Source: a virus. From it: DNA of 64,000 bases. This document shows, piece after piece, positions 1 through 64,000 of the stretch; the first letter of the stretch is position 1; the number at the start of each line of letters is the position of its first letter. The notes below the pieces were generated by a model. That model had not been told where the DNA came from. It saw only the letters and a program-made list of their open reading frames with translations, and ran no database searches. Position numbers and translations under genes: made by a program. The stretch is taken from the IMG/VR virus record IMGVR_UViG_3300006793_000013; one strand, written 5' to 3'.

Positions 1-1
1 C

Positions 2-3000
2 ATTGTTAAATCTTTAAGATATGCTAAGTCAGCATATACTATTTTTAAACAAAATATTATTAAGAAAGCAACCGAAGTTGAGTTCAACGAAAATACTTCA
101 GACTTTTTAGATAGTATTATAGAAATTATTACAAAGACTAAAACTATTGACAGTCCTTTTGCAGACTCTGATATGATTGGTGCTGGAGCGTTTACAAGAA
201 CAGATTATGTTGTTGACGATCCGGGTATTAAAACATTTACACTTACTGAAGATTTTGATTTAGAAACATTAAGCAGAAGAGCAGTATATGTTTACCTTAA
301 TGATGTACAACTTATTGTAAACAAAGATTACACAGTTAATGGAGCATTGGGCTTTATTACAATTACAGGTACGTTAGTTGAAGGTGATAGAATTGAGATT
401 AGAGAGTATGTGTCAACAGCATTTAGCCATGTACCGCCAACTCCAACATCACTAGGACTTTACCCTAAGTACGAACCTACAAAATATTTAGATGACACTT
501 ACAGAGTACCTAAAGATATAATACAAGGACACGATGGTAGTAAAACTACTGCCTATGGCGATTATAGAGATGACTTACTTTTAGAATTTGAAAAGCGTGT
601 ATTTAATAACATCAAACAAGAATACGATGCTAAGATTTTTGATGTTCAAAAAGCGTTGGGTGGATATTACGGTAATAGTACATTTGTAAAAGAAGAACTA
701 GATAGCGTAATCAATCAAGAGTTTTTATCATGGGTGCAAAATACTAACCTAGGTTATACAACAAACGATTATTTTGTAGAAACAGAACCGTTTACATATA
801 CATATTCAAGTATGACAGATCCAACAGGCAAAGAAAACTTGCCTGGATATTGGAGAGGTGTTTACAAATATTTTTACGATACTGATAGACCGCATACACA
901 TCCATGGGAAATGCTAGGCTTTACAATAAAGCCAACATGGTGGGAGACTGAGTACGGAGCAGCACCTTATACTAATGGTAACTTGGTGTTGTGGGAAGAT
1001 ATTGCTGCTGGTAAGATTGCTCAAGGAGATCGAGCAGGGATATATCCAAGATATGCCAGAACAACAATTCTAAATCATATTCCTTGTGATTGTGACGGTA
1101 ATTTAGTTGATCCTTTGACTTCAGGTCTTGCAGGTAATTTTCAACTTGTTAACAATAGAGGTCCTTTTAAACTAGGTGATGATAGTCCAGTTGAAAACGC
1201 ATGGAAAACTAGTTCAGAATATCCTTTTGCAATAACAACAGCACTAGCATTATTAAAACCGTTTGATTATCTAGTACTAAACTTTGACAGAGCTGTTACT
1301 AAAAGAAACATTATTGACCAGTTAGTAAATGTAACATCAGAAACATTTTTAACACCAACAGACTTAAAGTTTCCTATCGCAGGAAAGACACAGGTAGCAG
1401 GACTTGCAATTTACATTGCTTCATATATTAAGTCAGTAGGCGGAGCAGTTGCTGATGCTCAGAAAAATATTGATTGTATAAATGTTAGATTAACTTCAAG
1501 AGTAAGCGGGTTTGTTGATAAGCAGCAACAAAAATATTTACTTGATAGTAAAAATCCAAGCTCGGCAAGTGCAAGTGTGTTTATTCCACCTGAGAACTAC
1601 GATATTATCTTTAATGTAAGTTCTCCAATAGCTTCGGTTACTTACAGTGGTGTTATATTTGAAAAAACAACACAGGGTTGGGTAGTAAATGGATACGATG
1701 ATATTAATCCTTACTTTAATACGTTTGAAGCGTATCCACAACAAGCTGATCCTGTAATTTCAGTTGCAGGAACTTCAGAACCTTTTACTGAATGGGATCA
1801 AGAAAAAACATTTAACAACGGTGGTATTGTTGAGTACAGAGGAACATTCTATAGAGCAACACAGACATTTACCTCTGGAGAAACGTTTGATAAAAGTAAC
1901 TTAGTACAGCTACCCGACTTACCAGTTGAGAATGCTGTTGTTGCTCAACAACGTAGAAACTTTAATAGTTTCAAAGTTAAGAAAGTAAGTTACGGAACAG
2001 AGTTTAACAGTATACAAAGTGTAGTTGACTTCTTACTAGGATATCAAGCACACTTAAAAAGTCAAGGGTTTGACTTTGCAAACTATGACGGCACTAATCA
2101 AGTAGTACAAGATTTTACAACAGCAGCAAAAGAATTTATGTACTGGACAGTCCATAACTGGGCAGTTGGTTCTGTATTATCGATGAGTCCAGGTGCAGCA
2201 AGTATGGAAATTAATCTTGCTGTTGGAGTTGCTGATAACTTATTAGATAGTTTCTATGATTATAATGTGTTGAAAGCAGACGGCTCAGCACTTGATCCTA
2301 AATTTATAAATGTATCAAGATCTTTTCAAAAAATTCAAGTTAACACAACAAACACAACTGAAGGTATCTACTTACTAAAATTAAATTATGTTCTAAAAGA
2401 ACATGTTGTTGTATTTGATGATAAAACAGTTTTCAATGATACTATATTTGATAAAGCAACAGGTTATAGACAAGAAAGAATTAAAGCACAAGGATTTAGA
2501 ACAACAGATTGGGACGGTGATTATACTAGCCCTGGCTTCTTATTTGATAATGTATCATTTGATACTTGGATACCTTATTATGATTATAAATTAGGAGACA
2601 TTGTATCTTACAGAGCATACAAGTATACCGCAAGATTTAATCATACTAGTGATGAAGAGTTTAATGACGCTAACTGGACACAACTAGACTCAACACCTGA
2701 GAAACAACTTATTCCTAACTTTGATTATAGAATTAATCAAATGGAAGATTATTTTGATGTGTCATCAGAAGGATTAGGAAAGAGCCAAAGAGATCTTGCA
2801 AGGCATACTGTAGGATACCAAAGCAGAGAATATTTAGAAAACTTATCTGAAGATCCAACAACACAGTTTAAATTGTACCAAGGATTTATCAGAGAGAAAG
2901 GTACACCAAATGCAATTACTAAACTGTTTACAAAACTAGGTGATAATACTAGCAATGCCGCTGTTGATCTTAATGAAGAGTGGGGATTCAAGTTAGGACA

Positions 3001-6000
3001 AGTTGGAGGAGTTGATCAGTCAGAAAGAATTGAAATTAGATTAGATACTGACAAGTTTAAATTAAATCCTCAGCCTGTATTAGTTGAAGCGTCTGCAGAA
3101 GATAAAGTTGATAGGTATTATAGAATTGATTCGACTAATTTTGAGTTTGGTCCAAGCCCGTTTACAACAGACATCAACCCAACTAGTTATGATTCTAAGC
3201 CTGTATTAACAGCAGGATATGTATCAGTAGGTCAAACAGACTTTACAGTTACAAACAGAGATGAAATATTAAATCTTGCAATTGCTTCAGTACAAGATAA
3301 TAATCATATATGGGTTACATTTGATGGACCTTCATGGACCGTTCTTAGAGCAAACACAGTATTCGATTTAAAAATTACAAACTTAGAAAGTAATGATGAT
3401 AACGAAGTGATCTTTACTTTTGAAAAAGCACACTTGTTAAAAGTTGATGATGTATTTGGTATCAAAACAATAGCAGGACTAAATCAGTTTTGGAAAGTAA
3501 AAGCAGCAACAACTAATACAGTTACAGTACAGCATACAGAAAAGTATGATGCAGATCAAGGATTCGAACCTAGCACAGGCGCTTATCCAATGTTACTAAC
3601 TGAAGCACGGTTTAGTTCTTACGACACTGTTGACCCAGAGAAGGTAGCACTACTAACTGACGGATCAAAACTATTTGTAGACTCTAATGTAAACTCACAC
3701 TGGGAAGTTGTTGAAAAGAAAAAACAGTTTACAGGTAATAAAATTGTTGACTTTGGTATTACTGATCCAACAAGTGTTGGTAAGAAAACAGTTTACAGTG
3801 ATACACTTAAACAGGTTATAGTTGGCATACCTGATGCAGCAAGAGTAGGAATTTATATTCAAGGTGCAACAGGCCTATCGTCTAAGCAATTGCTTGAACC
3901 ACCGTCATGGTTAACAACAGATGTTACAGGATCATTTGGTCTTGAATTAGCACTTAGCCCAGATAGCCAGTGGTTGATGGTTGGTGCTCCAACAGCAAGT
4001 GGAATCCCTAGCAGATATCAAGGTGCATTTGATGTAAATGCAAACTACTTAATTAATGACATTGTTTTATTTGCAGGTAGACTTTATAAAGCAACTGATA
4101 ATATTAACGGTGACGGCAGCACAATTGATGTGTACAGCAATGAATGGGTTGAAGTACAGAAGATTGATGCAGAAAGCGATGGATCAAACACAGGTGGTTT
4201 TGAAACAGGTGTAATATTCATTTACAAGTACCAGTCACAACAGTGGAACTTATACGACATACAAGTAAGTCCTAGAACTTATGACAATGAAAGATTTGGT
4301 GAAAAGATTGCAGTTAGCCAAGCAACATCAACAGGCCCTTATTACATGTCAGTATCAGCACCTGGTTCACAAGATGCAAAAGGTCGTGTATATCTTTACA
4401 CGTATGATACAACAGATGGTTGGCGCTTAGACTATAATAAAAATTATAGAGGCATTTATGCTGCTGATGATTCTACTTTTTATCCTAAGGACTCAATAGT
4501 ATTTTCAAATGGAGATATGTGGAAAGCATTAGTTGATAATGTTGCGGACGGAAGTTCATTAACAATTTACTCAAACGATTGGGTTAAGATGGACGAAGTA
4601 ACAACAGGTGCTTCACTTCCGATGTCAATAGCAACTAACGATGATGGTTCAACACTTGATGCAGGAATACTTGATGACGAACAACTTGTTGAGTTAGTTA
4701 AAGTAGATGATCGTTTTGGTACTTCTTTAGCAATGAACTATGACGGTACAGTACTTGCAGTAGGCGCACCAAACAGTGACGGACAATACTTTAATAACTT
4801 TAAAGGTCAGTGGAGACCTAACTACGAATATATGCAAGGCGATACAGTTAAGTATCAAGGCAGTTATCATCAATTACAAAATTTAGGACCAAGTGCAGTA
4901 GGTGCAGATAGTACAATTAGAAGTTATAACGAAGCACCAGATGCTGGCGAGCCTTGGGTAAACGTAGGCGATAGCACAGACGTTGCTTCAGGTAAAGTTT
5001 ACATATACAAAAAGAATGCAGCTGGTGTTTATAGATTACTACAGCAAATAAATGCAGACTCTCTTCCATACCTAAGTGATCTTGATCCAAGTGAAGCAAT
5101 AAGCTCAGGTGACAAGTTTGGTTATGCTATTGGATTAGACTATTCAGGTAACACATTAGTTGTTACAAGTCCTTTAGCAGATAAAAACTTCCAGAATCAA
5201 GGTAGTGCTTATGTGTTTAAGTTTGATAGTGATTCAACAGAATTTGCTTATAGACTAAAACAAAAATTAACAAGTTACTCAGATTATCCAAATGAAATGT
5301 TTGGTCAAGATATTTCAATCTCAAGCGGTACTGAAATAATTGCAATTGGTGCAACTAATTCTCCGTTTACATTACAGACAAGATTTGATGGATCACAAAC
5401 ATCATACGACAGTAACAGAACTACGTTTAGAGATTATGACGGATTTGCTGGAGCAGTTTATGTGTTTGAGAAAAAAGGTAAGTCTGAGAGATACTTCCTA
5501 TCAGAGAAAATTGACGAAACACTTTCTTTAAACGAGTCTTTTGGTTACAGTTTATATGCTACAAGAAACGCTATTGTAGTTGGATCGCCTAACTATATTT
5601 CTCCTGCACCTCACGGAGTTGATATTGCATTTGAAGGAGACAAAACAGGTACAGCTAGATTGTTTGAAAAAACTGAAGGTCAAAATGCACTAAACGTTAT
5701 TGGCTCACAACCACAAACAGTTGACATTGATAAGTTTAAACGTATTTCACTTTATGATACTGAAGATGATATAAAAATTCTTGACATAGAAATTTTTGAT
5801 CCTGCTAAAATGAAACTGTTAGCACAAGCAGAAAGAGAACTTACATATAAAGTTCCATACGATCCTGCAATTTATACAACAGGAACAGCAGAAGGTGCTG
5901 TTGTTGATGATTCTATTTGTTGGAAAACTAAAAACGTAGGTAAACTATGGTGGGATATTTCAACAGCTAAATGGTTTGACTATGAGCAAGGCGAAGTTTC

Positions 6001-9000
6001 ATATAGAGTAGGTGCATGGGGAGCATTGGCTCCTGGAGCATCAATTGATGTTTATGAATGGGTACAGTCTAAATTACTTCCTTCGGAGTGGGCAGTAGTT
6101 GCAGATACTAATGAAGGTTTACCACTAGGCATATCTGGGCAACCATTGTATGCAGATGATAGTGCTTACAGTATAAAAGCAGAATTTAATCCTAATACAG
6201 GAGAACAAACAGAAGTTTATTATTACTATTGGGTAAGAAATAAAGTTACTGTTCCTGAAGGTAATACTGATAGATCTATTTCAGCAGCAGATGTGTTTAA
6301 TTTGATTAGTGATCCTTCTGCACTAGGACAAACATATGCAGCATTTATTGACAAAGACAAATTTTTATTATTCAATTACAAAGCATCAGTAGCAGAAAGC
6401 TCTGCTGTACTAAATGTTGAATACTTTACACAAGAAGAAAATCAAAATCAAGTACACAACGAGTATCAACTTCTAACTGAAGGTGTTGCAGATAGTTTAC
6501 CAACTACATCATTAGAAAATAAATGGATTGATAGTTTAATTGGGTACGATAGACAAGGTAATAGAATACCTGATCCTAACTTGCCAGCTAAACAACGATA
6601 TGGTATAAGTTACAGACCAAGACAAAGTATGTTTGTTGATAGAAAGTCTATCTTAAGAACTTTAATTACAAATGTTAACGCAATCATGCACAAAGAAGCA
6701 TTTGCTGATTCATTAAACTTTACAACGTTAAATTCAGTAGACAGTATTCCAAGTTCTTTATTAAACCTTTATGACACAACAGTTGATAGCTATATTGAAT
6801 TACTTGAAGTAGGTACATCTAGAATTAAACAATGTAACTTACGTGCAAATATTATTGATAATGAAGTCAACTCTATTGATATTTTAGATGCAGGGTTTGG
6901 ATATAAGATACCTCCAACTATTGAATTTGAAGGTGACGGAACAGGTGCAGAAGCAGTTACTACAATTGACAATCAAGGTAGAGTTAACAGTGTAACAATT
7001 ACTAATAAAGGTAAACTATACACATACATTTCTACTAAACCAAGACAGTTTAGTGTGCTTGTTAATAACGATTCTACTGCAAATAATTTCTGGAGCATTT
7101 ATGCTTGGGACGATGTAAGAAAATCATGGTACAGAAGTAGATCACAAGCGTACAACACACCGTTATATTGGTCATATGCTGACTGGTGGGACAATGACTT
7201 TGGTCCTACTTCAAGAATAGTAAAAGAAATAGTTAGTGTATACGAAGAACCAACTATAAATGTTGAAATTGGAGACTTGATTAGAATCAAAGAATACGGT
7301 TCAGGTGGCTGGGCAGTGTTTAAGAAAACTACTGATGTTAGTACCGAGTCTATGAACAACTACGAGATGATTGGTAGGTACCAAGGAACTATTCAATTCT
7401 CATCAGACTTATATGATACAGCAACAAGTGGTGTTGGATATGACAACGTAGACTCATTTGATATTGACTTTTATGATAAAGAAGTTTCAAATGAACTTAG
7501 ATTTATTTTACAAGCATTGAAAGAAGATGTTTTAACTGGAAATTATGCAGTTGAGTGGAACAACTTATTCTTTACATCAATTAGATATGTGTTTAAAGAA
7601 CAAACTTATGTAGATTGGGCGTTTAAATCTAGTTTCTTAAATGCAACACACAATGTTGGCACACTAAAACAAAAAACTAATTACAAAAATGACAGTCTTG
7701 AAAGTTACTTAGACTATATTAACGAAGTAAAACCTTACAGTACAACAGTAAGAGAATATATTAGTAAGTATGACACTATAGATAATACAAATTCTGCTAT
7801 TTCAGACTTTGATTTACCTCCTTACTATTCAGAAGCACAAGGAAAAATTGTTCCTGTTGAAAGTACTGACGATATATTAGCAACATATCCTTATAAATTC
7901 TGGAACGATAACAAAGGTTACCAGATTATTGAAATAAGTGTTGCTGGTAAAGGCGCAGATTACACAGAAGCACCTAAAGTATTAATTACTGGTGGAGGCG
8001 GAAGCGGTGCTAAAGCAACTGCATATGTTTCAAACGGTAAAGTTACTGGAATCAAATTAACAGAACACGGTTCAGGATACACATCAACACCAACTGTTTC
8101 CCTTGTAGGTGGTAATGGTACTTCGCCATCAGTTGCAAGAGCAGTTGCAGTGTTAGGTAATGGTAAAACACGTTCTATAAATGTTAATATGAAGTTCGAT
8201 AGAATTTCTAAAACAGGAATTTATAGTAACTTTACACAAACTGAGTCGTTTACTGCTACAGGTTCAACATCAGTGTTTAATTTAACTTATCCACCAACTA
8301 GAGATAAGTCAAATATTTCAATTATTAAAGACGGTCAAGTAGTTCTTAATAATGAATACGATATTGCTTTGTTTACATTAGAAACAGATGTGTATAAACA
8401 AATTAGAGGTAAGATTACTTTTAAAATTCCACCAGCAAAAGACGAAGTTATTAATATAACGTATGCAAAGAATGATGAAATCTTAGATAGTGTAAGCAGA
8501 ATTGAAAAATATTACAATCCATCATCAGGAATGGTAGGTAAAGAACTGAATCAGCTAATGACAGGTATTGACTTTGGTGGTGTTCAAGTACAAGGTACCA
8601 CATTTGATGTTACAGGTGGTTGGGACGCATTACCTTGGTTTACTGATAGTTGGGATAGTGTTGAGTCAGCAGCAGATTATTACTATGTTGCAGACGGAAG
8701 CACAATTAATGTAACACTTCCTTATACTCCTGTAGATGGACAAGTTCTTAATATCTACTTAAAACGTGCAGGCACAGTAGTACCTGACGATATTTTAAAT
8801 TTACAAGTTGAAGAAGGGGTTGAAGAACCTCCAACACATAGAATTGACGATCCTAATTACACTGATAACTGGGATAGCTCAGTTTCAACGAATCCACATG
8901 CACAGATGCCAACATTTATTGGTGACGGTAGCACAAACATTGTTGAAGTTGGTGCCTATGTATCAACACAGCCCGGTGATATTTTAATTTTCCGTCCTGC

Positions 9001-11203
9001 AGAGAGTGATGGTGCTGTAACTATTAATGATAACAACTTATTAGATACAAAGTTATCAGGTGGAACATTGTCAGCAATGGAAGGTGCTTATGCAACAGCA
9101 ACAGGATTAAATGCAGAAGACATTTCAATAGACGGTGGTGAATATACTAGCCCAGATCAAGTTCCTGCAACAGAAGAAAACATTCCTGGACAGGTTTTAG
9201 ATAGTTTAAGTATTAAAGTATTCCACTCAAACAAAGATGCAGCGGGTGCAACAGTTAAATCTAATGTTAGAATCGGTGACGGATCAACATTAGTATATCC
9301 AATAGGACAAAAAATTATTGAAAACAAATCAGTAATTGTTTATATTGACGGAATAAAATCTGCACCAGCAACTTATACTGTTAACATTACAAATAGTACA
9401 ATTGAATTTGCAAGTGTTCCAGCAGAAAATTCTAAAATTGAAATAGTTTCAATAGGATTAGGCGGTGTGTCAATACTTGATTACCAAGAGTTTATTGCAG
9501 ACGGTGACACAACATTATTCTTAACTAACGCAAACTACATTGATACTTCAAATATTTTTGTATCAGTCAACGGTGTACAATCTGATACAGGATTTATTGA
9601 CAGCACAGACTTATTACCTGACACGCCAAACAGAACACTTGTACAGTTTGGTACAAAGCCTGATAGATTAGCAGTGATTAGAATTGTTGCATTTGGCGCA
9701 GCAGCAGACGTTGATAGTTCATTGCAATCTTTAATTAGAGTTAACCAACAAGAATTTACATATGATGGTAGCACTAAGAGTTATGACCTAGATACATTTG
9801 TTCAGTTATCTAGAGAAAGTGCATTAGCATCAACTATTGTTGAAGTAAACAACAAAAAACTAAAAAGTGTTGACACAGTTTACAATGTTTACGATGGAGT
9901 AACTAAAAAATATGTACTAGGTGTTGATCCTATTGCATCAGCAGGTTCTATTGTTCCAAACAACATTAAAGTTTATATTAACAACGAGCTAAAAACATTT
10001 ATTACAGACTATGTTTATAATGGTACAACTAAAGAGCTTGAGGTTACTGCGGAAAATTTGACGGTCGGAGATGTTATTAAAATTGAAAATAACCTAAATG
10101 CAGAGTACTCTGTGGTAGGTAACAACATTGTTATTAATGATTCGACAGCATTAACACTAGGTGATACAATTGATGTAACTTGGTTTAGTGAATATCCTTC
10201 AATGGAAATTGTTAGTGATCAGTATACAGGTGGTAAAGCATTTTATCCTATTGCATTTAAACCATTGGGTGTAAGTTATGTATGGGTTTACAGAAACAAA
10301 ACTAAACTTATACAAGATGTTGATTATCGCTTAGATGTTGAACGAGGTGCTGTATATATTGAAGGTTCTAATAAAGATACAGATAGTTTTGAAATTGTAG
10401 CGTTTGGGTCTAATGTATTTGCATTACCAAGTGCATATCAAGTTAGTAAAGATATGTTAAACATCAATCGTTACACTAGATATGCAATTACTGATAATTT
10501 AGTATTGGCAAAAGAATTAACTTACTATGATGAAAGTATTACACTTGCAGATGCTTCTACATTGTTTGACCCTGTTGCAGGCAAAAATATACCAGGTATT
10601 ATTGAAATAGATGGTGAGAAAATTGAGTACATGAACAAGAATGGTAATGTACTAAGCAACTTGAGAAGAGGTACACAGGGTACAGCAATTAAAACACTGA
10701 ATCCTGTAGGATCATATGTAGTTGATTTGAGTACAGACCAAACAATTCCATATAAAGATACCCAATCAAGAACAGATTTTGTTAGTGATGGTAGCAGTCA
10801 ACTCATTGGACCACTACCTTTTGTTCCTAAGCTAAGTACTGTTAGTGATTGGTATGAAGGAACAATTCCAGCAATTTATGGAAGATGTGACTCAATTGAA
10901 GTATTTGTTGGCGGTAAAAGACTACGCAAAACATATATTGATCAATACAACGAAACTAAAGGTTCAACTAGCCCAGCAGGCGATGAGAAGGTTGAAGCTG
11001 AATTTAGTGTTGACGGGTCGTCAGCATATATTAGACTAACAAATGTACCTCCGGCAGGTACACGAATTAGTATTATAAAACAACAAGGACAAGTATGGTA
11101 CGATAGAGGCCAAAATACTGCTACATCAGGCGTTACGCTGCTTAAAAACAGCACTCCAATTAGTCAGTTCATTGCTGCCAATACATCGAAGTTACCTGAA
11201 TAA
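2..11203 (+). CDS. Giant virion structural (baseplate-type) protein, 5'-truncated by window edge, >3730 aa
   Basis: Frame is open from position 2 (ATT GTT AAA TCT...), so the ATG at 173 is internal. Contains beta-propeller/FG-GAP-like repeats (RFGTSLAMNYDGTVLAVGAP), W/Y-rich CBM-like repeats (YDYKLGDIVSY, YEYMQGDTVKY), GGGGSGAKATA..VSNGKV motifs and C-terminal LRRGTQGT; lies upstream of tail-fibre genes. Confidence 0.7.
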   Translation: MVKSLRYAKSAYTIFKQNIIKKATEVEFNENTSDFLDSIIEIITKTKTIDSPFADSDMIGAGAFTRTDYVVDDPGIKTFTLTEDFDLETLSRRAVYVYLNDVQLIVNKDYTVNGALGFITITGTLVEGDRIEIREYVSTAFSHVPPTPTSLGLYPKYEPTKYLDDTYRVPKDIIQGHDGSKTTAYGDYRDDLLLEFEKRVFNNIKQEYDAKIFDVQKALGGYYGNSTFVKEELDSVINQEFLSWVQNTNLGYTTNDYFVETEPFTYTYSSMTDPTGKENLPGYWRGVYKYFYDTDRPHTHPWEMLGFTIKPTWWETEYGAAPYTNGNLVLWEDIAAGKIAQGDRAGIYPRYARTTILNHIPCDCDGNLVDPLTSGLAGNFQLVNNRGPFKLGDDSPVENAWKTSSEYPFAITTALALLKPFDYLVLNFDRAVTKRNIIDQLVNVTSETFLTPTDLKFPIAGKTQVAGLAIYIASYIKSVGGAVADAQKNIDCINVRLTSRVSGFVDKQQQKYLLDSKNPSSASASVFIPPENYDIIFNVSSPIASVTYSGVIFEKTTQGWVVNGYDDINPYFNTFEAYPQQADPVISVAGTSEPFTEWDQEKTFNNGGIVEYRGTFYRATQTFTSGETFDKSNLVQLPDLPVENAVVAQQRRNFNSFKVKKVSYGTEFNSIQSVVDFLLGYQAHLKSQGFDFANYDGTNQVVQDFTTAAKEFMYWTVHNWAVGSVLSMSPGAASMEINLAVGVADNLLDSFYDYNVLKADGSALDPKFINVSRSFQKIQVNTTNTTEGIYLLKLNYVLKEHVVVFDDKTVFNDTIFDKATGYRQERIKAQGFRTTDWDGDYTSPGFLFDNVSFDTWIPYYDYKLGDIVSYRAYKYTARFNHTSDEEFNDANWTQLDSTPEKQLIPNFDYRINQMEDYFDVSSEGLGKSQRDLARHTVGYQSREYLENLSEDPTTQFKLYQGFIREKGTPNAITKLFTKLGDNTSNAAVDLNEEWGFKLGQVGGVDQSERIEIRLDTDKFKLNPQPVLVEASAEDKVDRYYRIDSTNFEFGPSPFTTDINPTSYDSKPVLTAGYVSVGQTDFTVTNRDEILNLAIASVQDNNHIWVTFDGPSWTVLRANTVFDLKITNLESNDDNEVIFTFEKAHLLKVDDVFGIKTIAGLNQFWKVKAATTNTVTVQHTEKYDADQGFEPSTGAYPMLLTEARFSSYDTVDPEKVALLTDGSKLFVDSNVNSHWEVVEKKKQFTGNKIVDFGITDPTSVGKKTVYSDTLKQVIVGIPDAARVGIYIQGATGLSSKQLLEPPSWLTTDVTGSFGLELALSPDSQWLMVGAPTASGIPSRYQGAFDVNANYLINDIVLFAGRLYKATDNINGDGSTIDVYSNEWVEVQKIDAESDGSNTGGFETGVIFIYKYQSQQWNLYDIQVSPRTYDNERFGEKIAVSQATSTGPYYMSVSAPGSQDAKGRVYLYTYDTTDGWRLDYNKNYRGIYAADDSTFYPKDSIVFSNGDMWKALVDNVADGSSLTIYSNDWVKMDEVTTGASLPMSIATNDDGSTLDAGILDDEQLVELVKVDDRFGTSLAMNYDGTVLAVGAPNSDGQYFNNFKGQWRPNYEYMQGDTVKYQGSYHQLQNLGPSAVGADSTIRSYNEAPDAGEPWVNVGDSTDVASGKVYIYKKNAAGVYRLLQQINADSLPYLSDLDPSEAISSGDKFGYAIGLDYSGNTLVVTSPLADKNFQNQGSAYVFKFDSDSTEFAYRLKQKLTSYSDYPNEMFGQDISISSGTEIIAIGATNSPFTLQTRFDGSQTSYDSNRTTFRDYDGFAGAVYVFEKKGKSERYFLSEKIDETLSLNESFGYSLYATRNAIVVGSPNYISPAPHGVDIAFEGDKTGTARLFEKTEGQNALNVIGSQPQTVDIDKFKRISLYDTEDDIKILDIEIFDPAKMKLLAQAERELTYKVPYDPAIYTTGTAEGAVVDDSICWKTKNVGKLWWDISTAKWFDYEQGEVSYRVGAWGALAPGASIDVYEWVQSKLLPSEWAVVADTNEGLPLGISGQPLYADDSAYSIKAEFNPNTGEQTEVYYYYWVRNKVTVPEGNTDRSISAADVFNLISDPSALGQTYAAFIDKDKFLLFNYKASVAESSAVLNVEYFTQEENQNQVHNEYQLLTEGVADSLPTTSLENKWIDSLIGYDRQGNRIPDPNLPAKQRYGISYRPRQSMFVDRKSILRTLITNVNAIMHKEAFADSLNFTTLNSVDSIPSSLLNLYDTTVDSYIELLEVGTSRIKQCNLRANIIDNEVNSIDILDAGFGYKIPPTIEFEGDGTGAEAVTTIDNQGRVNSVTITNKGKLYTYISTKPRQFSVLVNNDSTANNFWSIYAWDDVRKSWYRSRSQAYNTPLYWSYADWWDNDFGPTSRIVKEIVSVYEEPTINVEIGDLIRIKEYGSGGWAVFKKTTDVSTESMNNYEMIGRYQGTIQFSSDLYDTATSGVGYDNVDSFDIDFYDKEVSNELRFILQALKEDVLTGNYAVEWNNLFFTSIRYVFKEQTYVDWAFKSSFLNATHNVGTLKQKTNYKNDSLESYLDYINEVKPYSTTVREYISKYDTIDNTNSAISDFDLPPYYSEAQGKIVPVESTDDILATYPYKFWNDNKGYQIIEISVAGKGADYTEAPKVLITGGGGSGAKATAYVSNGKVTGIKLTEHGSGYTSTPTVSLVGGNGTSPSVARAVAVLGNGKTRSINVNMKFDRISKTGIYSNFTQTESFTATGSTSVFNLTYPPTRDKSNISIIKDGQVVLNNEYDIALFTLETDVYKQIRGKITFKIPPAKDEVINITYAKNDEILDSVSRIEKYYNPSSGMVGKELNQLMTGIDFGGVQVQGTTFDVTGGWDALPWFTDSWDSVESAADYYYVADGSTINVTLPYTPVDGQVLNIYLKRAGTVVPDDILNLQVEEGVEEPPTHRIDDPNYTDNWDSSVSTNPHAQMPTFIGDGSTNIVEVGAYVSTQPGDILIFRPAESDGAVTINDNNLLDTKLSGGTLSAMEGAYATATGLNAEDISIDGGEYTSPDQVPATEENIPGQVLDSLSIKVFHSNKDAAGATVKSNVRIGDGSTLVYPIGQKIIENKSVIVYIDGIKSAPATYTVNITNSTIEFASVPAENSKIEIVSIGLGGVSILDYQEFIADGDTTLFLTNANYIDTSNIFVSVNGVQSDTGFIDSTDLLPDTPNRTLVQFGTKPDRLAVIRIVAFGAAADVDSSLQSLIRVNQQEFTYDGSTKSYDLDTFVQLSRESALASTIVEVNNKKLKSVDTVYNVYDGVTKKYVLGVDPIASAGSIVPNNIKVYINNELKTFITDYVYNGTTKELEVTAENLTVGDVIKIENNLNAEYSVVGNNIVINDSTALTLGDTIDVTWFSEYPSMEIVSDQYTGGKAFYPIAFKPLGVSYVWVYRNKTKLIQDVDYRLDVERGAVYIEGSNKDTDSFEIVAFGSNVFALPSAYQVSKDMLNINRYTRYAITDNLVLAKELTYYDESITLADASTLFDPVAGKNIPGIIEIDGEKIEYMNKNGNVLSNLRRGTQGTAIKTLNPVGSYVVDLSTDQTIPYKDTQSRTDFVSDGSSQLIGPLPFVPKLSTVSDWYEGTIPAIYGRCDSIEVFVGGKRLRKTYIDQYNETKGSTSPAGDEKVEAEFSVDGSSAYIRLTNVPPAGTRISIIKQQGQVWYDRGQNTATSGVTLLKNSTPISQFIAANTSKLPE

Positions 11204-11206
11204 ATA
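11201..11206 (+). promoter_or_regulatory. Late-promoter-like TAAATA box, 4 nt before ATG 11211
   Basis: TAAATA cact ATG; resembles the T4 late promoter core TATAAATA. Confidence 0.5.
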
Positions 11207-11210
11207 CACT

Positions 11211-11873
11211 ATGAAACTGGAAGATAAAAATATGTCAAACAAAGAAAACAAAACGCCAAAAGCACCTGGATTGAATGAAACCGGCGGGTTCCATTTTGAA
11301 GGGCATATTAAGATTTTTGATCCTGAAACTGGAGAAGTTTATCAGGATAAACGCAATGCAATACACTATGAAAATATGAGTGTTGCAATAGTTAACAGTC
11401 TTTCAAATCAAGGGGAAGGTACAGTCTACGAAATGGCGTTTGGTAGCGGTGGTACCACAGTTGACCCTACAGGATTAATTACATATTTGACACCTAACAC
11501 AGTTGGGTCAAACTCCAGTCTTTACAATCAAACATACACTAAAGTTATTGATCAAAGCTCTATTGCAAACGCTGATCCAGTGCGTAACAAAATGGAAGTT
11601 AGACATATTAGTGGAGCAACATACAGTGACATTGTAATTACATGTACACTTGATTATGGTGAGCCAGATGATCAACAAGCATTTGATAATAGTGTTAATA
11701 TGGACAGTAACTTTGTTTTCGACGAGCTTGGACTTAAATGGTATAATCCTAACGGAACAGGCAAACTTTTAACACACGTGGTTTTCCACCCTGTACAAAA
11801 GTCTTTGAACAGACTCTTGCAAGTTGATTATACAATCAGAGTACAGAGTTTAACAGGCTTTACGGAGGTTTAA
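11211..11873 (+). CDS. Putative baseplate/tail-fibre attachment structural protein
   Basis: First ATG after the upstream stop is 11211 (alternative 11232); DELGL and LLTHVVFHPVQKS motifs typical of fibre-associated proteins; context. Confidence 0.55.
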   Translation: MKLEDKNMSNKENKTPKAPGLNETGGFHFEGHIKIFDPETGEVYQDKRNAIHYENMSVAIVNSLSNQGEGTVYEMAFGSGGTTVDPTGLITYLTPNTVGSNSSLYNQTYTKVIDQSSIANADPVRNKMEVRHISGATYSDIVITCTLDYGEPDDQQAFDNSVNMDSNFVFDELGLKWYNPNGTGKLLTHVVFHPVQKSLNRLLQVDYTIRVQSLTGFTEV

Positions 11874-11876
11874 TAA

Positions 11877-14018
11877 ATGCCATATATTGTAAATTTTACA
11901 GATAGCGAAAACAAAACTCCGATCACAGTCTTTGATAATACATCAAGCCAAGATACAAGTTTAACATTTCCAGGACGTAACGTTACTGGATACGGACAAA
12001 TTATTGCTGAAAACTTTTTATCTGTATTAGAAAACTTTGCAAGTGCAAATGCACCTGTAAATCCAGTTGAAGGACAACTTTGGTATGACACACAAAATGG
12101 TGTGCTACAGTTGTTTGACAACACAGCATGGAAAGCAGCATCAAACATTCAAAAGAGTGTTACAGAACCTAGTGTTGAAAATTCTAAAGTTGGTGAACTT
12201 TGGGTTGATACTACAAACCAACAGTTAAGAATTTACACAGGTACAAGATGGTTACTAGTTGGACCAGCAGAAAGTTCAATTGACGGTTTACGTTATGGAC
12301 CAGCAGTAGAAAACATTGCTGACTCAGACAACCAAACAAAAAGTATTTTAATTTTATATATTGCAGACCAACCGGTTGCAATTGTTTCCAAAGACACATT
12401 TACACCTAAAGTTAATATTAAAGGATTTGCAACAGTCAAAGCAGGACTTAATGTTGCAACGCCAGCAAACGATACTGAGAAAACAGAATTTGCTTCTATA
12501 TTTTTAGGAGGCGAACTACCTAAACTTATTGGTACTGCTAAAAATGCAGATGCACTTAACGTTGGTGGAGTTGAAGTATCAGCAGGTAAGTTTTTAAGAA
12601 GTGATATTGTTAACACAACTGACCAAGGACTTAATGTAAGAAACAACGCAGGTTTAACAATTGGTGTTGACGGAAACTTCCAAGTAACAACATCAGCGAC
12701 TGCTGCGAAACTTTATAATTCATCAGCAGGTAGTTCAGTAGATTTACAAGTTAACAGAAACGGTATTCCAACTACAGTACTTAGAGTGCTTGATAACAAA
12801 GTTGGTATTAATATTGCAGCACCAGATGAAGCACTTGATGTTGATGGTAACATTGGCTTAACTGGCGCACTAAAGATTTCAAGTACATCTGAAACAACTA
12901 ACTTATCAACAGGTAGTATTGTTTCAGCAGGTGGCGCAGCGTTTTCTAAAAACATTATAATTGGTGGCGCAGCAAATGTTACAGGAACAATTACATCTTC
13001 AACTTTAAAACCTCAAGTTAATGATACACATGACTTAGGTGAACTAACAAATCGTTGGAAAACAGTTTATGCTAAATCAATTCAAGCAGATGAAATTGTT
13101 GGTACAATTAACGGTAACATTACAGGTAATGCAAATACTGCAACTAACTTAAAAAATGTTACAAGTTTTGCACTAACAGGTGACGTTGTTTCACCCGCAA
13201 TACAGTTTGACGGACAAGTAGGTAGTGCAACTAAGACATTTGCTACTACATTGACTGCTAACATTGTTAAAGATAGAGATGAACCTGCACCAAACCAATC
13301 AGACAAAAACGACTTTGTACTAGTATATAGAGCTTCAGCTGAATCAGGCGGAGCAACAGGACTTCTTAAAGAAACACGTGATACATTTGTAGGTGACTTA
13401 GGAATTCCGTTGGGAGGTATTCTTCCATATGCAGGTACAAATCCACCAACAGGATTTTTATTCTGTGATGGTGGTGAAGTTGAAAGATCTAAGTTTCCAG
13501 AATTATTTGACATTATAGGAACAACATATAACGGTTCAGCAGCACTTAATGGTGTTGGCACATTTAGATTACCAGATTTACGTGGTAGATTTGCACTAGG
13601 TAGGCACAACATGGACAACAATATCAACGTACCAAATGCAGTTGGTGGATTTGTTGATAACGGCGGAGGTGAACCATCGCCAGCAAGAGTTGAAGGTACA
13701 GAAGCTCAAACACTTGCAGGTGCAGCAGGCGCAAGTGCGGTAGCGTTAACATTAGGTAACCTACCAGACCACGAACACGATATGACAGCAAATGGAATAC
13801 AGTATTCGGCTGTTAGAGTTGATAGTGCTATTAACAGTCCAGGTACAACAGGTTTAGGACCTACTGCTCCAGGACAAGCACAGTACTTACAACAATCGGG
13901 CGGTATTAAGAAACCAAGTACAGACTTTACGTTAGGGTCATTAGTTGGTATTATGAATCCGTTCTTGACAATTAACTATATTATACGTTCGGGTCCACCA
14001 GCGTTTACAACAACGTAG
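11877..14018 (+). CDS. Tail fibre protein with tail-collar domain
   Basis: Shared N-terminal anchor (GRNVTGYGQIIAENFLSVLENFA..P..GQLWYD); C-terminal tail-collar motif GGILPYAG..PPTGFLFCDG..VERSKFPELFDIIGTTY..FRLPDLRGRF. Confidence 0.85.
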   Translation: MPYIVNFTDSENKTPITVFDNTSSQDTSLTFPGRNVTGYGQIIAENFLSVLENFASANAPVNPVEGQLWYDTQNGVLQLFDNTAWKAASNIQKSVTEPSVENSKVGELWVDTTNQQLRIYTGTRWLLVGPAESSIDGLRYGPAVENIADSDNQTKSILILYIADQPVAIVSKDTFTPKVNIKGFATVKAGLNVATPANDTEKTEFASIFLGGELPKLIGTAKNADALNVGGVEVSAGKFLRSDIVNTTDQGLNVRNNAGLTIGVDGNFQVTTSATAAKLYNSSAGSSVDLQVNRNGIPTTVLRVLDNKVGINIAAPDEALDVDGNIGLTGALKISSTSETTNLSTGSIVSAGGAAFSKNIIIGGAANVTGTITSSTLKPQVNDTHDLGELTNRWKTVYAKSIQADEIVGTINGNITGNANTATNLKNVTSFALTGDVVSPAIQFDGQVGSATKTFATTLTANIVKDRDEPAPNQSDKNDFVLVYRASAESGGATGLLKETRDTFVGDLGIPLGGILPYAGTNPPTGFLFCDGGEVERSKFPELFDIIGTTYNGSAALNGVGTFRLPDLRGRFALGRHNMDNNINVPNAVGGFVDNGGGEPSPARVEGTEAQTLAGAAGASAVALTLGNLPDHEHDMTANGIQYSAVRVDSAINSPGTTGLGPTAPGQAQYLQQSGGIKKPSTDFTLGSLVGIMNPFLTINYIIRSGPPAFTTT

Positions 14019-14031
14019 GATGAGATATTAA

Positions 14032-15900
14032 ATGGCATATCAGATTAATAAAACAGATGGTACAATAGTTTCAACAGTAGCCGATGGTCAAATTGATAAT
14101 ATCTCTACTGACATTACACTAATTGGTAAAAACTTTAGCGGATTTGGTGAAGTACTTAATGAAAACTTTATTAAGATACTAGAAAATTTTGCTAACGTGA
14201 CTGCGCCTACGGCGCCTATTAAAGGACAGATTTGGTTTGACAGTACAGAATCAAAACTTAAAGTATACAGTGGTACAGCATTTGTTCCAGTAAGTTCTGC
14301 AACAATTGCTAACTCACAACCAACAACACTTGGTGTTGGTGACCTTTGGTTTAATGATACTGCTAAACAGTTATATTTCTTTGATGGTACTAGCACTATA
14401 TTGCTAGGTCCTGCGTATTCAGACGCACAAGGAACTAGTGGACTTATTGTTTCAAGCATACTTGATACACTAAACCAAACTCGTGTTATTACATCACTTT
14501 ACAACAACGGTATCTTGTTAGGTATATTTGCTAAAGATTCATTTACACCTAAAAATGCTATTGAAGGATTTAGTGGAGACATTGGACCAGGATTTAACCA
14601 AGGTACATTGTCAGGCATCAAGTTTGATGTAACTTGTACAAACTCAGAAAAACTAGCAAACATTGATTCTACAAACTACGTTAGAAAAGATACTGCTAAC
14701 TCTTTAACAAACACACTTAGAATTGAAAGTGATCTAGGACTTGTTGTTGGTTCTGCTTCGCAGGCTAACTTGTCAGTTGATAACGGTAACGTTAAATTAT
14801 CAAACGCTGCTGAAGATAAACTTTTAATCTTAGATGTTAGAAAAGGTATCTCGCAGGAGATTGCAGTTAAGATTAGTCCTGATATAAGACAAATTGATTT
14901 ATATGAAGGCGCACCAGATAGTATAGTTAAGACTGGTGGTAGCATGGAACTAGCAGGCGACCTTACTATTAGAGGTAACCTTGTTATTAATGACGGTGAC
15001 CTTGCTACAATTAGACAAACAGAATTAGTTGTTGAGGACAAATACATTGTTCTTGCACAAACAGGCGACAGTGGATCTAACTCAGATGAAATTGCAGATG
15101 GCGGTGGACTAGTAATTAAAGGTACTACTGACAAAGCAATTTTATATAGTAAAGACGGCTTAGGCGCAACAGCAGAATATCCTGCACTTGCTTCACAAGC
15201 GTTTACAAGTTCAGAACACATTAACCTAGCAACAGGTAAAGAATTTAAGATTAACGGAGTAACAGTACTAAGTGGAACTTCGTTAGGTACAGGTATTACA
15301 AGTATTCCAGGTGTTACAGCCTTTGGTGCTCAGAACGTTGTTAATATTGGTCCTGGATTACCTCCAGTAGCACAATTAAGACTTGAGAATCAAAAGATTT
15401 CAACGCTTGATAACAATGATGATATTCAATTAGAAGCACACGGTTCAGGTAACATTGCATTAATAGGTAGTCCAAAAATTACAGGACTTGCTGATCCTAC
15501 AACAGCACAAGATGCTGCAACAAAAGAATACGTTGATGATATTGCACAAACTAGATCATTAGCATTTAGCATGGACTTATCAGATGGTAAACCAAACAGT
15601 TATATTGCATCAGAGATTTTAGCCAAGTTGGCTCCACCGGCTGAATACAGATCCGGTACTTTTGCAAGAATTCTTGTTACACTATTAAGTAACTCAACAG
15701 TTAACTTTAATTTAGCACCTGAAATTAGTATTTCAACAGACACATTTAATACACCTTCAGGAACAGCACCTGCTGTTACAGCAGTAAACGGAGCCATTGC
15801 ATCTATACCAGCAGCTGGTATTACAACATCTAGAATTATTAAAGTATTCCAGTTGTTGTCAGGTAACTGGACACACGTTTCAGATGAGGTATTACCATAA
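14032..15900 (+). CDS. Tail fibre protein (paralog 2)
   Basis: MAYQINKTDG anchor domain shared with neighbours; stalk motif ITGLADPTTAQDAATKEYVD. Confidence 0.75.
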   Translation: MAYQINKTDGTIVSTVADGQIDNISTDITLIGKNFSGFGEVLNENFIKILENFANVTAPTAPIKGQIWFDSTESKLKVYSGTAFVPVSSATIANSQPTTLGVGDLWFNDTAKQLYFFDGTSTILLGPAYSDAQGTSGLIVSSILDTLNQTRVITSLYNNGILLGIFAKDSFTPKNAIEGFSGDIGPGFNQGTLSGIKFDVTCTNSEKLANIDSTNYVRKDTANSLTNTLRIESDLGLVVGSASQANLSVDNGNVKLSNAAEDKLLILDVRKGISQEIAVKISPDIRQIDLYEGAPDSIVKTGGSMELAGDLTIRGNLVINDGDLATIRQTELVVEDKYIVLAQTGDSGSNSDEIADGGGLVIKGTTDKAILYSKDGLGATAEYPALASQAFTSSEHINLATGKEFKINGVTVLSGTSLGTGITSIPGVTAFGAQNVVNIGPGLPPVAQLRLENQKISTLDNNDDIQLEAHGSGNIALIGSPKITGLADPTTAQDAATKEYVDDIAQTRSLAFSMDLSDGKPNSYIASEILAKLAPPAEYRSGTFARILVTLLSNSTVNFNLAPEISISTDTFNTPSGTAPAVTAVNGAIASIPAAGITTSRIIKVFQLLSGNWTHVSDEVLP

Positions 15901-15921
15901 GATGAAAATAGGAGCGTATAA

Positions 15922-18153
15922 ATGGCTTATGTAATTAACAAAACTGACGGAACTCAACTTGTAGTATTACAAGACGCAGCAGTTGACTCAACCACTAGTT
16001 TATCTTTTGTTGGTAGAAATTATGTTGGCTATGGTGAAATTCAAAACGAAAACTTTTTATTCTTATTAGAAAACTTTGCAAATATTTCTGCACCAGGAAC
16101 TCCTATTACAGGGCAAGTTTGGTTTGATACAACAAACAGTATATTAAAAGTTTATGATGGAGAGAATTGGGTTGAAGTTGGTTCTGCAAATGTAAGTCCT
16201 ACTGCTCCAGTAACTCCAGCTCTTGGAACATTTTGGTTAAAGAATGAAACAACTGCAAACGCACCAGCTGATCCTTCACTGCATGTATATGATGGATCTA
16301 ACTGGATTAAAATTGGACCTGAAACAGCAGACGGCTACTTACCAACTAGAGCAGTAACAACAACGTTACTAGCAACTAATGGATCAACATATCCAGTAAT
16401 TGAACTTAAAGTAAATGGTGTTACAATAGGTATTGTATCTTCAAATGCATTTACTATTGATCCAAGTAATGAAGTAAGCGGATTTTCAGAATTAATTACA
16501 GGTATTAATTTAAATGCAATGGCAAAAGTAATGGGAACATTACAGGGTGTTGCAGATAAAGCAATAAGACTTAATTCACCTATATTAGTTAACGGTGTTG
16601 CATTTGACGGTTCAGAAAATCTTACAATTACAGCACAAACACCTAACAGTTTAGTTGCAGGAGAATTTTTAGTAGGAACAGATTTTGATGGTGGTAATCC
16701 TACTACATGGTCAGTTGATGCTACACATTTAAATCAAATTGGTAAAATTGTATCAAGAGATACTACAGGTAACTTTGTAGCAAATCAAATTACTTCAGAT
16801 TTAGTTGGTAATGTTACAGGTAACATTACAGGAGAGACAGGATCATTTACAGGAAGTGTAACAGCAGCAAACTTTATTGGTGCAACACTAAGTGGAACAG
16901 CAGCCGCAGCACAAAGATTATCAACACCAGCAAATATTAATGGAGTTGGGTTTGACGGCACAGCAGATATAACAGTTACAGCAGATGCTAACACACTAAC
17001 AGGTACAAACTTACATAATACTGTTACTAGTTCAGCACTAACAAGTTTAGGAACATTAACATCTTTAGGTGTTGCTGGAAATATTACAGTTGGTTCAAAC
17101 TTAACTATTGACGGAACAATTAATTCTACAGAAATAAAAGCAGCAAATCAAATTAGTTTAGCAGCAACAGAAGGTGTAGATTATCAACTTGATTTATTTG
17201 GACCTACAAGATCTCCTAGCGCAAGAGCAGGACTGCTTCCGAACACAGATGTAGTACTTGACCTTGGTTCAAGTGCGTTAAGATATAAAGATACATATTC
17301 AGAAAAATTTTACGGTGACTTAACAGGTGCAGTTACAGGTAATGCAACATCAGCAACAACAGCAACTAACATTGCAGGCGGTGCAGGTGGAACTATACCT
17401 TACCAAACTGCTTCTGGTTCAACAGCACATATACCATCGGGTACAGCAGGCAAGTTTTTAAAGTCAACTGGTGCTGGACAACCTGTATGGGATACAATAG
17501 CATTTTCAAACCTAACACCAGGCAACTACTTAACTGGTTTAGTTTATGACGGTATTACAAACACAACATTTGATGTTGATGCAACTAACTTGCCTACAGC
17601 AAATAAAGTTGTAGCAAGAGATGCTAATGGAGACTTTAGTGCAAATGTTATTCAAGCAGACTTAAATGGTAATGCTGCAACGGCTACAACAGCAAGTACA
17701 GCAACATCAGCAGTTAATGCAACACAAGCAGCAAACGCAAACAGTGCAGACAATGCAACGCATAGTATAACTAGAGCAAACGCAGACAGTTCAACGTTTA
17801 TTGCTACTACTGAGTTTGTACAAAATGTTGTTGCATCAGCAAATACAAGACAACTTGTTATTAGCTCACCTGCACCAAACACAAGTTCACCAGATGCGCA
17901 GTATATTGATTTAATTGAAGCATATCTTCCTGCAAGTCAAGCAAGTGGACTAAACTTTGAATTGATAATTAATAACATATATGCAGGTTCAAGTTCTAGT
18001 TTTAGTGCTGGTAGATGGATTTTAGCATACAGATGGGCTACTGCTAGTGTTAGTACTTCAACTACACTTTATAATAGTAATACTGGTTACAAGTTGACTT
18101 ATAGTTCAAACGGTAGTAACTGGAGTTACACTGGTACTTGGTCATATGTATAA
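15922..18153 (+). CDS. Tail fibre protein (paralog 3)
   Basis: MAYVINKTDG anchor; repeated NGVAFDG/NGVGFDG and GNVTG beta-repeats; SD GGAG upstream. Confidence 0.75.
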   Translation: MAYVINKTDGTQLVVLQDAAVDSTTSLSFVGRNYVGYGEIQNENFLFLLENFANISAPGTPITGQVWFDTTNSILKVYDGENWVEVGSANVSPTAPVTPALGTFWLKNETTANAPADPSLHVYDGSNWIKIGPETADGYLPTRAVTTTLLATNGSTYPVIELKVNGVTIGIVSSNAFTIDPSNEVSGFSELITGINLNAMAKVMGTLQGVADKAIRLNSPILVNGVAFDGSENLTITAQTPNSLVAGEFLVGTDFDGGNPTTWSVDATHLNQIGKIVSRDTTGNFVANQITSDLVGNVTGNITGETGSFTGSVTAANFIGATLSGTAAAAQRLSTPANINGVGFDGTADITVTADANTLTGTNLHNTVTSSALTSLGTLTSLGVAGNITVGSNLTIDGTINSTEIKAANQISLAATEGVDYQLDLFGPTRSPSARAGLLPNTDVVLDLGSSALRYKDTYSEKFYGDLTGAVTGNATSATTATNIAGGAGGTIPYQTASGSTAHIPSGTAGKFLKSTGAGQPVWDTIAFSNLTPGNYLTGLVYDGITNTTFDVDATNLPTANKVVARDANGDFSANVIQADLNGNAATATTASTATSAVNATQAANANSADNATHSITRANADSSTFIATTEFVQNVVASANTRQLVISSPAPNTSSPDAQYIDLIEAYLPASQASGLNFELIINNIYAGSSSSFSAGRWILAYRWATASVSTSTTLYNSNTGYKLTYSSNGSNWSYTGTWSYV

Positions 18154-18647
18154 TGACAGTAAAGTTAGTACCGGACTATTGTAAGAACGTTGACGAGATA
18201 GTAGAATTAGTAGAGGCAAACGAAGACAGTTTTTTTATTAGGCAGCCAGGAGAAGAATTTAATTTTGTAACTGCCTATGGTGAAAGTAAGTTAAAAAGTA
18301 TGTTCCGTTGGAACATGCCAAAAGAATTAAAGGAGTTGATTACAGAATCAATTCCAGAAGAAGATAGAACTTGTGATAGTTTTTGTATTAACAAATATGA
18401 TCCAGGTGATTATCTTAAAAGGCATAGAGATAGTGCAGGCGGGTATTGGAAGTTTAAACTAATATTTTTAAGAGCTGATGCTCCGCACTTTTGTTGGTAC
18501 GATGAACAAGGCAAAGGAAATTTAGTAGATGAAGGCCCAGGTATGTTAATTGATATGCCTGTGAACTTAGAACACGAAGTAACAGAAATTAAACAAAATG
18601 AAAGACCGAAGATAAGTCTTGCATTAAGTTGGGGAAGAACTAGATGA
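18153..18647 (+). CDS. 2OG-Fe(II) oxygenase (prolyl-hydroxylase-like)
   Basis: NKYDPGDYLKRHRD (HxD), distal LEHEV His and RPKISL; TAATG overlap with upstream stop gives start 18153. Confidence 0.8.
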   Translation: MTVKLVPDYCKNVDEIVELVEANEDSFFIRQPGEEFNFVTAYGESKLKSMFRWNMPKELKELITESIPEEDRTCDSFCINKYDPGDYLKRHRDSAGGYWKFKLIFLRADAPHFCWYDEQGKGNLVDEGPGMLIDMPVNLEHEVTEIKQNERPKISLALSWGRTR

Positions 18648-19084
18648 AAAACATTATTATTTTTAGTGCTGATAGATCAAGAGTGATCTCATCCCAGGAC
18701 TATAATAGCGAGTTTGCTGAAAGACTTACTGAGCAAGGCGTACCTCATAAAGTTATTGATTTAGATGACGCAAATGAATATTGGTGGGGCGATTATGCTA
18801 GTGGAGAAGTAAGATCTCTTAATGATATACCGTTAATTGAAGAAGTAGCAATTGACGAAGTAGTAAACAAGCAGATTCTTGTTAAGTATCCCGTGCATAA
18901 GCAGCTTAATATCATTGCAGAATGCTTAGAAAACGCAGGTATTCCGCTTACAGATGACTTTGTTGCTATGCGTAACTACGTTAAGCAGAAGGTTAATAAC
19001 CATAATAATGCTGTTCAAACGTACAAAGATCAACCAGGTGTATACAGTTTTTACCCTAAACCGTTACCACCAGAAGACGAGTAA
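18644..19084 (+). CDS. Putative tail-fibre assembly chaperone
   Basis: KYPVHKQLNII resembles the YP..xQL motif of fibre chaperones; ATGA-coupled; position after fibre. Confidence 0.45.
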   Translation: MKNIIIFSADRSRVISSQDYNSEFAERLTEQGVPHKVIDLDDANEYWWGDYASGEVRSLNDIPLIEEVAIDEVVNKQILVKYPVHKQLNIIAECLENAGIPLTDDFVAMRNYVKQKVNNHNNAVQTYKDQPGVYSFYPKPLPPEDE

Positions 19085-19091
19085 AGGTAGA

Positions 19092-19097
19092 TAAATA
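19092..19097 (+). promoter_or_regulatory. Late-promoter-like TAAATA box
   Basis: GATAAATAC in intergenic gap before 19125. Confidence 0.5.
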
Positions 19098-19124
19098 CAA
19101 CAGTAAACTAGGAAGAAAACACAC

Positions 19125-20888
19125 ATGGCATACCAAGTAGATAAATTTAACGGAACATTTTTAACGTCAGTAGAAGACGGAACTATTGATACCACTACGG
19201 ATATACGTTTCGTTGGTAAAAACTACGCAGGATACGGTGAAGTACAGAATGAAAACTTCTTACATTTACTAGAAAACTTTGCAAATACTACTGCTCCTCC
19301 AAAAGCAGTTACAGGTCAACTATGGTTTGACGCATCAAACAAGAAAATTAAGTTCTATGATGGTTCACAATGGAAAACAACCAACGGTGCTGAAGTAGCA
19401 TCAGTTGCTCCGTCAGGTTTAGGAGTAGGTGAGCTTTGGTGGGACACATCTGCAAAGCAGTTATATGCATGGTCAGGTGGAGAGTTTGTACTTGTAGGAC
19501 CTGAAGCATCACCAGATCTTGGTGCTAGTGGAGCAATTGCACAAGTTGTTAAAGACACAGGTAATACAAACCATTCAATTTTAAAAATTAATGCAGGTGG
19601 TAAAACAGTTGCAGTTATTTCACAAACAGAATTTACATTAAACAGTTCATTGAACCCTATTGATGACTTTACAGTGATCAAGAAAGGTATTACAATGGCT
19701 AAAGCAGATGCCAACGGTGTTACATCAGACGATTATGTATACTGGGGAACTTCATCTAACGCATTAAAGTTAGGCGGCATTGATGCTTCAGAATATTTAC
19801 AAAAAGGAAGTATTACTTTTAACCAAGAAATTAACTTCCAAGATTCAGGATACAAAGTAGGTGACCAAAGCGACTTTAGATTAAGAGTTGAAAACGATGA
19901 CGAAATTGTTTTTGAAAGTGTTCTTGGTAATCCTATGCAGTTCATTGTTAATGATGGCGGCTCAACTAGAAAAAATATTATGGATATTACCGCAGCAGGT
20001 GTTATTCCAGGTATTGATAGTTCGTTTACTTTAGGTACAGCACAATTTGCTTGGTCGTCAGTACATGCTGATGCATTTACAGGACCTTTAACAGGTAATG
20101 TAACAGGTAATGTTACAGGTAACACACAAGGTAGTTTACTTGCTAACGATTCAACTGTAATGGTTGACGGTGCAACTAAAAACATTGGTTACGTAGGTGC
20201 AAACATTTACGGTACATTGTTTGGATCAGTACAAGGTAACTTGACTGGTACAGCATCAGACGCTAGTGCATTGAATGGTATTACACCATCTGTTTCAGTT
20301 CCTGCTTCAGGAAATAGTATTGTTGTTAGAGATTCGTCAGGTGTAATTTTTGCAAATACTTTTAACGGTACAGCAACTTTTGCAGATAGAATTAAAATTG
20401 ATGACAGTGCAACAGATAGTGATCCTAATTACAAAACTGCTAAAACAACAGCGACAGCAAATACTATTGCTGCTAGAAACTCAAGCGGTGATTTAATTGC
20501 TAACTTATTCCAAGGTACAGCAACCGCAGCTAGATATGCTGACTTAGCAGAGAAATATTTAGCAGACGCAGAATATGAGCCTGGTACAGTTGTATCAGTT
20601 GGCGGAAACGCAGAAGTTACTGCATGTAGTGAAGGCGATAGAGCGTTAGGTGTTGTTTCAGAACAGCCTGCGTTTATGATGAACTCATGGTTAGAAGGTG
20701 GAACATATATTGCACTTAAAGGGCGTGTACCAGTTAAGGTGCTCGGCGCTATTGCTAAAGGAGATAGATTAGTTGCTGCTGCGGAAGGTTATGCTACAAA
20801 AGCTGACAGTCATGCAGACGTGTTTGCAATTGCAATAGAAAGCAATTCAAATTCAGGAACAAAAGTTATTGAAGCGGTAGTATTATAA
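19125..20888 (+). CDS. Tail fibre protein (paralog 4) with C-terminal autocleavage/chaperone-like domain
   Basis: MAYQVDKFNG anchor; C-terminal ARYADLAEKY..D..YEPGTVV...IALKGRVPVKV typical of intramolecular-chaperone domains. Confidence 0.75.
   Translation: MAYQVDKFNGTFLTSVEDGTIDTTTDIRFVGKNYAGYGEVQNENFLHLLENFANTTAPPKAVTGQLWFDASNKKIKFYDGSQWKTTNGAEVASVAPSGLGVGELWWDTSAKQLYAWSGGEFVLVGPEASPDLGASGAIAQVVKDTGNTNHSILKINAGGKTVAVISQTEFTLNSSLNPIDDFTVIKKGITMAKADANGVTSDDYVYWGTSSNALKLGGIDASEYLQKGSITFNQEINFQDSGYKVGDQSDFRLRVENDDEIVFESVLGNPMQFIVNDGGSTRKNIMDITAAGVIPGIDSSFTLGTAQFAWSSVHADAFTGPLTGNVTGNVTGNTQGSLLANDSTVMVDGATKNIGYVGANIYGTLFGSVQGNLTGTASDASALNGITPSVSVPASGNSIVVRDSSGVIFANTFNGTATFADRIKIDDSATDSDPNYKTAKTTATANTIAARNSSGDLIANLFQGTATAARYADLAEKYLADAEYEPGTVVSVGGNAEVTACSEGDRALGVVSEQPAFMMNSWLEGGTYIALKGRVPVKVLGAIAKGDRLVAAAEGYATKADSHADVFAIAIESNSNSGTKVIEAVVL
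20091..20123 (+). repeat. In-frame 12-bp tandem repeat encoding TGNV x3
   Basis: acaggtaatgta acaggtaatgtt acaggtaac. Confidence 0.8.
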
Positions 20889-21790
20889 TGGTAACAACAG
20901 GCGCACAGATCCTATCAACAGACCTCAACAGCCTGCGAAACAAGATTGCTGAAGTCATGGGTACCGGCGTTGGAACGTTTGGATACGGACAAACAGTTAA
21001 TAGCACAACAGTTATTTCAGGTCAAACAGTATTAAAGTCACACTTTGATGCAATAAGATTTGACATTGTAAATGCTTACTTTCATCAAAACGGTGTAGTA
21101 CCAGCAGCAACTATTGCTGCTATTGGTGATCCTATTACAGCATCATCAAGTGATCCTTTTAATGGATATAACACTCTTGCTGACGAATGTCGAAATGATA
21201 GATTTGATTGTGATGCTGGATTATTAACAACATCTATTAAAGATACAAAAAGTTATACGTCTGCTTGGAGTACAAGTGCAGAATACGTGCTAACTGTAAC
21301 ATTTAGTAATGCTAACGAAGCAAGATATTTTTGGAACTCTGGAAGTAGACTAAGATTTACTACAGGAAGAAGTTTAGGTACAGCATCTCAACAGAACGGT
21401 GCATGGACAAGTTTGCTTTCAACTGTAGGAAGGCAATCAATTGGCGGCAGATTACCAGATGGGCTGAATAACATATACATGCTTACTAATACATACCAAG
21501 ATTTATACAACTTATCTGCCAGTACGCCATACTCAAACAACAATTACAAGATTCAAGCAAAGTGTGATGTGGCAAGTAATTCCGCAGGAACAGCTTCAGT
21601 GTTTAACTTTAAAGTTTTACTATCTGATAATTATGTTGATCCAGGTGCACCTGCGCCAGGAGATTCAGTCGACGGCACACTTAGTATTGATGTAGAAGAA
21701 TTAAAAGCTACAGGAACATTACAACCAAGTGGTGCTGCATTTTCTATTACGAGTCCATCGTATTCTGGAACCAGCATTAGTGCAACATAG
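20888..21790 (+). CDS. Virion structural protein (paralog A)
   Basis: VTFSNANEARYFWNSG motif shared with 21829..22857; S/T/G-rich. Confidence 0.6.
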   Translation: MVTTGAQILSTDLNSLRNKIAEVMGTGVGTFGYGQTVNSTTVISGQTVLKSHFDAIRFDIVNAYFHQNGVVPAATIAAIGDPITASSSDPFNGYNTLADECRNDRFDCDAGLLTTSIKDTKSYTSAWSTSAEYVLTVTFSNANEARYFWNSGSRLRFTTGRSLGTASQQNGAWTSLLSTVGRQSIGGRLPDGLNNIYMLTNTYQDLYNLSASTPYSNNNYKIQAKCDVASNSAGTASVFNFKVLLSDNYVDPGAPAPGDSVDGTLSIDVEELKATGTLQPSGAAFSITSPSYSGTSISAT

Positions 21791-21803
21791 ACACTTGTTG
21801 TAG

Positions 21804-21809
21804 TAAATA
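21804..21809 (+). promoter_or_regulatory. Late-promoter-like TAAATA box
   Basis: GTAAATAC in intergenic gap before 21829. Confidence 0.45.
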
Positions 21810-21828
21810 CTGCTGTTAAGGATATTAT

Positions 21829-22857
21829 ATGACAACCGTACACGCAACAATTAGCAGAAACGACTACAATGCGCTATACACTCGCCTTGAGCAAGTGATG
21901 GGACCTGCTGATGGCGGTGATGCCACATATGGATGGGGACAATATATGAACTCTTCAGGTGTTGGTGTTTCGGATAAGGTGTCTGTAGAAGAATATGGTA
22001 GATTAATTACAGATATGTATAATGCTTACAGGCATATATATGGTTCAAATCCTCCTACTAATTGGGGAAGTTGGCCTAATAACATTAGTACTTCTCAAAA
22101 AATTAAAGCAAATACTGTTACTAATGACGCAACATATAATACACAGCCTTACAGAAGATGGAATGATTTAATTATTGCACTTGAGGCTGCAAAATATACT
22201 ATACCACCAGCATCAGTAGCATCAGGTACAGCACACAGTAATGCAGTATATACAGGAACATGGTCAACTTCTGCACAAGTAATAGTTACTTTTACTTGGC
22301 CAACAGCAGCAGATGCTAGACATTATTTTAATAGTGGTGGACAAATTCAACTTACAAGTAGTTTGAGCAGTATTAGCGGTTCAGATCAAGATGCTTCTTG
22401 GAGAAGTTTACTACAGACAGCAAGTACACAGTCGTTTGGAGGACAACAACCAGCAACAGGTGTTAATCCAAATGATAATGGAAACTTTTTTAGATGTACA
22501 AACGTTTACAGCACACCTTGGTACACAGCTATTGCAAGTAGTCCTTACAATGCAAACTATTATAGATTATATGCAAGAACACCTGGAGTATTAGATAATT
22601 CAAGTGGTACTGCGTATCAACTCGAAATGGCAGCAGTTTACAATGACGATCACGTTGGATTAGGTGGACCATCAACATCAGGTACTCCACAACAAGGACC
22701 AGGTACTTATGGTCCTGATTTAGTAGGCCCTGCTTCACTTTATCTTCAAACTGTTACCAGAAAAGCAGTTGGTAACATCAATCTTTATCCTTCAGGATCA
22801 CAAGGATTTGACATCCAAACTCCTTCCGTAACTGTAGGCGGATTCGTAGTCAGTTAA
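21829..22857 (+). CDS. Virion structural protein (paralog B)
   Basis: FTWPTAADARHYFNSGGQI motif; paralog of upstream gene. Confidence 0.6.
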   Translation: MTTVHATISRNDYNALYTRLEQVMGPADGGDATYGWGQYMNSSGVGVSDKVSVEEYGRLITDMYNAYRHIYGSNPPTNWGSWPNNISTSQKIKANTVTNDATYNTQPYRRWNDLIIALEAAKYTIPPASVASGTAHSNAVYTGTWSTSAQVIVTFTWPTAADARHYFNSGGQIQLTSSLSSISGSDQDASWRSLLQTASTQSFGGQQPATGVNPNDNGNFFRCTNVYSTPWYTAIASSPYNANYYRLYARTPGVLDNSSGTAYQLEMAAVYNDDHVGLGGPSTSGTPQQGPGTYGPDLVGPASLYLQTVTRKAVGNINLYPSGSQGFDIQTPSVTVGGFVVS

Positions 22858-22859
22858 TT

Positions 22860-22912
22860 TCCTCCCCCGTAGTACAGCGCATAAATATTAAGTGCTACTA
22901 TAACTTGGAGGA
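22860..22912 (+). promoter_or_regulatory. Anti-SD hairpin with TAAATA late box in its loop
   Basis: TCCTCC 22860-65 pairs GGAGGA 22907-12; GTAGTA 22869-74 pairs TACTAT 22896-901; GCGC/GTGC inner stem; loop contains TAAATA 22882-87. Confidence 0.6.
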
Positions 22913-22915
22913 CAT

Positions 22916-23266
22916 ATGGAAGAACAATTAAAACAAGCCTTGGATTTTAGCAAGTACAGAGAAACTTTTGCTGTACAGCGTAAAACTCTAAAGGAAAAAA
23001 TTGACGCTAGATTAACTTATGGTGTTAACGGCGGAATTTTCAAAATCAATAGAGAGCTTATTAACTTTGTTCAAATGCTACTTTCAGCAGATAGAACTGA
23101 AGGTGTAGTATTACTTGACATTAATGATAATCCTATATTGGTTGAAGATCTTGCAGAATTTAAAGATATCATACTCGATAGATACATCACATCAACATTA
23201 GAATATTACGAAGAATACCAGCAGCTCAAAAAGAGCAGATCTGTAGAAAAACTTATTGAAGTGTAG
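22916..23266 (+). CDS. Hypothetical protein, first gene of glycan cluster
   Basis: 116 aa ORF with strong SD GGAGG. Confidence 0.75.
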   Translation: MEEQLKQALDFSKYRETFAVQRKTLKEKIDARLTYGVNGGIFKINRELINFVQMLLSADRTEGVVLLDINDNPILVEDLAEFKDIILDRYITSTLEYYEEYQQLKKSRSVEKLIEV

Positions 23267-23267
23267 T

Positions 23268-24116
23268 ATGAATAAAGGAATTGTAATATTTGCTCATAAC
23301 AGCCGAAGTTTAGATTATTCTAAACTAGCATTGGTAGCAGGCGGCCTTGCCAAAAAGCATCTCGGCTATCCAGTTTCATTAATCACAGATAAATCAACTG
23401 TTGATTATATGGAAGAAATCGGTACCGCAGATAAAGCAGAAGAAATCTTTGATAGTATTATTTTTGTAGAGCGTCCTCCAACACAGCAATACAGAAACCT
23501 TCATGATGGAAATGATTTTGAAGCGGTACCTTTTGATAATTCAAACAGACCAAATGTTTGGGATATTACACCTTATGAAAGAACATTATTGTTAGATTGC
23601 GATTATCTAACATTTTCAGATACACTAAACAACTATTGGGATGTTGAACAAGACTTTTTAATATCGCATGAGTATAATGATATTATGGGAACTCGAGCAG
23701 GTTACCATGACAAGTATGTTTCGGATACTGGAGTTAAACTACTTTGGGCAACAACAGTTATGTTTACCAAGAATGAACAAACAAAAGTACTTTTTGATTT
23801 AGTGCAATACATACAAAAAAATTATAAGTTCTTTGCAGACACATATAGATTTGATAGCAGAATGTATAGAAATGATATTAGTTTTGCAATTGCTAATCAT
23901 ATACTAAATGGTTTTCAAGAAGTAGATACTGAATATAAAATGCCGCCAGTGTTTTCTACAATAGATAGAGATATTTTATTTGATGTAAAAGACAATACAT
24001 TACAATTTTTATTAACTAATGAGCAGGTAGCTGCTTCATCTACAGGTAGAGATGTACATGTAATGAATAAAAAAAGCATTGAGAGAAACTTCGATAAACT
24101 AATGGAGTTGATATGA
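23268..24116 (+). CDS. Glycosyltransferase-like protein (GT-A fold, GT8-like)
   Basis: TPYERTLLLDCDYL (DxD); WATTVMF; RNDISFAIA; first ATG after upstream TAG is 23268. Confidence 0.65.
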   Translation: MNKGIVIFAHNSRSLDYSKLALVAGGLAKKHLGYPVSLITDKSTVDYMEEIGTADKAEEIFDSIIFVERPPTQQYRNLHDGNDFEAVPFDNSNRPNVWDITPYERTLLLDCDYLTFSDTLNNYWDVEQDFLISHEYNDIMGTRAGYHDKYVSDTGVKLLWATTVMFTKNEQTKVLFDLVQYIQKNYKFFADTYRFDSRMYRNDISFAIANHILNGFQEVDTEYKMPPVFSTIDRDILFDVKDNTLQFLLTNEQVAASSTGRDVHVMNKKSIERNFDKLMELI

Positions 24117-24952
24117 ACTTTGGATATCTAATAGTTGTTGCAACTTCTGAAGAATATAATTATGCACAAATGGCGTATGCACTTGCATTAAGTATTAAGA
24201 ATACACAAAAAGAAGGTTACGATAAAGTCGCATTAGTAATTGATGACAAAACCCAAATAGAAAATTTTAAATCTACATGGGTGTTTGATGAAGTTATTGA
24301 ATGGGATAAAAAAGGTTTTTGGGACGGCCGTTCTTACATGGACGAGCTTTCACCGTGGGAACATACTGTATGCTTAGATGCAGACATGTTGTTCTTTAGA
24401 GATTATAGTCATTGGATTGATTATTTTATTAAACATTCTGAATTGTATGTTGCTAACAAAGCATACACTTACAGAGGTGAAGAAGTAACTAGCGATTACT
24501 ATAGAAGAACATTTACTGCAAATGAATTACCTAACTTATATTCATTTTTTACTTTCTTCAAAAAAGATAGTAAACTAGCAAGTGAGTTCTTTGCTTTACA
24601 ACGTTCTATAATGGACAATCCAAACGAATACAGTAATTTGTTTTTAACAAAACATAGACCTAAAGTAATTGGAACAGATGAAGCATTTTCAATGGCTGCA
24701 AAAATATTAGATATTACAGATGATATTGCGTATCCTTTGAGCTTCCCAAGAGTTGTACACATGAAAGGTGCTGTACAAAATTGGCCTTGGGCTGCTGATA
24801 AGTTTTCAGATCACGTAGGCTACTACTTAAATGATAAAGGCAAATTAAAAATAGGTAGTTATCAACAAAACGACATTGTACATTATGTTGAAAAAAATAA
24901 AATGACTTTAGAAACAGTTAATGTACTGGAGGAAATAGCATGGAAGAAATAG
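24113..24952 (+). CDS. Glycosyltransferase-like protein (GT-A fold, GT8-like), paralog
   Basis: SPWEHTVCLDADML (DxD); GTDEAFSMA; VHMKG. Confidence 0.65.
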   Translation: MNFGYLIVVATSEEYNYAQMAYALALSIKNTQKEGYDKVALVIDDKTQIENFKSTWVFDEVIEWDKKGFWDGRSYMDELSPWEHTVCLDADMLFFRDYSHWIDYFIKHSELYVANKAYTYRGEEVTSDYYRRTFTANELPNLYSFFTFFKKDSKLASEFFALQRSIMDNPNEYSNLFLTKHRPKVIGTDEAFSMAAKILDITDDIAYPLSFPRVVHMKGAVQNWPWAADKFSDHVGYYLNDKGKLKIGSYQQNDIVHYVEKNKMTLETVNVLEEIAWKK

Positions 24953-25590
24953 AAGAGTTTATGCCAGACTTCGACGAATGGCTCAAGAATTATAAAGAGC
25001 CAGAGCGTAGGTTTGGAGCAGCATTTGACGCAGACACAGGCCAGTTAATATCAGTAGGCCCGTATGCTTCGATAGAAATGGAATACAGTAAAAACATCGC
25101 TGAGGTTGAAGAGGATCTTGCTATTAAAATTATTAATGGTGAGATTCATATTAATAATTGTTTCTTTGACACTAGTGAAGGTAAGTTTGAAATCACTGAA
25201 GAAAAAACTTTAACAAAGATTGATGATGTACTGCATAGAGTTATTGATAAACGTTACTTAGATGAAGAAGTAAAGCCAGACATTTATCTTACATACAATA
25301 AAGGTAGTAGTAAACTTACTGTAGAACTAAGCGAGGAATATGGCGGCACAAAAGTTTTAGATGATCAGTGGCAACCAGCAACACCAAGAAATGTTTTTTG
25401 GCAAGGAGATACAACTTTATCTTTTACAATAGCTGATTATAACGATCCGCACTTTCCGCAAAAAACATTTGATGTTACACTTGATGAGCTAACAGGTAAT
25501 TCTGTAACAGTAGATGATGTAGACATAACAGGAAAGTTTAGTGTGTTTACTCGTAGACTGTTTAAAAACTATGTACTAGAGGAGATTTAA
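24940..25590 (+). CDS. Acidic hypothetical protein
   Basis: 216 aa ORF overlapping upstream gene, within cluster. Confidence 0.65.
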   Translation: MEEIEEFMPDFDEWLKNYKEPERRFGAAFDADTGQLISVGPYASIEMEYSKNIAEVEEDLAIKIINGEIHINNCFFDTSEGKFEITEEKTLTKIDDVLHRVIDKRYLDEEVKPDIYLTYNKGSSKLTVELSEEYGGTKVLDDQWQPATPRNVFWQGDTTLSFTIADYNDPHFPQKTFDVTLDELTGNSVTVDDVDITGKFSVFTRRLFKNYVLEEI

Positions 25591-26496
25591 ATGAGAGTAG
25601 TCGAGTTCGACGTATTCTTTTTATCGTATGATGAACCGTTTGCTGATTTGCATTATGCAGATCTGTGTAATAAATTACCCTGGGCAAAACGTGTACATGG
25701 TGTAAAAGGAAGTGACCATGCACATAAAGCATGTGCAGAGCAATCTGAAACTGATTGGTTGCTTACAGTTGATGCAGACAATATAGTATATCCTGAATAT
25801 TTTAATCTTGACTTAGACATGTCAGAAGAAGAAATTAAAGTTTATAGTTGGTGTGGAAAGAATACTGTTAATGGTTTACGTTACGGTAACGGCGGATTAA
25901 AGTTATGGTCTAAAGATCATTTACTTAATATGAAAACGCATGAAAACGCAGATAGCGAAAGAGCTCAAGTTGATTTTTGTTGGGAAACAGGTTACAGAAA
26001 CTTTCCTATGACATACAGTGATACAAAAGTAAATGCAACTCCATACCATGCATGGAGAGCAGGTTTTCGAGAAGGTGTTAAAATGACACTGTCCGATGGA
26101 TTAAAACTTCCGCCTATGGAAATTAAAGAAAGAATTTGGTGGCACAATATTCACAGACTTAGAATGTGGTCAACTGTTGGCTCACATGTAGAAAACGGTA
26201 TTATGTCAATATTAGGTGCAAGGCAAGGAACATATATGACTAACTGTACAGACTGGGATCATATACAAGTTAGAGACTTTGAAATACTTGGCGATATATG
26301 GAAAGAAAAAGCAGAACACTTTTCAAAAGACAGCGAAGCATGTATTGCAGAAATTAAACGGTTAGGTAATGAAATCAATATAAACTTAGGTCTTGATTGG
26401 GTTTGGTTAGAACCTGATGCAAGTAGGTATACAATGGATTTATATGACGAAGCATTAAACCTAGGCCAAACTTATTATAGTAAAAAATATGTATGA
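25591..26496 (+). CDS. Glycosyltransferase-like protein (GT-A fold)
   Basis: VHGVKGSDHAHKACA, WLLTVDADN (DxD), YGNGGLKLW, AWRAGFREGVKM. Confidence 0.6.
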   Translation: MRVVEFDVFFLSYDEPFADLHYADLCNKLPWAKRVHGVKGSDHAHKACAEQSETDWLLTVDADNIVYPEYFNLDLDMSEEEIKVYSWCGKNTVNGLRYGNGGLKLWSKDHLLNMKTHENADSERAQVDFCWETGYRNFPMTYSDTKVNATPYHAWRAGFREGVKMTLSDGLKLPPMEIKERIWWHNIHRLRMWSTVGSHVENGIMSILGARQGTYMTNCTDWDHIQVRDFEILGDIWKEKAEHFSKDSEACIAEIKRLGNEININLGLDWVWLEPDASRYTMDLYDEALNLGQTYYSKKYV

Positions 26497-28129
26497 TATC
26501 TTTTTTGTCAGTGACGGGAACGTTAATGAAATAGCATGGAGTAATTTCAAGGCAAGATTCCCACACGCACAAAAAATAGAAAATTGTGAAAGTTATGAAA
26601 CACTAAACAAAAAGTCTCTTACAAAAAACTTTTGGGTAGTATGGGACAATTTGTATCTAACACAAGATTTCGATTTAACATATAGAGTTACAGAATGGGA
26701 CGATCAGTACATTCATGTATTTAAAAATGGTGAACATTTTGATGGTGTATGTTTATTTCCTAAAAACTTAAATGTAGCAAACAAAGAATGGAAATACAGA
26801 TTTTTTACAGACAAGAAAGAGATTGATATAGTAGCAAGTACACCTAAGCCGTATGATATTGTTAAATTAGATAGTTATGAAGGACTTGTTACAGCACAAG
26901 AAATTGCACAATCAGAATTTATATTGTGTATACCTGATGACGTAATTCCAAACGATATACCTCAATACCAAGTTCCTTTTTGGGATAAAGATGTTGTACA
27001 TGTTTTTAAAAATAATAAAACGTATGATGGTATCTTTATTTGTCATAAAGATAATAAAATTGCTAAACGTGAATTTGATTATAGATTTTTTACAAATAAA
27101 AAAGAAATCAATATAGTAGCAAGTGAACCTAAGAAGTGGGAAATATTTCAATTAGCAACTTTTGAAGATTATCAAAACGCACAAGAAAAAGCAACAGGTG
27201 ATATGTTCTGGGGTGTGTATCCTGATCTAAATATTATTGATAGTTTTAAGTTTGATTATTACATTCCTAAGTATGACAGTTATCATAGAAAACTTACACA
27301 CTGTTTTCAAAACAATGGCCAGTTCTATGACGGAGTTACATTGTTTTCAAAAGAACGTCCTGTAACAGAACGTGAATTTAAATCAAGATTCTTTACTAAC
27401 AAAAAAGATGTAAAAGAAAATAGTAGTAAGCAAACACTTTATGATATTGCGTTTATAAGTTATAAAGAAAAAAATGCAGATAAGCATTTTAAAGAATTAC
27501 AAGATATTATAAGGGTACAAGATCCTAGTATAAAGTTACGTTGGATACGTGATGTAAAAGGTATTCATCAAGCACATATGGAAGCAGCAAGATTATGTGA
27601 AACAAATATGTTTTGGGTAGTTGATGGCGATGCTCAATTAATTAAACACTTTAAATTTAATCATATTGTTCCGTTTTGGGATCAAGACACTGTGCATGTA
27701 TGGAGAAGTAAAAACGCAGTAAATGATTTAGAATATGGTTACGGTGGTGTAAAATTATTACCAAGACAAGCAGTTATGGATATTACAGACTTTACTACAG
27801 ACATGACAACAAGCCTATCTACAAAGTTCAGAGCAATGAACGAAGTAAGTAACATTAGTGTGTTTGATACTGATGAATACAGTACATGGAAAAGTGCATT
27901 CAGAGAATGTGTTAAATTGGCTAGTAGATCTATTAACAGACAGGATAATATGGAAACTGAGAAACGTTTAGATATCTGGTGTAAAGAAGCAAAAGGACCT
28001 TTTGCAGAGTACGCACTAACAGGAGCAAAAGCTGGTAGAGAATACGGAGTTGCAAATAGTAACAAGCCAGAAAATCTACGTAAGATAAATGACTTTGATT
28101 GGTTAAAGGAAAAGTTTAATGCAGGATAA
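26489..28129 (+). CDS. Glycosyltransferase-like protein with tandem N-terminal repeats
   Basis: C-terminal domain paralogous to upstream gene (VKGIHQAHMEAA, FWVVDGDA, YGYGGVKL, WKSAFRECVKL); three ~95-101 aa repeats ending RFFTxKK. Confidence 0.6.
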   Translation: MYDIFFVSDGNVNEIAWSNFKARFPHAQKIENCESYETLNKKSLTKNFWVVWDNLYLTQDFDLTYRVTEWDDQYIHVFKNGEHFDGVCLFPKNLNVANKEWKYRFFTDKKEIDIVASTPKPYDIVKLDSYEGLVTAQEIAQSEFILCIPDDVIPNDIPQYQVPFWDKDVVHVFKNNKTYDGIFICHKDNKIAKREFDYRFFTNKKEINIVASEPKKWEIFQLATFEDYQNAQEKATGDMFWGVYPDLNIIDSFKFDYYIPKYDSYHRKLTHCFQNNGQFYDGVTLFSKERPVTEREFKSRFFTNKKDVKENSSKQTLYDIAFISYKEKNADKHFKELQDIIRVQDPSIKLRWIRDVKGIHQAHMEAARLCETNMFWVVDGDAQLIKHFKFNHIVPFWDQDTVHVWRSKNAVNDLEYGYGGVKLLPRQAVMDITDFTTDMTTSLSTKFRAMNEVSNISVFDTDEYSTWKSAFRECVKLASRSINRQDNMETEKRLDIWCKEAKGPFAEYALTGAKAGREYGVANSNKPENLRKINDFDWLKEKFNAG

Positions 28130-29486
28130 AGATAGGATAGAAAAATTTATACCTATTATGGACGAGCTAAGTCCTACATTCTGTATGGCCAAATGGCATC
28201 ATACAACGTTGTATTTAGGTACAGGAGAAACACATAGTTGTTATCACCCTGCACCACACAAAATACCTTTGCATGAAATAGAAGCAGATCCTAGTGCGTT
28301 ACATAATACACAGCAGAAAAAAGCAGAACGCCAAGAAATGATGGACGGCAAAAAGCCTAGCGGATGTCAATACTGTTGGAATGTTGAATGTATGGGTAAA
28401 GACTATATAAGCGATCGTAAAGAACGTAACGCAAGTATATACACGCCTGAAAGATTTAATGCAATTAAACAAGAACCAATGGCGAATGTAAATCCACAGT
28501 ATGTTGAAGTTTCGTTTGGTAATGAATGTAATTTTAAGTGCGGTTATTGTCACCCTAAACATTCTAGCAGTTACTACAAAGAAATTGAAAAAGAAGGTCC
28601 GTACACTATGGTTAAGAATCATAGGAATGATATTGACTGGTTTAAAATACACAAAGATGAAGAAACAAATCCGTATGTTAAAGCATGGTGGAAGTGGTGG
28701 CCTGAATTGCGTAAGACACTTACGATTTTACGTATTACAGGAGGCGAACCCTTATTACAGCAAAGCACATGGAGAGTATTTGACGAGCTTGAAAAGAATC
28801 CTTGTCCTAATTTAGAATTAAACATTAATACTAACTTAGGTGTTAAGCCTATTCTTATTGAACGGTTCACTGACAAAGTAAACAGTTTGGTTGAAAAAGG
28901 CTGTATCAAAGACTTTAAAATCTTTACTAGTATTGATACATGGGGACCACAAGCAGAGTATATTAGAACAGGCTTAGACTTAGAGCTATGGGAAAAGAAT
29001 CTAGACATGTACATGACTAGAACTAATATGCCTTTAACATTTATGGTTACATTTAATATTTTAACTGTAACTAACTTTAGCACATTATTGCAAAAGTTTT
29101 TAGACTGGCGTATAAAGTATAATAGTGATAATCAAACTAAGTGGCAGCGTATTAGATTTGATACTCCGTATTTAAAAGAGCCGCTACAATACGATATGAA
29201 CATCTTACCTAAAGATAAATTTATGCCGTACATGAAAAAGCATTTACAGTTTATTGTTGATAACATGGACGATCAAGATAGGCATAAATTTAGTGAACTA
29301 GAGTATGAAAAGTTTAGACGTGTAGTAGACTATATGGAAAGAACACAGTACGATGTTAACAGATTAACAGAAGGTCGAAAAGATTTTTATCAGTGGTTTA
29401 CTGAATACGACAAAAGAAGAAATGTTAACTTCACTAATACATTTCCAGACTTAAAGGACTTCTACTATGACTGCGAAAAGGTCTGA
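28119..29486 (+). CDS. Radical SAM protein with N-terminal SPASM/twitch-like domain
   Basis: GNECNFKCGYC (CX3CX2C), ITGGEPLL; N-terminal FCMAKW..HSCYH..GCQYCW. Confidence 0.85.
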   Translation: MQDKDRIEKFIPIMDELSPTFCMAKWHHTTLYLGTGETHSCYHPAPHKIPLHEIEADPSALHNTQQKKAERQEMMDGKKPSGCQYCWNVECMGKDYISDRKERNASIYTPERFNAIKQEPMANVNPQYVEVSFGNECNFKCGYCHPKHSSSYYKEIEKEGPYTMVKNHRNDIDWFKIHKDEETNPYVKAWWKWWPELRKTLTILRITGGEPLLQQSTWRVFDELEKNPCPNLELNINTNLGVKPILIERFTDKVNSLVEKGCIKDFKIFTSIDTWGPQAEYIRTGLDLELWEKNLDMYMTRTNMPLTFMVTFNILTVTNFSTLLQKFLDWRIKYNSDNQTKWQRIRFDTPYLKEPLQYDMNILPKDKFMPYMKKHLQFIVDNMDDQDRHKFSELEYEKFRRVVDYMERTQYDVNRLTEGRKDFYQWFTEYDKRRNVNFTNTFPDLKDFYYDCEKV

Positions 29487-30663
29487 TACATTTTGCATTT
29501 TACCTTGGTTGCACATGTATGTAAATCCAGACGGGTCAGTACTACCTTGTTGTGTTGGTGAATGGGACAAACCCTTAGGTAATGTAAGACAACACACAAT
29601 CAAAGAAATTTGGAATGATAAACCTTATAAGCAGATGCGTAAAAACATGCTTGAAGGAAAACGTTGTGTAGAATGCCAAGCATGTTATAACATAGAAGAT
29701 GGCGGCGCAGAAAGTTCAAGAATACATGCTAACAGCAATCCATACTTTGGTGATACCACAGGGCTAATAGCACATACAGAAGATGACGGAACATTGCCAG
29801 TAATGCATCTAAAACACTTTGATGTACGCTGGAGTAATATTTGTAACTTTAAATGCCGTAGTTGTAGTAGCACATATTCTAGCACATGGGCGCAAGAAGA
29901 TAATGCACAAGGTGAAAAGAAACCTATCTTCATTTTAGCAGATGGCAATGACAACGATAAGTTGTATAACCAATTCCTTCCACACTTTAAAGACATTGAA
30001 ACATTTTACTTTGCTGGTGGCGAACCTTTGCTTACAGATAAGCACTATGATATACTAGAACACCTTATTTCAATAGGTAAAACAAATGTGAAGTTAGAGT
30101 ATAATAGTAACTGTAGTGTGCTAAAATACAAGTCTAAGAGCGTCTTAGAGCTATGGAAACACTTTGATACTATACACATAGGTGCAAGTTTAGATCATTA
30201 TGGAAGCAGAGCAGAATATATTAGATCAGGAACAGATTGGAATTTAATTAAAAGTAATATACAAAAGATAAAGCAAGAATGTCCGCACATTAAAATGCAA
30301 AGCAATACAGTTGTTAGTGTTTTTAATTTATACACACTAACAGACTTTTTTGATTATGTGTTAAATGAGGGCTTCTTTGATATCGAAGATTATTTCCCAC
30401 AGATGTATAATATACAATATCCAGAATATTACACAGCATCAGTATTAGATGATGCATTTAAAACAGAAATTATTGAAAAGATACAAAGCAAAAAATATAA
30501 CAAGCATATTGACGATATGCTAAAAGGTGTTGTAAGTTATATAAACAATTCTAAGTTTAATGAAAAAACAAGACAGCAGTTTAAAAATCGTACACACCAC
30601 TATGACATAATTAGAAATGAAAACTTTGAGGAAACATTTCCTGAACTGAAAGGATTGATATAA
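29467..30663 (+). CDS. Radical SAM protein with N-terminal SPASM/twitch-like domain, paralog
   Basis: SNICNFKCRSC, FAGGEPLL; N-terminal FCILPW..DGSVLPCC..LGNV..IKEIWN..CVECQACY. Confidence 0.85.
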   Translation: MTAKRSDTFCILPWLHMYVNPDGSVLPCCVGEWDKPLGNVRQHTIKEIWNDKPYKQMRKNMLEGKRCVECQACYNIEDGGAESSRIHANSNPYFGDTTGLIAHTEDDGTLPVMHLKHFDVRWSNICNFKCRSCSSTYSSTWAQEDNAQGEKKPIFILADGNDNDKLYNQFLPHFKDIETFYFAGGEPLLTDKHYDILEHLISIGKTNVKLEYNSNCSVLKYKSKSVLELWKHFDTIHIGASLDHYGSRAEYIRSGTDWNLIKSNIQKIKQECPHIKMQSNTVVSVFNLYTLTDFFDYVLNEGFFDIEDYFPQMYNIQYPEYYTASVLDDAFKTEIIEKIQSKKYNKHIDDMLKGVVSYINNSKFNEKTRQQFKNRTHHYDIIRNENFEETFPELKGLI

Positions 30664-31901
30664 TGAATTTTTATTTTGATACCATGGACGAATCAACAGA
30701 AAATTTAGCTCATCTTTCTACTACAGATGAAACTGATTGGTATCTAACTTCTAAAGGAACAATTATTAAAAATACATTGCGCAGTATGAAGAAGCCTGTA
30801 CAAGAATTAGTAAACTGTCAACATTCGCCTGGCATATATTATATTGATGTTAATGGAGATCCTTGTTGGTGGACTGGACTTAGTTCTGTACATAATGGTC
30901 CAACAGATATTATATCTGCACTGCCAAAGAATATTGTAAAACTAGTAAAGAAAAAAAGATTAAGACTTGTAATTGGTGCTGATAAAGAGGGAGGACCTTT
31001 TATACATAAAGCATTAGGTGATGGGTGGCAGCGTATACACGATGCTGCAATCGAAAGAGGCCTGCCGCCTCTATCTGTTTACATTATGCAAGGAAGTCAA
31101 CTAGTTGAAAAACACTACGAAGATTGGTTAGAGAAAACAGGTAATCCACGTATGTTTGAAGTTGCATATTCAAATCACTTCTTAAAGATATTTATGAATC
31201 AATCTATGCCCTACAAGCCATTAATTAAAGGTGCAATGTATAGAGAAGAAAGCAAAGCATTTAACAGTTTAAATAGGGTACATAGACCGCATAGAGCTGC
31301 ACACGTAACAGACTTAGGCATTAGTGGGCTATTAGACAAAGGGATTGTTACATGTAACGAAGTTAAAGAAGGTGAAGATCTAAATGCAGAATACTTGATT
31401 GGTAAAGAGAATTATGCAAGACATAAAGAATTTACTCCAAGATTCTTTGATGGAGACTGGAGTGTTACAAATGCTGCTAATAGTTTTAATCCAGACTTGT
31501 ATGCTAATACGCTTTTAACAGTTGTTACTGAAACTATATTCTTTGACGACAGCGTATTTTTAACAGAAAAATTGTTTAAACCTATTATGCTAGGACATCC
31601 TTTTATTACACTTGCATCAAGAGGAACACTTGCTGGTTTACGTTCATTAGGATTTAGAACAGACTTTAAATTGTTTAATAAGCCCTATGACTTAATTGTA
31701 GATCCATTAGAACGTTTTAAGACTGTGCAACAAAATTTAAAAGAGTGGATTAGTCTTGATTTTAAAACTAAACAAAGACGTTTGCTATATGCATATCCTG
31801 CTGTACAACATAACTTTGAACATGCAAGAACACAAGACTTTTATAAAGATGCAATAACTAATTGTATAAAATCAGCGGAGAAATACTTTGAAACAGTTTA
31901 A
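30663..31901 (+). CDS. Putative glycosyltransferase (GT-B-like C-terminal half)
   Basis: VVTETIFFDDSVFLTEKLFKPIMLGHPFI..LRSLGF; paralog of 32679..33824. Confidence 0.5.
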   Translation: MNFYFDTMDESTENLAHLSTTDETDWYLTSKGTIIKNTLRSMKKPVQELVNCQHSPGIYYIDVNGDPCWWTGLSSVHNGPTDIISALPKNIVKLVKKKRLRLVIGADKEGGPFIHKALGDGWQRIHDAAIERGLPPLSVYIMQGSQLVEKHYEDWLEKTGNPRMFEVAYSNHFLKIFMNQSMPYKPLIKGAMYREESKAFNSLNRVHRPHRAAHVTDLGISGLLDKGIVTCNEVKEGEDLNAEYLIGKENYARHKEFTPRFFDGDWSVTNAANSFNPDLYANTLLTVVTETIFFDDSVFLTEKLFKPIMLGHPFITLASRGTLAGLRSLGFRTDFKLFNKPYDLIVDPLERFKTVQQNLKEWISLDFKTKQRRLLYAYPAVQHNFEHARTQDFYKDAITNCIKSAEKYFETV

Positions 31902-32679
31902 TAACTATAAAAGATGTTTTACATTTGGTTGTAGTTTTACTAGATACAAATGGCCAACTTGGTCTGATATCATTAAACAAGAAATACCAGAAACTATAAA
32001 CTACGGAAAAGCCGGAGCAGGTAATCTTTATATTTCTAATCAACTAGTAGAAGCAAATTTAAGACATAATTTTAACAAAGATGATTTAGTTATTATTATG
32101 TGGAGTTCAGTTACACGTGAAGATAGATATAGGCACAAACATTGGATAACATCAGGAAATATTACAACACAAAATAATATCTCTGCTAAGTTTGTATACG
32201 ATTGGTTTGATTATAGATTTTATCTAATGAGAGATTTAGGACTTATAGAATTAACAAGACAATACATGAAGAACGGACTTGCTGATTTTCAAATGTGGAA
32301 CATGGCATCTTTTGAGATTAACGATATGATCTCAAATAATCTAAGTGACGAAATGAAAGATACTAACTATGATGATATAAAACAGTTGTATGCTTCAACA
32401 CTAGCAGCAATAAAACCAGACATACTTAGTACTGTGTTTAACGGTGTATGGCCACAAACACCAATACGCGGACACAACAGCACTGGACAGACTGCTGATT
32501 ATCATCCTACTCCTGCTCACTATTTAGAATACATTTCTAAATGCTTACCAAATCATAATATAACAGAAAAGATGAAACGATTTGTTGCACACACAAATCA
32601 AAAAGTATTAGAAGCAAAAGATTTTCAAGACCTAGAAAAGTGGTGGATAGAAAATGATAACACTCCAAGGAATTTATAA
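31888..32679 (+). CDS. SGNH/GDSL hydrolase-like protein (esterase or acyltransferase)
   Basis: FTFGCSFT (block I Ser), NYGKAGAGN (block II), DYHP (block V); TTG start with SD GGAG. Confidence 0.6.
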   Translation: MKQFNNYKRCFTFGCSFTRYKWPTWSDIIKQEIPETINYGKAGAGNLYISNQLVEANLRHNFNKDDLVIIMWSSVTREDRYRHKHWITSGNITTQNNISAKFVYDWFDYRFYLMRDLGLIELTRQYMKNGLADFQMWNMASFEINDMISNNLSDEMKDTNYDDIKQLYASTLAAIKPDILSTVFNGVWPQTPIRGHNSTGQTADYHPTPAHYLEYISKCLPNHNITEKMKRFVAHTNQKVLEAKDFQDLEKWWIENDNTPRNL

Positions 32680-33824
32680 TGGCCTGTTTAAACAACGACA
32701 ATTTACCATATCTTATAACTTACGATAATAACAATCCTCAGAAAGTTACTATAGCTACCAATCCTGCTGAACTAGGACGTATTAAATTAAAACAAGACTA
32801 TTATTTTATAATGTTTTCTGGGCCAAACAGTTTTGAACATTTTCCGTTAGATACTGTTTTAGATCATCACACTATTCTTAAATTGCAGTTTAAAAAGATA
32901 TTCTTGGTACTAGACAACTCGTTAGAATACTTTTACGAAAGTGTAGATGCAATTTATAAACACATAGTTAACAAATATAATATTCCAGCAAGTCAGATTG
33001 TGTTTTTATCTGGTGTACCTACTATGTACAAGTATACAGTAAAGTACTGTAAGAAAAACAATGCTGAAGAAATTAAAATTATGTGGTTTACTTTATTTGA
33101 AAATACTGGTAAAGACACAGTACAACAACGTAGTAGTTTTCCTACTATGGAAAAGAAACGCAAGTACTCTAAAAAATATCTTAATTTAAATAGACGCTGG
33201 CGCTTACATAGGCCGCTAATGGTTACATTACTTCATGATAGAGGTTTATTAGATGAAGGTTATGTTAGCCTTGCACCGTCGGACGATAATTTAAATTGGG
33301 AACATGTATGGCCACGACTAGAAGCAAATCACAAAGACCATAAAGAAATTTCTAAAGTTTTAAAACGCTCTGCTGACGTGCAGCAGTTGCCGCCGATGTA
33401 TCTTGATGAAGAAGACCTTGTTACTAATAGAGCAGAACATCAACGATCAATACACAAGTACTATCAAGAAACATATTTTAGTGTAATCAGTGAAACAACG
33501 TATTATGAAAACGTTCCATTTTTAAGTGAGAAGATATTTAAATGTATTGGAATGGGGCATCCTTATATAATGGTAGGCTCTCCAAATACATTGCAATATC
33601 TTAAAAAGTTAGGATATAGATCTTATCATCCTTATATAAATGAAGGATACGATAAAATTGAAGATCATGGAGATCGAGCAATAGCAATTGTAGATGAAAT
33701 TGAAAGATTGTGCAATTTGAAAGGTGCTGAATTTAGAGAATGGCATTCCAAAGTGAGAGAAATTGCACACTATAATTATAGGGTATTAACAGGGAGAAAC
33801 CACTTAGTAAAGCCTATAAATTAG
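32679..33824 (+). CDS. Putative glycosyltransferase (GT-B-like), paralog
   Basis: FSVISETTYYENVPFLSEKIFKCIGMGHPYI..LKKLGY. Confidence 0.5.
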   Translation: MACLNNDNLPYLITYDNNNPQKVTIATNPAELGRIKLKQDYYFIMFSGPNSFEHFPLDTVLDHHTILKLQFKKIFLVLDNSLEYFYESVDAIYKHIVNKYNIPASQIVFLSGVPTMYKYTVKYCKKNNAEEIKIMWFTLFENTGKDTVQQRSSFPTMEKKRKYSKKYLNLNRRWRLHRPLMVTLLHDRGLLDEGYVSLAPSDDNLNWEHVWPRLEANHKDHKEISKVLKRSADVQQLPPMYLDEEDLVTNRAEHQRSIHKYYQETYFSVISETTYYENVPFLSEKIFKCIGMGHPYIMVGSPNTLQYLKKLGYRSYHPYINEGYDKIEDHGDRAIAIVDEIERLCNLKGAEFREWHSKVREIAHYNYRVLTGRNHLVKPIN

Positions 33825-33829
33825 GTGTC

Positions 33830-33921
33830 TAAAACGCATTTTAAGCGTCATACAGCGTGGTTAACATGCATAAGCATTACTTGTGTATCAGTGTAAAAAG
33901 CCAGGCTTAAACAGCGTTTTA
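33830..33921. repeat. 17-bp imperfect inverted repeat (15/17) enclosing 58 nt
   Basis: TAAAACGCATTTTAAGC 33830-46 versus GCTTAAACAGCGTTTTA 33905-21. Confidence 0.8.
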
Positions 33922-33932
33922 ATGCCCAAAAG

Positions 33933-33938
33933 TAAATA
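33933..33938 (+). promoter_or_regulatory. Late-promoter-like TAAATA box upstream of ugd
   Basis: GTAAATAAC, followed by SD AAAGGA. Confidence 0.5.
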
Positions 33939-33966
33939 ACAGTAACTAATCAAAAGGACAGAATAG

Positions 33967-35145
33967 ATGAAAATTGGATTTATTGGACTTGGTAAATTGG
34001 GTATGCCTTGCGCAGAAGAGATTGCCAAAAAAGGACATGCAGTAATTGGATATGATGTAGATAAATCGTTAGATAGTGATTATGTTATAGTAGAAGATAC
34101 TATTAAAGACGTAGCATCAGAAGCAGATATTGTATTCGTTGCAGTGCCTACTCCACATGATCCAAACTATGACGGCAAAGCACCTACAGCACATTTAGAG
34201 CCTAAAGACTTTCAATACGATATTGTTATTGATTGTTTACAAGAAGCAAATAAGTATATGAATAAAAAACAAATGCTTGTTCTTATTAGTACAGTTTTAC
34301 CTGGCACAGTAAGGCGTGAGTTTGTACCTTTAATAACTAACACACGTTTTGTTTATAATCCTTATTTGATTGCTATGGGTACAGTTGCTTGGGATATGGT
34401 CAATCCTGAAATGGTTATGATTGGTACAGAAGATGGTACTGAAACCGGCGATGCTAAAGAGCTTAGAGATTTTTATGATACATGCATGGAGAACGATCCA
34501 AGATATGTAATTGGTACTTGGGACGAATGCGAATGTATCAAAGTATTCTATAATACATTTATTAGCACAAAGATTGGACTTGTAAATATGATACAAGACG
34601 TTGCTGAAAAGCAAGGTAATATAAACGTTGATGTAGTTACTACAGCACTTGCAGAAAGTACACAACGTATCATGGGGCCAAGTTACATGAAAGCAGGAAT
34701 GGGAGATGGTGGCAGTTGTCACCCAAGAGATAATATTGCACTTAGGTACATGGCAAAGAAACTAGATCTTGGTTATGATATTTTTGATGCAGTAATGAAT
34801 GCTAGAGAAGTTCAAGCGCAAAATGTTGCACAAAAACTTTGTGATATTGCAAAAGAAAAAGAACTTCCTATTCTTATTAATGGTATTGCTTACAAACCAG
34901 GTGTGCCTTATATAGATGGAAGTTATGCTTTACTAGTTGCACAGTATTGTACAGAGTACGGCTTTAATCCTATGCAAGTTGATCCGTTAGTATATGGTTC
35001 TGATCCAGGACCTTTTAGAGCATGTGTTCTTTTATCTCATCCAGAGCTTTATGTAGAACTATCAGACGACTCCGTTGTAGTTGATCCTTGGCGTTCTTAC
35101 ACTTCAGATAAACACGAAGTTATTCATTACGGAAATACAAGATAA
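33967..35145 (+). CDS. ugd: UDP-glucose/GDP-mannose 6-dehydrogenase
   Basis: Rossmann GFIGLGKLG; VFVAVPTP; STVLPGT; YNPY; K..YNTF; catalytic GMGDGGSCHPRD. Confidence 0.9.
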   Translation: MKIGFIGLGKLGMPCAEEIAKKGHAVIGYDVDKSLDSDYVIVEDTIKDVASEADIVFVAVPTPHDPNYDGKAPTAHLEPKDFQYDIVIDCLQEANKYMNKKQMLVLISTVLPGTVRREFVPLITNTRFVYNPYLIAMGTVAWDMVNPEMVMIGTEDGTETGDAKELRDFYDTCMENDPRYVIGTWDECECIKVFYNTFISTKIGLVNMIQDVAEKQGNINVDVVTTALAESTQRIMGPSYMKAGMGDGGSCHPRDNIALRYMAKKLDLGYDIFDAVMNAREVQAQNVAQKLCDIAKEKELPILINGIAYKPGVPYIDGSYALLVAQYCTEYGFNPMQVDPLVYGSDPGPFRACVLLSHPELYVELSDDSVVVDPWRSYTSDKHEVIHYGNTR

Positions 35146-35176
35146 AAAAAGAGAGTTAGTATTTCTACTAACTCCC
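35144..35176 (-). terminator. Rho-independent terminator at convergence of the two arms
   Basis: Minus strand GGGAGTTAGTA-GAAA-TACTAACTCTC-T7. Confidence 0.85.
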
Positions 35177-35189
35177 TAAGTGTGAGAAA

Positions 35190-35498
35190 CTACAATATCT
35201 GATCTGTTCGATCTTTTATTTCTTTCTTTAGAAGATCAACATTGATTTTAAAGTCTACTTTCTTAATAGTATCTTTATATTCATTCATAGTCTGTAACAT
35301 TTTTTTTGCTACACTATCTGGATCATCTGCCTGAAGATGTTCCTTAACATCAATCTCCCAAACTCTACCGTCACTAAATTCTAAAATCATTGCATCTAAA
35401 TATGCAACAGGCATAGTATTCATGTAGAGGTCGTCAAAAACCTCCGGCCATTCTTTAACCAGATGTTTTGGTGGTTTAAAATAATGCTTACTAGGCAC
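35190..35498 (-). CDS. Hypothetical protein
   Basis: GTG start at 35498 overlapping upstream stop; ORF track frame. Confidence 0.6.
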   Translation of the reverse strand: MPSKHYFKPPKHLVKEWPEVFDDLYMNTMPVAYLDAMILEFSDGRVWEIDVKEHLQADDPDSVAKKMLQTMNEYKDTIKKVDFKINVDLLKKEIKDRTDQIL

Positions 35499-36114
35499 TC
35501 TCTGACACTTTTGCTTTAGTAGACTTCTTCGTAGGAACAAGTTCTTCAGCTTGGCGTCTTAGTTGTGCTGCTTCTTTACTTAATCTATCTGCTTGTGAGC
35601 GATAAGACTTAGCAAGATCATCGTCACTTAACACACCGTTGTCTTGTGGTGCAACTGCTTCAGTAACAGGCTGTGCTGGTGCTTCTGCACCTGGATTCGC
35701 AGCAGTTTCTTCTGGTGCGCCACTTACAAACTTGTGTAGCTCGTCAATGCTAACACCCTTCTGTTCAGCAATTAAAGCGTTAAGTTCGCTTAATTGAATT
35801 ACTGATGAAGATGTAGGTGTCATAGTTACGTTTGATGTGTCAACTTTAATAAGTCTATTATCAGCCTGCATTGATTGTAACATTGGTCTTCCGTCTGGAA
35901 AAGAATTTCTAAACATAAACTCACCAAGTTCATATGCTTCTTGAGCTTGATCTGTTTCGATTAGTTTCATTAAACTGTCATGATAGATATCAGGTAATGT
36001 TGCAGTTTGTAGTACCAATGCCTGATTTGATTCACCTGGAATAGTTCTGAATACTACAACTACAGCATCGCCAGTGTTGGTCATTTTACCAACGTGCTTC
36101 ATTTCTTTAGCCAT
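35491..36114 (-). CDS. Hypothetical protein
   Basis: Start MAKEMKHVGK at 36114 with SD; Ala/Pro-rich linker and coiled-coil C-terminus. Confidence 0.7.
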   Translation of the reverse strand: MAKEMKHVGKMTNTGDAVVVVFRTIPGESNQALVLQTATLPDIYHDSLMKLIETDQAQEAYELGEFMFRNSFPDGRPMLQSMQADNRLIKVDTSNVTMTPTSSSVIQLSELNALIAEQKGVSIDELHKFVSGAPEETAANPGAEAPAQPVTEAVAPQDNGVLSDDDLAKSYRSQADRLSKEAAQLRRQAEELVPTKKSTKAKVSESA

Positions 36115-36424
36115 TGTTAATTCCCCCTTCAGGTGCTCCTGGTGCAGCAGCCTGTTGTTGTTTAACAACATGATCTAAAAATGCTGTTAGTTTGTTAAAT
36201 GCTTTACCAACTGCTTCTAATTCAGTTGCTTTAAATGCACCTCTTTGTGTAGCAACTTCAATAATGCTTTTTACTGCATTAAGGTCGCTAATGTTAAGAT
36301 CTGGTGCTGCTGGTTCCCCAGCTTCTTGTGCAGGTGCGTTTTGATCTACACCTGGTGTAGGAACAGGACCACTTGTTGGTGCTGCTTCTGTTGCCGTTTC
36401 CGGCGTTTTATTTTCTTCAGCCAT
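36107..36424 (-). CDS. Hypothetical protein
   Basis: Ala/Pro-rich N-terminus then helical core SIIEVATQRGAFKATEL; SD AGGAG. Confidence 0.7.
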   Translation of the reverse strand: MAEENKTPETATEAAPTSGPVPTPGVDQNAPAQEAGEPAAPDLNISDLNAVKSIIEVATQRGAFKATELEAVGKAFNKLTAFLDHVVKQQQAAAPGAPEGGINNG

Positions 36425-36425
36425 T

Positions 36426-36695
36426 CTAGTTTCTCCTTAAGTATGGACAAGCTAACATAAAGTATGTTAGTTCTTTCTCTTCTTCAAACCCTACAAATGT
36501 AACAGATTTGAATTTATTTTCTTTAGCAGCCGGATATGTATTAATACAATACCTACCACTAGTATTAGTCTTAACCCACTCAGATAATCTACGATCAACA
36601 CGATCTGAATCCGATACCTGCATCTTTGCAAAATGCGGAGGCATAGTTTTAAGTTCTCTTGAACGCAGTACTTCTAATGGATTAAGTTCTATCAT
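36426..36695 (-). CDS. Hypothetical protein
   Basis: ATG 36695 lies 6 nt after TAAATA box 36702-07. Confidence 0.6.
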   Translation of the reverse strand: MIELNPLEVLRSRELKTMPPHFAKMQVSDSDRVDRRLSEWVKTNTSGRYCINTYPAAKENKFKSVTFVGFEEEKELTYFMLACPYLRRN

Positions 36696-36729
36696 CACTA
36701 ATATTTATTATATGCTATGTTAATGAATG

Positions 36730-37128
36730 TTATTCTTGGTCCGCGGTTTCTTCAGATAATCGTTTGGACAATGCTTTATTATAGCCCATTTTACTGATAT
36801 CCCCACTAAACAAATACAATTCAAAAGCAGACCTTTCTTTAAGTACAGTTATTGATTTCTTAGTTATATAATACGGTGATTCGATAAAATTGTCAAGCCA
36901 TAAAAGCACTTTAGGTGTTATTTTAAATTGTTTTGGAAAATCTACTTTATAGGTTTTAATCTTTGCTATCTGTTCTATGTGGACTATTGCTTCTTCCGTT
37001 AGACGTAGCCCGCCAACATCACGAATGTTATACCACCATAATGTTCTCTTATTCTTTATGTCGGGAGTGTCAAAAGGCTGATCAGCGGCTTTCAGAAATA
37101 CTTTTGTATAGTTGTCCTTTTGATCCAT
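36730..37128 (-). CDS. Hypothetical protein
   Basis: 132 aa ORF in co-oriented run. Confidence 0.65.
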   Translation of the reverse strand: MDQKDNYTKVFLKAADQPFDTPDIKNKRTLWWYNIRDVGGLRLTEEAIVHIEQIAKIKTYKVDFPKQFKITPKVLLWLDNFIESPYYITKKSITVLKERSAFELYLFSGDISKMGYNKALSKRLSEETADQE

Positions 37129-37134
37129 GTGTCA

Positions 37135-37419
37135 TTACTCTTCTTTCGCTCCAGAAGTTAGTGTGTATACCGCAAAGTCCTTTACTTGGAAAAGTGTGTT
37201 TAGTTTTTTTGCTAGGTTCCTAGCATGGCCAGGATTAGAAAACGATACTTTTTTATACTTCGGTCCAGGATAGCTCGATACCATACTTCCGCTTTTTAAG
37301 TTAAACGGCTTTCCTTTATAGAAGACCGCCCAAATTGCTTCGCTCTCTAATATTTGTTCTGTCTTATATGATTCTCGATTCACATGTTCGAGAAGCACTG
37401 TTGGTTTTGGTCTACTCAT
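37135..37419 (-). CDS. Hypothetical protein
   Basis: 94 aa ORF; SD AAGGA; TAAATA box at 37451-56. Confidence 0.65.
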   Translation of the reverse strand: MSRPKPTVLLEHVNRESYKTEQILESEAIWAVFYKGKPFNLKSGSMVSSYPGPKYKKVSFSNPGHARNLAKKLNTLFQVKDFAVYTLTSGAKEE

Positions 37420-37456
37420 TATACGTAATCCTTTTAATTAACTACGTATATATTTA
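37420..37456 (-). promoter_or_regulatory. TAAATA box plus 8-bp RBS-enclosing hairpin
   Basis: TATACGTA 37420-27 / TACGTATA 37443-50 perfect inverted repeat with SD in loop, ATG immediately after. Confidence 0.55.
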
Positions 37457-37463
37457 TCCTTTT

Positions 37464-37712
37464 TTAGAACTGTCCGCCTTCAAATTTCACTTCAACTTGT
37501 TCGCTATTCTGCTTGATCTGCTTTAATTGCTCATCTATAGACGCTACAACAGTACCTAATTTAGATGTAAACATAGATAGCTCAATTGCTAGTGATCGTG
37601 CTTCTTGTATGCTTATTCTAACGTCTGATTGCTGTGATTTCTCTGCAACTGCAATTCGTTGTAGTATTTTTTCAATGGTAGGAAGTGACTGCGGAAGGCT
37701 ATTTGTTGACAT
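37464..37712 (-). CDS. Hypothetical coiled-coil protein
   Basis: 82 aa ORF. Confidence 0.6.
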   Translation of the reverse strand: MSTNSLPQSLPTIEKILQRIAVAEKSQQSDVRISIQEARSLAIELSMFTSKLGTVVASIDEQLKQIKQNSEQVEVKFEGGQF

Positions 37713-38175
37713 TAGATAGTACCTGTTTCATCTCTAAATCAGTCTTAAATGGCCCTTTATACGCATACCGTTGTAGTGTAATGAGCTTCGGACAGAACGA
37801 TTTAACCCATCCTTTATCGAATTTAATAACATAATACCCTGAACAATACAAGCTCTTTGAGTCTTTGCTCTTTGTAAATAAAGGTAAACGCTTCTGTATA
37901 TCGTACATAGAGTTGTGTGGTTTAGTACTACACTTAAAGCCATGTACTTCTTTAGGATCAGAATCATCTGCTTCTTTTACAATTTTAGCAACAAAAAAGT
38001 CTTTTCCATAGTCACTTAAGATACTTTTCTTATTATGATAAAACTTAACACCGTTTTCATTACTAAAGACAAACTTATCTTCGTTCTTTCTTAGCGTACC
38101 AATTTTTTGGCCTTGTTCTTCAACAATCCAAAATTTATCTTCTAAAACAGGTTTTGCTTTAAATTCTGTTGTCAT
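37699..38175 (-). CDS. Hypothetical protein
   Basis: 158 aa ORF, ATGA-coupled to rnh. Confidence 0.65.
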   Translation of the reverse strand: MTTEFKAKPVLEDKFWIVEEQGQKIGTLRKNEDKFVFSNENGVKFYHNKKSILSDYGKDFFVAKIVKEADDSDPKEVHGFKCSTKPHNSMYDIQKRLPLFTKSKDSKSLYCSGYYVIKFDKGWVKSFCPKLITLQRYAYKGPFKTDLEMKQVLSNVNK

Positions 38176-39158
38176 ACTGTGTACCTCGCATTTAATGGTT
38201 CAGCGTATGCTTGTGCTTGATCTGATATTTTCTTTAAGTCGTATAAATTACAGAATTTCATAAGTCTTACACCAACCTGGCTAATATTTTTATCTGCATC
38301 AATTGACTCTTGAATAGTACCTGTAATTTTATCTTTTACATCTTCAGGCTGTGCAGTAAGATCAATTAATGTAACGTTACGTTGATAGTCATCTAGTACA
38401 CGATGTTCTTCACCGTTATGATCTACCCAACGTTGTAGCATCAAGTTATTCCAGTTATAGCCTTTAAGGTCTTTATCCTCAAATGCTTCTAGTAAACCAA
38501 CTTTATTTCTTGTGCCTTTTTTACGTACACCTGGATAAGCACTAAACACATTGTCACTAGTGTCACCACGCATACATTTCTCAAACAACAACCATTGCGG
38601 ATCTGGAACAGTCTTAGGCTCCTTAGTCTTTTTATCAATAACATGATTGCCCTTCTTATCAAAGTAACCTTCATGTGTAGTTGTTACTTCTTGTACACCA
38701 TTGTATAGTTTTACATTAGGTGCAATTAGTTGCTGAAAGTCTGTGTCTGTAGAAACAACAACATGATCTACATCTGGGTGTTGTTGTATCCAACCAGCAA
38801 TTAAGTCATCTGCTTCTAATTCTTTATGTTGTAATACAGTACAGTTAGTTTTTTCACTTACAAAGTCTTTAAATGTATCAAATGCTTCCCAAAAGATAGT
38901 ATCTTCTTCTTGCTGTTTTTCTGTAAGTGCATCACGAGCAACTTGCCTGTTACGCTTGTAAGGCTCATAATGGTCCTTACGCCAACTACGACCTTCTAAG
39001 CAGAATACAACATGTGTGCCATCAAAGTCTTGCCATGCCTTCTTAATGCTGTTAAGTGTAATATGGAAAGCCATACCCAACTTAATATCAGCATCACCGT
39101 TAATTACATGTCTTGCACGGAAGAATGTATTTGCTGTATCTACTAGAATGTGTGTCAT
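38172..39158 (-). CDS. rnh: T4-type RNase H / 5'-3' flap exonuclease
   Basis: LVDTANTFFRA, EADDLIA, STDTDFQQL, GDTSDNVFSAYPGV motifs of 5' nuclease family. Confidence 0.88.
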   Translation of the reverse strand: MTHILVDTANTFFRARHVINGDADIKLGMAFHITLNSIKKAWQDFDGTHVVFCLEGRSWRKDHYEPYKRNRQVARDALTEKQQEEDTIFWEAFDTFKDFVSEKTNCTVLQHKELEADDLIAGWIQQHPDVDHVVVSTDTDFQQLIAPNVKLYNGVQEVTTTHEGYFDKKGNHVIDKKTKEPKTVPDPQWLLFEKCMRGDTSDNVFSAYPGVRKKGTRNKVGLLEAFEDKDLKGYNWNNLMLQRWVDHNGEEHRVLDDYQRNVTLIDLTAQPEDVKDKITGTIQESIDADKNISQVGVRLMKFCNLYDLKKISDQAQAYAEPLNARYTV

Positions 39159-39538
39159 TATTTGTTATCTCTTTTTACTGTTTCAATATCTATATTGCCT
39201 GTTGCCATGCCTTCTAATGGACCGCCGTAGTCACCATCAACAACAACATTAGCGCAAAGCTCACGGAACCAACGATCAATAATTTCTTCTTCTTTATCAT
39301 TCTCAACTCCGTATCCTTCTTTAACTAATTGTAACACGAAATGCCTATTCCAGTCAAGCTCAAAAAAGCCATTTCGGACATTTTCTTTGTTAACGTGTGT
39401 TTGTATAACACCTACCCACGGTTCTTTCTTCTTAGTCGCAAGTTCTTTTGGACTAAGTTGTTTATTCTTTTCTTGTTCTTTGGCTTCGTTAACTTCTTTA
39501 ATTTTATCTAAGCCAAGCATTTTTGTTAAAAATGACAT
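39158..39538 (-). CDS. Hypothetical protein
   Basis: 126 aa ORF with SD AGGAG. Confidence 0.65.
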   Translation of the reverse strand: MSFLTKMLGLDKIKEVNEAKEQEKNKQLSPKELATKKKEPWVGVIQTHVNKENVRNGFFELDWNRHFVLQLVKEGYGVENDKEEEIIDRWFRELCANVVVDGDYGGPLEGMATGNIDIETVKRDNK

Positions 39539-39546
39539 ATATTCTC

Positions 39547-40488
39547 CTAGGTTCCTATTGCATTACCAAACAAGTATACGTGTACCCTTGCGGCTACATT
39601 ATATCCTCTTTGAAATGCTTTTTGTGCAACTGCACCTGCACCTGCTGTTTGTTCTTCTTCTCTTGCACCTGTTGGCATAATCCATACTGGCCAATCAACA
39701 CCAACACTTCTAAATTTTTCAACTGCTTCTTCCATTTCATCCCACTCACGCTGTTTCGGACCTACAACAAATTTAAGTTGTCCTTTTGTAGATGCCTGTA
39801 AATATTCAGCAACAAGTTCGGGCTTGATAGCCTTTTCAGGTTTCTCACCTGATACAGTAAATAGTTTAGGACTACAACTGAAAAATATTTCTGTGTCAAT
39901 ACTCTTAGCCCATTCTAAAAATGGTTCTCTAAGTTTTTGTGTACCGTTAGTTTCAAATGTCATGCTACCAGGCAAATTGCCTTGTCTTTTTAATTCGTTA
40001 TATATACCTACCACTGCTTGTTGTCCTGTAACCATCAAAGGTTCGCCACCTGTAAAACACAAGTGTTGATGTTGTTTACTTACAGGATGTAAAAACTTAC
40101 CTTCTGGATTGCTATCATTCTTTATGCAGTCGACAATCTTATTTGCCATAGCAGTAGGAGTTTCTTGACCCATTAGTTTCTTAAACTTCTTAGCCCAAGT
40201 GTAACTACTATCACACCCTTTTTCCCATACAGGCAAGTCCTCAACACGTTTTACACTATCAACATCAAAGTCCTCAAACGGCAATTCATATGTATCTGGA
40301 TTAGTTGGATCTAATTGTCCAAACCCATTACATTGTAAATTGCACAAGAAGAATCTAATCCAAGCAGTCGGAACTCCTGTGTAATGTCCTTCTCCTTGAA
40401 TACTATAAAATATTTCAGAATAGTAAAACTTTTTTTCTATTGTTTTACTAAAGTCGTGTTGTTCGAGTGTCTGTATTTTATCGTTCAT
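39547..40488 (-). CDS. queE: 7-carboxy-7-deazaguanine synthase (QueE-type radical SAM)
   Basis: YSEIFYSIQGEG..TGVP..IRFFLCNLQC...GCDSSY, FTGGEP, FETNGT, SPK; start re-assigned to 40488 from promoter geometry. Confidence 0.85.
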   Translation of the reverse strand: MNDKIQTLEQHDFSKTIEKKFYYSEIFYSIQGEGHYTGVPTAWIRFFLCNLQCNGFGQLDPTNPDTYELPFEDFDVDSVKRVEDLPVWEKGCDSSYTWAKKFKKLMGQETPTAMANKIVDCIKNDSNPEGKFLHPVSKQHQHLCFTGGEPLMVTGQQAVVGIYNELKRQGNLPGSMTFETNGTQKLREPFLEWAKSIDTEIFFSCSPKLFTVSGEKPEKAIKPELVAEYLQASTKGQLKFVVGPKQREWDEMEEAVEKFRSVGVDWPVWIMPTGAREEEQTAGAGAVAQKAFQRGYNVAARVHVYLFGNAIGT

Positions 40489-40494
40489 AGTACT

Positions 40495-40524
40495 ATTATA
40501 CCTTCTTTCCACCAGGTTTGTCAA
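40495..40524 (-). promoter_or_regulatory. Sigma70-type promoter TTGACA-N18-TATAAT for queE
   Basis: -35 at 40519-24, -10 at 40495-500; ATG follows after 6 nt. Confidence 0.8.
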
Positions 40525-40678
40525 CCTTTTTAATAGTGTAAGATTGGCCAGGCATATGCTCCTCCCAAACGAGGTCATCTCCAATATCCCAACCCATTTG
40601 GTTAAGAAGATCCGTTGGTAGAGGTAAGATTAACTCTTTTGTGTCCGGATCTTCTTCAAGTTTAATTTGCCAACCCAT
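40496..40678 (-). CDS. AbrB/MazE-like small protein
   Basis: LILPLPTDLLNQMGWDIGDDLVW pattern of looped-hinge DNA-binding fold. Confidence 0.5.
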   Translation of the reverse strand: MGWQIKLEEDPDTKELILPLPTDLLNQMGWDIGDDLVWEEHMPGQSYTIKKVDKPGGKKV

Positions 40679-40679
40679 G

Positions 40680-40886
40680 TTAGCTAAAATGCTTGTCTAG
40701 CATTTCAAGTCTATCAGTTGCAGCAGCCATTTTATCCAATTCTTTTTGGATAGTTTCAACAATATCAGAATGTTCTCCAATACCGACTACCTGCTGCATA
40801 TAGACTTCAATATTTGCTTTGTGCACCGCAATGTCTGCTTCTGCATGTTTACGAGCTGCACTAATTAAAGTTTCTCTCAATGTCAT
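40680..40886 (-). CDS. Hypothetical helical protein
   Basis: 68 aa ORF with SD AAGG. Confidence 0.65.
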   Translation of the reverse strand: MTLRETLISAARKHAEADIAVHKANIEVYMQQVVGIGEHSDIVETIQKELDKMAAATDRLEMLDKHFS

Positions 40887-40895
40887 AACCTTTCC

Positions 40896-41270
40896 TTAAT
40901 ATTTTTGCTTTGATGGGATGACGCCTCTGACGCCTCCTTTCGGATCTTCCATGTCCCCATTACGACGGAATATTAAATGTACATGTGGATACATGACTGT
41001 TTGTCCTGCACTTTCACCTACATTTAAACCTATATTGTAACCTGTGATATTAGTCTTTTCACTTGCAACATTATCATAACCCATAGTAATAGCAAAGTTA
41101 AAACATTTCATAATGTTTTCTTGTGTTGCTTCTTTGGGTACAACTAATAAATGTCCTTCGGTTACAGGATACTTGTCACGAAAAACAGTAAAGTCACGTG
41201 TGTCTATTTCAACTTCTGTCCACGGTGCTCTTTGTTCTTCTCTTGCTATTTGTAAAGTATCAGCCTTCAT
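40896..41270 (-). CDS. HIT family nucleotide hydrolase
   Basis: DKYPVTEGHLLVVPK, GQTVMYPHVHL histidine-triad region. Confidence 0.85.
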   Translation of the reverse strand: MKADTLQIAREEQRAPWTEVEIDTRDFTVFRDKYPVTEGHLLVVPKEATQENIMKCFNFAITMGYDNVASEKTNITGYNIGLNVGESAGQTVMYPHVHLIFRRNGDMEDPKGGVRGVIPSKQKY

Positions 41271-41497
41271 TAAAAGCCTCTTCGAATTGCGTTGTTAAAT
41301 TGCCTTGGACCTGGAGTAGTAAATTCAAAACCAAATGCATTTCCTACAAATACTCTACCGTTCCACTTCATGTGTATCTTATTGCCTGCCATAAAGATTT
41401 TTAAATAATCTTTAGGTTCAATACGATCAACTTCTGCTTCAGCAACTTTGCCATTGTCGGTACATGTAACTGTACATTTATTATCATAGGTCGTCAT
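41270..41497 (-). CDS. Hypothetical protein
   Basis: 75 aa ORF with SD AGGAG. Confidence 0.6.
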   Translation of the reverse strand: MTTYDNKCTVTCTDNGKVAEAEVDRIEPKDYLKIFMAGNKIHMKWNGRVFVGNAFGFEFTTPGPRQFNNAIRRGF

Positions 41498-41499
41498 AT

Positions 41500-41610
41500 T
41501 TACTCCTGATCTTTTTTAGTGTTATCGTTCTTTTCCATATTTTCCATGAGCTTCTCACCAACTATTCTATCCTTAGTGATTCCTAGCCATGTCTTAATAA
41601 ACTTAACCAT
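41500..41610 (-). CDS. Small hypothetical protein (36 aa, not in ORF track)
   Basis: MVKFIKTWLGITKDRIVGEKLMENMEKNDNTKKDQE fills the gap exactly and overlaps upstream stop. Confidence 0.5.
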   Translation of the reverse strand: MVKFIKTWLGITKDRIVGEKLMENMEKNDNTKKDQE

Positions 41611-41989
41611 GTTCAATATACCTCTTCAATTCTTTATCTTCTACATCTGATGGTATATCATTTTTATAAAATATTCTGTAACTATCATTACCGTATTTTC
41701 CTATACCATATAATTCAGTTGCATCTTCTCCGTTCCAGTTTTCAATCTGGACACTCATCTTATATATTCTTTTTGCTCTTACACGTTGCATACCTAACGG
41801 CTCTAATAATTCTTCTAGCATAGGAATAGTACAACTACGCAATAAACTATGTGCAGTAGGATACTTGTTAAACAATTTTGTAAGAACAGGCTTTGTTTGT
41901 CGCCTGTTTACTTGATTTAAACAAATAACACCAACCATATGTTGCCATACGTTTGATACTTGTTGTTGTACCATTAAATCTTCACGCAT
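41603..41989 (-). CDS. MBD4-like HhH-GPD DNA glycosylase
   Basis: ICLNQ, KYPT, LLEPLGM..VRAK, ELYGIGKYGNDSYRIF; start 41989 overlaps upstream TGA. Confidence 0.8.
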   Translation of the reverse strand: MREDLMVQQQVSNVWQHMVGVICLNQVNRRQTKPVLTKLFNKYPTAHSLLRSCTIPMLEELLEPLGMQRVRAKRIYKMSVQIENWNGEDATELYGIGKYGNDSYRIFYKNDIPSDVEDKELKRYIEHG

Positions 41990-42515
41990 AGTCAGCAACA
42001 TTTTCCCAAGGATAAACTAACCAAACATCTTCCTCGGCTTTATTAACTTCATGACATGTATAATCTACCTTATCAAAATCACTTGCTAGGTTTTCAGTAA
42101 GTGATGCAAAGCGAACATTTTCTTGCCAAATGTCTTGCCATGCTTCGCTATCAGGTAAACAACCTGCTTTCCAATCTTCCATAATCCAATTAAACGTAGC
42201 ACCAGTGTCATTGATGTCATCTATAATAAGAATATTTTTACGTGCTTTAGGATAACTTTTGCCGTCACCATAACCAAATGCATCTTCTGCCATCCAACAG
42301 TTGCTTTCGCTATCACGACTATCATCACGTAAACTTACTTTCAATGCTTCGCAACGTATGCCAGTCATGTTACTAATAATAGTAGCAGGAACATTCCCAC
42401 CTCTTGTTATTCCTACAATATAATCAGGCTTCCAGTTACTTTTGTACATCTGATTGACTATGCTTACACACATTTTTTCAACATCTTGCCAACTATAATA
42501 GTGCTTCTTAATCAT
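41982..42515 (-). CDS. Purine phosphoribosyltransferase (Gpt/XPRT-like)
   Basis: IVGITRGG, PRPP-binding ILIIDDINDTGATF, WLVYPWE. Confidence 0.85.
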   Translation of the reverse strand: MIKKHYYSWQDVEKMCVSIVNQMYKSNWKPDYIVGITRGGNVPATIISNMTGIRCEALKVSLRDDSRDSESNCWMAEDAFGYGDGKSYPKARKNILIIDDINDTGATFNWIMEDWKAGCLPDSEAWQDIWQENVRFASLTENLASDFDKVDYTCHEVNKAEEDVWLVYPWENVADYA

Positions 42516-42937
42516 TATTTTAAGTATTCCTCGTTATGTATCCACTTACCATTCTTAACAAAACCCCATTGCTGTGCTTTCTTACCCATATAAAAAATGC
42601 TCCAACAAGGAATTTCATTCCCATCTTTATCTTTTGCAAGTTCTAACCAATGTAAATCTTTTGCTGTTCTAAAACGTATACTACCAGGACCACGCCAAAA
42701 CTTACCTTCTGGTGTATGTTCCCAATAGCCGCCTTTTAGAATTAATGCTCCCCAACTCCATGGGTGATCATGTAGTGTAGGTTCATCACTTACTAGTACT
42801 TTGTGTAGTGTAATATTAAAAGGAAAGTCTTTTCTGTCTTTTAAAAACAAATAGTATCTAACCAAATAAGGAATACTACCAGTCCTATCATAGATAGTAC
42901 GCTTTCTTCCAACCCATTCTAAAAACCTTGTTAACAT
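42515..42937 (-). CDS. Cupin-like protein
   Basis: LHKVLVSDEPTLHDHPW..LILKGGYWEH...LHWLEL metal-binding cupin pattern. Confidence 0.6.
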   Translation of the reverse strand: MLTRFLEWVGRKRTIYDRTGSIPYLVRYYLFLKDRKDFPFNITLHKVLVSDEPTLHDHPWSWGALILKGGYWEHTPEGKFWRGPGSIRFRTAKDLHWLELAKDKDGNEIPCWSIFYMGKKAQQWGFVKNGKWIHNEEYLK

Positions 42938-43131
42938 TTGTGAATATAACCTCTCTTCACATTTTTAAAAGTTTCTGTTACTCTTTTGTTATACTCATCT
43001 TCGTCAACTGCAATACTGTTAAGTTTAGTTTCCCAAATCCTACGAGTATCTTCAGGCAACATTTTATTAGCAAGTACCTTTTTAATATTGCTAATTCTAT
43101 GCAGTTGTTTTGTTTCCGAATATGGTCCCAT
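42931..43131 (-). CDS. Small hypothetical protein
   Basis: MGPYSETK start; overlaps downstream start. Confidence 0.5.
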   Translation of the reverse strand: MGPYSETKQLHRISNIKKVLANKMLPEDTRRIWETKLNSIAVDEDEYNKRVTETFKNVKRGYIHKC

Positions 43132-43327
43132 AAGTATACCTTTCATGTGATGTATCTTTTCGACTATTCATTAGTCTTTGCACTGTCATGCCATGCTTTT
43201 CAGTCATGTCAATTAATCTAATACCTTTTAGATTATACATAAGTGCTTCTGCTGGAGTAAGCGCCATGCAGTCCTCAGGCTTCTTTGGCTCTGATACACT
43301 GTAAACTCTTTTCTTATGAATGTTCAT
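43097..43327 (-). CDS. Small hypothetical protein
   Basis: MNIHKK start, SD GGAG, ATGA overlap with upstream stop. Confidence 0.55.
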   Translation of the reverse strand: MNIHKKRVYSVSEPKKPEDCMALTPAEALMYNLKGIRLIDMTEKHGMTVQRLMNSRKDTSHERYTYGTIFGNKTTA

Positions 43328-43539
43328 ACTATCTCCTCTATAATGCCTAGCACTTCTGCTAAGGCAAAGATTGCTCCGGCTGCTATAAAAAGCAAACCAA
43401 ATTGTTCTAACATATAGCCTCCGTAAATTAAACACCCACAGCCGACTATTCTAAATATACTCTTTACTAAACTTACAGCAAAATGATTATCACCTGGATC
43501 TCTATTTGCTGGAACTATTATTTTTTCTGGTATTGGCAT
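43324..43539 (-). CDS. Small two-TM membrane protein
   Basis: Two hydrophobic segments; SD AAGGAG. Confidence 0.6.
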   Translation of the reverse strand: MPIPEKIIVPANRDPGDNHFAVSLVKSIFRIVGCGCLIYGGYMLEQFGLLFIAAGAIFALAEVLGIIEEIV

Positions 43540-43547
43540 ACTACTCC

Positions 43548-44231
43548 TTAACAAGCAAACTGTTGTTGCAGTTTAACATTATCCATAAACTCTTTCTTAG
43601 TTGCAGGATCATTTTTAAATGCACCACGTAATACAGTTGTTTGTGTTAAACTGCTATGAGCTCTAATACCTCTGTTTTCGCAACAACCATGTGTTGCTTG
43701 TACATAGACACCTACATTTTCACTGCCTGTTTCTTTTTGTATTGCGTTTGCAATCATAACATTTAGTTCTTCTTGTAGTGTTCCACGCATAGCACACCAT
43801 TGTGCAATCCTTGTGTATTTGCTAAGACCAAGTAACTTAGGACCAGCAATAATACCAATGTATGCTACACCTTTAACAGTCTGATGATGATGTGAACACA
43901 AACTTGTAAGTTCACTACGTACAACTAGCATACCTTCATAACCATCTTCGATGTAGTTAGGAAAACTACTTGGGTTAGGCATTGGATTATAACGTCCACT
44001 CATAATTTCATTGATGTACATCTTTGCCATACGCCTTGCAGTATCTTGACTGTTAGGATCTGTTTTTGTATCAATCAACAAGTGCTGTAACACATTTTCA
44101 AAAGCAGGAACTGCTTCTTCGATAAGTTGTTGTTTATCGCCTTCTTGAAGCACTTCACTGATATTGTCATTCGCCCAATATCTAAGACCTGCTTCTTCTA
44201 AGCGTTTTTTAATTTCTTTTACTTTTTCCAT
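43548..44231 (-). CDS. folE: GTP cyclohydrolase I
   Basis: TARRMAKMY, SLCSHHH, GLSK, LQEEL, HGCCENRG, GAF; SD GGAG. Confidence 0.92.
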   Translation of the reverse strand: MEKVKEIKKRLEEAGLRYWANDNISEVLQEGDKQQLIEEAVPAFENVLQHLLIDTKTDPNSQDTARRMAKMYINEIMSGRYNPMPNPSSFPNYIEDGYEGMLVVRSELTSLCSHHHQTVKGVAYIGIIAGPKLLGLSKYTRIAQWCAMRGTLQEELNVMIANAIQKETGSENVGVYVQATHGCCENRGIRAHSSLTQTTVLRGAFKNDPATKKEFMDNVKLQQQFAC

Positions 44232-44275
44232 TTATTTCTCCGATGTTTAGGCAGTGGATTGCCTTTTTAATAATA

Positions 44276-45316
44276 TTATTTTAGCACCTTTAGTAGATCA
44301 TTGCAACTGAAATATTTTTCATTCAGTGTTTCTACTTGTTTATTTAGGCTAGGAAGAAAACTTTTGTAATTTTCCATATAGTCAATTACACGTTCTTTCA
44401 CAGCCTCTCTATTGGAAATATAGGTTTTCCAATCTATTGTCCAATTACTAGGATATTTGAAAGGCAGCAAACCCATTTCAGTATAACTTAATCTGTCTGG
44501 TACCATAGGCAATGCTCCAACAAGAGCACCTTCATACCAACTAATACCTAGTGTTTCTTGCAAGTTAGCACTAAACACAAGTTTTGCTTCTCCTAGTAAG
44601 TTGTGATATTCGTTCTTTGATAGTTCACGTTCTTGACAAACTACCCATTCATATTGTGGAAGTTGATCAGCAAGATCACGGAATATTTCAACTTGCTTTT
44701 CAGGAGCAATCCTATGAGGGAATAAAATTAAGTCACGCTTTGGCATTCCTTTGTACATAGTTAATGTACTATCCATATAATGAAATGGCCAACCAGTTTG
44801 TACAACTTTAGATCTATCCAGTTCTGGAAATGATTGAAAGAACATATCTATATGAAACTCTGTTGCAAAATAATTATGATCATAACATTCAAACATACTA
44901 CGTTCTGCATTTCTAACCCAAGGCTTATCACCTATTAGTCTGCCTAAAAAATCTTGTGGATCATAACTACCAGCATGCCACATACCACCAATGCGAATGT
45001 TAATACCCAATAGTTCTGCCATGTAGCGTAATTGTACCACTGTAGGATTCCAGGCATCAGTGTACAGAAAATAATCGCCGTCCTTAACTTCTCCATTACA
45101 AAACGCCTCTGCAATTTGCTCTAGTTGTTTACTTTTATAAACATTAGTTCCGCCAAAGTTAAGAAACGCCCCAGGTGTTGTAGCCTGAGGCGTATCTCCT
45201 CCGTTAACTACATGAACGTCATGACCGTTGGCTTTTAGCAGTTTAGGAAATTCAGTTTTCCACTGCTTAGTGTAACGTGTTTCGACTGCTTCTAAGTCAA
45301 CAAGCCATATTTTCAT
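44276..45316 (-). CDS. GT-B fold glycosyltransferase (GT4-like)
   Basis: FPHRIAPEKQ donor-binding region, ETLGISWYEG (EX7E), ALPMVPDRLSY. Confidence 0.7.
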   Translation of the reverse strand: MKIWLVDLEAVETRYTKQWKTEFPKLLKANGHDVHVVNGGDTPQATTPGAFLNFGGTNVYKSKQLEQIAEAFCNGEVKDGDYFLYTDAWNPTVVQLRYMAELLGINIRIGGMWHAGSYDPQDFLGRLIGDKPWVRNAERSMFECYDHNYFATEFHIDMFFQSFPELDRSKVVQTGWPFHYMDSTLTMYKGMPKRDLILFPHRIAPEKQVEIFRDLADQLPQYEWVVCQERELSKNEYHNLLGEAKLVFSANLQETLGISWYEGALVGALPMVPDRLSYTEMGLLPFKYPSNWTIDWKTYISNREAVKERVIDYMENYKSFLPSLNKQVETLNEKYFSCNDLLKVLK

Positions 45317-45517
45317 CTAGTTTCTCCGTTTGTTAAATTTGTTTCGAAACGCCCTCTTATGATTGTTGCGATTCTCGAAAGCCCTCCATGCGCGACTCTC
45401 TTTTTTATAGAGATCTTTTTCATTAAACTTAAAGCCGTTGTAACGACAAAAGTCTCTATACAAGTCAAGATCATTGAAGATCTTAACCACCTCAGGGCGG
45501 TCTTGCCAGTAACCCAT
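45317..45517 (-). CDS. Small basic hypothetical protein
   Basis: 66 aa ORF, SD AGGAG. Confidence 0.6.
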   Translation of the reverse strand: MGYWQDRPEVVKIFNDLDLYRDFCRYNGFKFNEKDLYKKESRAWRAFENRNNHKRAFRNKFNKRRN

Positions 45518-45529
45518 TTTAGGTCTCCT

Positions 45530-45991
45530 TTAATAACTAGCATACTCAATGTGGGCACCGTTCTCTCCATCTTCGGAGACATCGATGTGGACTTCACGTC
45601 CGGGATATTTGTTTGTAATTTGATGCCACAAATCATCTGACATCATTTCACAGGACTTATAGTCAAGTTCTAATGTTTTTTCTGCGTATAACTTCTCCAT
45701 CCAACGTTTAAACTGAATAAACTCAATATCTCTGTCATTGTGTGTTACAGCGATACCTACTTTAAAATGGAATATGTGTCTGTGTGGATAACCCAAAAAA
45801 CTTACATCATATTCATCACCTGTTGCAAGACTAGGATCATCTAGTGCCGCAGGATACTTGTGGATACCTTCTTTTGTAAAGGTTACCCAAATCATTCGCT
45901 TTGCGTTTTGCAATGCATTTTCTTTGCCTTGTTTCATATCTTCTTCTCTCATTCTACGCCCCATGTAGTCGTAATAACGTTCTTGTTTCAT
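45530..45991 (-). CDS. QueD/PTPS-fold paralog, DpdL-like
   Basis: T-fold pattern EGIHKY, LGYPHRHIF, IEFIQFKRW, SCEMMS, VSEDGENG; lacks the QueD catalytic Cys before HxH; exact start uncertain. Confidence 0.7.
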   Translation of the reverse strand: MKQERYYDYMGRRMREEDMKQGKENALQNAKRMIWVTFTKEGIHKYPAALDDPSLATGDEYDVSFLGYPHRHIFHFKVGIAVTHNDRDIEFIQFKRWMEKLYAEKTLELDYKSCEMMSDDLWHQITNKYPGREVHIDVSEDGENGAHIEYASY

Positions 45992-46018
45992 TATAGCACC
46001 CTTTAATTCTAGTGTCAA
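45990..46018 (-). promoter_or_regulatory. Sigma70-type promoter TTGACA-N17-TATAAT
   Basis: -35 at 46013-18, -10 at 45990-95 (overlaps ATG 45991, so transcripts from it would use a downstream Met). Confidence 0.75.
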
Positions 46019-46539
46019 TCATTATCTACGATATCATCATTTTCATATTCACGCCAAGGTGTAAATTTTGAACGGTCCATTAGTTCGTGTATACTGTGTG
46101 TCCAAACACCTGGATTTGTTGCTTTAAAATCTTTGTCATCAATTTTAATTGTAGCATTGTACCCAAACTGTTCAATATAAGGAATAGGTACACGCAGTTG
46201 CGGAATAAAGTTGTCAAATTCAATTAAAGAACTTTCAAGCATATCTTCCGCATTTGCAATTGGAATGTCCAAAGTGCAACAAATGTCATCATCTAGGAAT
46301 GGTTCGATCATAGCCTCCCACTCACCGTAGTCTGAATCTTGACTTGGTTGAAAACTGTGGTTTGCACCAAAGAAGATATGTTCGCAATCGTTCTTTGAAT
46401 ACTGGCTGGCAATTTCATCAACGCTTTGAAGTCCTGTTACGAACAATGTTTTCCTACCATATGCAGGAGTATGTTCTACTTCAACACCAACAAAATATGT
46501 TGCGTCACTGCTTGTGCCTTGTTTGTATGACCTTTTCAT
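46015..46539 (-). CDS. Hypothetical protein in deazaguanine locus
   Basis: 174 aa ORF (FVGVEVEHTPAYG, HIFFGANHSF, TNPGVW). Confidence 0.7.
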   Translation of the reverse strand: MKRSYKQGTSSDATYFVGVEVEHTPAYGRKTLFVTGLQSVDEIASQYSKNDCEHIFFGANHSFQPSQDSDYGEWEAMIEPFLDDDICCTLDIPIANAEDMLESSLIEFDNFIPQLRVPIPYIEQFGYNATIKIDDKDFKATNPGVWTHSIHELMDRSKFTPWREYENDDIVDND

Positions 46540-46548
46540 AATTACTTC

Positions 46549-46830
46549 CTATTGACTTTCGTTACCAAAGTAGTGCGTAAATGCACCTTTGACGTTATTA
46601 AAGATACCAACAATTTGTTCTTTATTATCTGCAAGTTGGTCTTTACCCTGTTGCCAACTATCTTTTTGATATGCTACAGTATCGTTATATTCTTGAATAA
46701 CAAACTGTGATACCTTGTTGTTTACCGCAAAGTCTTTTGCGCCTTCAACATTCTTGATAATTGGATTATCATTTGCCTGTGCTATTGTTGCAAACATAAT
46801 TGCTGCAACTATTGTTACTAGTTTCTTCAT
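46549..46830 (-). CDS. Secreted or periplasmic small protein
   Basis: Sec signal peptide MKKLVTIVAAIMFATIAQA with AxA cleavage site. Confidence 0.6.
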   Translation of the reverse strand: MKKLVTIVAAIMFATIAQANDNPIIKNVEGAKDFAVNNKVSQFVIQEYNDTVAYQKDSWQQGKDQLADNKEQIVGIFNNVKGAFTHYFGNESQ

Positions 46831-48375
46831 TTATGCCTCCGTTAGTTCACTTTCTAGTTTATCTAGTTCAGTGTCTTCTCTGTCGTCAGTCCATGGAGTT
46901 TCTTCTTTACCTTCATCATCAACTTCAACGAACAACGAATTCGAAATGTTTGTAACACCTCCACGTAGTCTTGCACCTTCTAAGTTTTTAAGGAAACTGT
47001 CTGCTTCTTTAATCATTGCAAACGCTGCCTCTTTAGTAGGTTGTTCGAACAGTTCTTCAATAAAACGATCGAAGTACAAAATGTTACGTGGTACCCATTC
47101 CGAATATTCATCACTCTTATCTGCGTCTTTAACTTTACGCCATAGTCTCCAATCTGGTCTTACTTTCTTAATTTCAATGTCAGTAAGTTGATTAGCACGT
47201 TGTACTGCTACAATGTGACAGTAAACATTATGTGCCATCATTAATGCATAACCAAAACTATCCCAACTAGTTTTACCTTCTTTACCAATCTTGTTCAACA
47301 TGCCAGGAGCATAATGACAAATGTCAGCAATAGATAAACGTCTACCAATTTCACTTTCGAATGGAAATGGAATATCATGTTGATTAGCAAGTGCTTTATT
47401 ATCTGGAGCCTTGTCCATAATCACTGACCAACGCTTTGCTGTGTGTTGTGCATTTGTATACACAAGACCGTGTGCAGTTGCAATAAACGGACTAGCACAG
47501 TCAAAACTTACTGTAAAGTTTTCGTTGATGTGTTTACGTACTTGTCTTTGAATACTAGTTAAGTAACATGACCAATCAAGTTGTGCAGTACCTAAGAAGT
47601 GCATCCAGTCCTTGCCTTCTAACATACCATCAAATTTCAAAGTCATTAACCTACGTAATGTAATAGGCATCTTGCACATATTAGCACCGCCCATTGCCCA
47701 ACCTTCACATGCTTTATCGCCCCAAACGTTTGGATCGGAGAACTCTTTAACACCTTCGTACCACTTCTCAGCAGTATCCCAGTCTGATCCTTGTAAAACG
47801 TTTAAGAACTTTGTAGCACCAAGTCTACGTTCTAACCAATACTTGTTATTGTAACGTGTCTTGTCTAAGCAATCTTCAAAACTTTTAAGTCCTGTTTTAG
47901 GAGCATGAATATGATCACAAGCCCAAGTCGGAACATCAAGTAGCATTGACCAATCTGCTGTAAGCTCTAGCCAATTAAGAATATCATCACGTGTTTTGTT
48001 TGCGGCAGCACCTTCAAAGTTTAACCAATCAAATTTAAGAACACCTTTACCAACCTGATAACCACCCGAGTCACCTAGTATCATAGTGTTATTTCTATCA
48101 CGTTCTTGGACCATGGCATCTTGTGTCATAGTCTTTTCTAAGTTTAATTGTGCGTGACCTGCGGAATACAACCCATATTTGTATGTGTAGTATCCTGCGT
48201 CTGCATTAAGGAAGTTCATACCTTCTATTCCACGATCAAATCCTTTAGGAATACGATCGTTCGGAACAAACTCTCCTTGCCTCTGTTTAGCAATATATGT
48301 GCTAAAGAAAGAACTAATCGCTGGTAGATACACAGCATAGTCCTTTTGTAATGGTGTTAAGTTGACTGGTTTCAT
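46831..48375 (-). CDS. dpdA: DpdA-like DNA-guanine transglycosylase (TGT fold; subfamily unresolved)
   Basis: GDSGGYQ, MLLDVP, NVLQG, GWAMGG, MHFLG, SFDCASP motifs of TGT family; clustered with folE/queE. Confidence 0.75.
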   Translation of the reverse strand: MKPVNLTPLQKDYAVYLPAISSFFSTYIAKQRQGEFVPNDRIPKGFDRGIEGMNFLNADAGYYTYKYGLYSAGHAQLNLEKTMTQDAMVQERDRNNTMILGDSGGYQVGKGVLKFDWLNFEGAAANKTRDDILNWLELTADWSMLLDVPTWACDHIHAPKTGLKSFEDCLDKTRYNNKYWLERRLGATKFLNVLQGSDWDTAEKWYEGVKEFSDPNVWGDKACEGWAMGGANMCKMPITLRRLMTLKFDGMLEGKDWMHFLGTAQLDWSCYLTSIQRQVRKHINENFTVSFDCASPFIATAHGLVYTNAQHTAKRWSVIMDKAPDNKALANQHDIPFPFESEIGRRLSIADICHYAPGMLNKIGKEGKTSWDSFGYALMMAHNVYCHIVAVQRANQLTDIEIKKVRPDWRLWRKVKDADKSDEYSEWVPRNILYFDRFIEELFEQPTKEAAFAMIKEADSFLKNLEGARLRGGVTNISNSLFVEVDDEGKEETPWTDDREDTELDKLESELTEA

Positions 48376-48383
48376 AATATTAT

Positions 48384-49121
48384 TTAGGCCGCCTGTGCTG
48401 GAATGATATATTTGTATGAAGCAAGTCCGCTGTCTAATTCAATTTGAATAGCACCTTCATTACTCAAGCTCATCTTAGTGTTGTTAACATCTGCAATTTT
48501 TAAGATTGCAAGTACACTTGCTACAGGCCATGTCCAGCCTCTGTCTAATGTTCCTTCAACATCTTGTGCAAATACAAACTCACCACCATGTGATGATGCA
48601 TCACCAAAGATAAACTTTAAGTTAGTACCGTCAGTCTTTGCTAAGAATGTAGGATGTTCGCTGTTAGCGCCTGCTTGGAAATTAAAACGCTGTACTGCTG
48701 GAAGTGAAGGACTTACTTCTACGTCCCAGTTAACACCTCTAAACTTAACAGTTTTCATCTTTTCGTTGATGTGTTCTGTAAGCATAAACTGATAAGTGTT
48801 TTTAAAGTCTGCGTCTTTGTTTACAAATTCTAATCCTGTAGGAATAGTTGCACCATTGCGTTCACCTGACTTTACAGTAATTACAGCATCTTTTTGATAC
48901 TCACTACCGTCAAGTAAATATTTTAGTTTTTGCAACTGCGGCATACCAAATACGCCAATCATATCCGGATAAGGATTATGTGTAGTTGCTTCCATTATAA
49001 CTGATCTGTCATCAGCCATTGAAAACATAGTAGTTGAACCTTCTTCGCCTGTAATCTTTACAGTTGTAAGAAAGCCCAAGTTTTGTGTATGTTCCACAAT
49101 ATCTTTTAGAATGTCTTTCAT
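48384..49121 (-). CDS. Putative DNA polymerase sliding clamp (PCNA-like)
   Basis: 245 aa, directly downstream of polB; MADDRSVIM, GVFGM..LQKLKYLL and C-terminal YKYIIP resemble clamp motifs. Confidence 0.55.
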   Translation of the reverse strand: MKDILKDIVEHTQNLGFLTTVKITGEEGSTTMFSMADDRSVIMEATTHNPYPDMIGVFGMPQLQKLKYLLDGSEYQKDAVITVKSGERNGATIPTGLEFVNKDADFKNTYQFMLTEHINEKMKTVKFRGVNWDVEVSPSLPAVQRFNFQAGANSEHPTFLAKTDGTNLKFIFGDASSHGGEFVFAQDVEGTLDRGWTWPVASVLAILKIADVNNTKMSLSNEGAIQIELDSGLASYKYIIPAQAA

Positions 49122-49148
49122 TATAGAGTTCTCCGTTTGTTAATATAC

Positions 49149-49177
49149 ATTATATTTAGGTTTTTGTTTAATTGCAA
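49149..49177 (-). promoter_or_regulatory. Overlapping sigma70-type (TTGCAA-N17-TATAAT) and TAAATA late boxes
   Basis: -35 at 49172-77, -10 at 49149-54, TAAATA at 49153-58. Confidence 0.6.
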
Positions 49178-49194
49178 GAATTTTTTTAACCAAT

Positions 49195-51864
49195 TTAATC
49201 AAAATCAAACAATTTGTTAAAGTTGTTATCACTTCTTGTAGAGCTGATATCCCACTCTAACACACCAATAAGGTTACCTAGCTTTTCATCAATTACTGAA
49301 TTTTCCATTTCAGCATCGTTGAAAGGCAGTTTTTTAAACCATTCTGGCAAACGTAATTCATCTACAGGATACGCAACACTAGTGAATCCCATAGGGTTAT
49401 CTTTAACTTTACAAACAATTACTTTCGCACCATCTGTAATAGTTATGGAATATTTGTCATCTTCCATACGCTTTAAGGTATTCCAATTAATACTTGCACG
49501 AACATGTCCAGGCATATTTGCTTTACCTTGTTTCTTTTCTTTGTTGCCGTACTCAGTAATCTTGTTTGCACGTTTCGGACTACCTTTCTCCCAACCAGGT
49601 CTTGTTTTAAATTCAGTTCTAAATTCTGTAATGTAATCTAGTACGTCTTGTTGTTCTTTACCTGCTAGTACCATTTCTAATACATTACTCAAAAAGTCTT
49701 GAATAACAACAGGAGTATCAGAACGTTTCAAGTCTAAACCCATTGCTTTGATCTTACCTGGCTTTCCTTCAGTATCTACACGCTTACCTTCTACGTCATA
49801 GTACAGAACTGCATATCTTTTCTTTGTAATAAACAGACCTTTACTTGCAACAATCTCTCTTGCTGCCGCAATAACATCTGATCTGCTTTTAGGACAATGG
49901 AAAGTTTCAGCCATAAACTTAGGAAACGTAGTATTTGCTTCATCGCAGATTTGATCATACAATGCCATAACACTATCTTTATCCCAAGGAATGTTTCCTT
50001 TATCAATCTCTTCTTTTAACGTACTGTATGCACTAAAGTAAGATGAATCAGTATCACCATACACAATTGACTTACCTGTATGGTTGTACTCGCCTGTAAT
50101 AATCTCATTAACCTTTGCACTCATATGCTTAACAATCTGTCTACCTGTAAGTGTAGTTGACTGTCCAATACGGTTATCAAAGAATCTACAACCTGGATTA
50201 AGAATAGCACCATACAAACTGTTAAGTAGAATCTTTTTAACAAGTTGTCTTTTTGCCCAGTACTCTTCTTCGATAGGATTCTTTGCTTTGATTGCATCAC
50301 GCATCTTTGCCTGCATTTCTTTACGTTCTTTATACCAACGTTTTAGCAGTCCAGGAATAACACCTTCTTTTTCATATGTAAAGATGGTACCATTAGCACT
50401 TAGCATCCAAGGCTGATTGCTTTCAAAGATTAAATCATATACTTGTGCCGCACTAATTGTATCGCTTTTGTCGCTGTCTTCCCAGTCGATAGTAATCTGC
50501 CTACCTACTTCACGTTCCATAACAGAGTCAAACTCAACAGAACCAAATTGTCCTTCCCAAGCATTTGCAAAACTTTTACCTTTTGCCATTTCGCCTTCAA
50601 TACGTGCTTTTGTTCCGTCTTGTCTTAGTTGTCCTACAATTGTTTCAGGACCCATATTCAAAGCTCTAATAACAGATGGATACAGTGAATTCAAGTCAAC
50701 ACTACCAATCCATTCATGAATACCTTTCTTAGGATATGCAACATAAGCACCTGCCGCAGGCTCACTACCTGGTTCACGTCTTACTCTGTTAGGAACAATA
50801 AACCCACGTCTGTGTGCTTCGTTAATAATACCTTGTTCTGTAACAGCAACAGCACCCATAGTAGTTTGAATAAGAACTGTATTCTCATGTGCAACAGTAT
50901 TAGCAAGATCAATAAATTTAAGTTTCTTATCTAGTTTGTCAAGTAGTGCAGTATCTTGAATGTTATATTCAATAAATGTTCTAAAGTCGTTGTTGTAAAG
51001 TGAATCAAGAGAACCTTCATAAACTGTTTTTGTTTCGCCAACTTCTAGTTCGCCAATAGCATCAAGTCGATATGTATGACGTTCTTCGTAGTTATATTTT
51101 CTATAAAGTTCTAGTGAGTCAACATGCACTCTACCAATTAAATCATATGTAACAGATGTTTTACCAAACTTTTCATACTCACGTTTTTTAGGATACTGAT
51201 TCCAAAGACATAATCTTTTTGTATCTTCTTTGCTTAACGTTTTTGTAATTCTATTAACTGTGTACGGAATATCAAATCCTTCGCTGTTCCAGCCACTTAG
51301 TACATCAGCATCTTGTATAAGATCTAAAAATGCATCTAGCATTTCGCTTTCTTTTTCAAACAGCACAACATTGTCAATGCCTTCAATAGTTTTCTTTGCT
51401 TCTTCCATTGAAAGTGTCTTAGGCGGAATAGCAAGACATACCATTGTTTCCATCCACTGCATGTATACAGCAATTGAAGTAATAGGCATAAAAGCATCTT
51501 CAGGAGATGCATAACCTCGCTCAGGATCAAAGTCAACCTCAATATCAAAAAAAGCAACGTTTAGTTTAGGTGCGTCTTGATTGAGATAGTTGTCCTCAAG
51601 CATTCTATAAATTGGATTGATGTCGCTCTCATAAAGTTTTTTGTTGCTGTGAATAGCAAGTTCTTTACGAAGTTCTTTGATGTTTTTACAAGTTACCCTT
51701 GATAATGGTTTGCCATAGATGGATTTATATTTTCCTCTAGGATCCTCGTAATAAAAAATATGTCTGGGATTGTATTCTCGATAATGACGTTTGCCTTTAT
51801 CGTCACGTTCAACAACGTTGATGGTGTCTTGCCCTCTATCATAGAAAGCGTCTACGTAACTCAT
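49195..51864 (-). CDS. polB: Family B DNA polymerase (T4 gp43-like)
   Basis: Exo motifs FDIEVD, GWNSEGFDIPY, YNIQD; polymerase motifs SVDLNSLYPS, KILLNSLYG, YGDTDS; no intein. Confidence 0.97.
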   Translation of the reverse strand: MSYVDAFYDRGQDTINVVERDDKGKRHYREYNPRHIFYYEDPRGKYKSIYGKPLSRVTCKNIKELRKELAIHSNKKLYESDINPIYRMLEDNYLNQDAPKLNVAFFDIEVDFDPERGYASPEDAFMPITSIAVYMQWMETMVCLAIPPKTLSMEEAKKTIEGIDNVVLFEKESEMLDAFLDLIQDADVLSGWNSEGFDIPYTVNRITKTLSKEDTKRLCLWNQYPKKREYEKFGKTSVTYDLIGRVHVDSLELYRKYNYEERHTYRLDAIGELEVGETKTVYEGSLDSLYNNDFRTFIEYNIQDTALLDKLDKKLKFIDLANTVAHENTVLIQTTMGAVAVTEQGIINEAHRRGFIVPNRVRREPGSEPAAGAYVAYPKKGIHEWIGSVDLNSLYPSVIRALNMGPETIVGQLRQDGTKARIEGEMAKGKSFANAWEGQFGSVEFDSVMEREVGRQITIDWEDSDKSDTISAAQVYDLIFESNQPWMLSANGTIFTYEKEGVIPGLLKRWYKERKEMQAKMRDAIKAKNPIEEEYWAKRQLVKKILLNSLYGAILNPGCRFFDNRIGQSTTLTGRQIVKHMSAKVNEIITGEYNHTGKSIVYGDTDSSYFSAYSTLKEEIDKGNIPWDKDSVMALYDQICDEANTTFPKFMAETFHCPKSRSDVIAAAREIVASKGLFITKKRYAVLYYDVEGKRVDTEGKPGKIKAMGLDLKRSDTPVVIQDFLSNVLEMVLAGKEQQDVLDYITEFRTEFKTRPGWEKGSPKRANKITEYGNKEKKQGKANMPGHVRASINWNTLKRMEDDKYSITITDGAKVIVCKVKDNPMGFTSVAYPVDELRLPEWFKKLPFNDAEMENSVIDEKLGNLIGVLEWDISSTRSDNNFNKLFDFD

Positions 51865-51877
51865 GTTTTCTCCTGTA

Positions 51878-51923
51878 TGTCACTTCTGGCTGACAAGTAC
51901 CTAATAAGCAGTTTGTGGCCTGC
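51878..51923 (-). promoter_or_regulatory. Twin-hairpin leader upstream of polB RBS
   Basis: GCAG-GCCACAAA-CTGC (51908-23) and TGTCA-GCCAGAAG-TGACA (51878-95), then SD AGGAG. Confidence 0.6.
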
Positions 51924-51956
51924 GATTACCTTCTTCATTAATACTTATCTTTCTAC

Positions 51957-52181
51957 TTACAGTGTGTATAGTAAACCGGCTACACCAACTAATGCTAATG
52001 TAAGGTTAGTTACAATTAGTGCAGGTTCGTTCCACATACAACTTACGATTAACCAAATGAAACTACCAAGTACTAATACAACAGGCCCTGCAGGATAAAA
52101 TCCTAAAGCATTAATGCCTGTGCCAAGTATTAGAATAACCGTGGCAGTCCATTTTAAAAATATATCTGATTTTAATATCAT
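51957..52181 (-). CDS. Small three-TM membrane protein (PnuC/SemiSWEET-half-like)
   Basis: Three hydrophobic helices with YP kink. Confidence 0.55.
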   Translation of the reverse strand: MILKSDIFLKWTATVILILGTGINALGFYPAGPVVLVLGSFIWLIVSCMWNEPALIVTNLTLALVGVAGLLYTL

Positions 52182-52187
52182 ACATGT

Positions 52188-52216
52188 ATTATACGATATT
52201 TTTAGGTTAATGTCAA
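52188..52216 (-). promoter_or_regulatory. Sigma70-type promoter TTGACA-N17-TATAAT
   Basis: -35 at 52211-16, -10 at 52188-93; ATG 52181 follows after 6 nt. Confidence 0.85.
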
Positions 52217-52219
52217 GTA

Positions 52220-52501
52220 CTAAATTATATTAAGTGCAACAAGAAAGCCAAAAACGTTTATACATGCAAAGTACCCTGTTAGTAGCATAACCCAAGCAGC
52301 ACCACGTCTTACTGATGCGTAGCACTGTGTTACACTACCTACAAAGAAAAATGGATATATAATAACCATATTTGGATCTTGTGCATTAAAAGCAAGTGTT
52401 AGACTTGCTATTACTGTAAAGATAAAACTAACTAGCTCAAAACCAAATGCTGTGGTGTCAGACTTATAACTGTCTATCCAAAAGTGTTTTATCTTTTCCA
52501 A
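52220..52501 (-). CDS. Small three-TM membrane protein (PnuC/SemiSWEET-half-like)
   Basis: Three hydrophobic helices with IYPFFFVG. Confidence 0.55.
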   Translation of the reverse strand: MEKIKHFWIDSYKSDTTAFGFELVSFIFTVIASLTLAFNAQDPNMVIIYPFFFVGSVTQCYASVRRGAAWVMLLTGYFACINVFGFLVALNII

Positions 52502-52780
52502 TTATTCACTCTCAGTATTACCGGACGGTAAATTATTTGTGATTCCAAGAATGCCTTCGATGTCTTCCCACTCTTCTAAGTGTTTAGCCCAATCGTCTTT
52601 GTGAGCAATTTTAATTGCTTTATTAATTACTGATGGTTTGATCTGTAGTTCTTCTGCTACTGCTTTTACAGTATCCTTAAGACCTTCATTAAGATCCTCT
52701 ACTTCACGTAGAACATTTGAACCTTCTTTGATCAATCTCTCTAGTTTAGCCTTTTCTTCTGGCCCGTACATTTTTGACAT
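52502..52780 (-). CDS. dsbA: T4 DsbA-like double-stranded DNA-binding protein
   Basis: L..LIKEGS......NE.LKD......EL......NK.....HKD pattern matches T4 DsbA (not the disulfide oxidoreductase). Confidence 0.7.
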   Translation of the reverse strand: MSKMYGPEEKAKLERLIKEGSNVLREVEDLNEGLKDTVKAVAEELQIKPSVINKAIKIAHKDDWAKHLEEWEDIEGILGITNNLPSGNTESE

Positions 52781-52805
52781 AAATTATTCTCCTGGTTGAA
52801 GTACT

Positions 52806-52834
52806 ATTATATAGTCATAAAAAAAGCCAGTCAA
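52806..52834 (-). promoter_or_regulatory. Sigma70-type promoter TTGACT-N17-TATAAT
   Basis: -35 at 52829-34, -10 at 52806-11. Confidence 0.8.
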
Positions 52835-52850
52835 GTTAATAACTGGCTTT
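52819..52850 (-). terminator. Rho-independent terminator ending the late block
   Basis: Minus strand AAAGCCAGT-N10-ACTGGCTTT with T7 run. Confidence 0.7.
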
Positions 52851-52877
52851 AGTTTAATTTTGGTTAATTCTTTTTAC

Positions 52878-53003
52878 TTATTTTGCATTACAATCACAAT
52901 GCTTACAAGTCGGTTTGCAATTACAGTCTGCTGCTTTTACATCTGCACCGCAACACTCATCTGAGCAATAGCCTGCTTTTGCTTCACTCAGTCCTTTTTT
53001 TTT
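52878..53003 (-). other. Slippery A9/A_AAA_AAG site and -1-frame Cys-rich extension (38 aa, 8 Cys)
   Basis: TCA AAA AAA AAG GAC TGA; -1 frame reads GLSEAKAGYCSDECCGADVKAADCNCKPTCKHCDCNAK-stop. Confidence 0.6.
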
Positions 53004-54406
53004 GACTCAGTAAGTCCGTCTTCGTCCATAACGTCATACATTTCAAAACGTCCACCGTTACGCTCGTAAATCAATCCTGCAAAAATTTCTGCTTTGTTTG
53101 ACTCTTCAACTTTTGAAGTAGCAACTCTTTGAGCCCAGTTCCAAAGTGTTTCGTCAACTGGATCAATTTGCTGTTGTCCACCGCTTTCTTTTACAAGTTT
53201 TAGCATTTCAACAAATGACATGTTTGAAGGATCTTTAATAACTTCAACTGACTCGTTAACTGATTCTTTCATGTCTTTTTTGCAATCGTCGATCATGTCT
53301 TTTAATTTCTTTTGATCACAGTCTGGATGCATTTTGCAAATTTCTGCTTTAGACTTACCGTCTTTACACATTTTCTTTATGTGTGCTTTGGATGGCATCT
53401 TGCCGTCTTTTGCTTCGTTAACTGACTCGTTAGTTTTCTTTGCTTTAACTTCAGACATACATGCTTCGCACATCTCTTTTAATTTCTTTTGATCACAGTT
53501 TGGATACTTCTTGCAAATTTCATTTACTTTCATACCTTTGCTGCACATCATTAAAATGTCTTTCTTCTTAGGCATTTTTTCTGCTGTAATTACGTCTGCT
53601 GCTTCTTCAACTGACTCTTTCTTTTTGCCGAAGAATTTCTTTTGCTTATCTGACATTTCTTTTTTGCCTGACTTCTTGCCGCCTTTAGCATCTTTAGCAG
53701 CTTTCTTCATTGGCTCTTTCTTGTTACCGTCTTTGTCTAAGTCTAAAAAGTCTGGCTTACCTGCTTCAGCAACCATGTCATCGAACTTAGCTCTAAATGA
53801 CTCTTCTTTCTTTTTAGATGATTGGAACTCTTTAGATACTTTAACGTACTCATCGCCTTTCAAACCTTCAACATCTTTGTTGTGAGTTTTCTTAAGCCAT
53901 GCTGCAAATTCTGTATCTTTGTCTTTTTCGGATAGCTCTTCGTTTACAGTTTTTGCAACTTCGTCATCTGATTCTTTTACTTCTTTGGACTTAGAATCTT
54001 TTTCAACTTTAGCATCTTCTTTGGCTTTTTTCTTTTTAGGTTTAGCAGCACCGTGTTCTTCTAGTGTAACAATTTCCATGTCTGCTGCTGGAACTTTCTT
54101 TTCTACACCGTGTTTAAATTGTACATCGTACCACTCAACATTACCGTAGTCATCTGGAATAGCATGACTTTCGTAAACTGGTTTACCTTTACCATATAAT
54201 GGATGGTTAACAGTTGTTGCACAATCGTGGTCTTTTGAATGGCAAAGTTCTCTAACTTCGTCATCTGTATAACCTTCAAATACAACTGCTTGTGGTTTAT
54301 AATCAACGTTAGCGGCTCTTGCTATACTTTCTAGCGTACCGTCAAATGTGTTTTCGTTTTTTGCTTCCTCTCTTGGAAGTTTGTTTAATAAATTTCTAAA
54401 GTCCAT
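52988..54406 (-). CDS. Charged modular protein, probable capsid-internal/prohead-core type
   Basis: K/E-rich; repeated ESVNE/ESVE; two Cys-rich repeats KMP..K....MC..G....EICK..P.CDQKKLK.M; DLDKDGN motif. Confidence 0.6.
   Translation of the reverse strand: MDFRNLLNKLPREEAKNENTFDGTLESIARAANVDYKPQAVVFEGYTDDEVRELCHSKDHDCATTVNHPLYGKGKPVYESHAIPDDYGNVEWYDVQFKHGVEKKVPAADMEIVTLEEHGAAKPKKKKAKEDAKVEKDSKSKEVKESDDEVAKTVNEELSEKDKDTEFAAWLKKTHNKDVEGLKGDEYVKVSKEFQSSKKKEESFRAKFDDMVAEAGKPDFLDLDKDGNKKEPMKKAAKDAKGGKKSGKKEMSDKQKKFFGKKKESVEEAADVITAEKMPKKKDILMMCSKGMKVNEICKKYPNCDQKKLKEMCEACMSEVKAKKTNESVNEAKDGKMPSKAHIKKMCKDGKSKAEICKMHPDCDQKKLKDMIDDCKKDMKESVNESVEVIKDPSNMSFVEMLKLVKESGGQQQIDPVDETLWNWAQRVATSKVEESNKAEIFAGLIYERNGGRFEMYDVMDEDGLTESKKKD
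53260..53579 (-). repeat. Two ~45 aa Cys-rich coding repeats
   Basis: KMPKKKDILMMCSKG..EICKKYPNCDQKKLKEM and KMPSKAHIKKMCKDG..EICKMHPDCDQKKLKDM; boundaries approximate. Confidence 0.75.
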
Positions 54407-54410
54407 GATG

Positions 54411-54701
54411 CTATCCTTTTAAGAGCTCCCACTCTGTTGTTAGTTTATCTCGAATACTTTCGCAAGTCCCAGCTTCGTATTCTCGTTCTCCTTTATTCAT
54501 AGCATTATCTGCCTGAATCTCATACTCCATTCTTTCACGAACAGAATCTAAGTAATCGTTAGATAGAGTAATATAACTGCTAATCCAACCTTGTAATTCG
54601 TCGCCTGGCTCAATCATTTTATATAGCGCAATAGCGTTCTTAGCAACGTTTGCTAATTCTGCTTTTGCCATTGTGGCTTCATGATCGGGCTTCTTTTCCA
54701 T
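54411..54701 (-). CDS. Hypothetical late protein
   Basis: DHEATMAKAEL helical domain; TAAATA-N5-ATG at 54707-12. Confidence 0.7.
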   Translation of the reverse strand: MEKKPDHEATMAKAELANVAKNAIALYKMIEPGDELQGWISSYITLSNDYLDSVRERMEYEIQADNAMNKGEREYEAGTCESIRDKLTTEWELLKG

Positions 54702-54709
54702 ACTAATAT

Positions 54710-55000
54710 TTATCTTTTGAGCGCAGCGCCGCCACCAAAAATGTTTCCTTTCATGTCTAGTGCATTTACTGCTGTGCCGTCTTTTTTCTTCTTCTGCACA
54801 GTTTTAGGCGGTTTAGGCGCACTTGTACCGCTTTTTCCTGGAGAACCTGTATAACTTTTATTACCAATTGAGCCTTTTCCTATAGCAAGTTGTGGACTTA
54901 CAACTGTTGCTATATTGCCAGAAGCTGTAGCACCTGCTGTAGCAGATTCCATTCTCTTTTTATTTTGCTCAATGGCATTGAATAATTCATTAAGTTTCAT
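54710..55000 (-). CDS. Hypothetical late protein
   Basis: MKLNELF N-terminus; G/K/P-rich tail; TAAATA-N5-ATG at 55006-11. Confidence 0.7.
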   Translation of the reverse strand: MKLNELFNAIEQNKKRMESATAGATASGNIATVVSPQLAIGKGSIGNKSYTGSPGKSGTSAPKPPKTVQKKKKDGTAVNALDMKGNIFGGGAALKR

Positions 55001-55004
55001 ATTA

Positions 55005-56099
55005 CTATTTACCCTTTTTACGACCTGATTTCATATTAGCACACCAGTGATACATTCTACCTTTTTCACCACCTGCATTCTTTGCTTTTTTACGTAGGCT
55101 TGTAACTGATCCGTTACAACTAGCACCAGACTTCTTTACTCGTCCTGGTCTGCTTTTGCCTTTCTTTTTACCGTCAGCAAAGTTTTCAACTACTGCATTT
55201 ACAGTTAAAAACAATTTAGCAACGTTTACATTAGTTTCACCTAGCATTTGTAATGCAGCATATCTATGATGTCCGTTGATAATTTTGTTATTGCAATCTA
55301 CAATAATAGGAGCATATGAACCTTCTGAAATTTTATCTATTTGCTTTTTAAAATTTTCAAGAACAAATTCATTTTGTACTGGAATAATGTCACCTATCTC
55401 TACTGTCTCTACAGTATGTCTAATATGTTCTAGGTGCTTATTTTTAATTTGGGGTAAATCTTCTCTTTCGTAATTTTCTTCTTTTGTTGCTTCAATTTTT
55501 GCAACTTCAAGTCCAAGATTGTTAAACAAGTTTTTTAAGCCTGAAACACTTTTTAGTGCCTGTAGCATTAGTTGCTGTTCGTCTTCTGCACGTCTATCAT
55601 AAAACTGTATAAACTTTTTAGCATTTTCTGGAGTAATGTATACCATGCCGCCTGAACTTGCACCGCCTGTATCTTTATAACTTAACGGAAAAGGATTATT
55701 ATCTTTTCTCATTGCTATGTTATTAATAACATCAATTTTAGGACGTTGCTGTTTTACAACAAGTTCTTGTACACTGTCTTCTTTAGTTTTTTTCTTTTTG
55801 TTTTTAGGAAACAGTTTCTTAACATTCATATACTCTCCGCCAACTGGAACGTCTGCGGTAGCATTTTGTTTTGTTACGATACCAACACCTGCTGCTTCTT
55901 CAGATGTTTTCTTTGTAGGCAATCCTTTATGCTTTGTTTTAGCAAAGTCCTTTACATCAGAAACTTTCATATCTTTAGCAACTTCACCGGCTTCGCCGCC
56001 TTTTTTCATGTCGCCCTTTTGCATAGCTCTTACTATACCAAAGAACTGCTGTTGCTTTTTGCTTACTGCTTTTTCAGATACAAATTCAAATGATCTCAT
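55005..56099 (-). CDS. Mosaic protein with ParB/Sulfiredoxin-like domain
   Basis: APIIVDCNNKIINGHHRYAALQMLG; flanked by short basic modules. Confidence 0.65.
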   Translation of the reverse strand: MRSFEFVSEKAVSKKQQQFFGIVRAMQKGDMKKGGEAGEVAKDMKVSDVKDFAKTKHKGLPTKKTSEEAAGVGIVTKQNATADVPVGGEYMNVKKLFPKNKKKKTKEDSVQELVVKQQRPKIDVINNIAMRKDNNPFPLSYKDTGGASSGGMVYITPENAKKFIQFYDRRAEDEQQLMLQALKSVSGLKNLFNNLGLEVAKIEATKEENYEREDLPQIKNKHLEHIRHTVETVEIGDIIPVQNEFVLENFKKQIDKISEGSYAPIIVDCNNKIINGHHRYAALQMLGETNVNVAKLFLTVNAVVENFADGKKKGKSRPGRVKKSGASCNGSVTSLRKKAKNAGGEKGRMYHWCANMKSGRKKGK

Positions 56100-56296
56100 A
56101 TCGGTTTCTCACCTGTGAACTTAGGTAATGAAAACCATAACTTAAACCATTCAGGGGTGCCTGGTTCAATCTTATGCTTCTTCATTAGTTCTCCCTTTTC
56201 ATTACCACTAATACTAATATTGCTGCCTTCCCAAGGTGTGTAACCTTTGAATTCATTTATACCGGCAAGTCTAACAATATCGTCTAATTCAGACAT
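56096..56296 (-). CDS. Small hypothetical protein
   Basis: 66 aa; PGTPEWFKLWF; coupled at both ends. Confidence 0.65.
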   Translation of the reverse strand: MSELDDIVRLAGINEFKGYTPWEGSNISISGNEKGELMKKHKIEPGTPEWFKLWFSLPKFTGEKPI

Positions 56297-56802
56297 TACA
56301 TCTTAACGCAGTTGTCTACTGTTTTGCCACCCTTCTTCTTGGTGCCCATTCTTTTATATCCTTTCCAACATACTTTGCCGTCAACGCCTTTTTGCTTTTC
56401 TTCGTTGATGCTTTCGTACTGTTGTTGAATATGCTCTGGCATTGCTGTGAATCTTGGCTTAGCACATTCTGGACAAAATGATTCTTCTTCCTCGTGTCCT
56501 GGTTTATCCATGTCTGGATTATCAGGTGGATTTTTAACTTTGTCTAAAACGTCCTTTTGACTTTCTGCCCACTTCATTAATTTCATAATTTTTTCTTGTG
56601 GCAGTTTACAACGTTTAACTAGTTCTTCAATATTTCTTGCTCCGCCTGGCGCACCATAGCGTGTTAGTTCGTCACCTACTCTTGAAAGCACTAATGATAA
56701 TGCATCGTCTTTAGTAGTGACAGCCTTGTCCATAAGAACTCTGCCGATACGAGATAGCTTCGCTCCATGTGGATGATCATATGCTGATTCTTTATTCATC
56801 AT
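56296..56802 (-). CDS. Hypothetical protein with C-terminal CWKGY..NCV module
   Basis: Start re-assigned to MMNKE overlapping upstream stop. Confidence 0.65.
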   Translation of the reverse strand: MMNKESAYDHPHGAKLSRIGRVLMDKAVTTKDDALSLVLSRVGDELTRYGAPGGARNIEELVKRCKLPQEKIMKLMKWAESQKDVLDKVKNPPDNPDMDKPGHEEEESFCPECAKPRFTAMPEHIQQQYESINEEKQKGVDGKVCWKGYKRMGTKKKGGKTVDNCVKM

Positions 56803-57412
56803 TTTCCCCTGTGTTATCATTGATCCCCATACCTTTTCTAACCGCAGCGTATAATTCATCTGCATGTTCTCCTGCACCGGTATGTTGTGCAAATTTGTTT
56901 ATGTCTCCGTTAGCAGCATCGGCTCTTGCCATTGTTCCACTAATACCTTCTACGCCATCTGAACCATCTTCACGTTGTCCGCTAGATTCAAAATTCATTG
57001 TTTCAAATTTATAGTAACCGTGTCCTTTTCCTTCGACACCGTTATAATCTTTTATAAGTTTAGACATCATCTCAAGACGATCACTTCCTGCAACAAATGT
57101 TATATGATTGTAACCTCTTTCATGTAATGAAGTACAAATTTTAGGTAGTGTATTCAAGTCTGTGTTTTCTACAACGTTGTTTGCAAAGTCAGGATGTACT
57201 TTTCTAATAAAGTCTACTTTGGTTGAATAGTCTAAAGGATTCTTTTTTGCGTCTTGTGTTTGGCTAGTATATATTTCTAATTCGCCACCAGCTTTCTTCA
57301 TTGACTTAAAAACTTCTTTATGTCCAAGTGTAGGTGGATTGAATCTGCCAAAGCAAAAAGTCATATGCTTATCGGCATCATCTTCAGTTAAAAATATTTC
57401 ATTAATTCTCAT
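56792..57412 (-). CDS. HIGH-superfamily nucleotidyltransferase (cytidylyltransferase/NMNAT-like)
   Basis: FGRFNPPTLGH, KNPL, FVAGSDR, ISGTMAR. Confidence 0.8.
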   Translation of the reverse strand: MRINEIFLTEDDADKHMTFCFGRFNPPTLGHKEVFKSMKKAGGELEIYTSQTQDAKKNPLDYSTKVDFIRKVHPDFANNVVENTDLNTLPKICTSLHERGYNHITFVAGSDRLEMMSKLIKDYNGVEGKGHGYYKFETMNFESSGQREDGSDGVEGISGTMARADAANGDINKFAQHTGAGEHADELYAAVRKGMGINDNTGENDE

Positions 57413-57740
57413 AGTCGCCGTTCTCTAAATGCATCTCTTGCTCTTTAGCAATTTGTCTTGCTAATGAAATCATGTTTTCTCTAGAAAACTTTTCTTCTGG
57501 TTTATCGACACCAAATTTGTTGCAATACATATCACAACATTTTTCCACAGGCTTTATATAAATTTTATAAGCATTTGGATGTCCTCTGTATTTTTCATGT
57601 TTCTTAATTGCTGGAAACATTACAGTAGACATAACTTCATTGTCATTGTCCATAAACACTTTCAAATCGTCGTGCCAGTTAATATCATCTTCTTTATCAT
57701 TAGGGGCACCGATAGGAGAGAAAAGTTCTTTTAATAACAT
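57402..57740 (-). CDS. Hypothetical protein
   Basis: Start MLLKELF just after upstream stop. Confidence 0.65.
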   Translation of the reverse strand: MLLKELFSPIGAPNDKEDDINWHDDLKVFMDNDNEVMSTVMFPAIKKHEKYRGHPNAYKIYIKPVEKCCDMYCNKFGVDKPEEKFSRENMISLARQIAKEQEMHLENGDYEN

Positions 57741-57741
57741 A

Positions 57742-58122
57742 TTACCATTTCCTACATGACCAGTAACGTGCTTTAGTACGTGGTCCTGGGTTTGAACAAT
57801 TGTGTCTAGCACGGAAACTTTTACGTCTCTTTGGGTTAGACTTTTTAATACGCATATTAGGATCACCAAAGTTTACTTTTTTAATATTTTTAGTTTTGGG
57901 ATCTCTTACATATACTTTGAATTTCTTAACATCGCCACGCATTGGTTTACCTAGCGATACTTTACGTCCTTGGTATTCTGCTTCTTCAACGGGAACATCT
58001 TCGTGCCATGGCAAATAGCCATAGTATTCAAAGAATTCTTCACCATTAAATGTTTGTTCTTCGAGATCACTGATCTCTGTTACTGTTTCAATTGACTCTA
58101 GTTTTTTCAATAGATCGCGCAT
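57742..58122 (-). CDS. Basic Cys/Trp-containing hypothetical protein
   Basis: EEAEYQGRKV..KFKVYV..KVNFGD..RKSFRARHNC..ARYWSCRKW; SD GAGG. Confidence 0.7.
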   Translation of the reverse strand: MRDLLKKLESIETVTEISDLEEQTFNGEEFFEYYGYLPWHEDVPVEEAEYQGRKVSLGKPMRGDVKKFKVYVRDPKTKNIKKVNFGDPNMRIKKSNPKRRKSFRARHNCSNPGPRTKARYWSCRKW

Positions 58123-58150
58123 AGTATCCTCTCTTTACAAGATTATACTG

Positions 58151-58156
58151 TATTTA
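58151..58156 (-). promoter_or_regulatory. Late-promoter-like TAAATA box
   Basis: Intergenic, upstream of 57742..58122. Confidence 0.5.
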
Positions 58157-58172
58157 GCGTTATTAATCAAAC

Positions 58173-58529
58173 TTAGTAGTTATAAAGGACCTGGACTATT
58201 TGCCCGTCTTGAACGTTATGACCTGCTCTTAGCCATATAAACTTGCCTGTAAACGTCTGTGTGCCTATGTAATCTTCTATTCCTTGGCCGTAATAAGTAC
58301 TATCACCACCCCATTCTATTACATCTACCCAGTCATTCTCACCTGGCTCTTCTGCTAGTGTGCCTTGTACTTTAATAGTACCTTGAAAGGCATTGACATA
58401 GTACGCAACTGTATGCACACCGTCATTGTTTTTATGATATCCTGCACCTTTTTTCTTATCACCATATGTATATGCTGAATCAGATACAATTGAAGTTACA
58501 GGACCTAATAGTTGTCTACTCTCGCTCAT
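58173..58529 (-). CDS. Hypothetical beta-rich late protein
   Basis: TAAATA-N5-ATG at 58535-40. Confidence 0.65.
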   Translation of the reverse strand: MSESRQLLGPVTSIVSDSAYTYGDKKKGAGYHKNNDGVHTVAYYVNAFQGTIKVQGTLAEEPGENDWVDVIEWGGDSTYYGQGIEDYIGTQTFTGKFIWLRAGHNVQDGQIVQVLYNY

Positions 58530-58533
58530 ATTA

Positions 58534-59244
58534 CTATTTACCTGTTTTTACATATTTACGTACAGTGCCTATAAGGTCGTTACAGCGCAATCTAAGCATC
58601 AGTAGCGTACTATCGTTATCAACGTATATCCAACGTCTAGTGTTGAATATATCACGTTTAAGAAGCCAGTTATAGGTAGCATCAGTAAATGCAATAGCAG
58701 GTTTTCGTGAACGGCACCAGTCTGCTAAACTTTCAAGCTCTCCGAATGTTAAAGATTTAGGAGTTTTAAGATCTATCTGATAGTTATACATGCTGTGTGG
58801 TAATTCTTTTACAAATATTTCTTGATCACTATAAAGCAAAGTGTCTTCCATACCAGGAGCAGGCTCAAACCTGTTTCTAGTTATATCTGAAAACTCATAA
58901 CAAAGTGTTCCATAAAGTGTTTTGTTATTTGTATACACATCTAATATATCAGTTTCAATTCGAATAGTTACTTCATTCTTTGGTACTGAATTTATAATAC
59001 CTAAAAAAGATATCCATGTTTGACTATGCTTTAATATTGTATGAGCATTTCTTGTACGCCAAGTTGCTTCACTATAATCTGCTCCATCTGACTGTGGAGG
59101 CGGTCGTAAACCGGTCGCAAAGTCCAAGATCTCTTGATGACCGAGTGTACGTAAACTATATGCACCAGGTAACGTTAAACTAACTTTGTAGATATACTTG
59201 TTATAGAACTTCTTTTTAGTTTTCTTTGCTGTCTTAAGCATCAT
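58534..59244 (-). CDS. Hypothetical protein
   Basis: 236 aa ORF overlapping clpA stop. Confidence 0.65.
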   Translation of the reverse strand: MMLKTAKKTKKKFYNKYIYKVSLTLPGAYSLRTLGHQEILDFATGLRPPPQSDGADYSEATWRTRNAHTILKHSQTWISFLGIINSVPKNEVTIRIETDILDVYTNNKTLYGTLCYEFSDITRNRFEPAPGMEDTLLYSDQEIFVKELPHSMYNYQIDLKTPKSLTFGELESLADWCRSRKPAIAFTDATYNWLLKRDIFNTRRWIYVDNDSTLLMLRLRCNDLIGTVRKYVKTGK

Positions 59245-61564
59245 TACTAGCCTGCGCCTTAGCAGCCAGCTTCTGTGCTTTACGTTCTTCTTTAGTCAAA
59301 GGCTTTGGCATAGGAGTAATTGTAAACGCTGGACCGTCTTTATCGATTGATACAGCAACTTTACCCCCGTCAACTAAATCTCCAAACAACACTCTCCTAC
59401 TTAAAGGTGTTTTAATTGTTTTATCAATTAATCTACCTAAAGGCCTTGCACCCATCTTAGGATTGTAACCTTTCTTAGATAACCAATTAACAGTATCTTC
59501 GTCAAGTGTAATTGCAATGTGCTTCTCTTTTAGTTGTGTATTAAGTTCTTTAATAAACTTATGAACAATACTTTTAACTACATCAGTAGATAGTTTAGCA
59601 AACTTAACTGTACCGTCTAATCTATTTCTAAACTCTGGAGCAAAAAACTTTTTAACTGCTTTATCATCTTCCGAGTCTTTCTCGTTATCAGCAAAGCCAA
59701 TTAATTTTGATTCATTATCAGCAGCACCTAAGTTACTTGTCATAATAAGAATAGTGTTACGTCCATCTGCACGTTTACCATTTGATCCTGTAACAAAACC
59801 GTTGTCCATAAACTGTAGCAAAATGTTTGATACATCTTTGTGTGCTTTTTCAATTTCGTCTAACAACAATACAGCATTAGGTGTTTCTTGTAACTTGTTA
59901 ATAAGTTGGCCAGCGTCATCATCAAATCCTACATAACCTGGAGGAGCACCAATTAATCTTGCAACACTGTGTTTTTCTTGATACTCTGACATATCAAAAC
60001 GTATTAGTGACATACCCATTTTCTCTGCAAGTTGTTTTGCTGTTTCTGTTTTACCTGTTCCTGTTGGTCCTAAGAATAAGAAACTACCAATTGGCTTGTC
60101 AGGATCTTTCATTCCACTTTGTGCAACAAAGATCTTATCAAGAATAGATTCAACTGCTTTGTCTTGTCCGAATACTGCTTTCTTCATTGACGCATCAAGT
60201 CCAGCAAGATTGTTACTTTCTTTTTGCGAAATAGTTTCTAGCGGCATACTTACCATTTTAGCAAGTTCGTATGTTACTTGTTCAATGTCAACAATTTGTG
60301 CAACTGTTTCAGTTTCGTCAGTTTCATTTAACTTGTATCTTGCTGAAGCACAATCAATAATATCAATTGCTTTGTCAGGTAACTTTTTATCAGCCATGTA
60401 CTTGACAGATAAGTTTACTGCTTGTTGAATTGCTTCATTTGTAATCTTAACATTATGATGCTGTTCGTAGTACTTACGTAAGCCTTTAATAATTTTTACT
60501 GTAAGATCTGCTGTTGGTTCGTCAATAGTTACACGTTGGAACCTACGCATTAATGCTCTATCTTTTTCAAAAGATTTTCTATACTCTTCCCAAGTAGTAG
60601 AAGCAATAACTTTCATGTTGCCTTTTGTAAGTGCAGGCTTCAGCATATTTGCTAAGTCGTTTGACTGTCCTTGTCCGCCTGAACCAGCACCACTCATCAT
60701 GTGTGCTTCATCAATGAATAAGATAATTTTACCTTTACGCTCAAGGGCCATTAGTACTGCCTTAATACGTTCTTCAAAGTCACCTCTATACTTACTACCA
60801 GCAACTAAAGAACTAATGTCTAAACTAAACACTAAATGATCTTGAATAAACTTAGGTACTTTCTTTTCATGAATCTTACGTGCAAGACCTTCAGCAATAG
60901 CAGTCTTACCAACACCTGGATCACCAACCATTAGTACGTTTGCTTTGTTACGTCTTGCTAATACTAATTCAATTTTTTCAATTTCTTCGTCACGTCCGAT
61001 AACAGGATCAATGACTCTTTGCTTTGCCTTCATAGACAAGTTAGTACAGAATTGATTAATAATTCTATCTAATTGATCTGGGCTTAGATTGATATCTTCT
61101 TCTCCGCCACCTTCAAACATTTCTTCACCAATATGATGTGCTTGGAAATGCTCTACAAATTTCTGTTTATCAATTCCACCTTTTGCTAAGAAGTAAAATG
61201 CAAAAGAGTTTTTCTCGCTCATAACACTAATGATTACGTCAGCAACTTCAATTTGATTACGTCCACTAAACAATACTTGTGTAAAGCATCTATTTAAAAC
61301 ACGTTCAACAGATGCAGTTTTCTTAGGATTTATATTCTTATCCTTAGAAACAATATCACCTAAGTTGTTTTTTAAGTAATGCTCTAGGTTCTTTTTAATA
61401 AAGTCAACATCAGCACCAAATTCTTTAAGACCACCTGCTGTATCTGGGTCAGCAAAAATTGAGTACACCAAATGCTCAATAGTAATATGTGTGTGCGTGT
61501 GGTTCTGCGCAACTACTACAGAGGCATCAAAAATCTTTTGTAATTGTTTACTAGGTTCAATCAT
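59234..61564 (-). CDS. clpA: ClpA-type AAA+ unfoldase
   Basis: N-domain HITIEHL; Walker A GDPGVGKT and GPTGTGKT; FIDEAH, LLDEIEKAH; RFDMSEYQEKHSVARLIGAPPGYVG; MGARPL; no ClpB M-domain. Confidence 0.92.
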   Translation of the reverse strand: MIEPSKQLQKIFDASVVVAQNHTHTHITIEHLVYSIFADPDTAGGLKEFGADVDFIKKNLEHYLKNNLGDIVSKDKNINPKKTASVERVLNRCFTQVLFSGRNQIEVADVIISVMSEKNSFAFYFLAKGGIDKQKFVEHFQAHHIGEEMFEGGGEEDINLSPDQLDRIINQFCTNLSMKAKQRVIDPVIGRDEEIEKIELVLARRNKANVLMVGDPGVGKTAIAEGLARKIHEKKVPKFIQDHLVFSLDISSLVAGSKYRGDFEERIKAVLMALERKGKIILFIDEAHMMSGAGSGGQGQSNDLANMLKPALTKGNMKVIASTTWEEYRKSFEKDRALMRRFQRVTIDEPTADLTVKIIKGLRKYYEQHHNVKITNEAIQQAVNLSVKYMADKKLPDKAIDIIDCASARYKLNETDETETVAQIVDIEQVTYELAKMVSMPLETISQKESNNLAGLDASMKKAVFGQDKAVESILDKIFVAQSGMKDPDKPIGSFLFLGPTGTGKTETAKQLAEKMGMSLIRFDMSEYQEKHSVARLIGAPPGYVGFDDDAGQLINKLQETPNAVLLLDEIEKAHKDVSNILLQFMDNGFVTGSNGKRADGRNTILIMTSNLGAADNESKLIGFADNEKDSEDDKAVKKFFAPEFRNRLDGTVKFAKLSTDVVKSIVHKFIKELNTQLKEKHIAITLDEDTVNWLSKKGYNPKMGARPLGRLIDKTIKTPLSRRVLFGDLVDGGKVAVSIDKDGPAFTITPMPKPLTKEERKAQKLAAKAQASNDA

Positions 61565-62083
61565 TTATTTTTGTCTCTTTTTTAATTTCTTCATAGCTAA
61601 TTGTAACTTCAACCGACTCACTTTGTCAACAAAACAAATGCCATTTAGGTGATCTAATTCATGCTGAAAGCATTTAGCAAGATAACCTTCTACTTTTGCT
61701 TCTTTCGTTTCGCCTTTTGAATTCTGATATTGTGCAACTATCATTTTAGGTCTCTGCAAATGTAACCATAAACCCGGAAAGCTCAAACAGCCTTCTTTAT
61801 CTAAAACATGTTCCTCACTTGCTTCTAAAATGACAGGATTAAAAACACAGAACGGTTCTGGAAAACCTGGTACGTTTTTTGATCCTATAGCAAACACTCT
61901 CTTTTTAATATTTAACTGGTTAGCAGCAAGACCAATGCCGTTGTGATTTAGCATAAAGTTACACATATCAAACTCTAATTTTTCTGGGTCTAGCTCTTCT
62001 TTATCAAAGTCCCATACTTCACTAGATTCATTTAGTGCTTTGTGTAAGCCTAATTTATAATCTAAATCTAATTTATAGTCCAT
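61565..62083 (-). CDS. def: Peptide deformylase
   Basis: GIGLAANQ, EGCLS, QHELDHL. Confidence 0.95.
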   Translation of the reverse strand: MDYKLDLDYKLGLHKALNESSEVWDFDKEELDPEKLEFDMCNFMLNHNGIGLAANQLNIKKRVFAIGSKNVPGFPEPFCVFNPVILEASEEHVLDKEGCLSFPGLWLHLQRPKMIVAQYQNSKGETKEAKVEGYLAKCFQHELDHLNGICFVDKVSRLKLQLAMKKLKKRQK

Positions 62084-62882
62084 GTTTTATTTCCATAATT
62101 TTTTTACGTTGTTCGTCTGTATACTCTCTTGGCATAAGTGCTTTAATTTTTACTAACAAGTTTCCTCTCTTTTTTGTTCTTATATTTGGTAATCCTTCAC
62201 CGTTACAACTTAGTGTAGTATCGGGTGGTGTGCCTGCTGGTACGTTTAATTTAATTTGTCTGCCTGAAAGGGTAGTAACTACTGCGTGTGTGCCTAACAT
62301 CAAATCCCATATAAGAATTTTTTCTTCACATAGTATATTATCACCGTAGCGTTGGAACCTGGGGTGATTGCGAACACGAATATGCACCATTAGGTCTCCT
62401 GCTGGAATGTTTTGGATAGAATTATCTCCCATTCCTGCATACCTTACAGTTTGTCCTTCTTCAACACCTGCTGGAATATCAATATCGATTAGTTTAGTTC
62501 TGCCTGTAGGAAGTTGAACTTCCATAGCAATTTGTTTACCGTTGTAAACATCTTCCATTGTTACATCAAGAGCAAGATCAATTTGTCTATTCTGTGGTCT
62601 GCGTTGACCCATGTTAAAGCCAAAGTTTCTAAATAGATCTTCAAACCCATTGGGATTCATTCCTTCAAAACCGTTAGGGCCAAAGCCCTGTGGTTGAGGA
62701 TTATCGTACTGTTGTCTTTTTACAGGATCTTTTAGAGTTGAATATGCTTCGTTAATTTTCTTAAACTTTTCTTCATCACCACCCCTGTCAGGATGATGTT
62801 GCATACTTGCTTTCTTGTATGCTGATTTAAGTTCCTTTTCCGAAGCATCTCTATTGACGCCTAGTATAGAATAGTAGTCCAT
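62073..62882 (-). CDS. dnaJ: DnaJ/CbpA-type co-chaperone (no Zn finger)
   Basis: J-domain with HPD, G/F linker, C-terminal IDIPAGV..GDL..HPRF. Confidence 0.92.
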   Translation of the reverse strand: MDYYSILGVNRDASEKELKSAYKKASMQHHPDRGGDEEKFKKINEAYSTLKDPVKRQQYDNPQPQGFGPNGFEGMNPNGFEDLFRNFGFNMGQRRPQNRQIDLALDVTMEDVYNGKQIAMEVQLPTGRTKLIDIDIPAGVEEGQTVRYAGMGDNSIQNIPAGDLMVHIRVRNHPRFQRYGDNILCEEKILIWDLMLGTHAVVTTLSGRQIKLNVPAGTPPDTTLSCNGEGLPNIRTKKRGNLLVKIKALMPREYTDEQRKKIMEIKHGL

Positions 62883-62887
62883 ACTAG

Positions 62888-62893
62888 TACTTA
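62888..62893 (-). promoter_or_regulatory. Late-promoter-like TAAGTA variant, N5 to dnaJ ATG
   Basis: TAAGTA ctagt ATG with no SD. Confidence 0.45.
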
Positions 62894-62911
62894 TTTGTAA
62901 TACTTAGTGGG

Positions 62912-63205
62912 CTACTTCTTACTGGTTCCAGCGTATAAGCCAAACCATGCAGCACCAGCACCAACTACAACTGAAACAAGTCCTGACTGTTCCATAGTAG
63001 CAGCCGTTCCTAATCCCATGTACCAATGTACAACTTGATATAGCAAAACAATATACACTGTGATAAACAGTCTTGGAAATATTCTCCAACTGTCTACAGC
63101 TCTTGCAAGATCAATCCAAGTTTGGTATCTATTTTTAGAACTGTCAACAGTAGTTGTATCTACTTCAAGTTCGATATTTACTTTTTTAGTTTGAGTGTCG
63201 CTCAT
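62912..63205 (-). CDS. Two-TM membrane protein, holin-like
   Basis: DSWRIFPRLF, two TM helices, charged ends. Confidence 0.45.
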   Translation of the reverse strand: MSDTQTKKVNIELEVDTTTVDSSKNRYQTWIDLARAVDSWRIFPRLFITVYIVLLYQVVHWYMGLGTAATMEQSGLVSVVVGAGAAWFGLYAGTSKK

Positions 63206-63486
63206 TATCTCTTCCCCTCAAGATGTTTAATACGTTTTTCTAATTCGTCAATCTTTGATGTAATTTTAGGATATTTAACACGCCAGGCGTCCGGGTCATC
63301 CTGTAACCAAGTCCACCCCCAACGTACTGCTAGGTAAGCAAGAAAGTTATCAAACTTTGCAACTGCCCAAGTTGCCATTCTTGTGTCTTTAAACCAAAAC
63401 AAGAATGCTGCTCCAAGTAGAGAACCTGCGATTGCTGTGTAGATCCACAAGCGATCAGTCGCCATTCTTTCTATCATTTCCCACAT
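63205..63486 (-). CDS. Membrane protein with C-terminal coiled coil
   Basis: N-terminal TM segment; SD AGGAG; TAAATA at 63512-17. Confidence 0.55.
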   Translation of the reverse strand: MWEMIERMATDRLWIYTAIAGSLLGAAFLFWFKDTRMATWAVAKFDNFLAYLAVRWGWTWLQDDPDAWRVKYPKITSKIDELEKRIKHLEGKR

Positions 63487-63518
63487 ATTCGCTCCTAGTT
63501 AATTATAGTAGTATTTAT

Positions 63519-63680
63519 TTAAAATGCACAATTAACTTCAGCTTTGGGCTTGACGTTAGGTAGTTGTTTGGTATCTGTTGATTCGATGCTTACATCTACG
63601 CCAGGTTTAAGTTTACAGCGTAGTTGTTGACAGGAGGCAAGCATAACTAGAAATGCTATTATGATCGCCCTTGTTAGCAC
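63519..63680 (-). CDS. Small lipoprotein (53 aa, not in ORF track)
   Basis: GTG start overlapping upstream TAG; MLTRAIIIAFLVMLASCQQLRC..., lipobox LASC. Confidence 0.55.
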   Translation of the reverse strand: MLTRAIIIAFLVMLASCQQLRCKLKPGVDVSIESTDTKQLPNVKPKAEVNCAF

Positions 63681-64000
63681 TATTTTTCTTCAGCAGTTTC
63701 GCTTTCGTAGTACTCTTTATAAGCATCAATGATTTTGTTTTGCTTGATCATGTATGCACGGATTTGTGCATAATTTTTTCTAAAGTTTTCGTAGTCTTCG
63801 TCTGTTAATCCTATGATAACAGGATCAATGTTATTCTTTTCTAAGTCTTTAAATACTTGTTCTGCGTTTTCGCGATTAATTATGATCCAGCGAACTTGTT
63901 CTAGTGCTGCTGGTTCAGGTAAAGGTAAGTTTAATGGTCTGCGTTCAACTTCTGTTTTAAAAACTTCTAACGGCTTAATCGTACTACAACTAGTAAGCAA
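63680..64000 (-). CDS. Lipoprotein, o-spanin-like, 5'-truncated
   Basis: Lipobox LTSC, Pro-rich PLNLPLPEP, C-terminal helix YENFRKNYAQIRAY. Confidence 0.5.
   Translation of the reverse strand: MLTSCSTIKPLEVFKTEVERRPLNLPLPEPAALEQVRWIIINRENAEQVFKDLEKNNIDPVIIGLTDEDYENFRKNYAQIRAYMIKQNKIIDAYKEYYESETAEEK

Follow-up and report, generated by a model that had tools for sequence, protein, structure and literature searches.

Programmed recoding sites are few, and most of them come from cultured organisms. In -1 ribosomal frameshifting the classical stimulators are a stem-loop or pseudoknot 5-9 nt downstream and a Shine-Dalgarno (SD) sequence about 10 nt upstream. Among -1 heptamers, A_AAA_AAG is the one most prone to shift in E. 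coli; a single tRNA-Lys reads both lysine codons there (PMC5009743). On nine A or T residues, approximately the length of the RNA:DNA hybrid, slippage by bacterial RNA polymerase is efficient; Thermus dnaX exploits such a run (PMC5009743). Recoding to a C-terminally extended minor isoform is an already known mechanism. The site analysed here is apparently undescribed in marine T4-like phages; full-text searches of the literature found no description of an A9 recoding site in marine or T4-like phages.

The window (the whole 64,000-nt stretch of DNA that was analysed) is part of a 98-kb virus record with a completeness estimate of 28%. By polymerase, the closest isolates are the jumbo T4-like phages Phosso of Sinorhizobium (50%) and Atu_ph07 of Agrobacterium (46%); this kinship, together with a 98-kb record that is about 28% complete, identifies the source as an uncultured marine jumbo T4-like phage. 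No tRNA genes were found within the 64-kb window. The gene of interest encodes a protein of 472 amino acids (aa), P0001. It closes a late-type operon and adjoins dsbA and polB; it lies outside any recognisable head-gene block. Upstream of it are small ORFs behind TAAATA boxes, a ParB-like protein and a cytidylyltransferase-like protein. The features referred to below are:

49195-51864: family-B DNA polymerase gene (polB)
52502-52780: dsbA, a T4 DsbA-like regulator
52806..52834, minus strand: sigma-70-like promoter (11/12 matches), which overlaps the terminator and reads into dsbA
52823..52850, minus strand: intrinsic terminator of the operon, an 11-bp stem and a T run, kept in relatives
52878..52994, minus strand: -1-frame extension of 38 codons (8 Cys, 1 His) plus TAA at 52878-52880
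52961..52991, minus strand: window-specific hairpin 3' of the run, non-conserved and no better than shuffles
52988..52990, minus strand: 0-frame stop TGA, one codon past the slip site
52988..54406, minus strand: 0-frame ORF of P0001 (472 aa), the short isoform, ending ...ESKKKD
52994..53000, minus strand: A_AAA_AAG heptamer in 0-frame phase
52995..53003, minus strand: A9 run, the proposed recoding site
53007..53009, minus strand: TGA closing the -1 frame directly upstream of the run

The P0001 ORF ends in the codons TCA AAA AAA AAG GAC TGA. From the G at 52994 to position 52881 the -1 frame is open for 38 codons before it reaches its TAA; the terminator begins 28 nt past this stop codon. The extension has no ATG, GTG or TTG in the window. 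It is rich in cysteine (8 of 38 aa, or 21%), with CC, CxC and CxxCxC spacing and one Tyr. A first-pass annotation of this DNA had described both the ORF end, with its A9 run and in-frame A_AAA_AAG, and a tail with eight Cys in 38 aa that is closed upstream by TGA and lacks a standard start. Re-reading of the sequence found the former correct in every detail and confirmed the latter.

The A9G tract is very probably a functional programmed recoding site which gives two products. Most expression would end one codon past the run and yield the 472-aa protein; a fraction would continue in the -1 frame and yield a predicted isoform of 471 + 38 = 509 aa, carrying the 38-aa Cys-rich module behind the junction ...SKKK/GLSE... 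(the slash marks the change of frame). We infer that both isoforms are actually made, and their ratio is likewise deduced.

Run length was compared across assemblies of P0001 homologues (family 1). IMG/VR was queried with P0001 and with exact-pattern junction scans for A8, A9 and A10. Seventeen junction-bearing contigs were obtained from 16 samples, and all 17 have exactly A9, a stop one codon on and an open -1 tail. The exact scan of IMG/VR found zero contigs with an A10 junction. Two A8 matches in IMG/VR (L097 and L098) were rejected, as they are unrelated genes and not homologous A8 variants. In the protein database, about 30 clusters on some 116 contigs (ENA, JGI, NCBI and Logan) end in ...ESKKKD. 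Overall, A9 is found in ~116 of ~122 family-1 contigs. The remaining variants were checked at the DNA level: A10 is present in three contigs, each from a different sample, which have a tail variant of their own and a fused frame; A7 was found once, and also fuses the frame; A8 is represented by one protein cluster on two contigs. The coexistence of A9, A10, A7 and A8 in nature shows that DNA-level length switching also occurs.

Long A/T runs are otherwise scarce in these genomes. The 64-kb window contains one A/T run of at least nine, compared with 8.1 expected from dinucleotide shuffles; its run counts for lengths six to nine are 81, 14, 1 and 1. In a 262-kb relative, the single A9G in the whole record is the recoding site of the second gene family described below. 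Another relative has one ordinary in-frame A9; avoidance of long runs is therefore strong but not absolute.

The -1 tail is open in 18/18 loci. By sequence, the tails that follow A9 (36-42 aa) form three classes, and Cys spacing is conserved within each class. In the class to which the window belongs, pN/pS in the tail frame is 0.28-0.55; in the two other frames pN exceeds pS and there are 2-6 stops. On this sequence evidence, the tail is under purifying selection as coding sequence. Related proteins also carry it without recoding. Homologues at 43-60% identity have Cys-rich tails in frame right after a conserved ...GLTE, with no A run (33-sequence alignment), and in a close clade (L012-14 and P0025) a Cys-rich tail is likewise fused in frame after ...LTE, again with no A run. 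Since these homologues have the tail fused in frame, it belongs to the P0001-type protein. Relative to the fused forms, the clade of the window has a 23-nt insert, one nucleotide short of eight codons, which encodes SKKK and GL(S/T)E. In L019-22 the tail has been lost and the ORF runs directly into the terminator. At other loci, tails of classes A and B have an ATG ahead of their first Cys, in some cases together with a weak SD-like GAAGG. Separate initiation is thus conceivable at those loci, whereas the window, class C and the second family offer no such possibility.

This second family (family 2) was met by chance. A loose variable-gap pattern scan of metagenomes gave matches that were, among those listed, mostly unrelated; three contigs among them belonged to family 2. 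The body of the family-2 protein matches phrog_14154, annotated as 'virion structural protein', and the gene is unrelated to P0001. In the three first contigs the ORF ends in ...SKKKD and a stop on the same TCA-A9-GG cassette, and the -1 continuation is about 100 aa long. A search of IMG/VR with the family-2 extension found 19 loci, 16 of which have xxA AAA AAA AAG with a stop 0-1 codons on. Family 2 comprises 12 diverged junction types with -1 extensions of 99-129 aa. The codon before the Lys codons is TCA, GGA or CCA, and the following context is TAA, TGA, GCC TAA or GAT TAG. A further metagenomic locus has TCT and A8G, with A_AAA_AAG retained. In three family-2 loci or phages the extension stands alone as a gene that has an SD and an ATG of its own, and one family-2 contig has A10 and an in-frame fusion. 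Insertion of one nucleotide (A10) joins the frames, and natural A10 fusions are thus known in both families.

Family-2 lineages are deeply diverged. Of the ten pairs compared, nine have pS values of 0.58-0.75 and the closest (L231/L232) has 0.43, and synonymous sites are saturated; pN/pS in the extension is 0.23-0.74. Despite this synonymous saturation, the ten-base A9G is invariant across the compared family-2 lineages. Considering the 20 unique junctions of both families together, the run is A9 in 19 and A8 in the remaining one, G directly follows the run in 20/20, and A_AAA_AAG is in 0-frame phase in all. The 0-frame stop in relatives may be TAA, TAG or TGA, and always lies 0-1 codons past the slip site. 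Certain cassettes of the two families (L007 and L101) share the same 23-nt sequence; the presence of a near-identical cassette in two unrelated genes suggests transfer by recombination. No third gene family with the cassette was found in a scan of all 1.4 Mb of retrieved loci.

Homologues keep the frame break: at every related locus that was looked at, the run recurs together with a stop beside it and a -1 tail that is open. Conserved run length, a conserved 0-frame stop, a selected tail and relatives fused in frame all argue for the central proposal of the first-pass annotation, namely two isoforms via the -1 frame.

The main alternative raised in that annotation was a true A10 miscalled as A9, in which case the real genomes would simply encode a plain 509-aa ORF. 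Errors are common in homopolymers, and A10 does appear in a few assemblies; however, A9 is found in 17 contigs from 16 samples in IMG/VR, where A10 is absent, and in ENA, JGI, NCBI and Logan assemblies. The same frame break recurs in a second, deeply diverged family, and a conserved 0-frame stop 0-1 codons past the run would be meaningless in an A10 genome. Sequencing or assembly error is hardly credible on these grounds. The run might instead be a DNA-level contingency locus that changes length as the DNA is replicated. The population would then mix genomes with the tail ON (A10, A7) and genomes with the tail OFF (A9, A8), and A9 genomes would make no tail. Homopolymers are known mutational hot spots, and A10, A7 and A8 do occur in independent assemblies, A10 in three samples. 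This explanation is nevertheless unlikely, as A9 accounts for ~116/~122 contigs and for 17/17 in IMG/VR. A silent tail would decay, yet in every A9 locus the tail remains open and shows purifying selection, and the family-2 extension is conserved through synonymous saturation; the ON forms are too rare to sustain that selection.

It is also conceivable that the tail is never joined to the 472-aa protein. It would then either be translated separately, whether by internal initiation or by termination-reinitiation, or be what is left of an older fusion now in decay. The ATG just before the first Cys in class A and B tails elsewhere is consistent with separate synthesis, as is the existence of the extension as its own gene in three family-2 phages; absence of the tail from some homologues (L019-22) would fit a remnant. 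In contrast, the tail of the window, class C tails and all A9 family-2 extensions have no start codon near their beginning. The first -1-frame residues (GLSE and similar) lie upstream of the ATG and are conserved, and the invariant A9G would stay unexplained; selection on the tail speaks against decay. We regard an unjoined tail as very unlikely, and programmed recoding at A9G remains the preferred reading.

There are two routes by which recoding could occur. In the first, RNA polymerase would stutter on the nine-A tract, so that the mRNA gains one A; in the second, the ribosome would slip by -1 on A_AAA_AAG. Both routes predict an identical protein across the junction and are inseparable from sequence alone. 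We lean slightly towards RNA-polymerase slippage, and both may contribute. Slippage is favoured by the run of nine, whereas six would do for frameshifting, and by the third-position A kept in three codon families (TCA, GGA and CCA), which makes the run nine and not eight. In addition, in-frame A_AAA_AAG is not avoided elsewhere; there are four other cases in window genes. The searches for stimulators described below, which found neither a conserved structure downstream nor an SD at a fixed distance, also count for slippage. Frameshifting is favoured by the invariant G after the run, with the residue whose codon it begins toggling between Gly and Val, by the 0-frame stop that is always 0-1 codons off, and by the one family-2 lineage that manages with A8G. 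A run of eight is below the usual slippage threshold.

The stimulators of -1 frameshifting were also looked for. RNAalifold on nine diverse junctions found no consensus pairs downstream, and single-sequence folds past the junctions gave z-scores from -1.35 to +1.31. Upstream SD-like sequence is limited to AGG/GGA fragments at 15-21 nt, which coincide with conserved Leu-Gly codons; none is at a fixed distance of about 10 nt. The first-pass annotation had seen a dnaX-type -1 site with a stem 2-3 nt past the run. The A_AAA_AAG is indeed in phase, and the stem folds at -12.9 kcal/mol; however, its z-score against shuffled sequences is -0.22 and it is absent from relatives. As it is neither conserved nor better than shuffles, this hairpin is probably not a stimulator. 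Without a conserved downstream stem, the site is not a dnaX-type cassette.

P0001 is a modular, Lys/Glu-rich protein with a conserved C-terminal domain, and is largely disordered by prediction. Its N-terminal 75-aa domain recurs in cyanophage ORFs. A Pfam search found two DUF433-like, Cys-containing repeats at residues 283-312. A DxDxDG-type motif has 88% identity over 25 aa to ORF92 of cyanophage S-SCSM1, a virion protein detected in virions by mass spectrometry. When P0001 was compared with the NMNAT of S-SCSM1 and with the neighbouring window ORF, it resembled neither. Of the cultured phages searched, none has the family-1 C-terminal domain or the family-2 extension; the N-terminal domain in cyanophage ORFs is the only shared part.

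The tail had been called metallothionein-like in the first-pass annotation. This description holds for its composition, since metallothioneins are short, have 15-30% Cys and contain few aromatic residues; beyond that no metallothionein family was matched. Pfam and PHROGs searches of tails and fused homologues returned only the DUF433-like repeats and unnamed PHROGs, with no metallothionein or zinc-finger family. The tail of the window and the fused homologues had no match to Pfam metallothioneins at E <= 1, although searches of this kind do not work well for short peptides rich in Cys. In a PDB sequence search, the tail of the window had no match, while a class C tail had a weak, non-significant resemblance to the PKC C1 zinc finger (E = 0.16). 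An AlphaFold2 model of the fused homologue P0025 (33 sequences) has a mean pLDDT of 44.7 and is unusable except for the tail. This class C tail is the sole confidently predicted part (pLDDT 65-81), and in the model it looks like a small zinc-ribbon-type hairpin unit. Comparison with 48,161 chains using VIA-align was uninformative; the best Z was 5.2, to generic helix-turn-helix-like segments. Metal binding is a candidate role for the tail.

Prohead proteases of the T4 gp21 type recognise hydrophobic-x-Glu motifs and cleave behind the Glu. In both families, each tail variant contains [LIV]-x-E within 3-7 residues of its start (GL[ST]E, VTE, VNE, VLE and similar); in family 1, ...GLTE precedes the run, and in the window GLSE follows it. 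The same virus record encodes a Peptidase_S77 prohead protease (PF03420, T4 gp21; 84.1 bits, E = 4.6e-25, G000:C1:95407-95829). No T4-like N-terminal capsid-targeting leader was clearly identified. The first-pass annotation had called P0001 a probable head protein. It may be packaged in the head; what links it to the virion is the 25-aa motif shared with S-SCSM1 and the presence of a gp21-type protease in the same genome. The tail may in turn be cut free by this protease.

These observations can be combined in a tentative proposal, which we consider possible but doubtful. The 23-nt element (TCA, AAA AAA AAG, Gly/Val, hydrophobic-x-Glu) would be a portable recoding linker that loads sub-stoichiometric head cargo in marine T4-like jumbo phages. 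A fixed minority of a head-targeted carrier would gain a small module by slippage, either a putative metal-binding Cys-rich peptide (family 1) or a domain of about 100 aa (family 2), and the prohead protease would then release the module inside the capsid. Across phages, the module is found fused in frame, recoded or as a separate gene. If the head-cargo idea is true, small Cys-rich peptides would be packaged with phage DNA.

The A9 site is conserved in abundant uncultured marine phages and in two gene families. Fused, recoded, split and tail-lost states exist side by side and serve as natural controls; their coexistence provides a clean system for studying how slippage-prone tracts set protein ratios, and for comparing polymerase slippage with ribosomal frameshifting. 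There is also a consequence for annotation. Gene callers truncate P0001-type proteins and miss the tails, and over a hundred database entries are truncated in this way.

What is appended is a tiny module rich in Cys; in family 2 it is a domain of about 100 aa for which other phages have a separate gene. With 21% Cys and CC, CxC and CxxC spacing, the small module is similar to small fungal and bacterial metallothioneins and to zinc-ribbon and treble-clef fingers; unlike these, it has no significant sequence match to any such family.

As a recoding site, the locus shares features with several known systems. Like dnaX of Thermus thermophilus (tau/gamma), it has a run of exactly nine, would need no RNA structure and would give one gene two C-termini (PMC5009743). 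In Thermus, however, the long product is the 0-frame product and slippage truncates it, whereas slippage here would lengthen the protein. Gene, organism and function are also unrelated, and slippage at the present site is a proposal. E. coli dnaX and the IS911/IS3-type sites have the identical heptamer in the correct phase and a -1 product. They differ in their stimulators, as here the downstream stem-loop is not conserved and no upstream SD-like element has a fixed spacing, and in that the run here is extended to nine A's; in E. coli dnaX, moreover, the shift shortens the protein. Gene 10A/10B of T7 and G/GT of lambda are similar in another respect: in a late virion-related gene, the slip site precedes the stop by a few codons and gives a minor extended isoform at a fixed ratio. 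Their slip sequences (G_GGA_AAG in lambda) and proteins are different from those described here. Conserved frame breaks at A/T runs, read via polymerase slippage, are also found in the poly(A) frameshifts of Buchnera and Blochmannia and in Shigella spa13 and mxiE (PMC5009743). The endosymbiont cases are regarded as tolerated damage; in contrast, a 0-frame stop immediately behind the run, together with a functional short form, points to a site designed for two products in these marine phages.

The A9G recoding site of P0001, the 472-aa ORF with a Cys-rich tail in the -1 frame, is also present in a family of virion structural proteins, phrog_14154, found on marine phage contigs. This second family carries its site at the following loci:

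L101:1579-2774, minus strand, A9G locus of the second family
L103:3-475, plus strand, A9G locus of the second family
L229-L236 and L240-L246, around position 1490, A9G loci of the second family

Its -1 extension is 99-129 aa long and is conserved despite synonymous saturation. In three phages (L237-L239, about 1297-1734), the extension is a gene of its own, with a Shine-Dalgarno sequence and an ATG, and starts directly after the stop codon of the body gene; here the two parts that recoding would join occur naturally as separate genes. At L226:1576-1917, also of the second family, TCT followed by A8G replaces A9G; here too, the fused frame would need one more A. Since the locus is known from a single contig, its A8 run could be either genuine or an artefact of assembly.

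Long A/T runs are strongly depleted in the window as a whole, with one run of at least 9 nt observed vs 8.1 expected. G001, a 262-kb relative, has one A9G in its entire length; in both, this single case is the recoding site. A related phage has an ordinary in-frame A9 (L250, G003:C1:7291-7300; Pro-Lys-Lys-Lys-Asp) within a long ORF whose frame is unbroken, which shows that at least one other gene tolerates such a run.

Transcription signals and other genes of the virus record are as follows:

window 52806-52850, minus strand, operon terminator hairpin overlapping the dsbA promoter
window 28119-30663, plus strand, two adjacent ORFs with a radical-SAM domain (phrog_14086)
window 2-11203, plus strand, very large ORF (>3,700 aa), open at the window start
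G000:C1:95407-95829, same virus record but outside the window, prohead protease of the T4 gp21 type (Peptidase_S77, 84 bits)

The dsbA promoter that the terminator overlaps is a near-consensus sigma-70-type promoter (TTGACT-17-TATAAT), and the overlap is kept in all related loci. The radical-SAM ORFs lie on the opposite strand to the Cys-rich tail and at a long distance from it. The >3,700-aa ORF precedes a cluster of genes that resemble tail-fibre genes.

Cysteines also occur within the body of P0001. Residues about 283-370 (window 53290-53560, minus strand) comprise two repeats, each ~30 aa long and containing four or five Cys. The repeats match DUF433 weakly (E = 1.3e-5); in a poor AF2 model, their structural matches are generic HTH domains and a [2Fe-2S] Bfd ferredoxin (Z 4.8). 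Some homologues (P0041-44, P0101) have a mid-protein insert (about columns 160-190 of the homologue alignment, A2), which is a zinc-finger module of the DnaJ-like CxxCxGxG type. Small Cys-rich modules appear to have been shuffled within the P0001 family.
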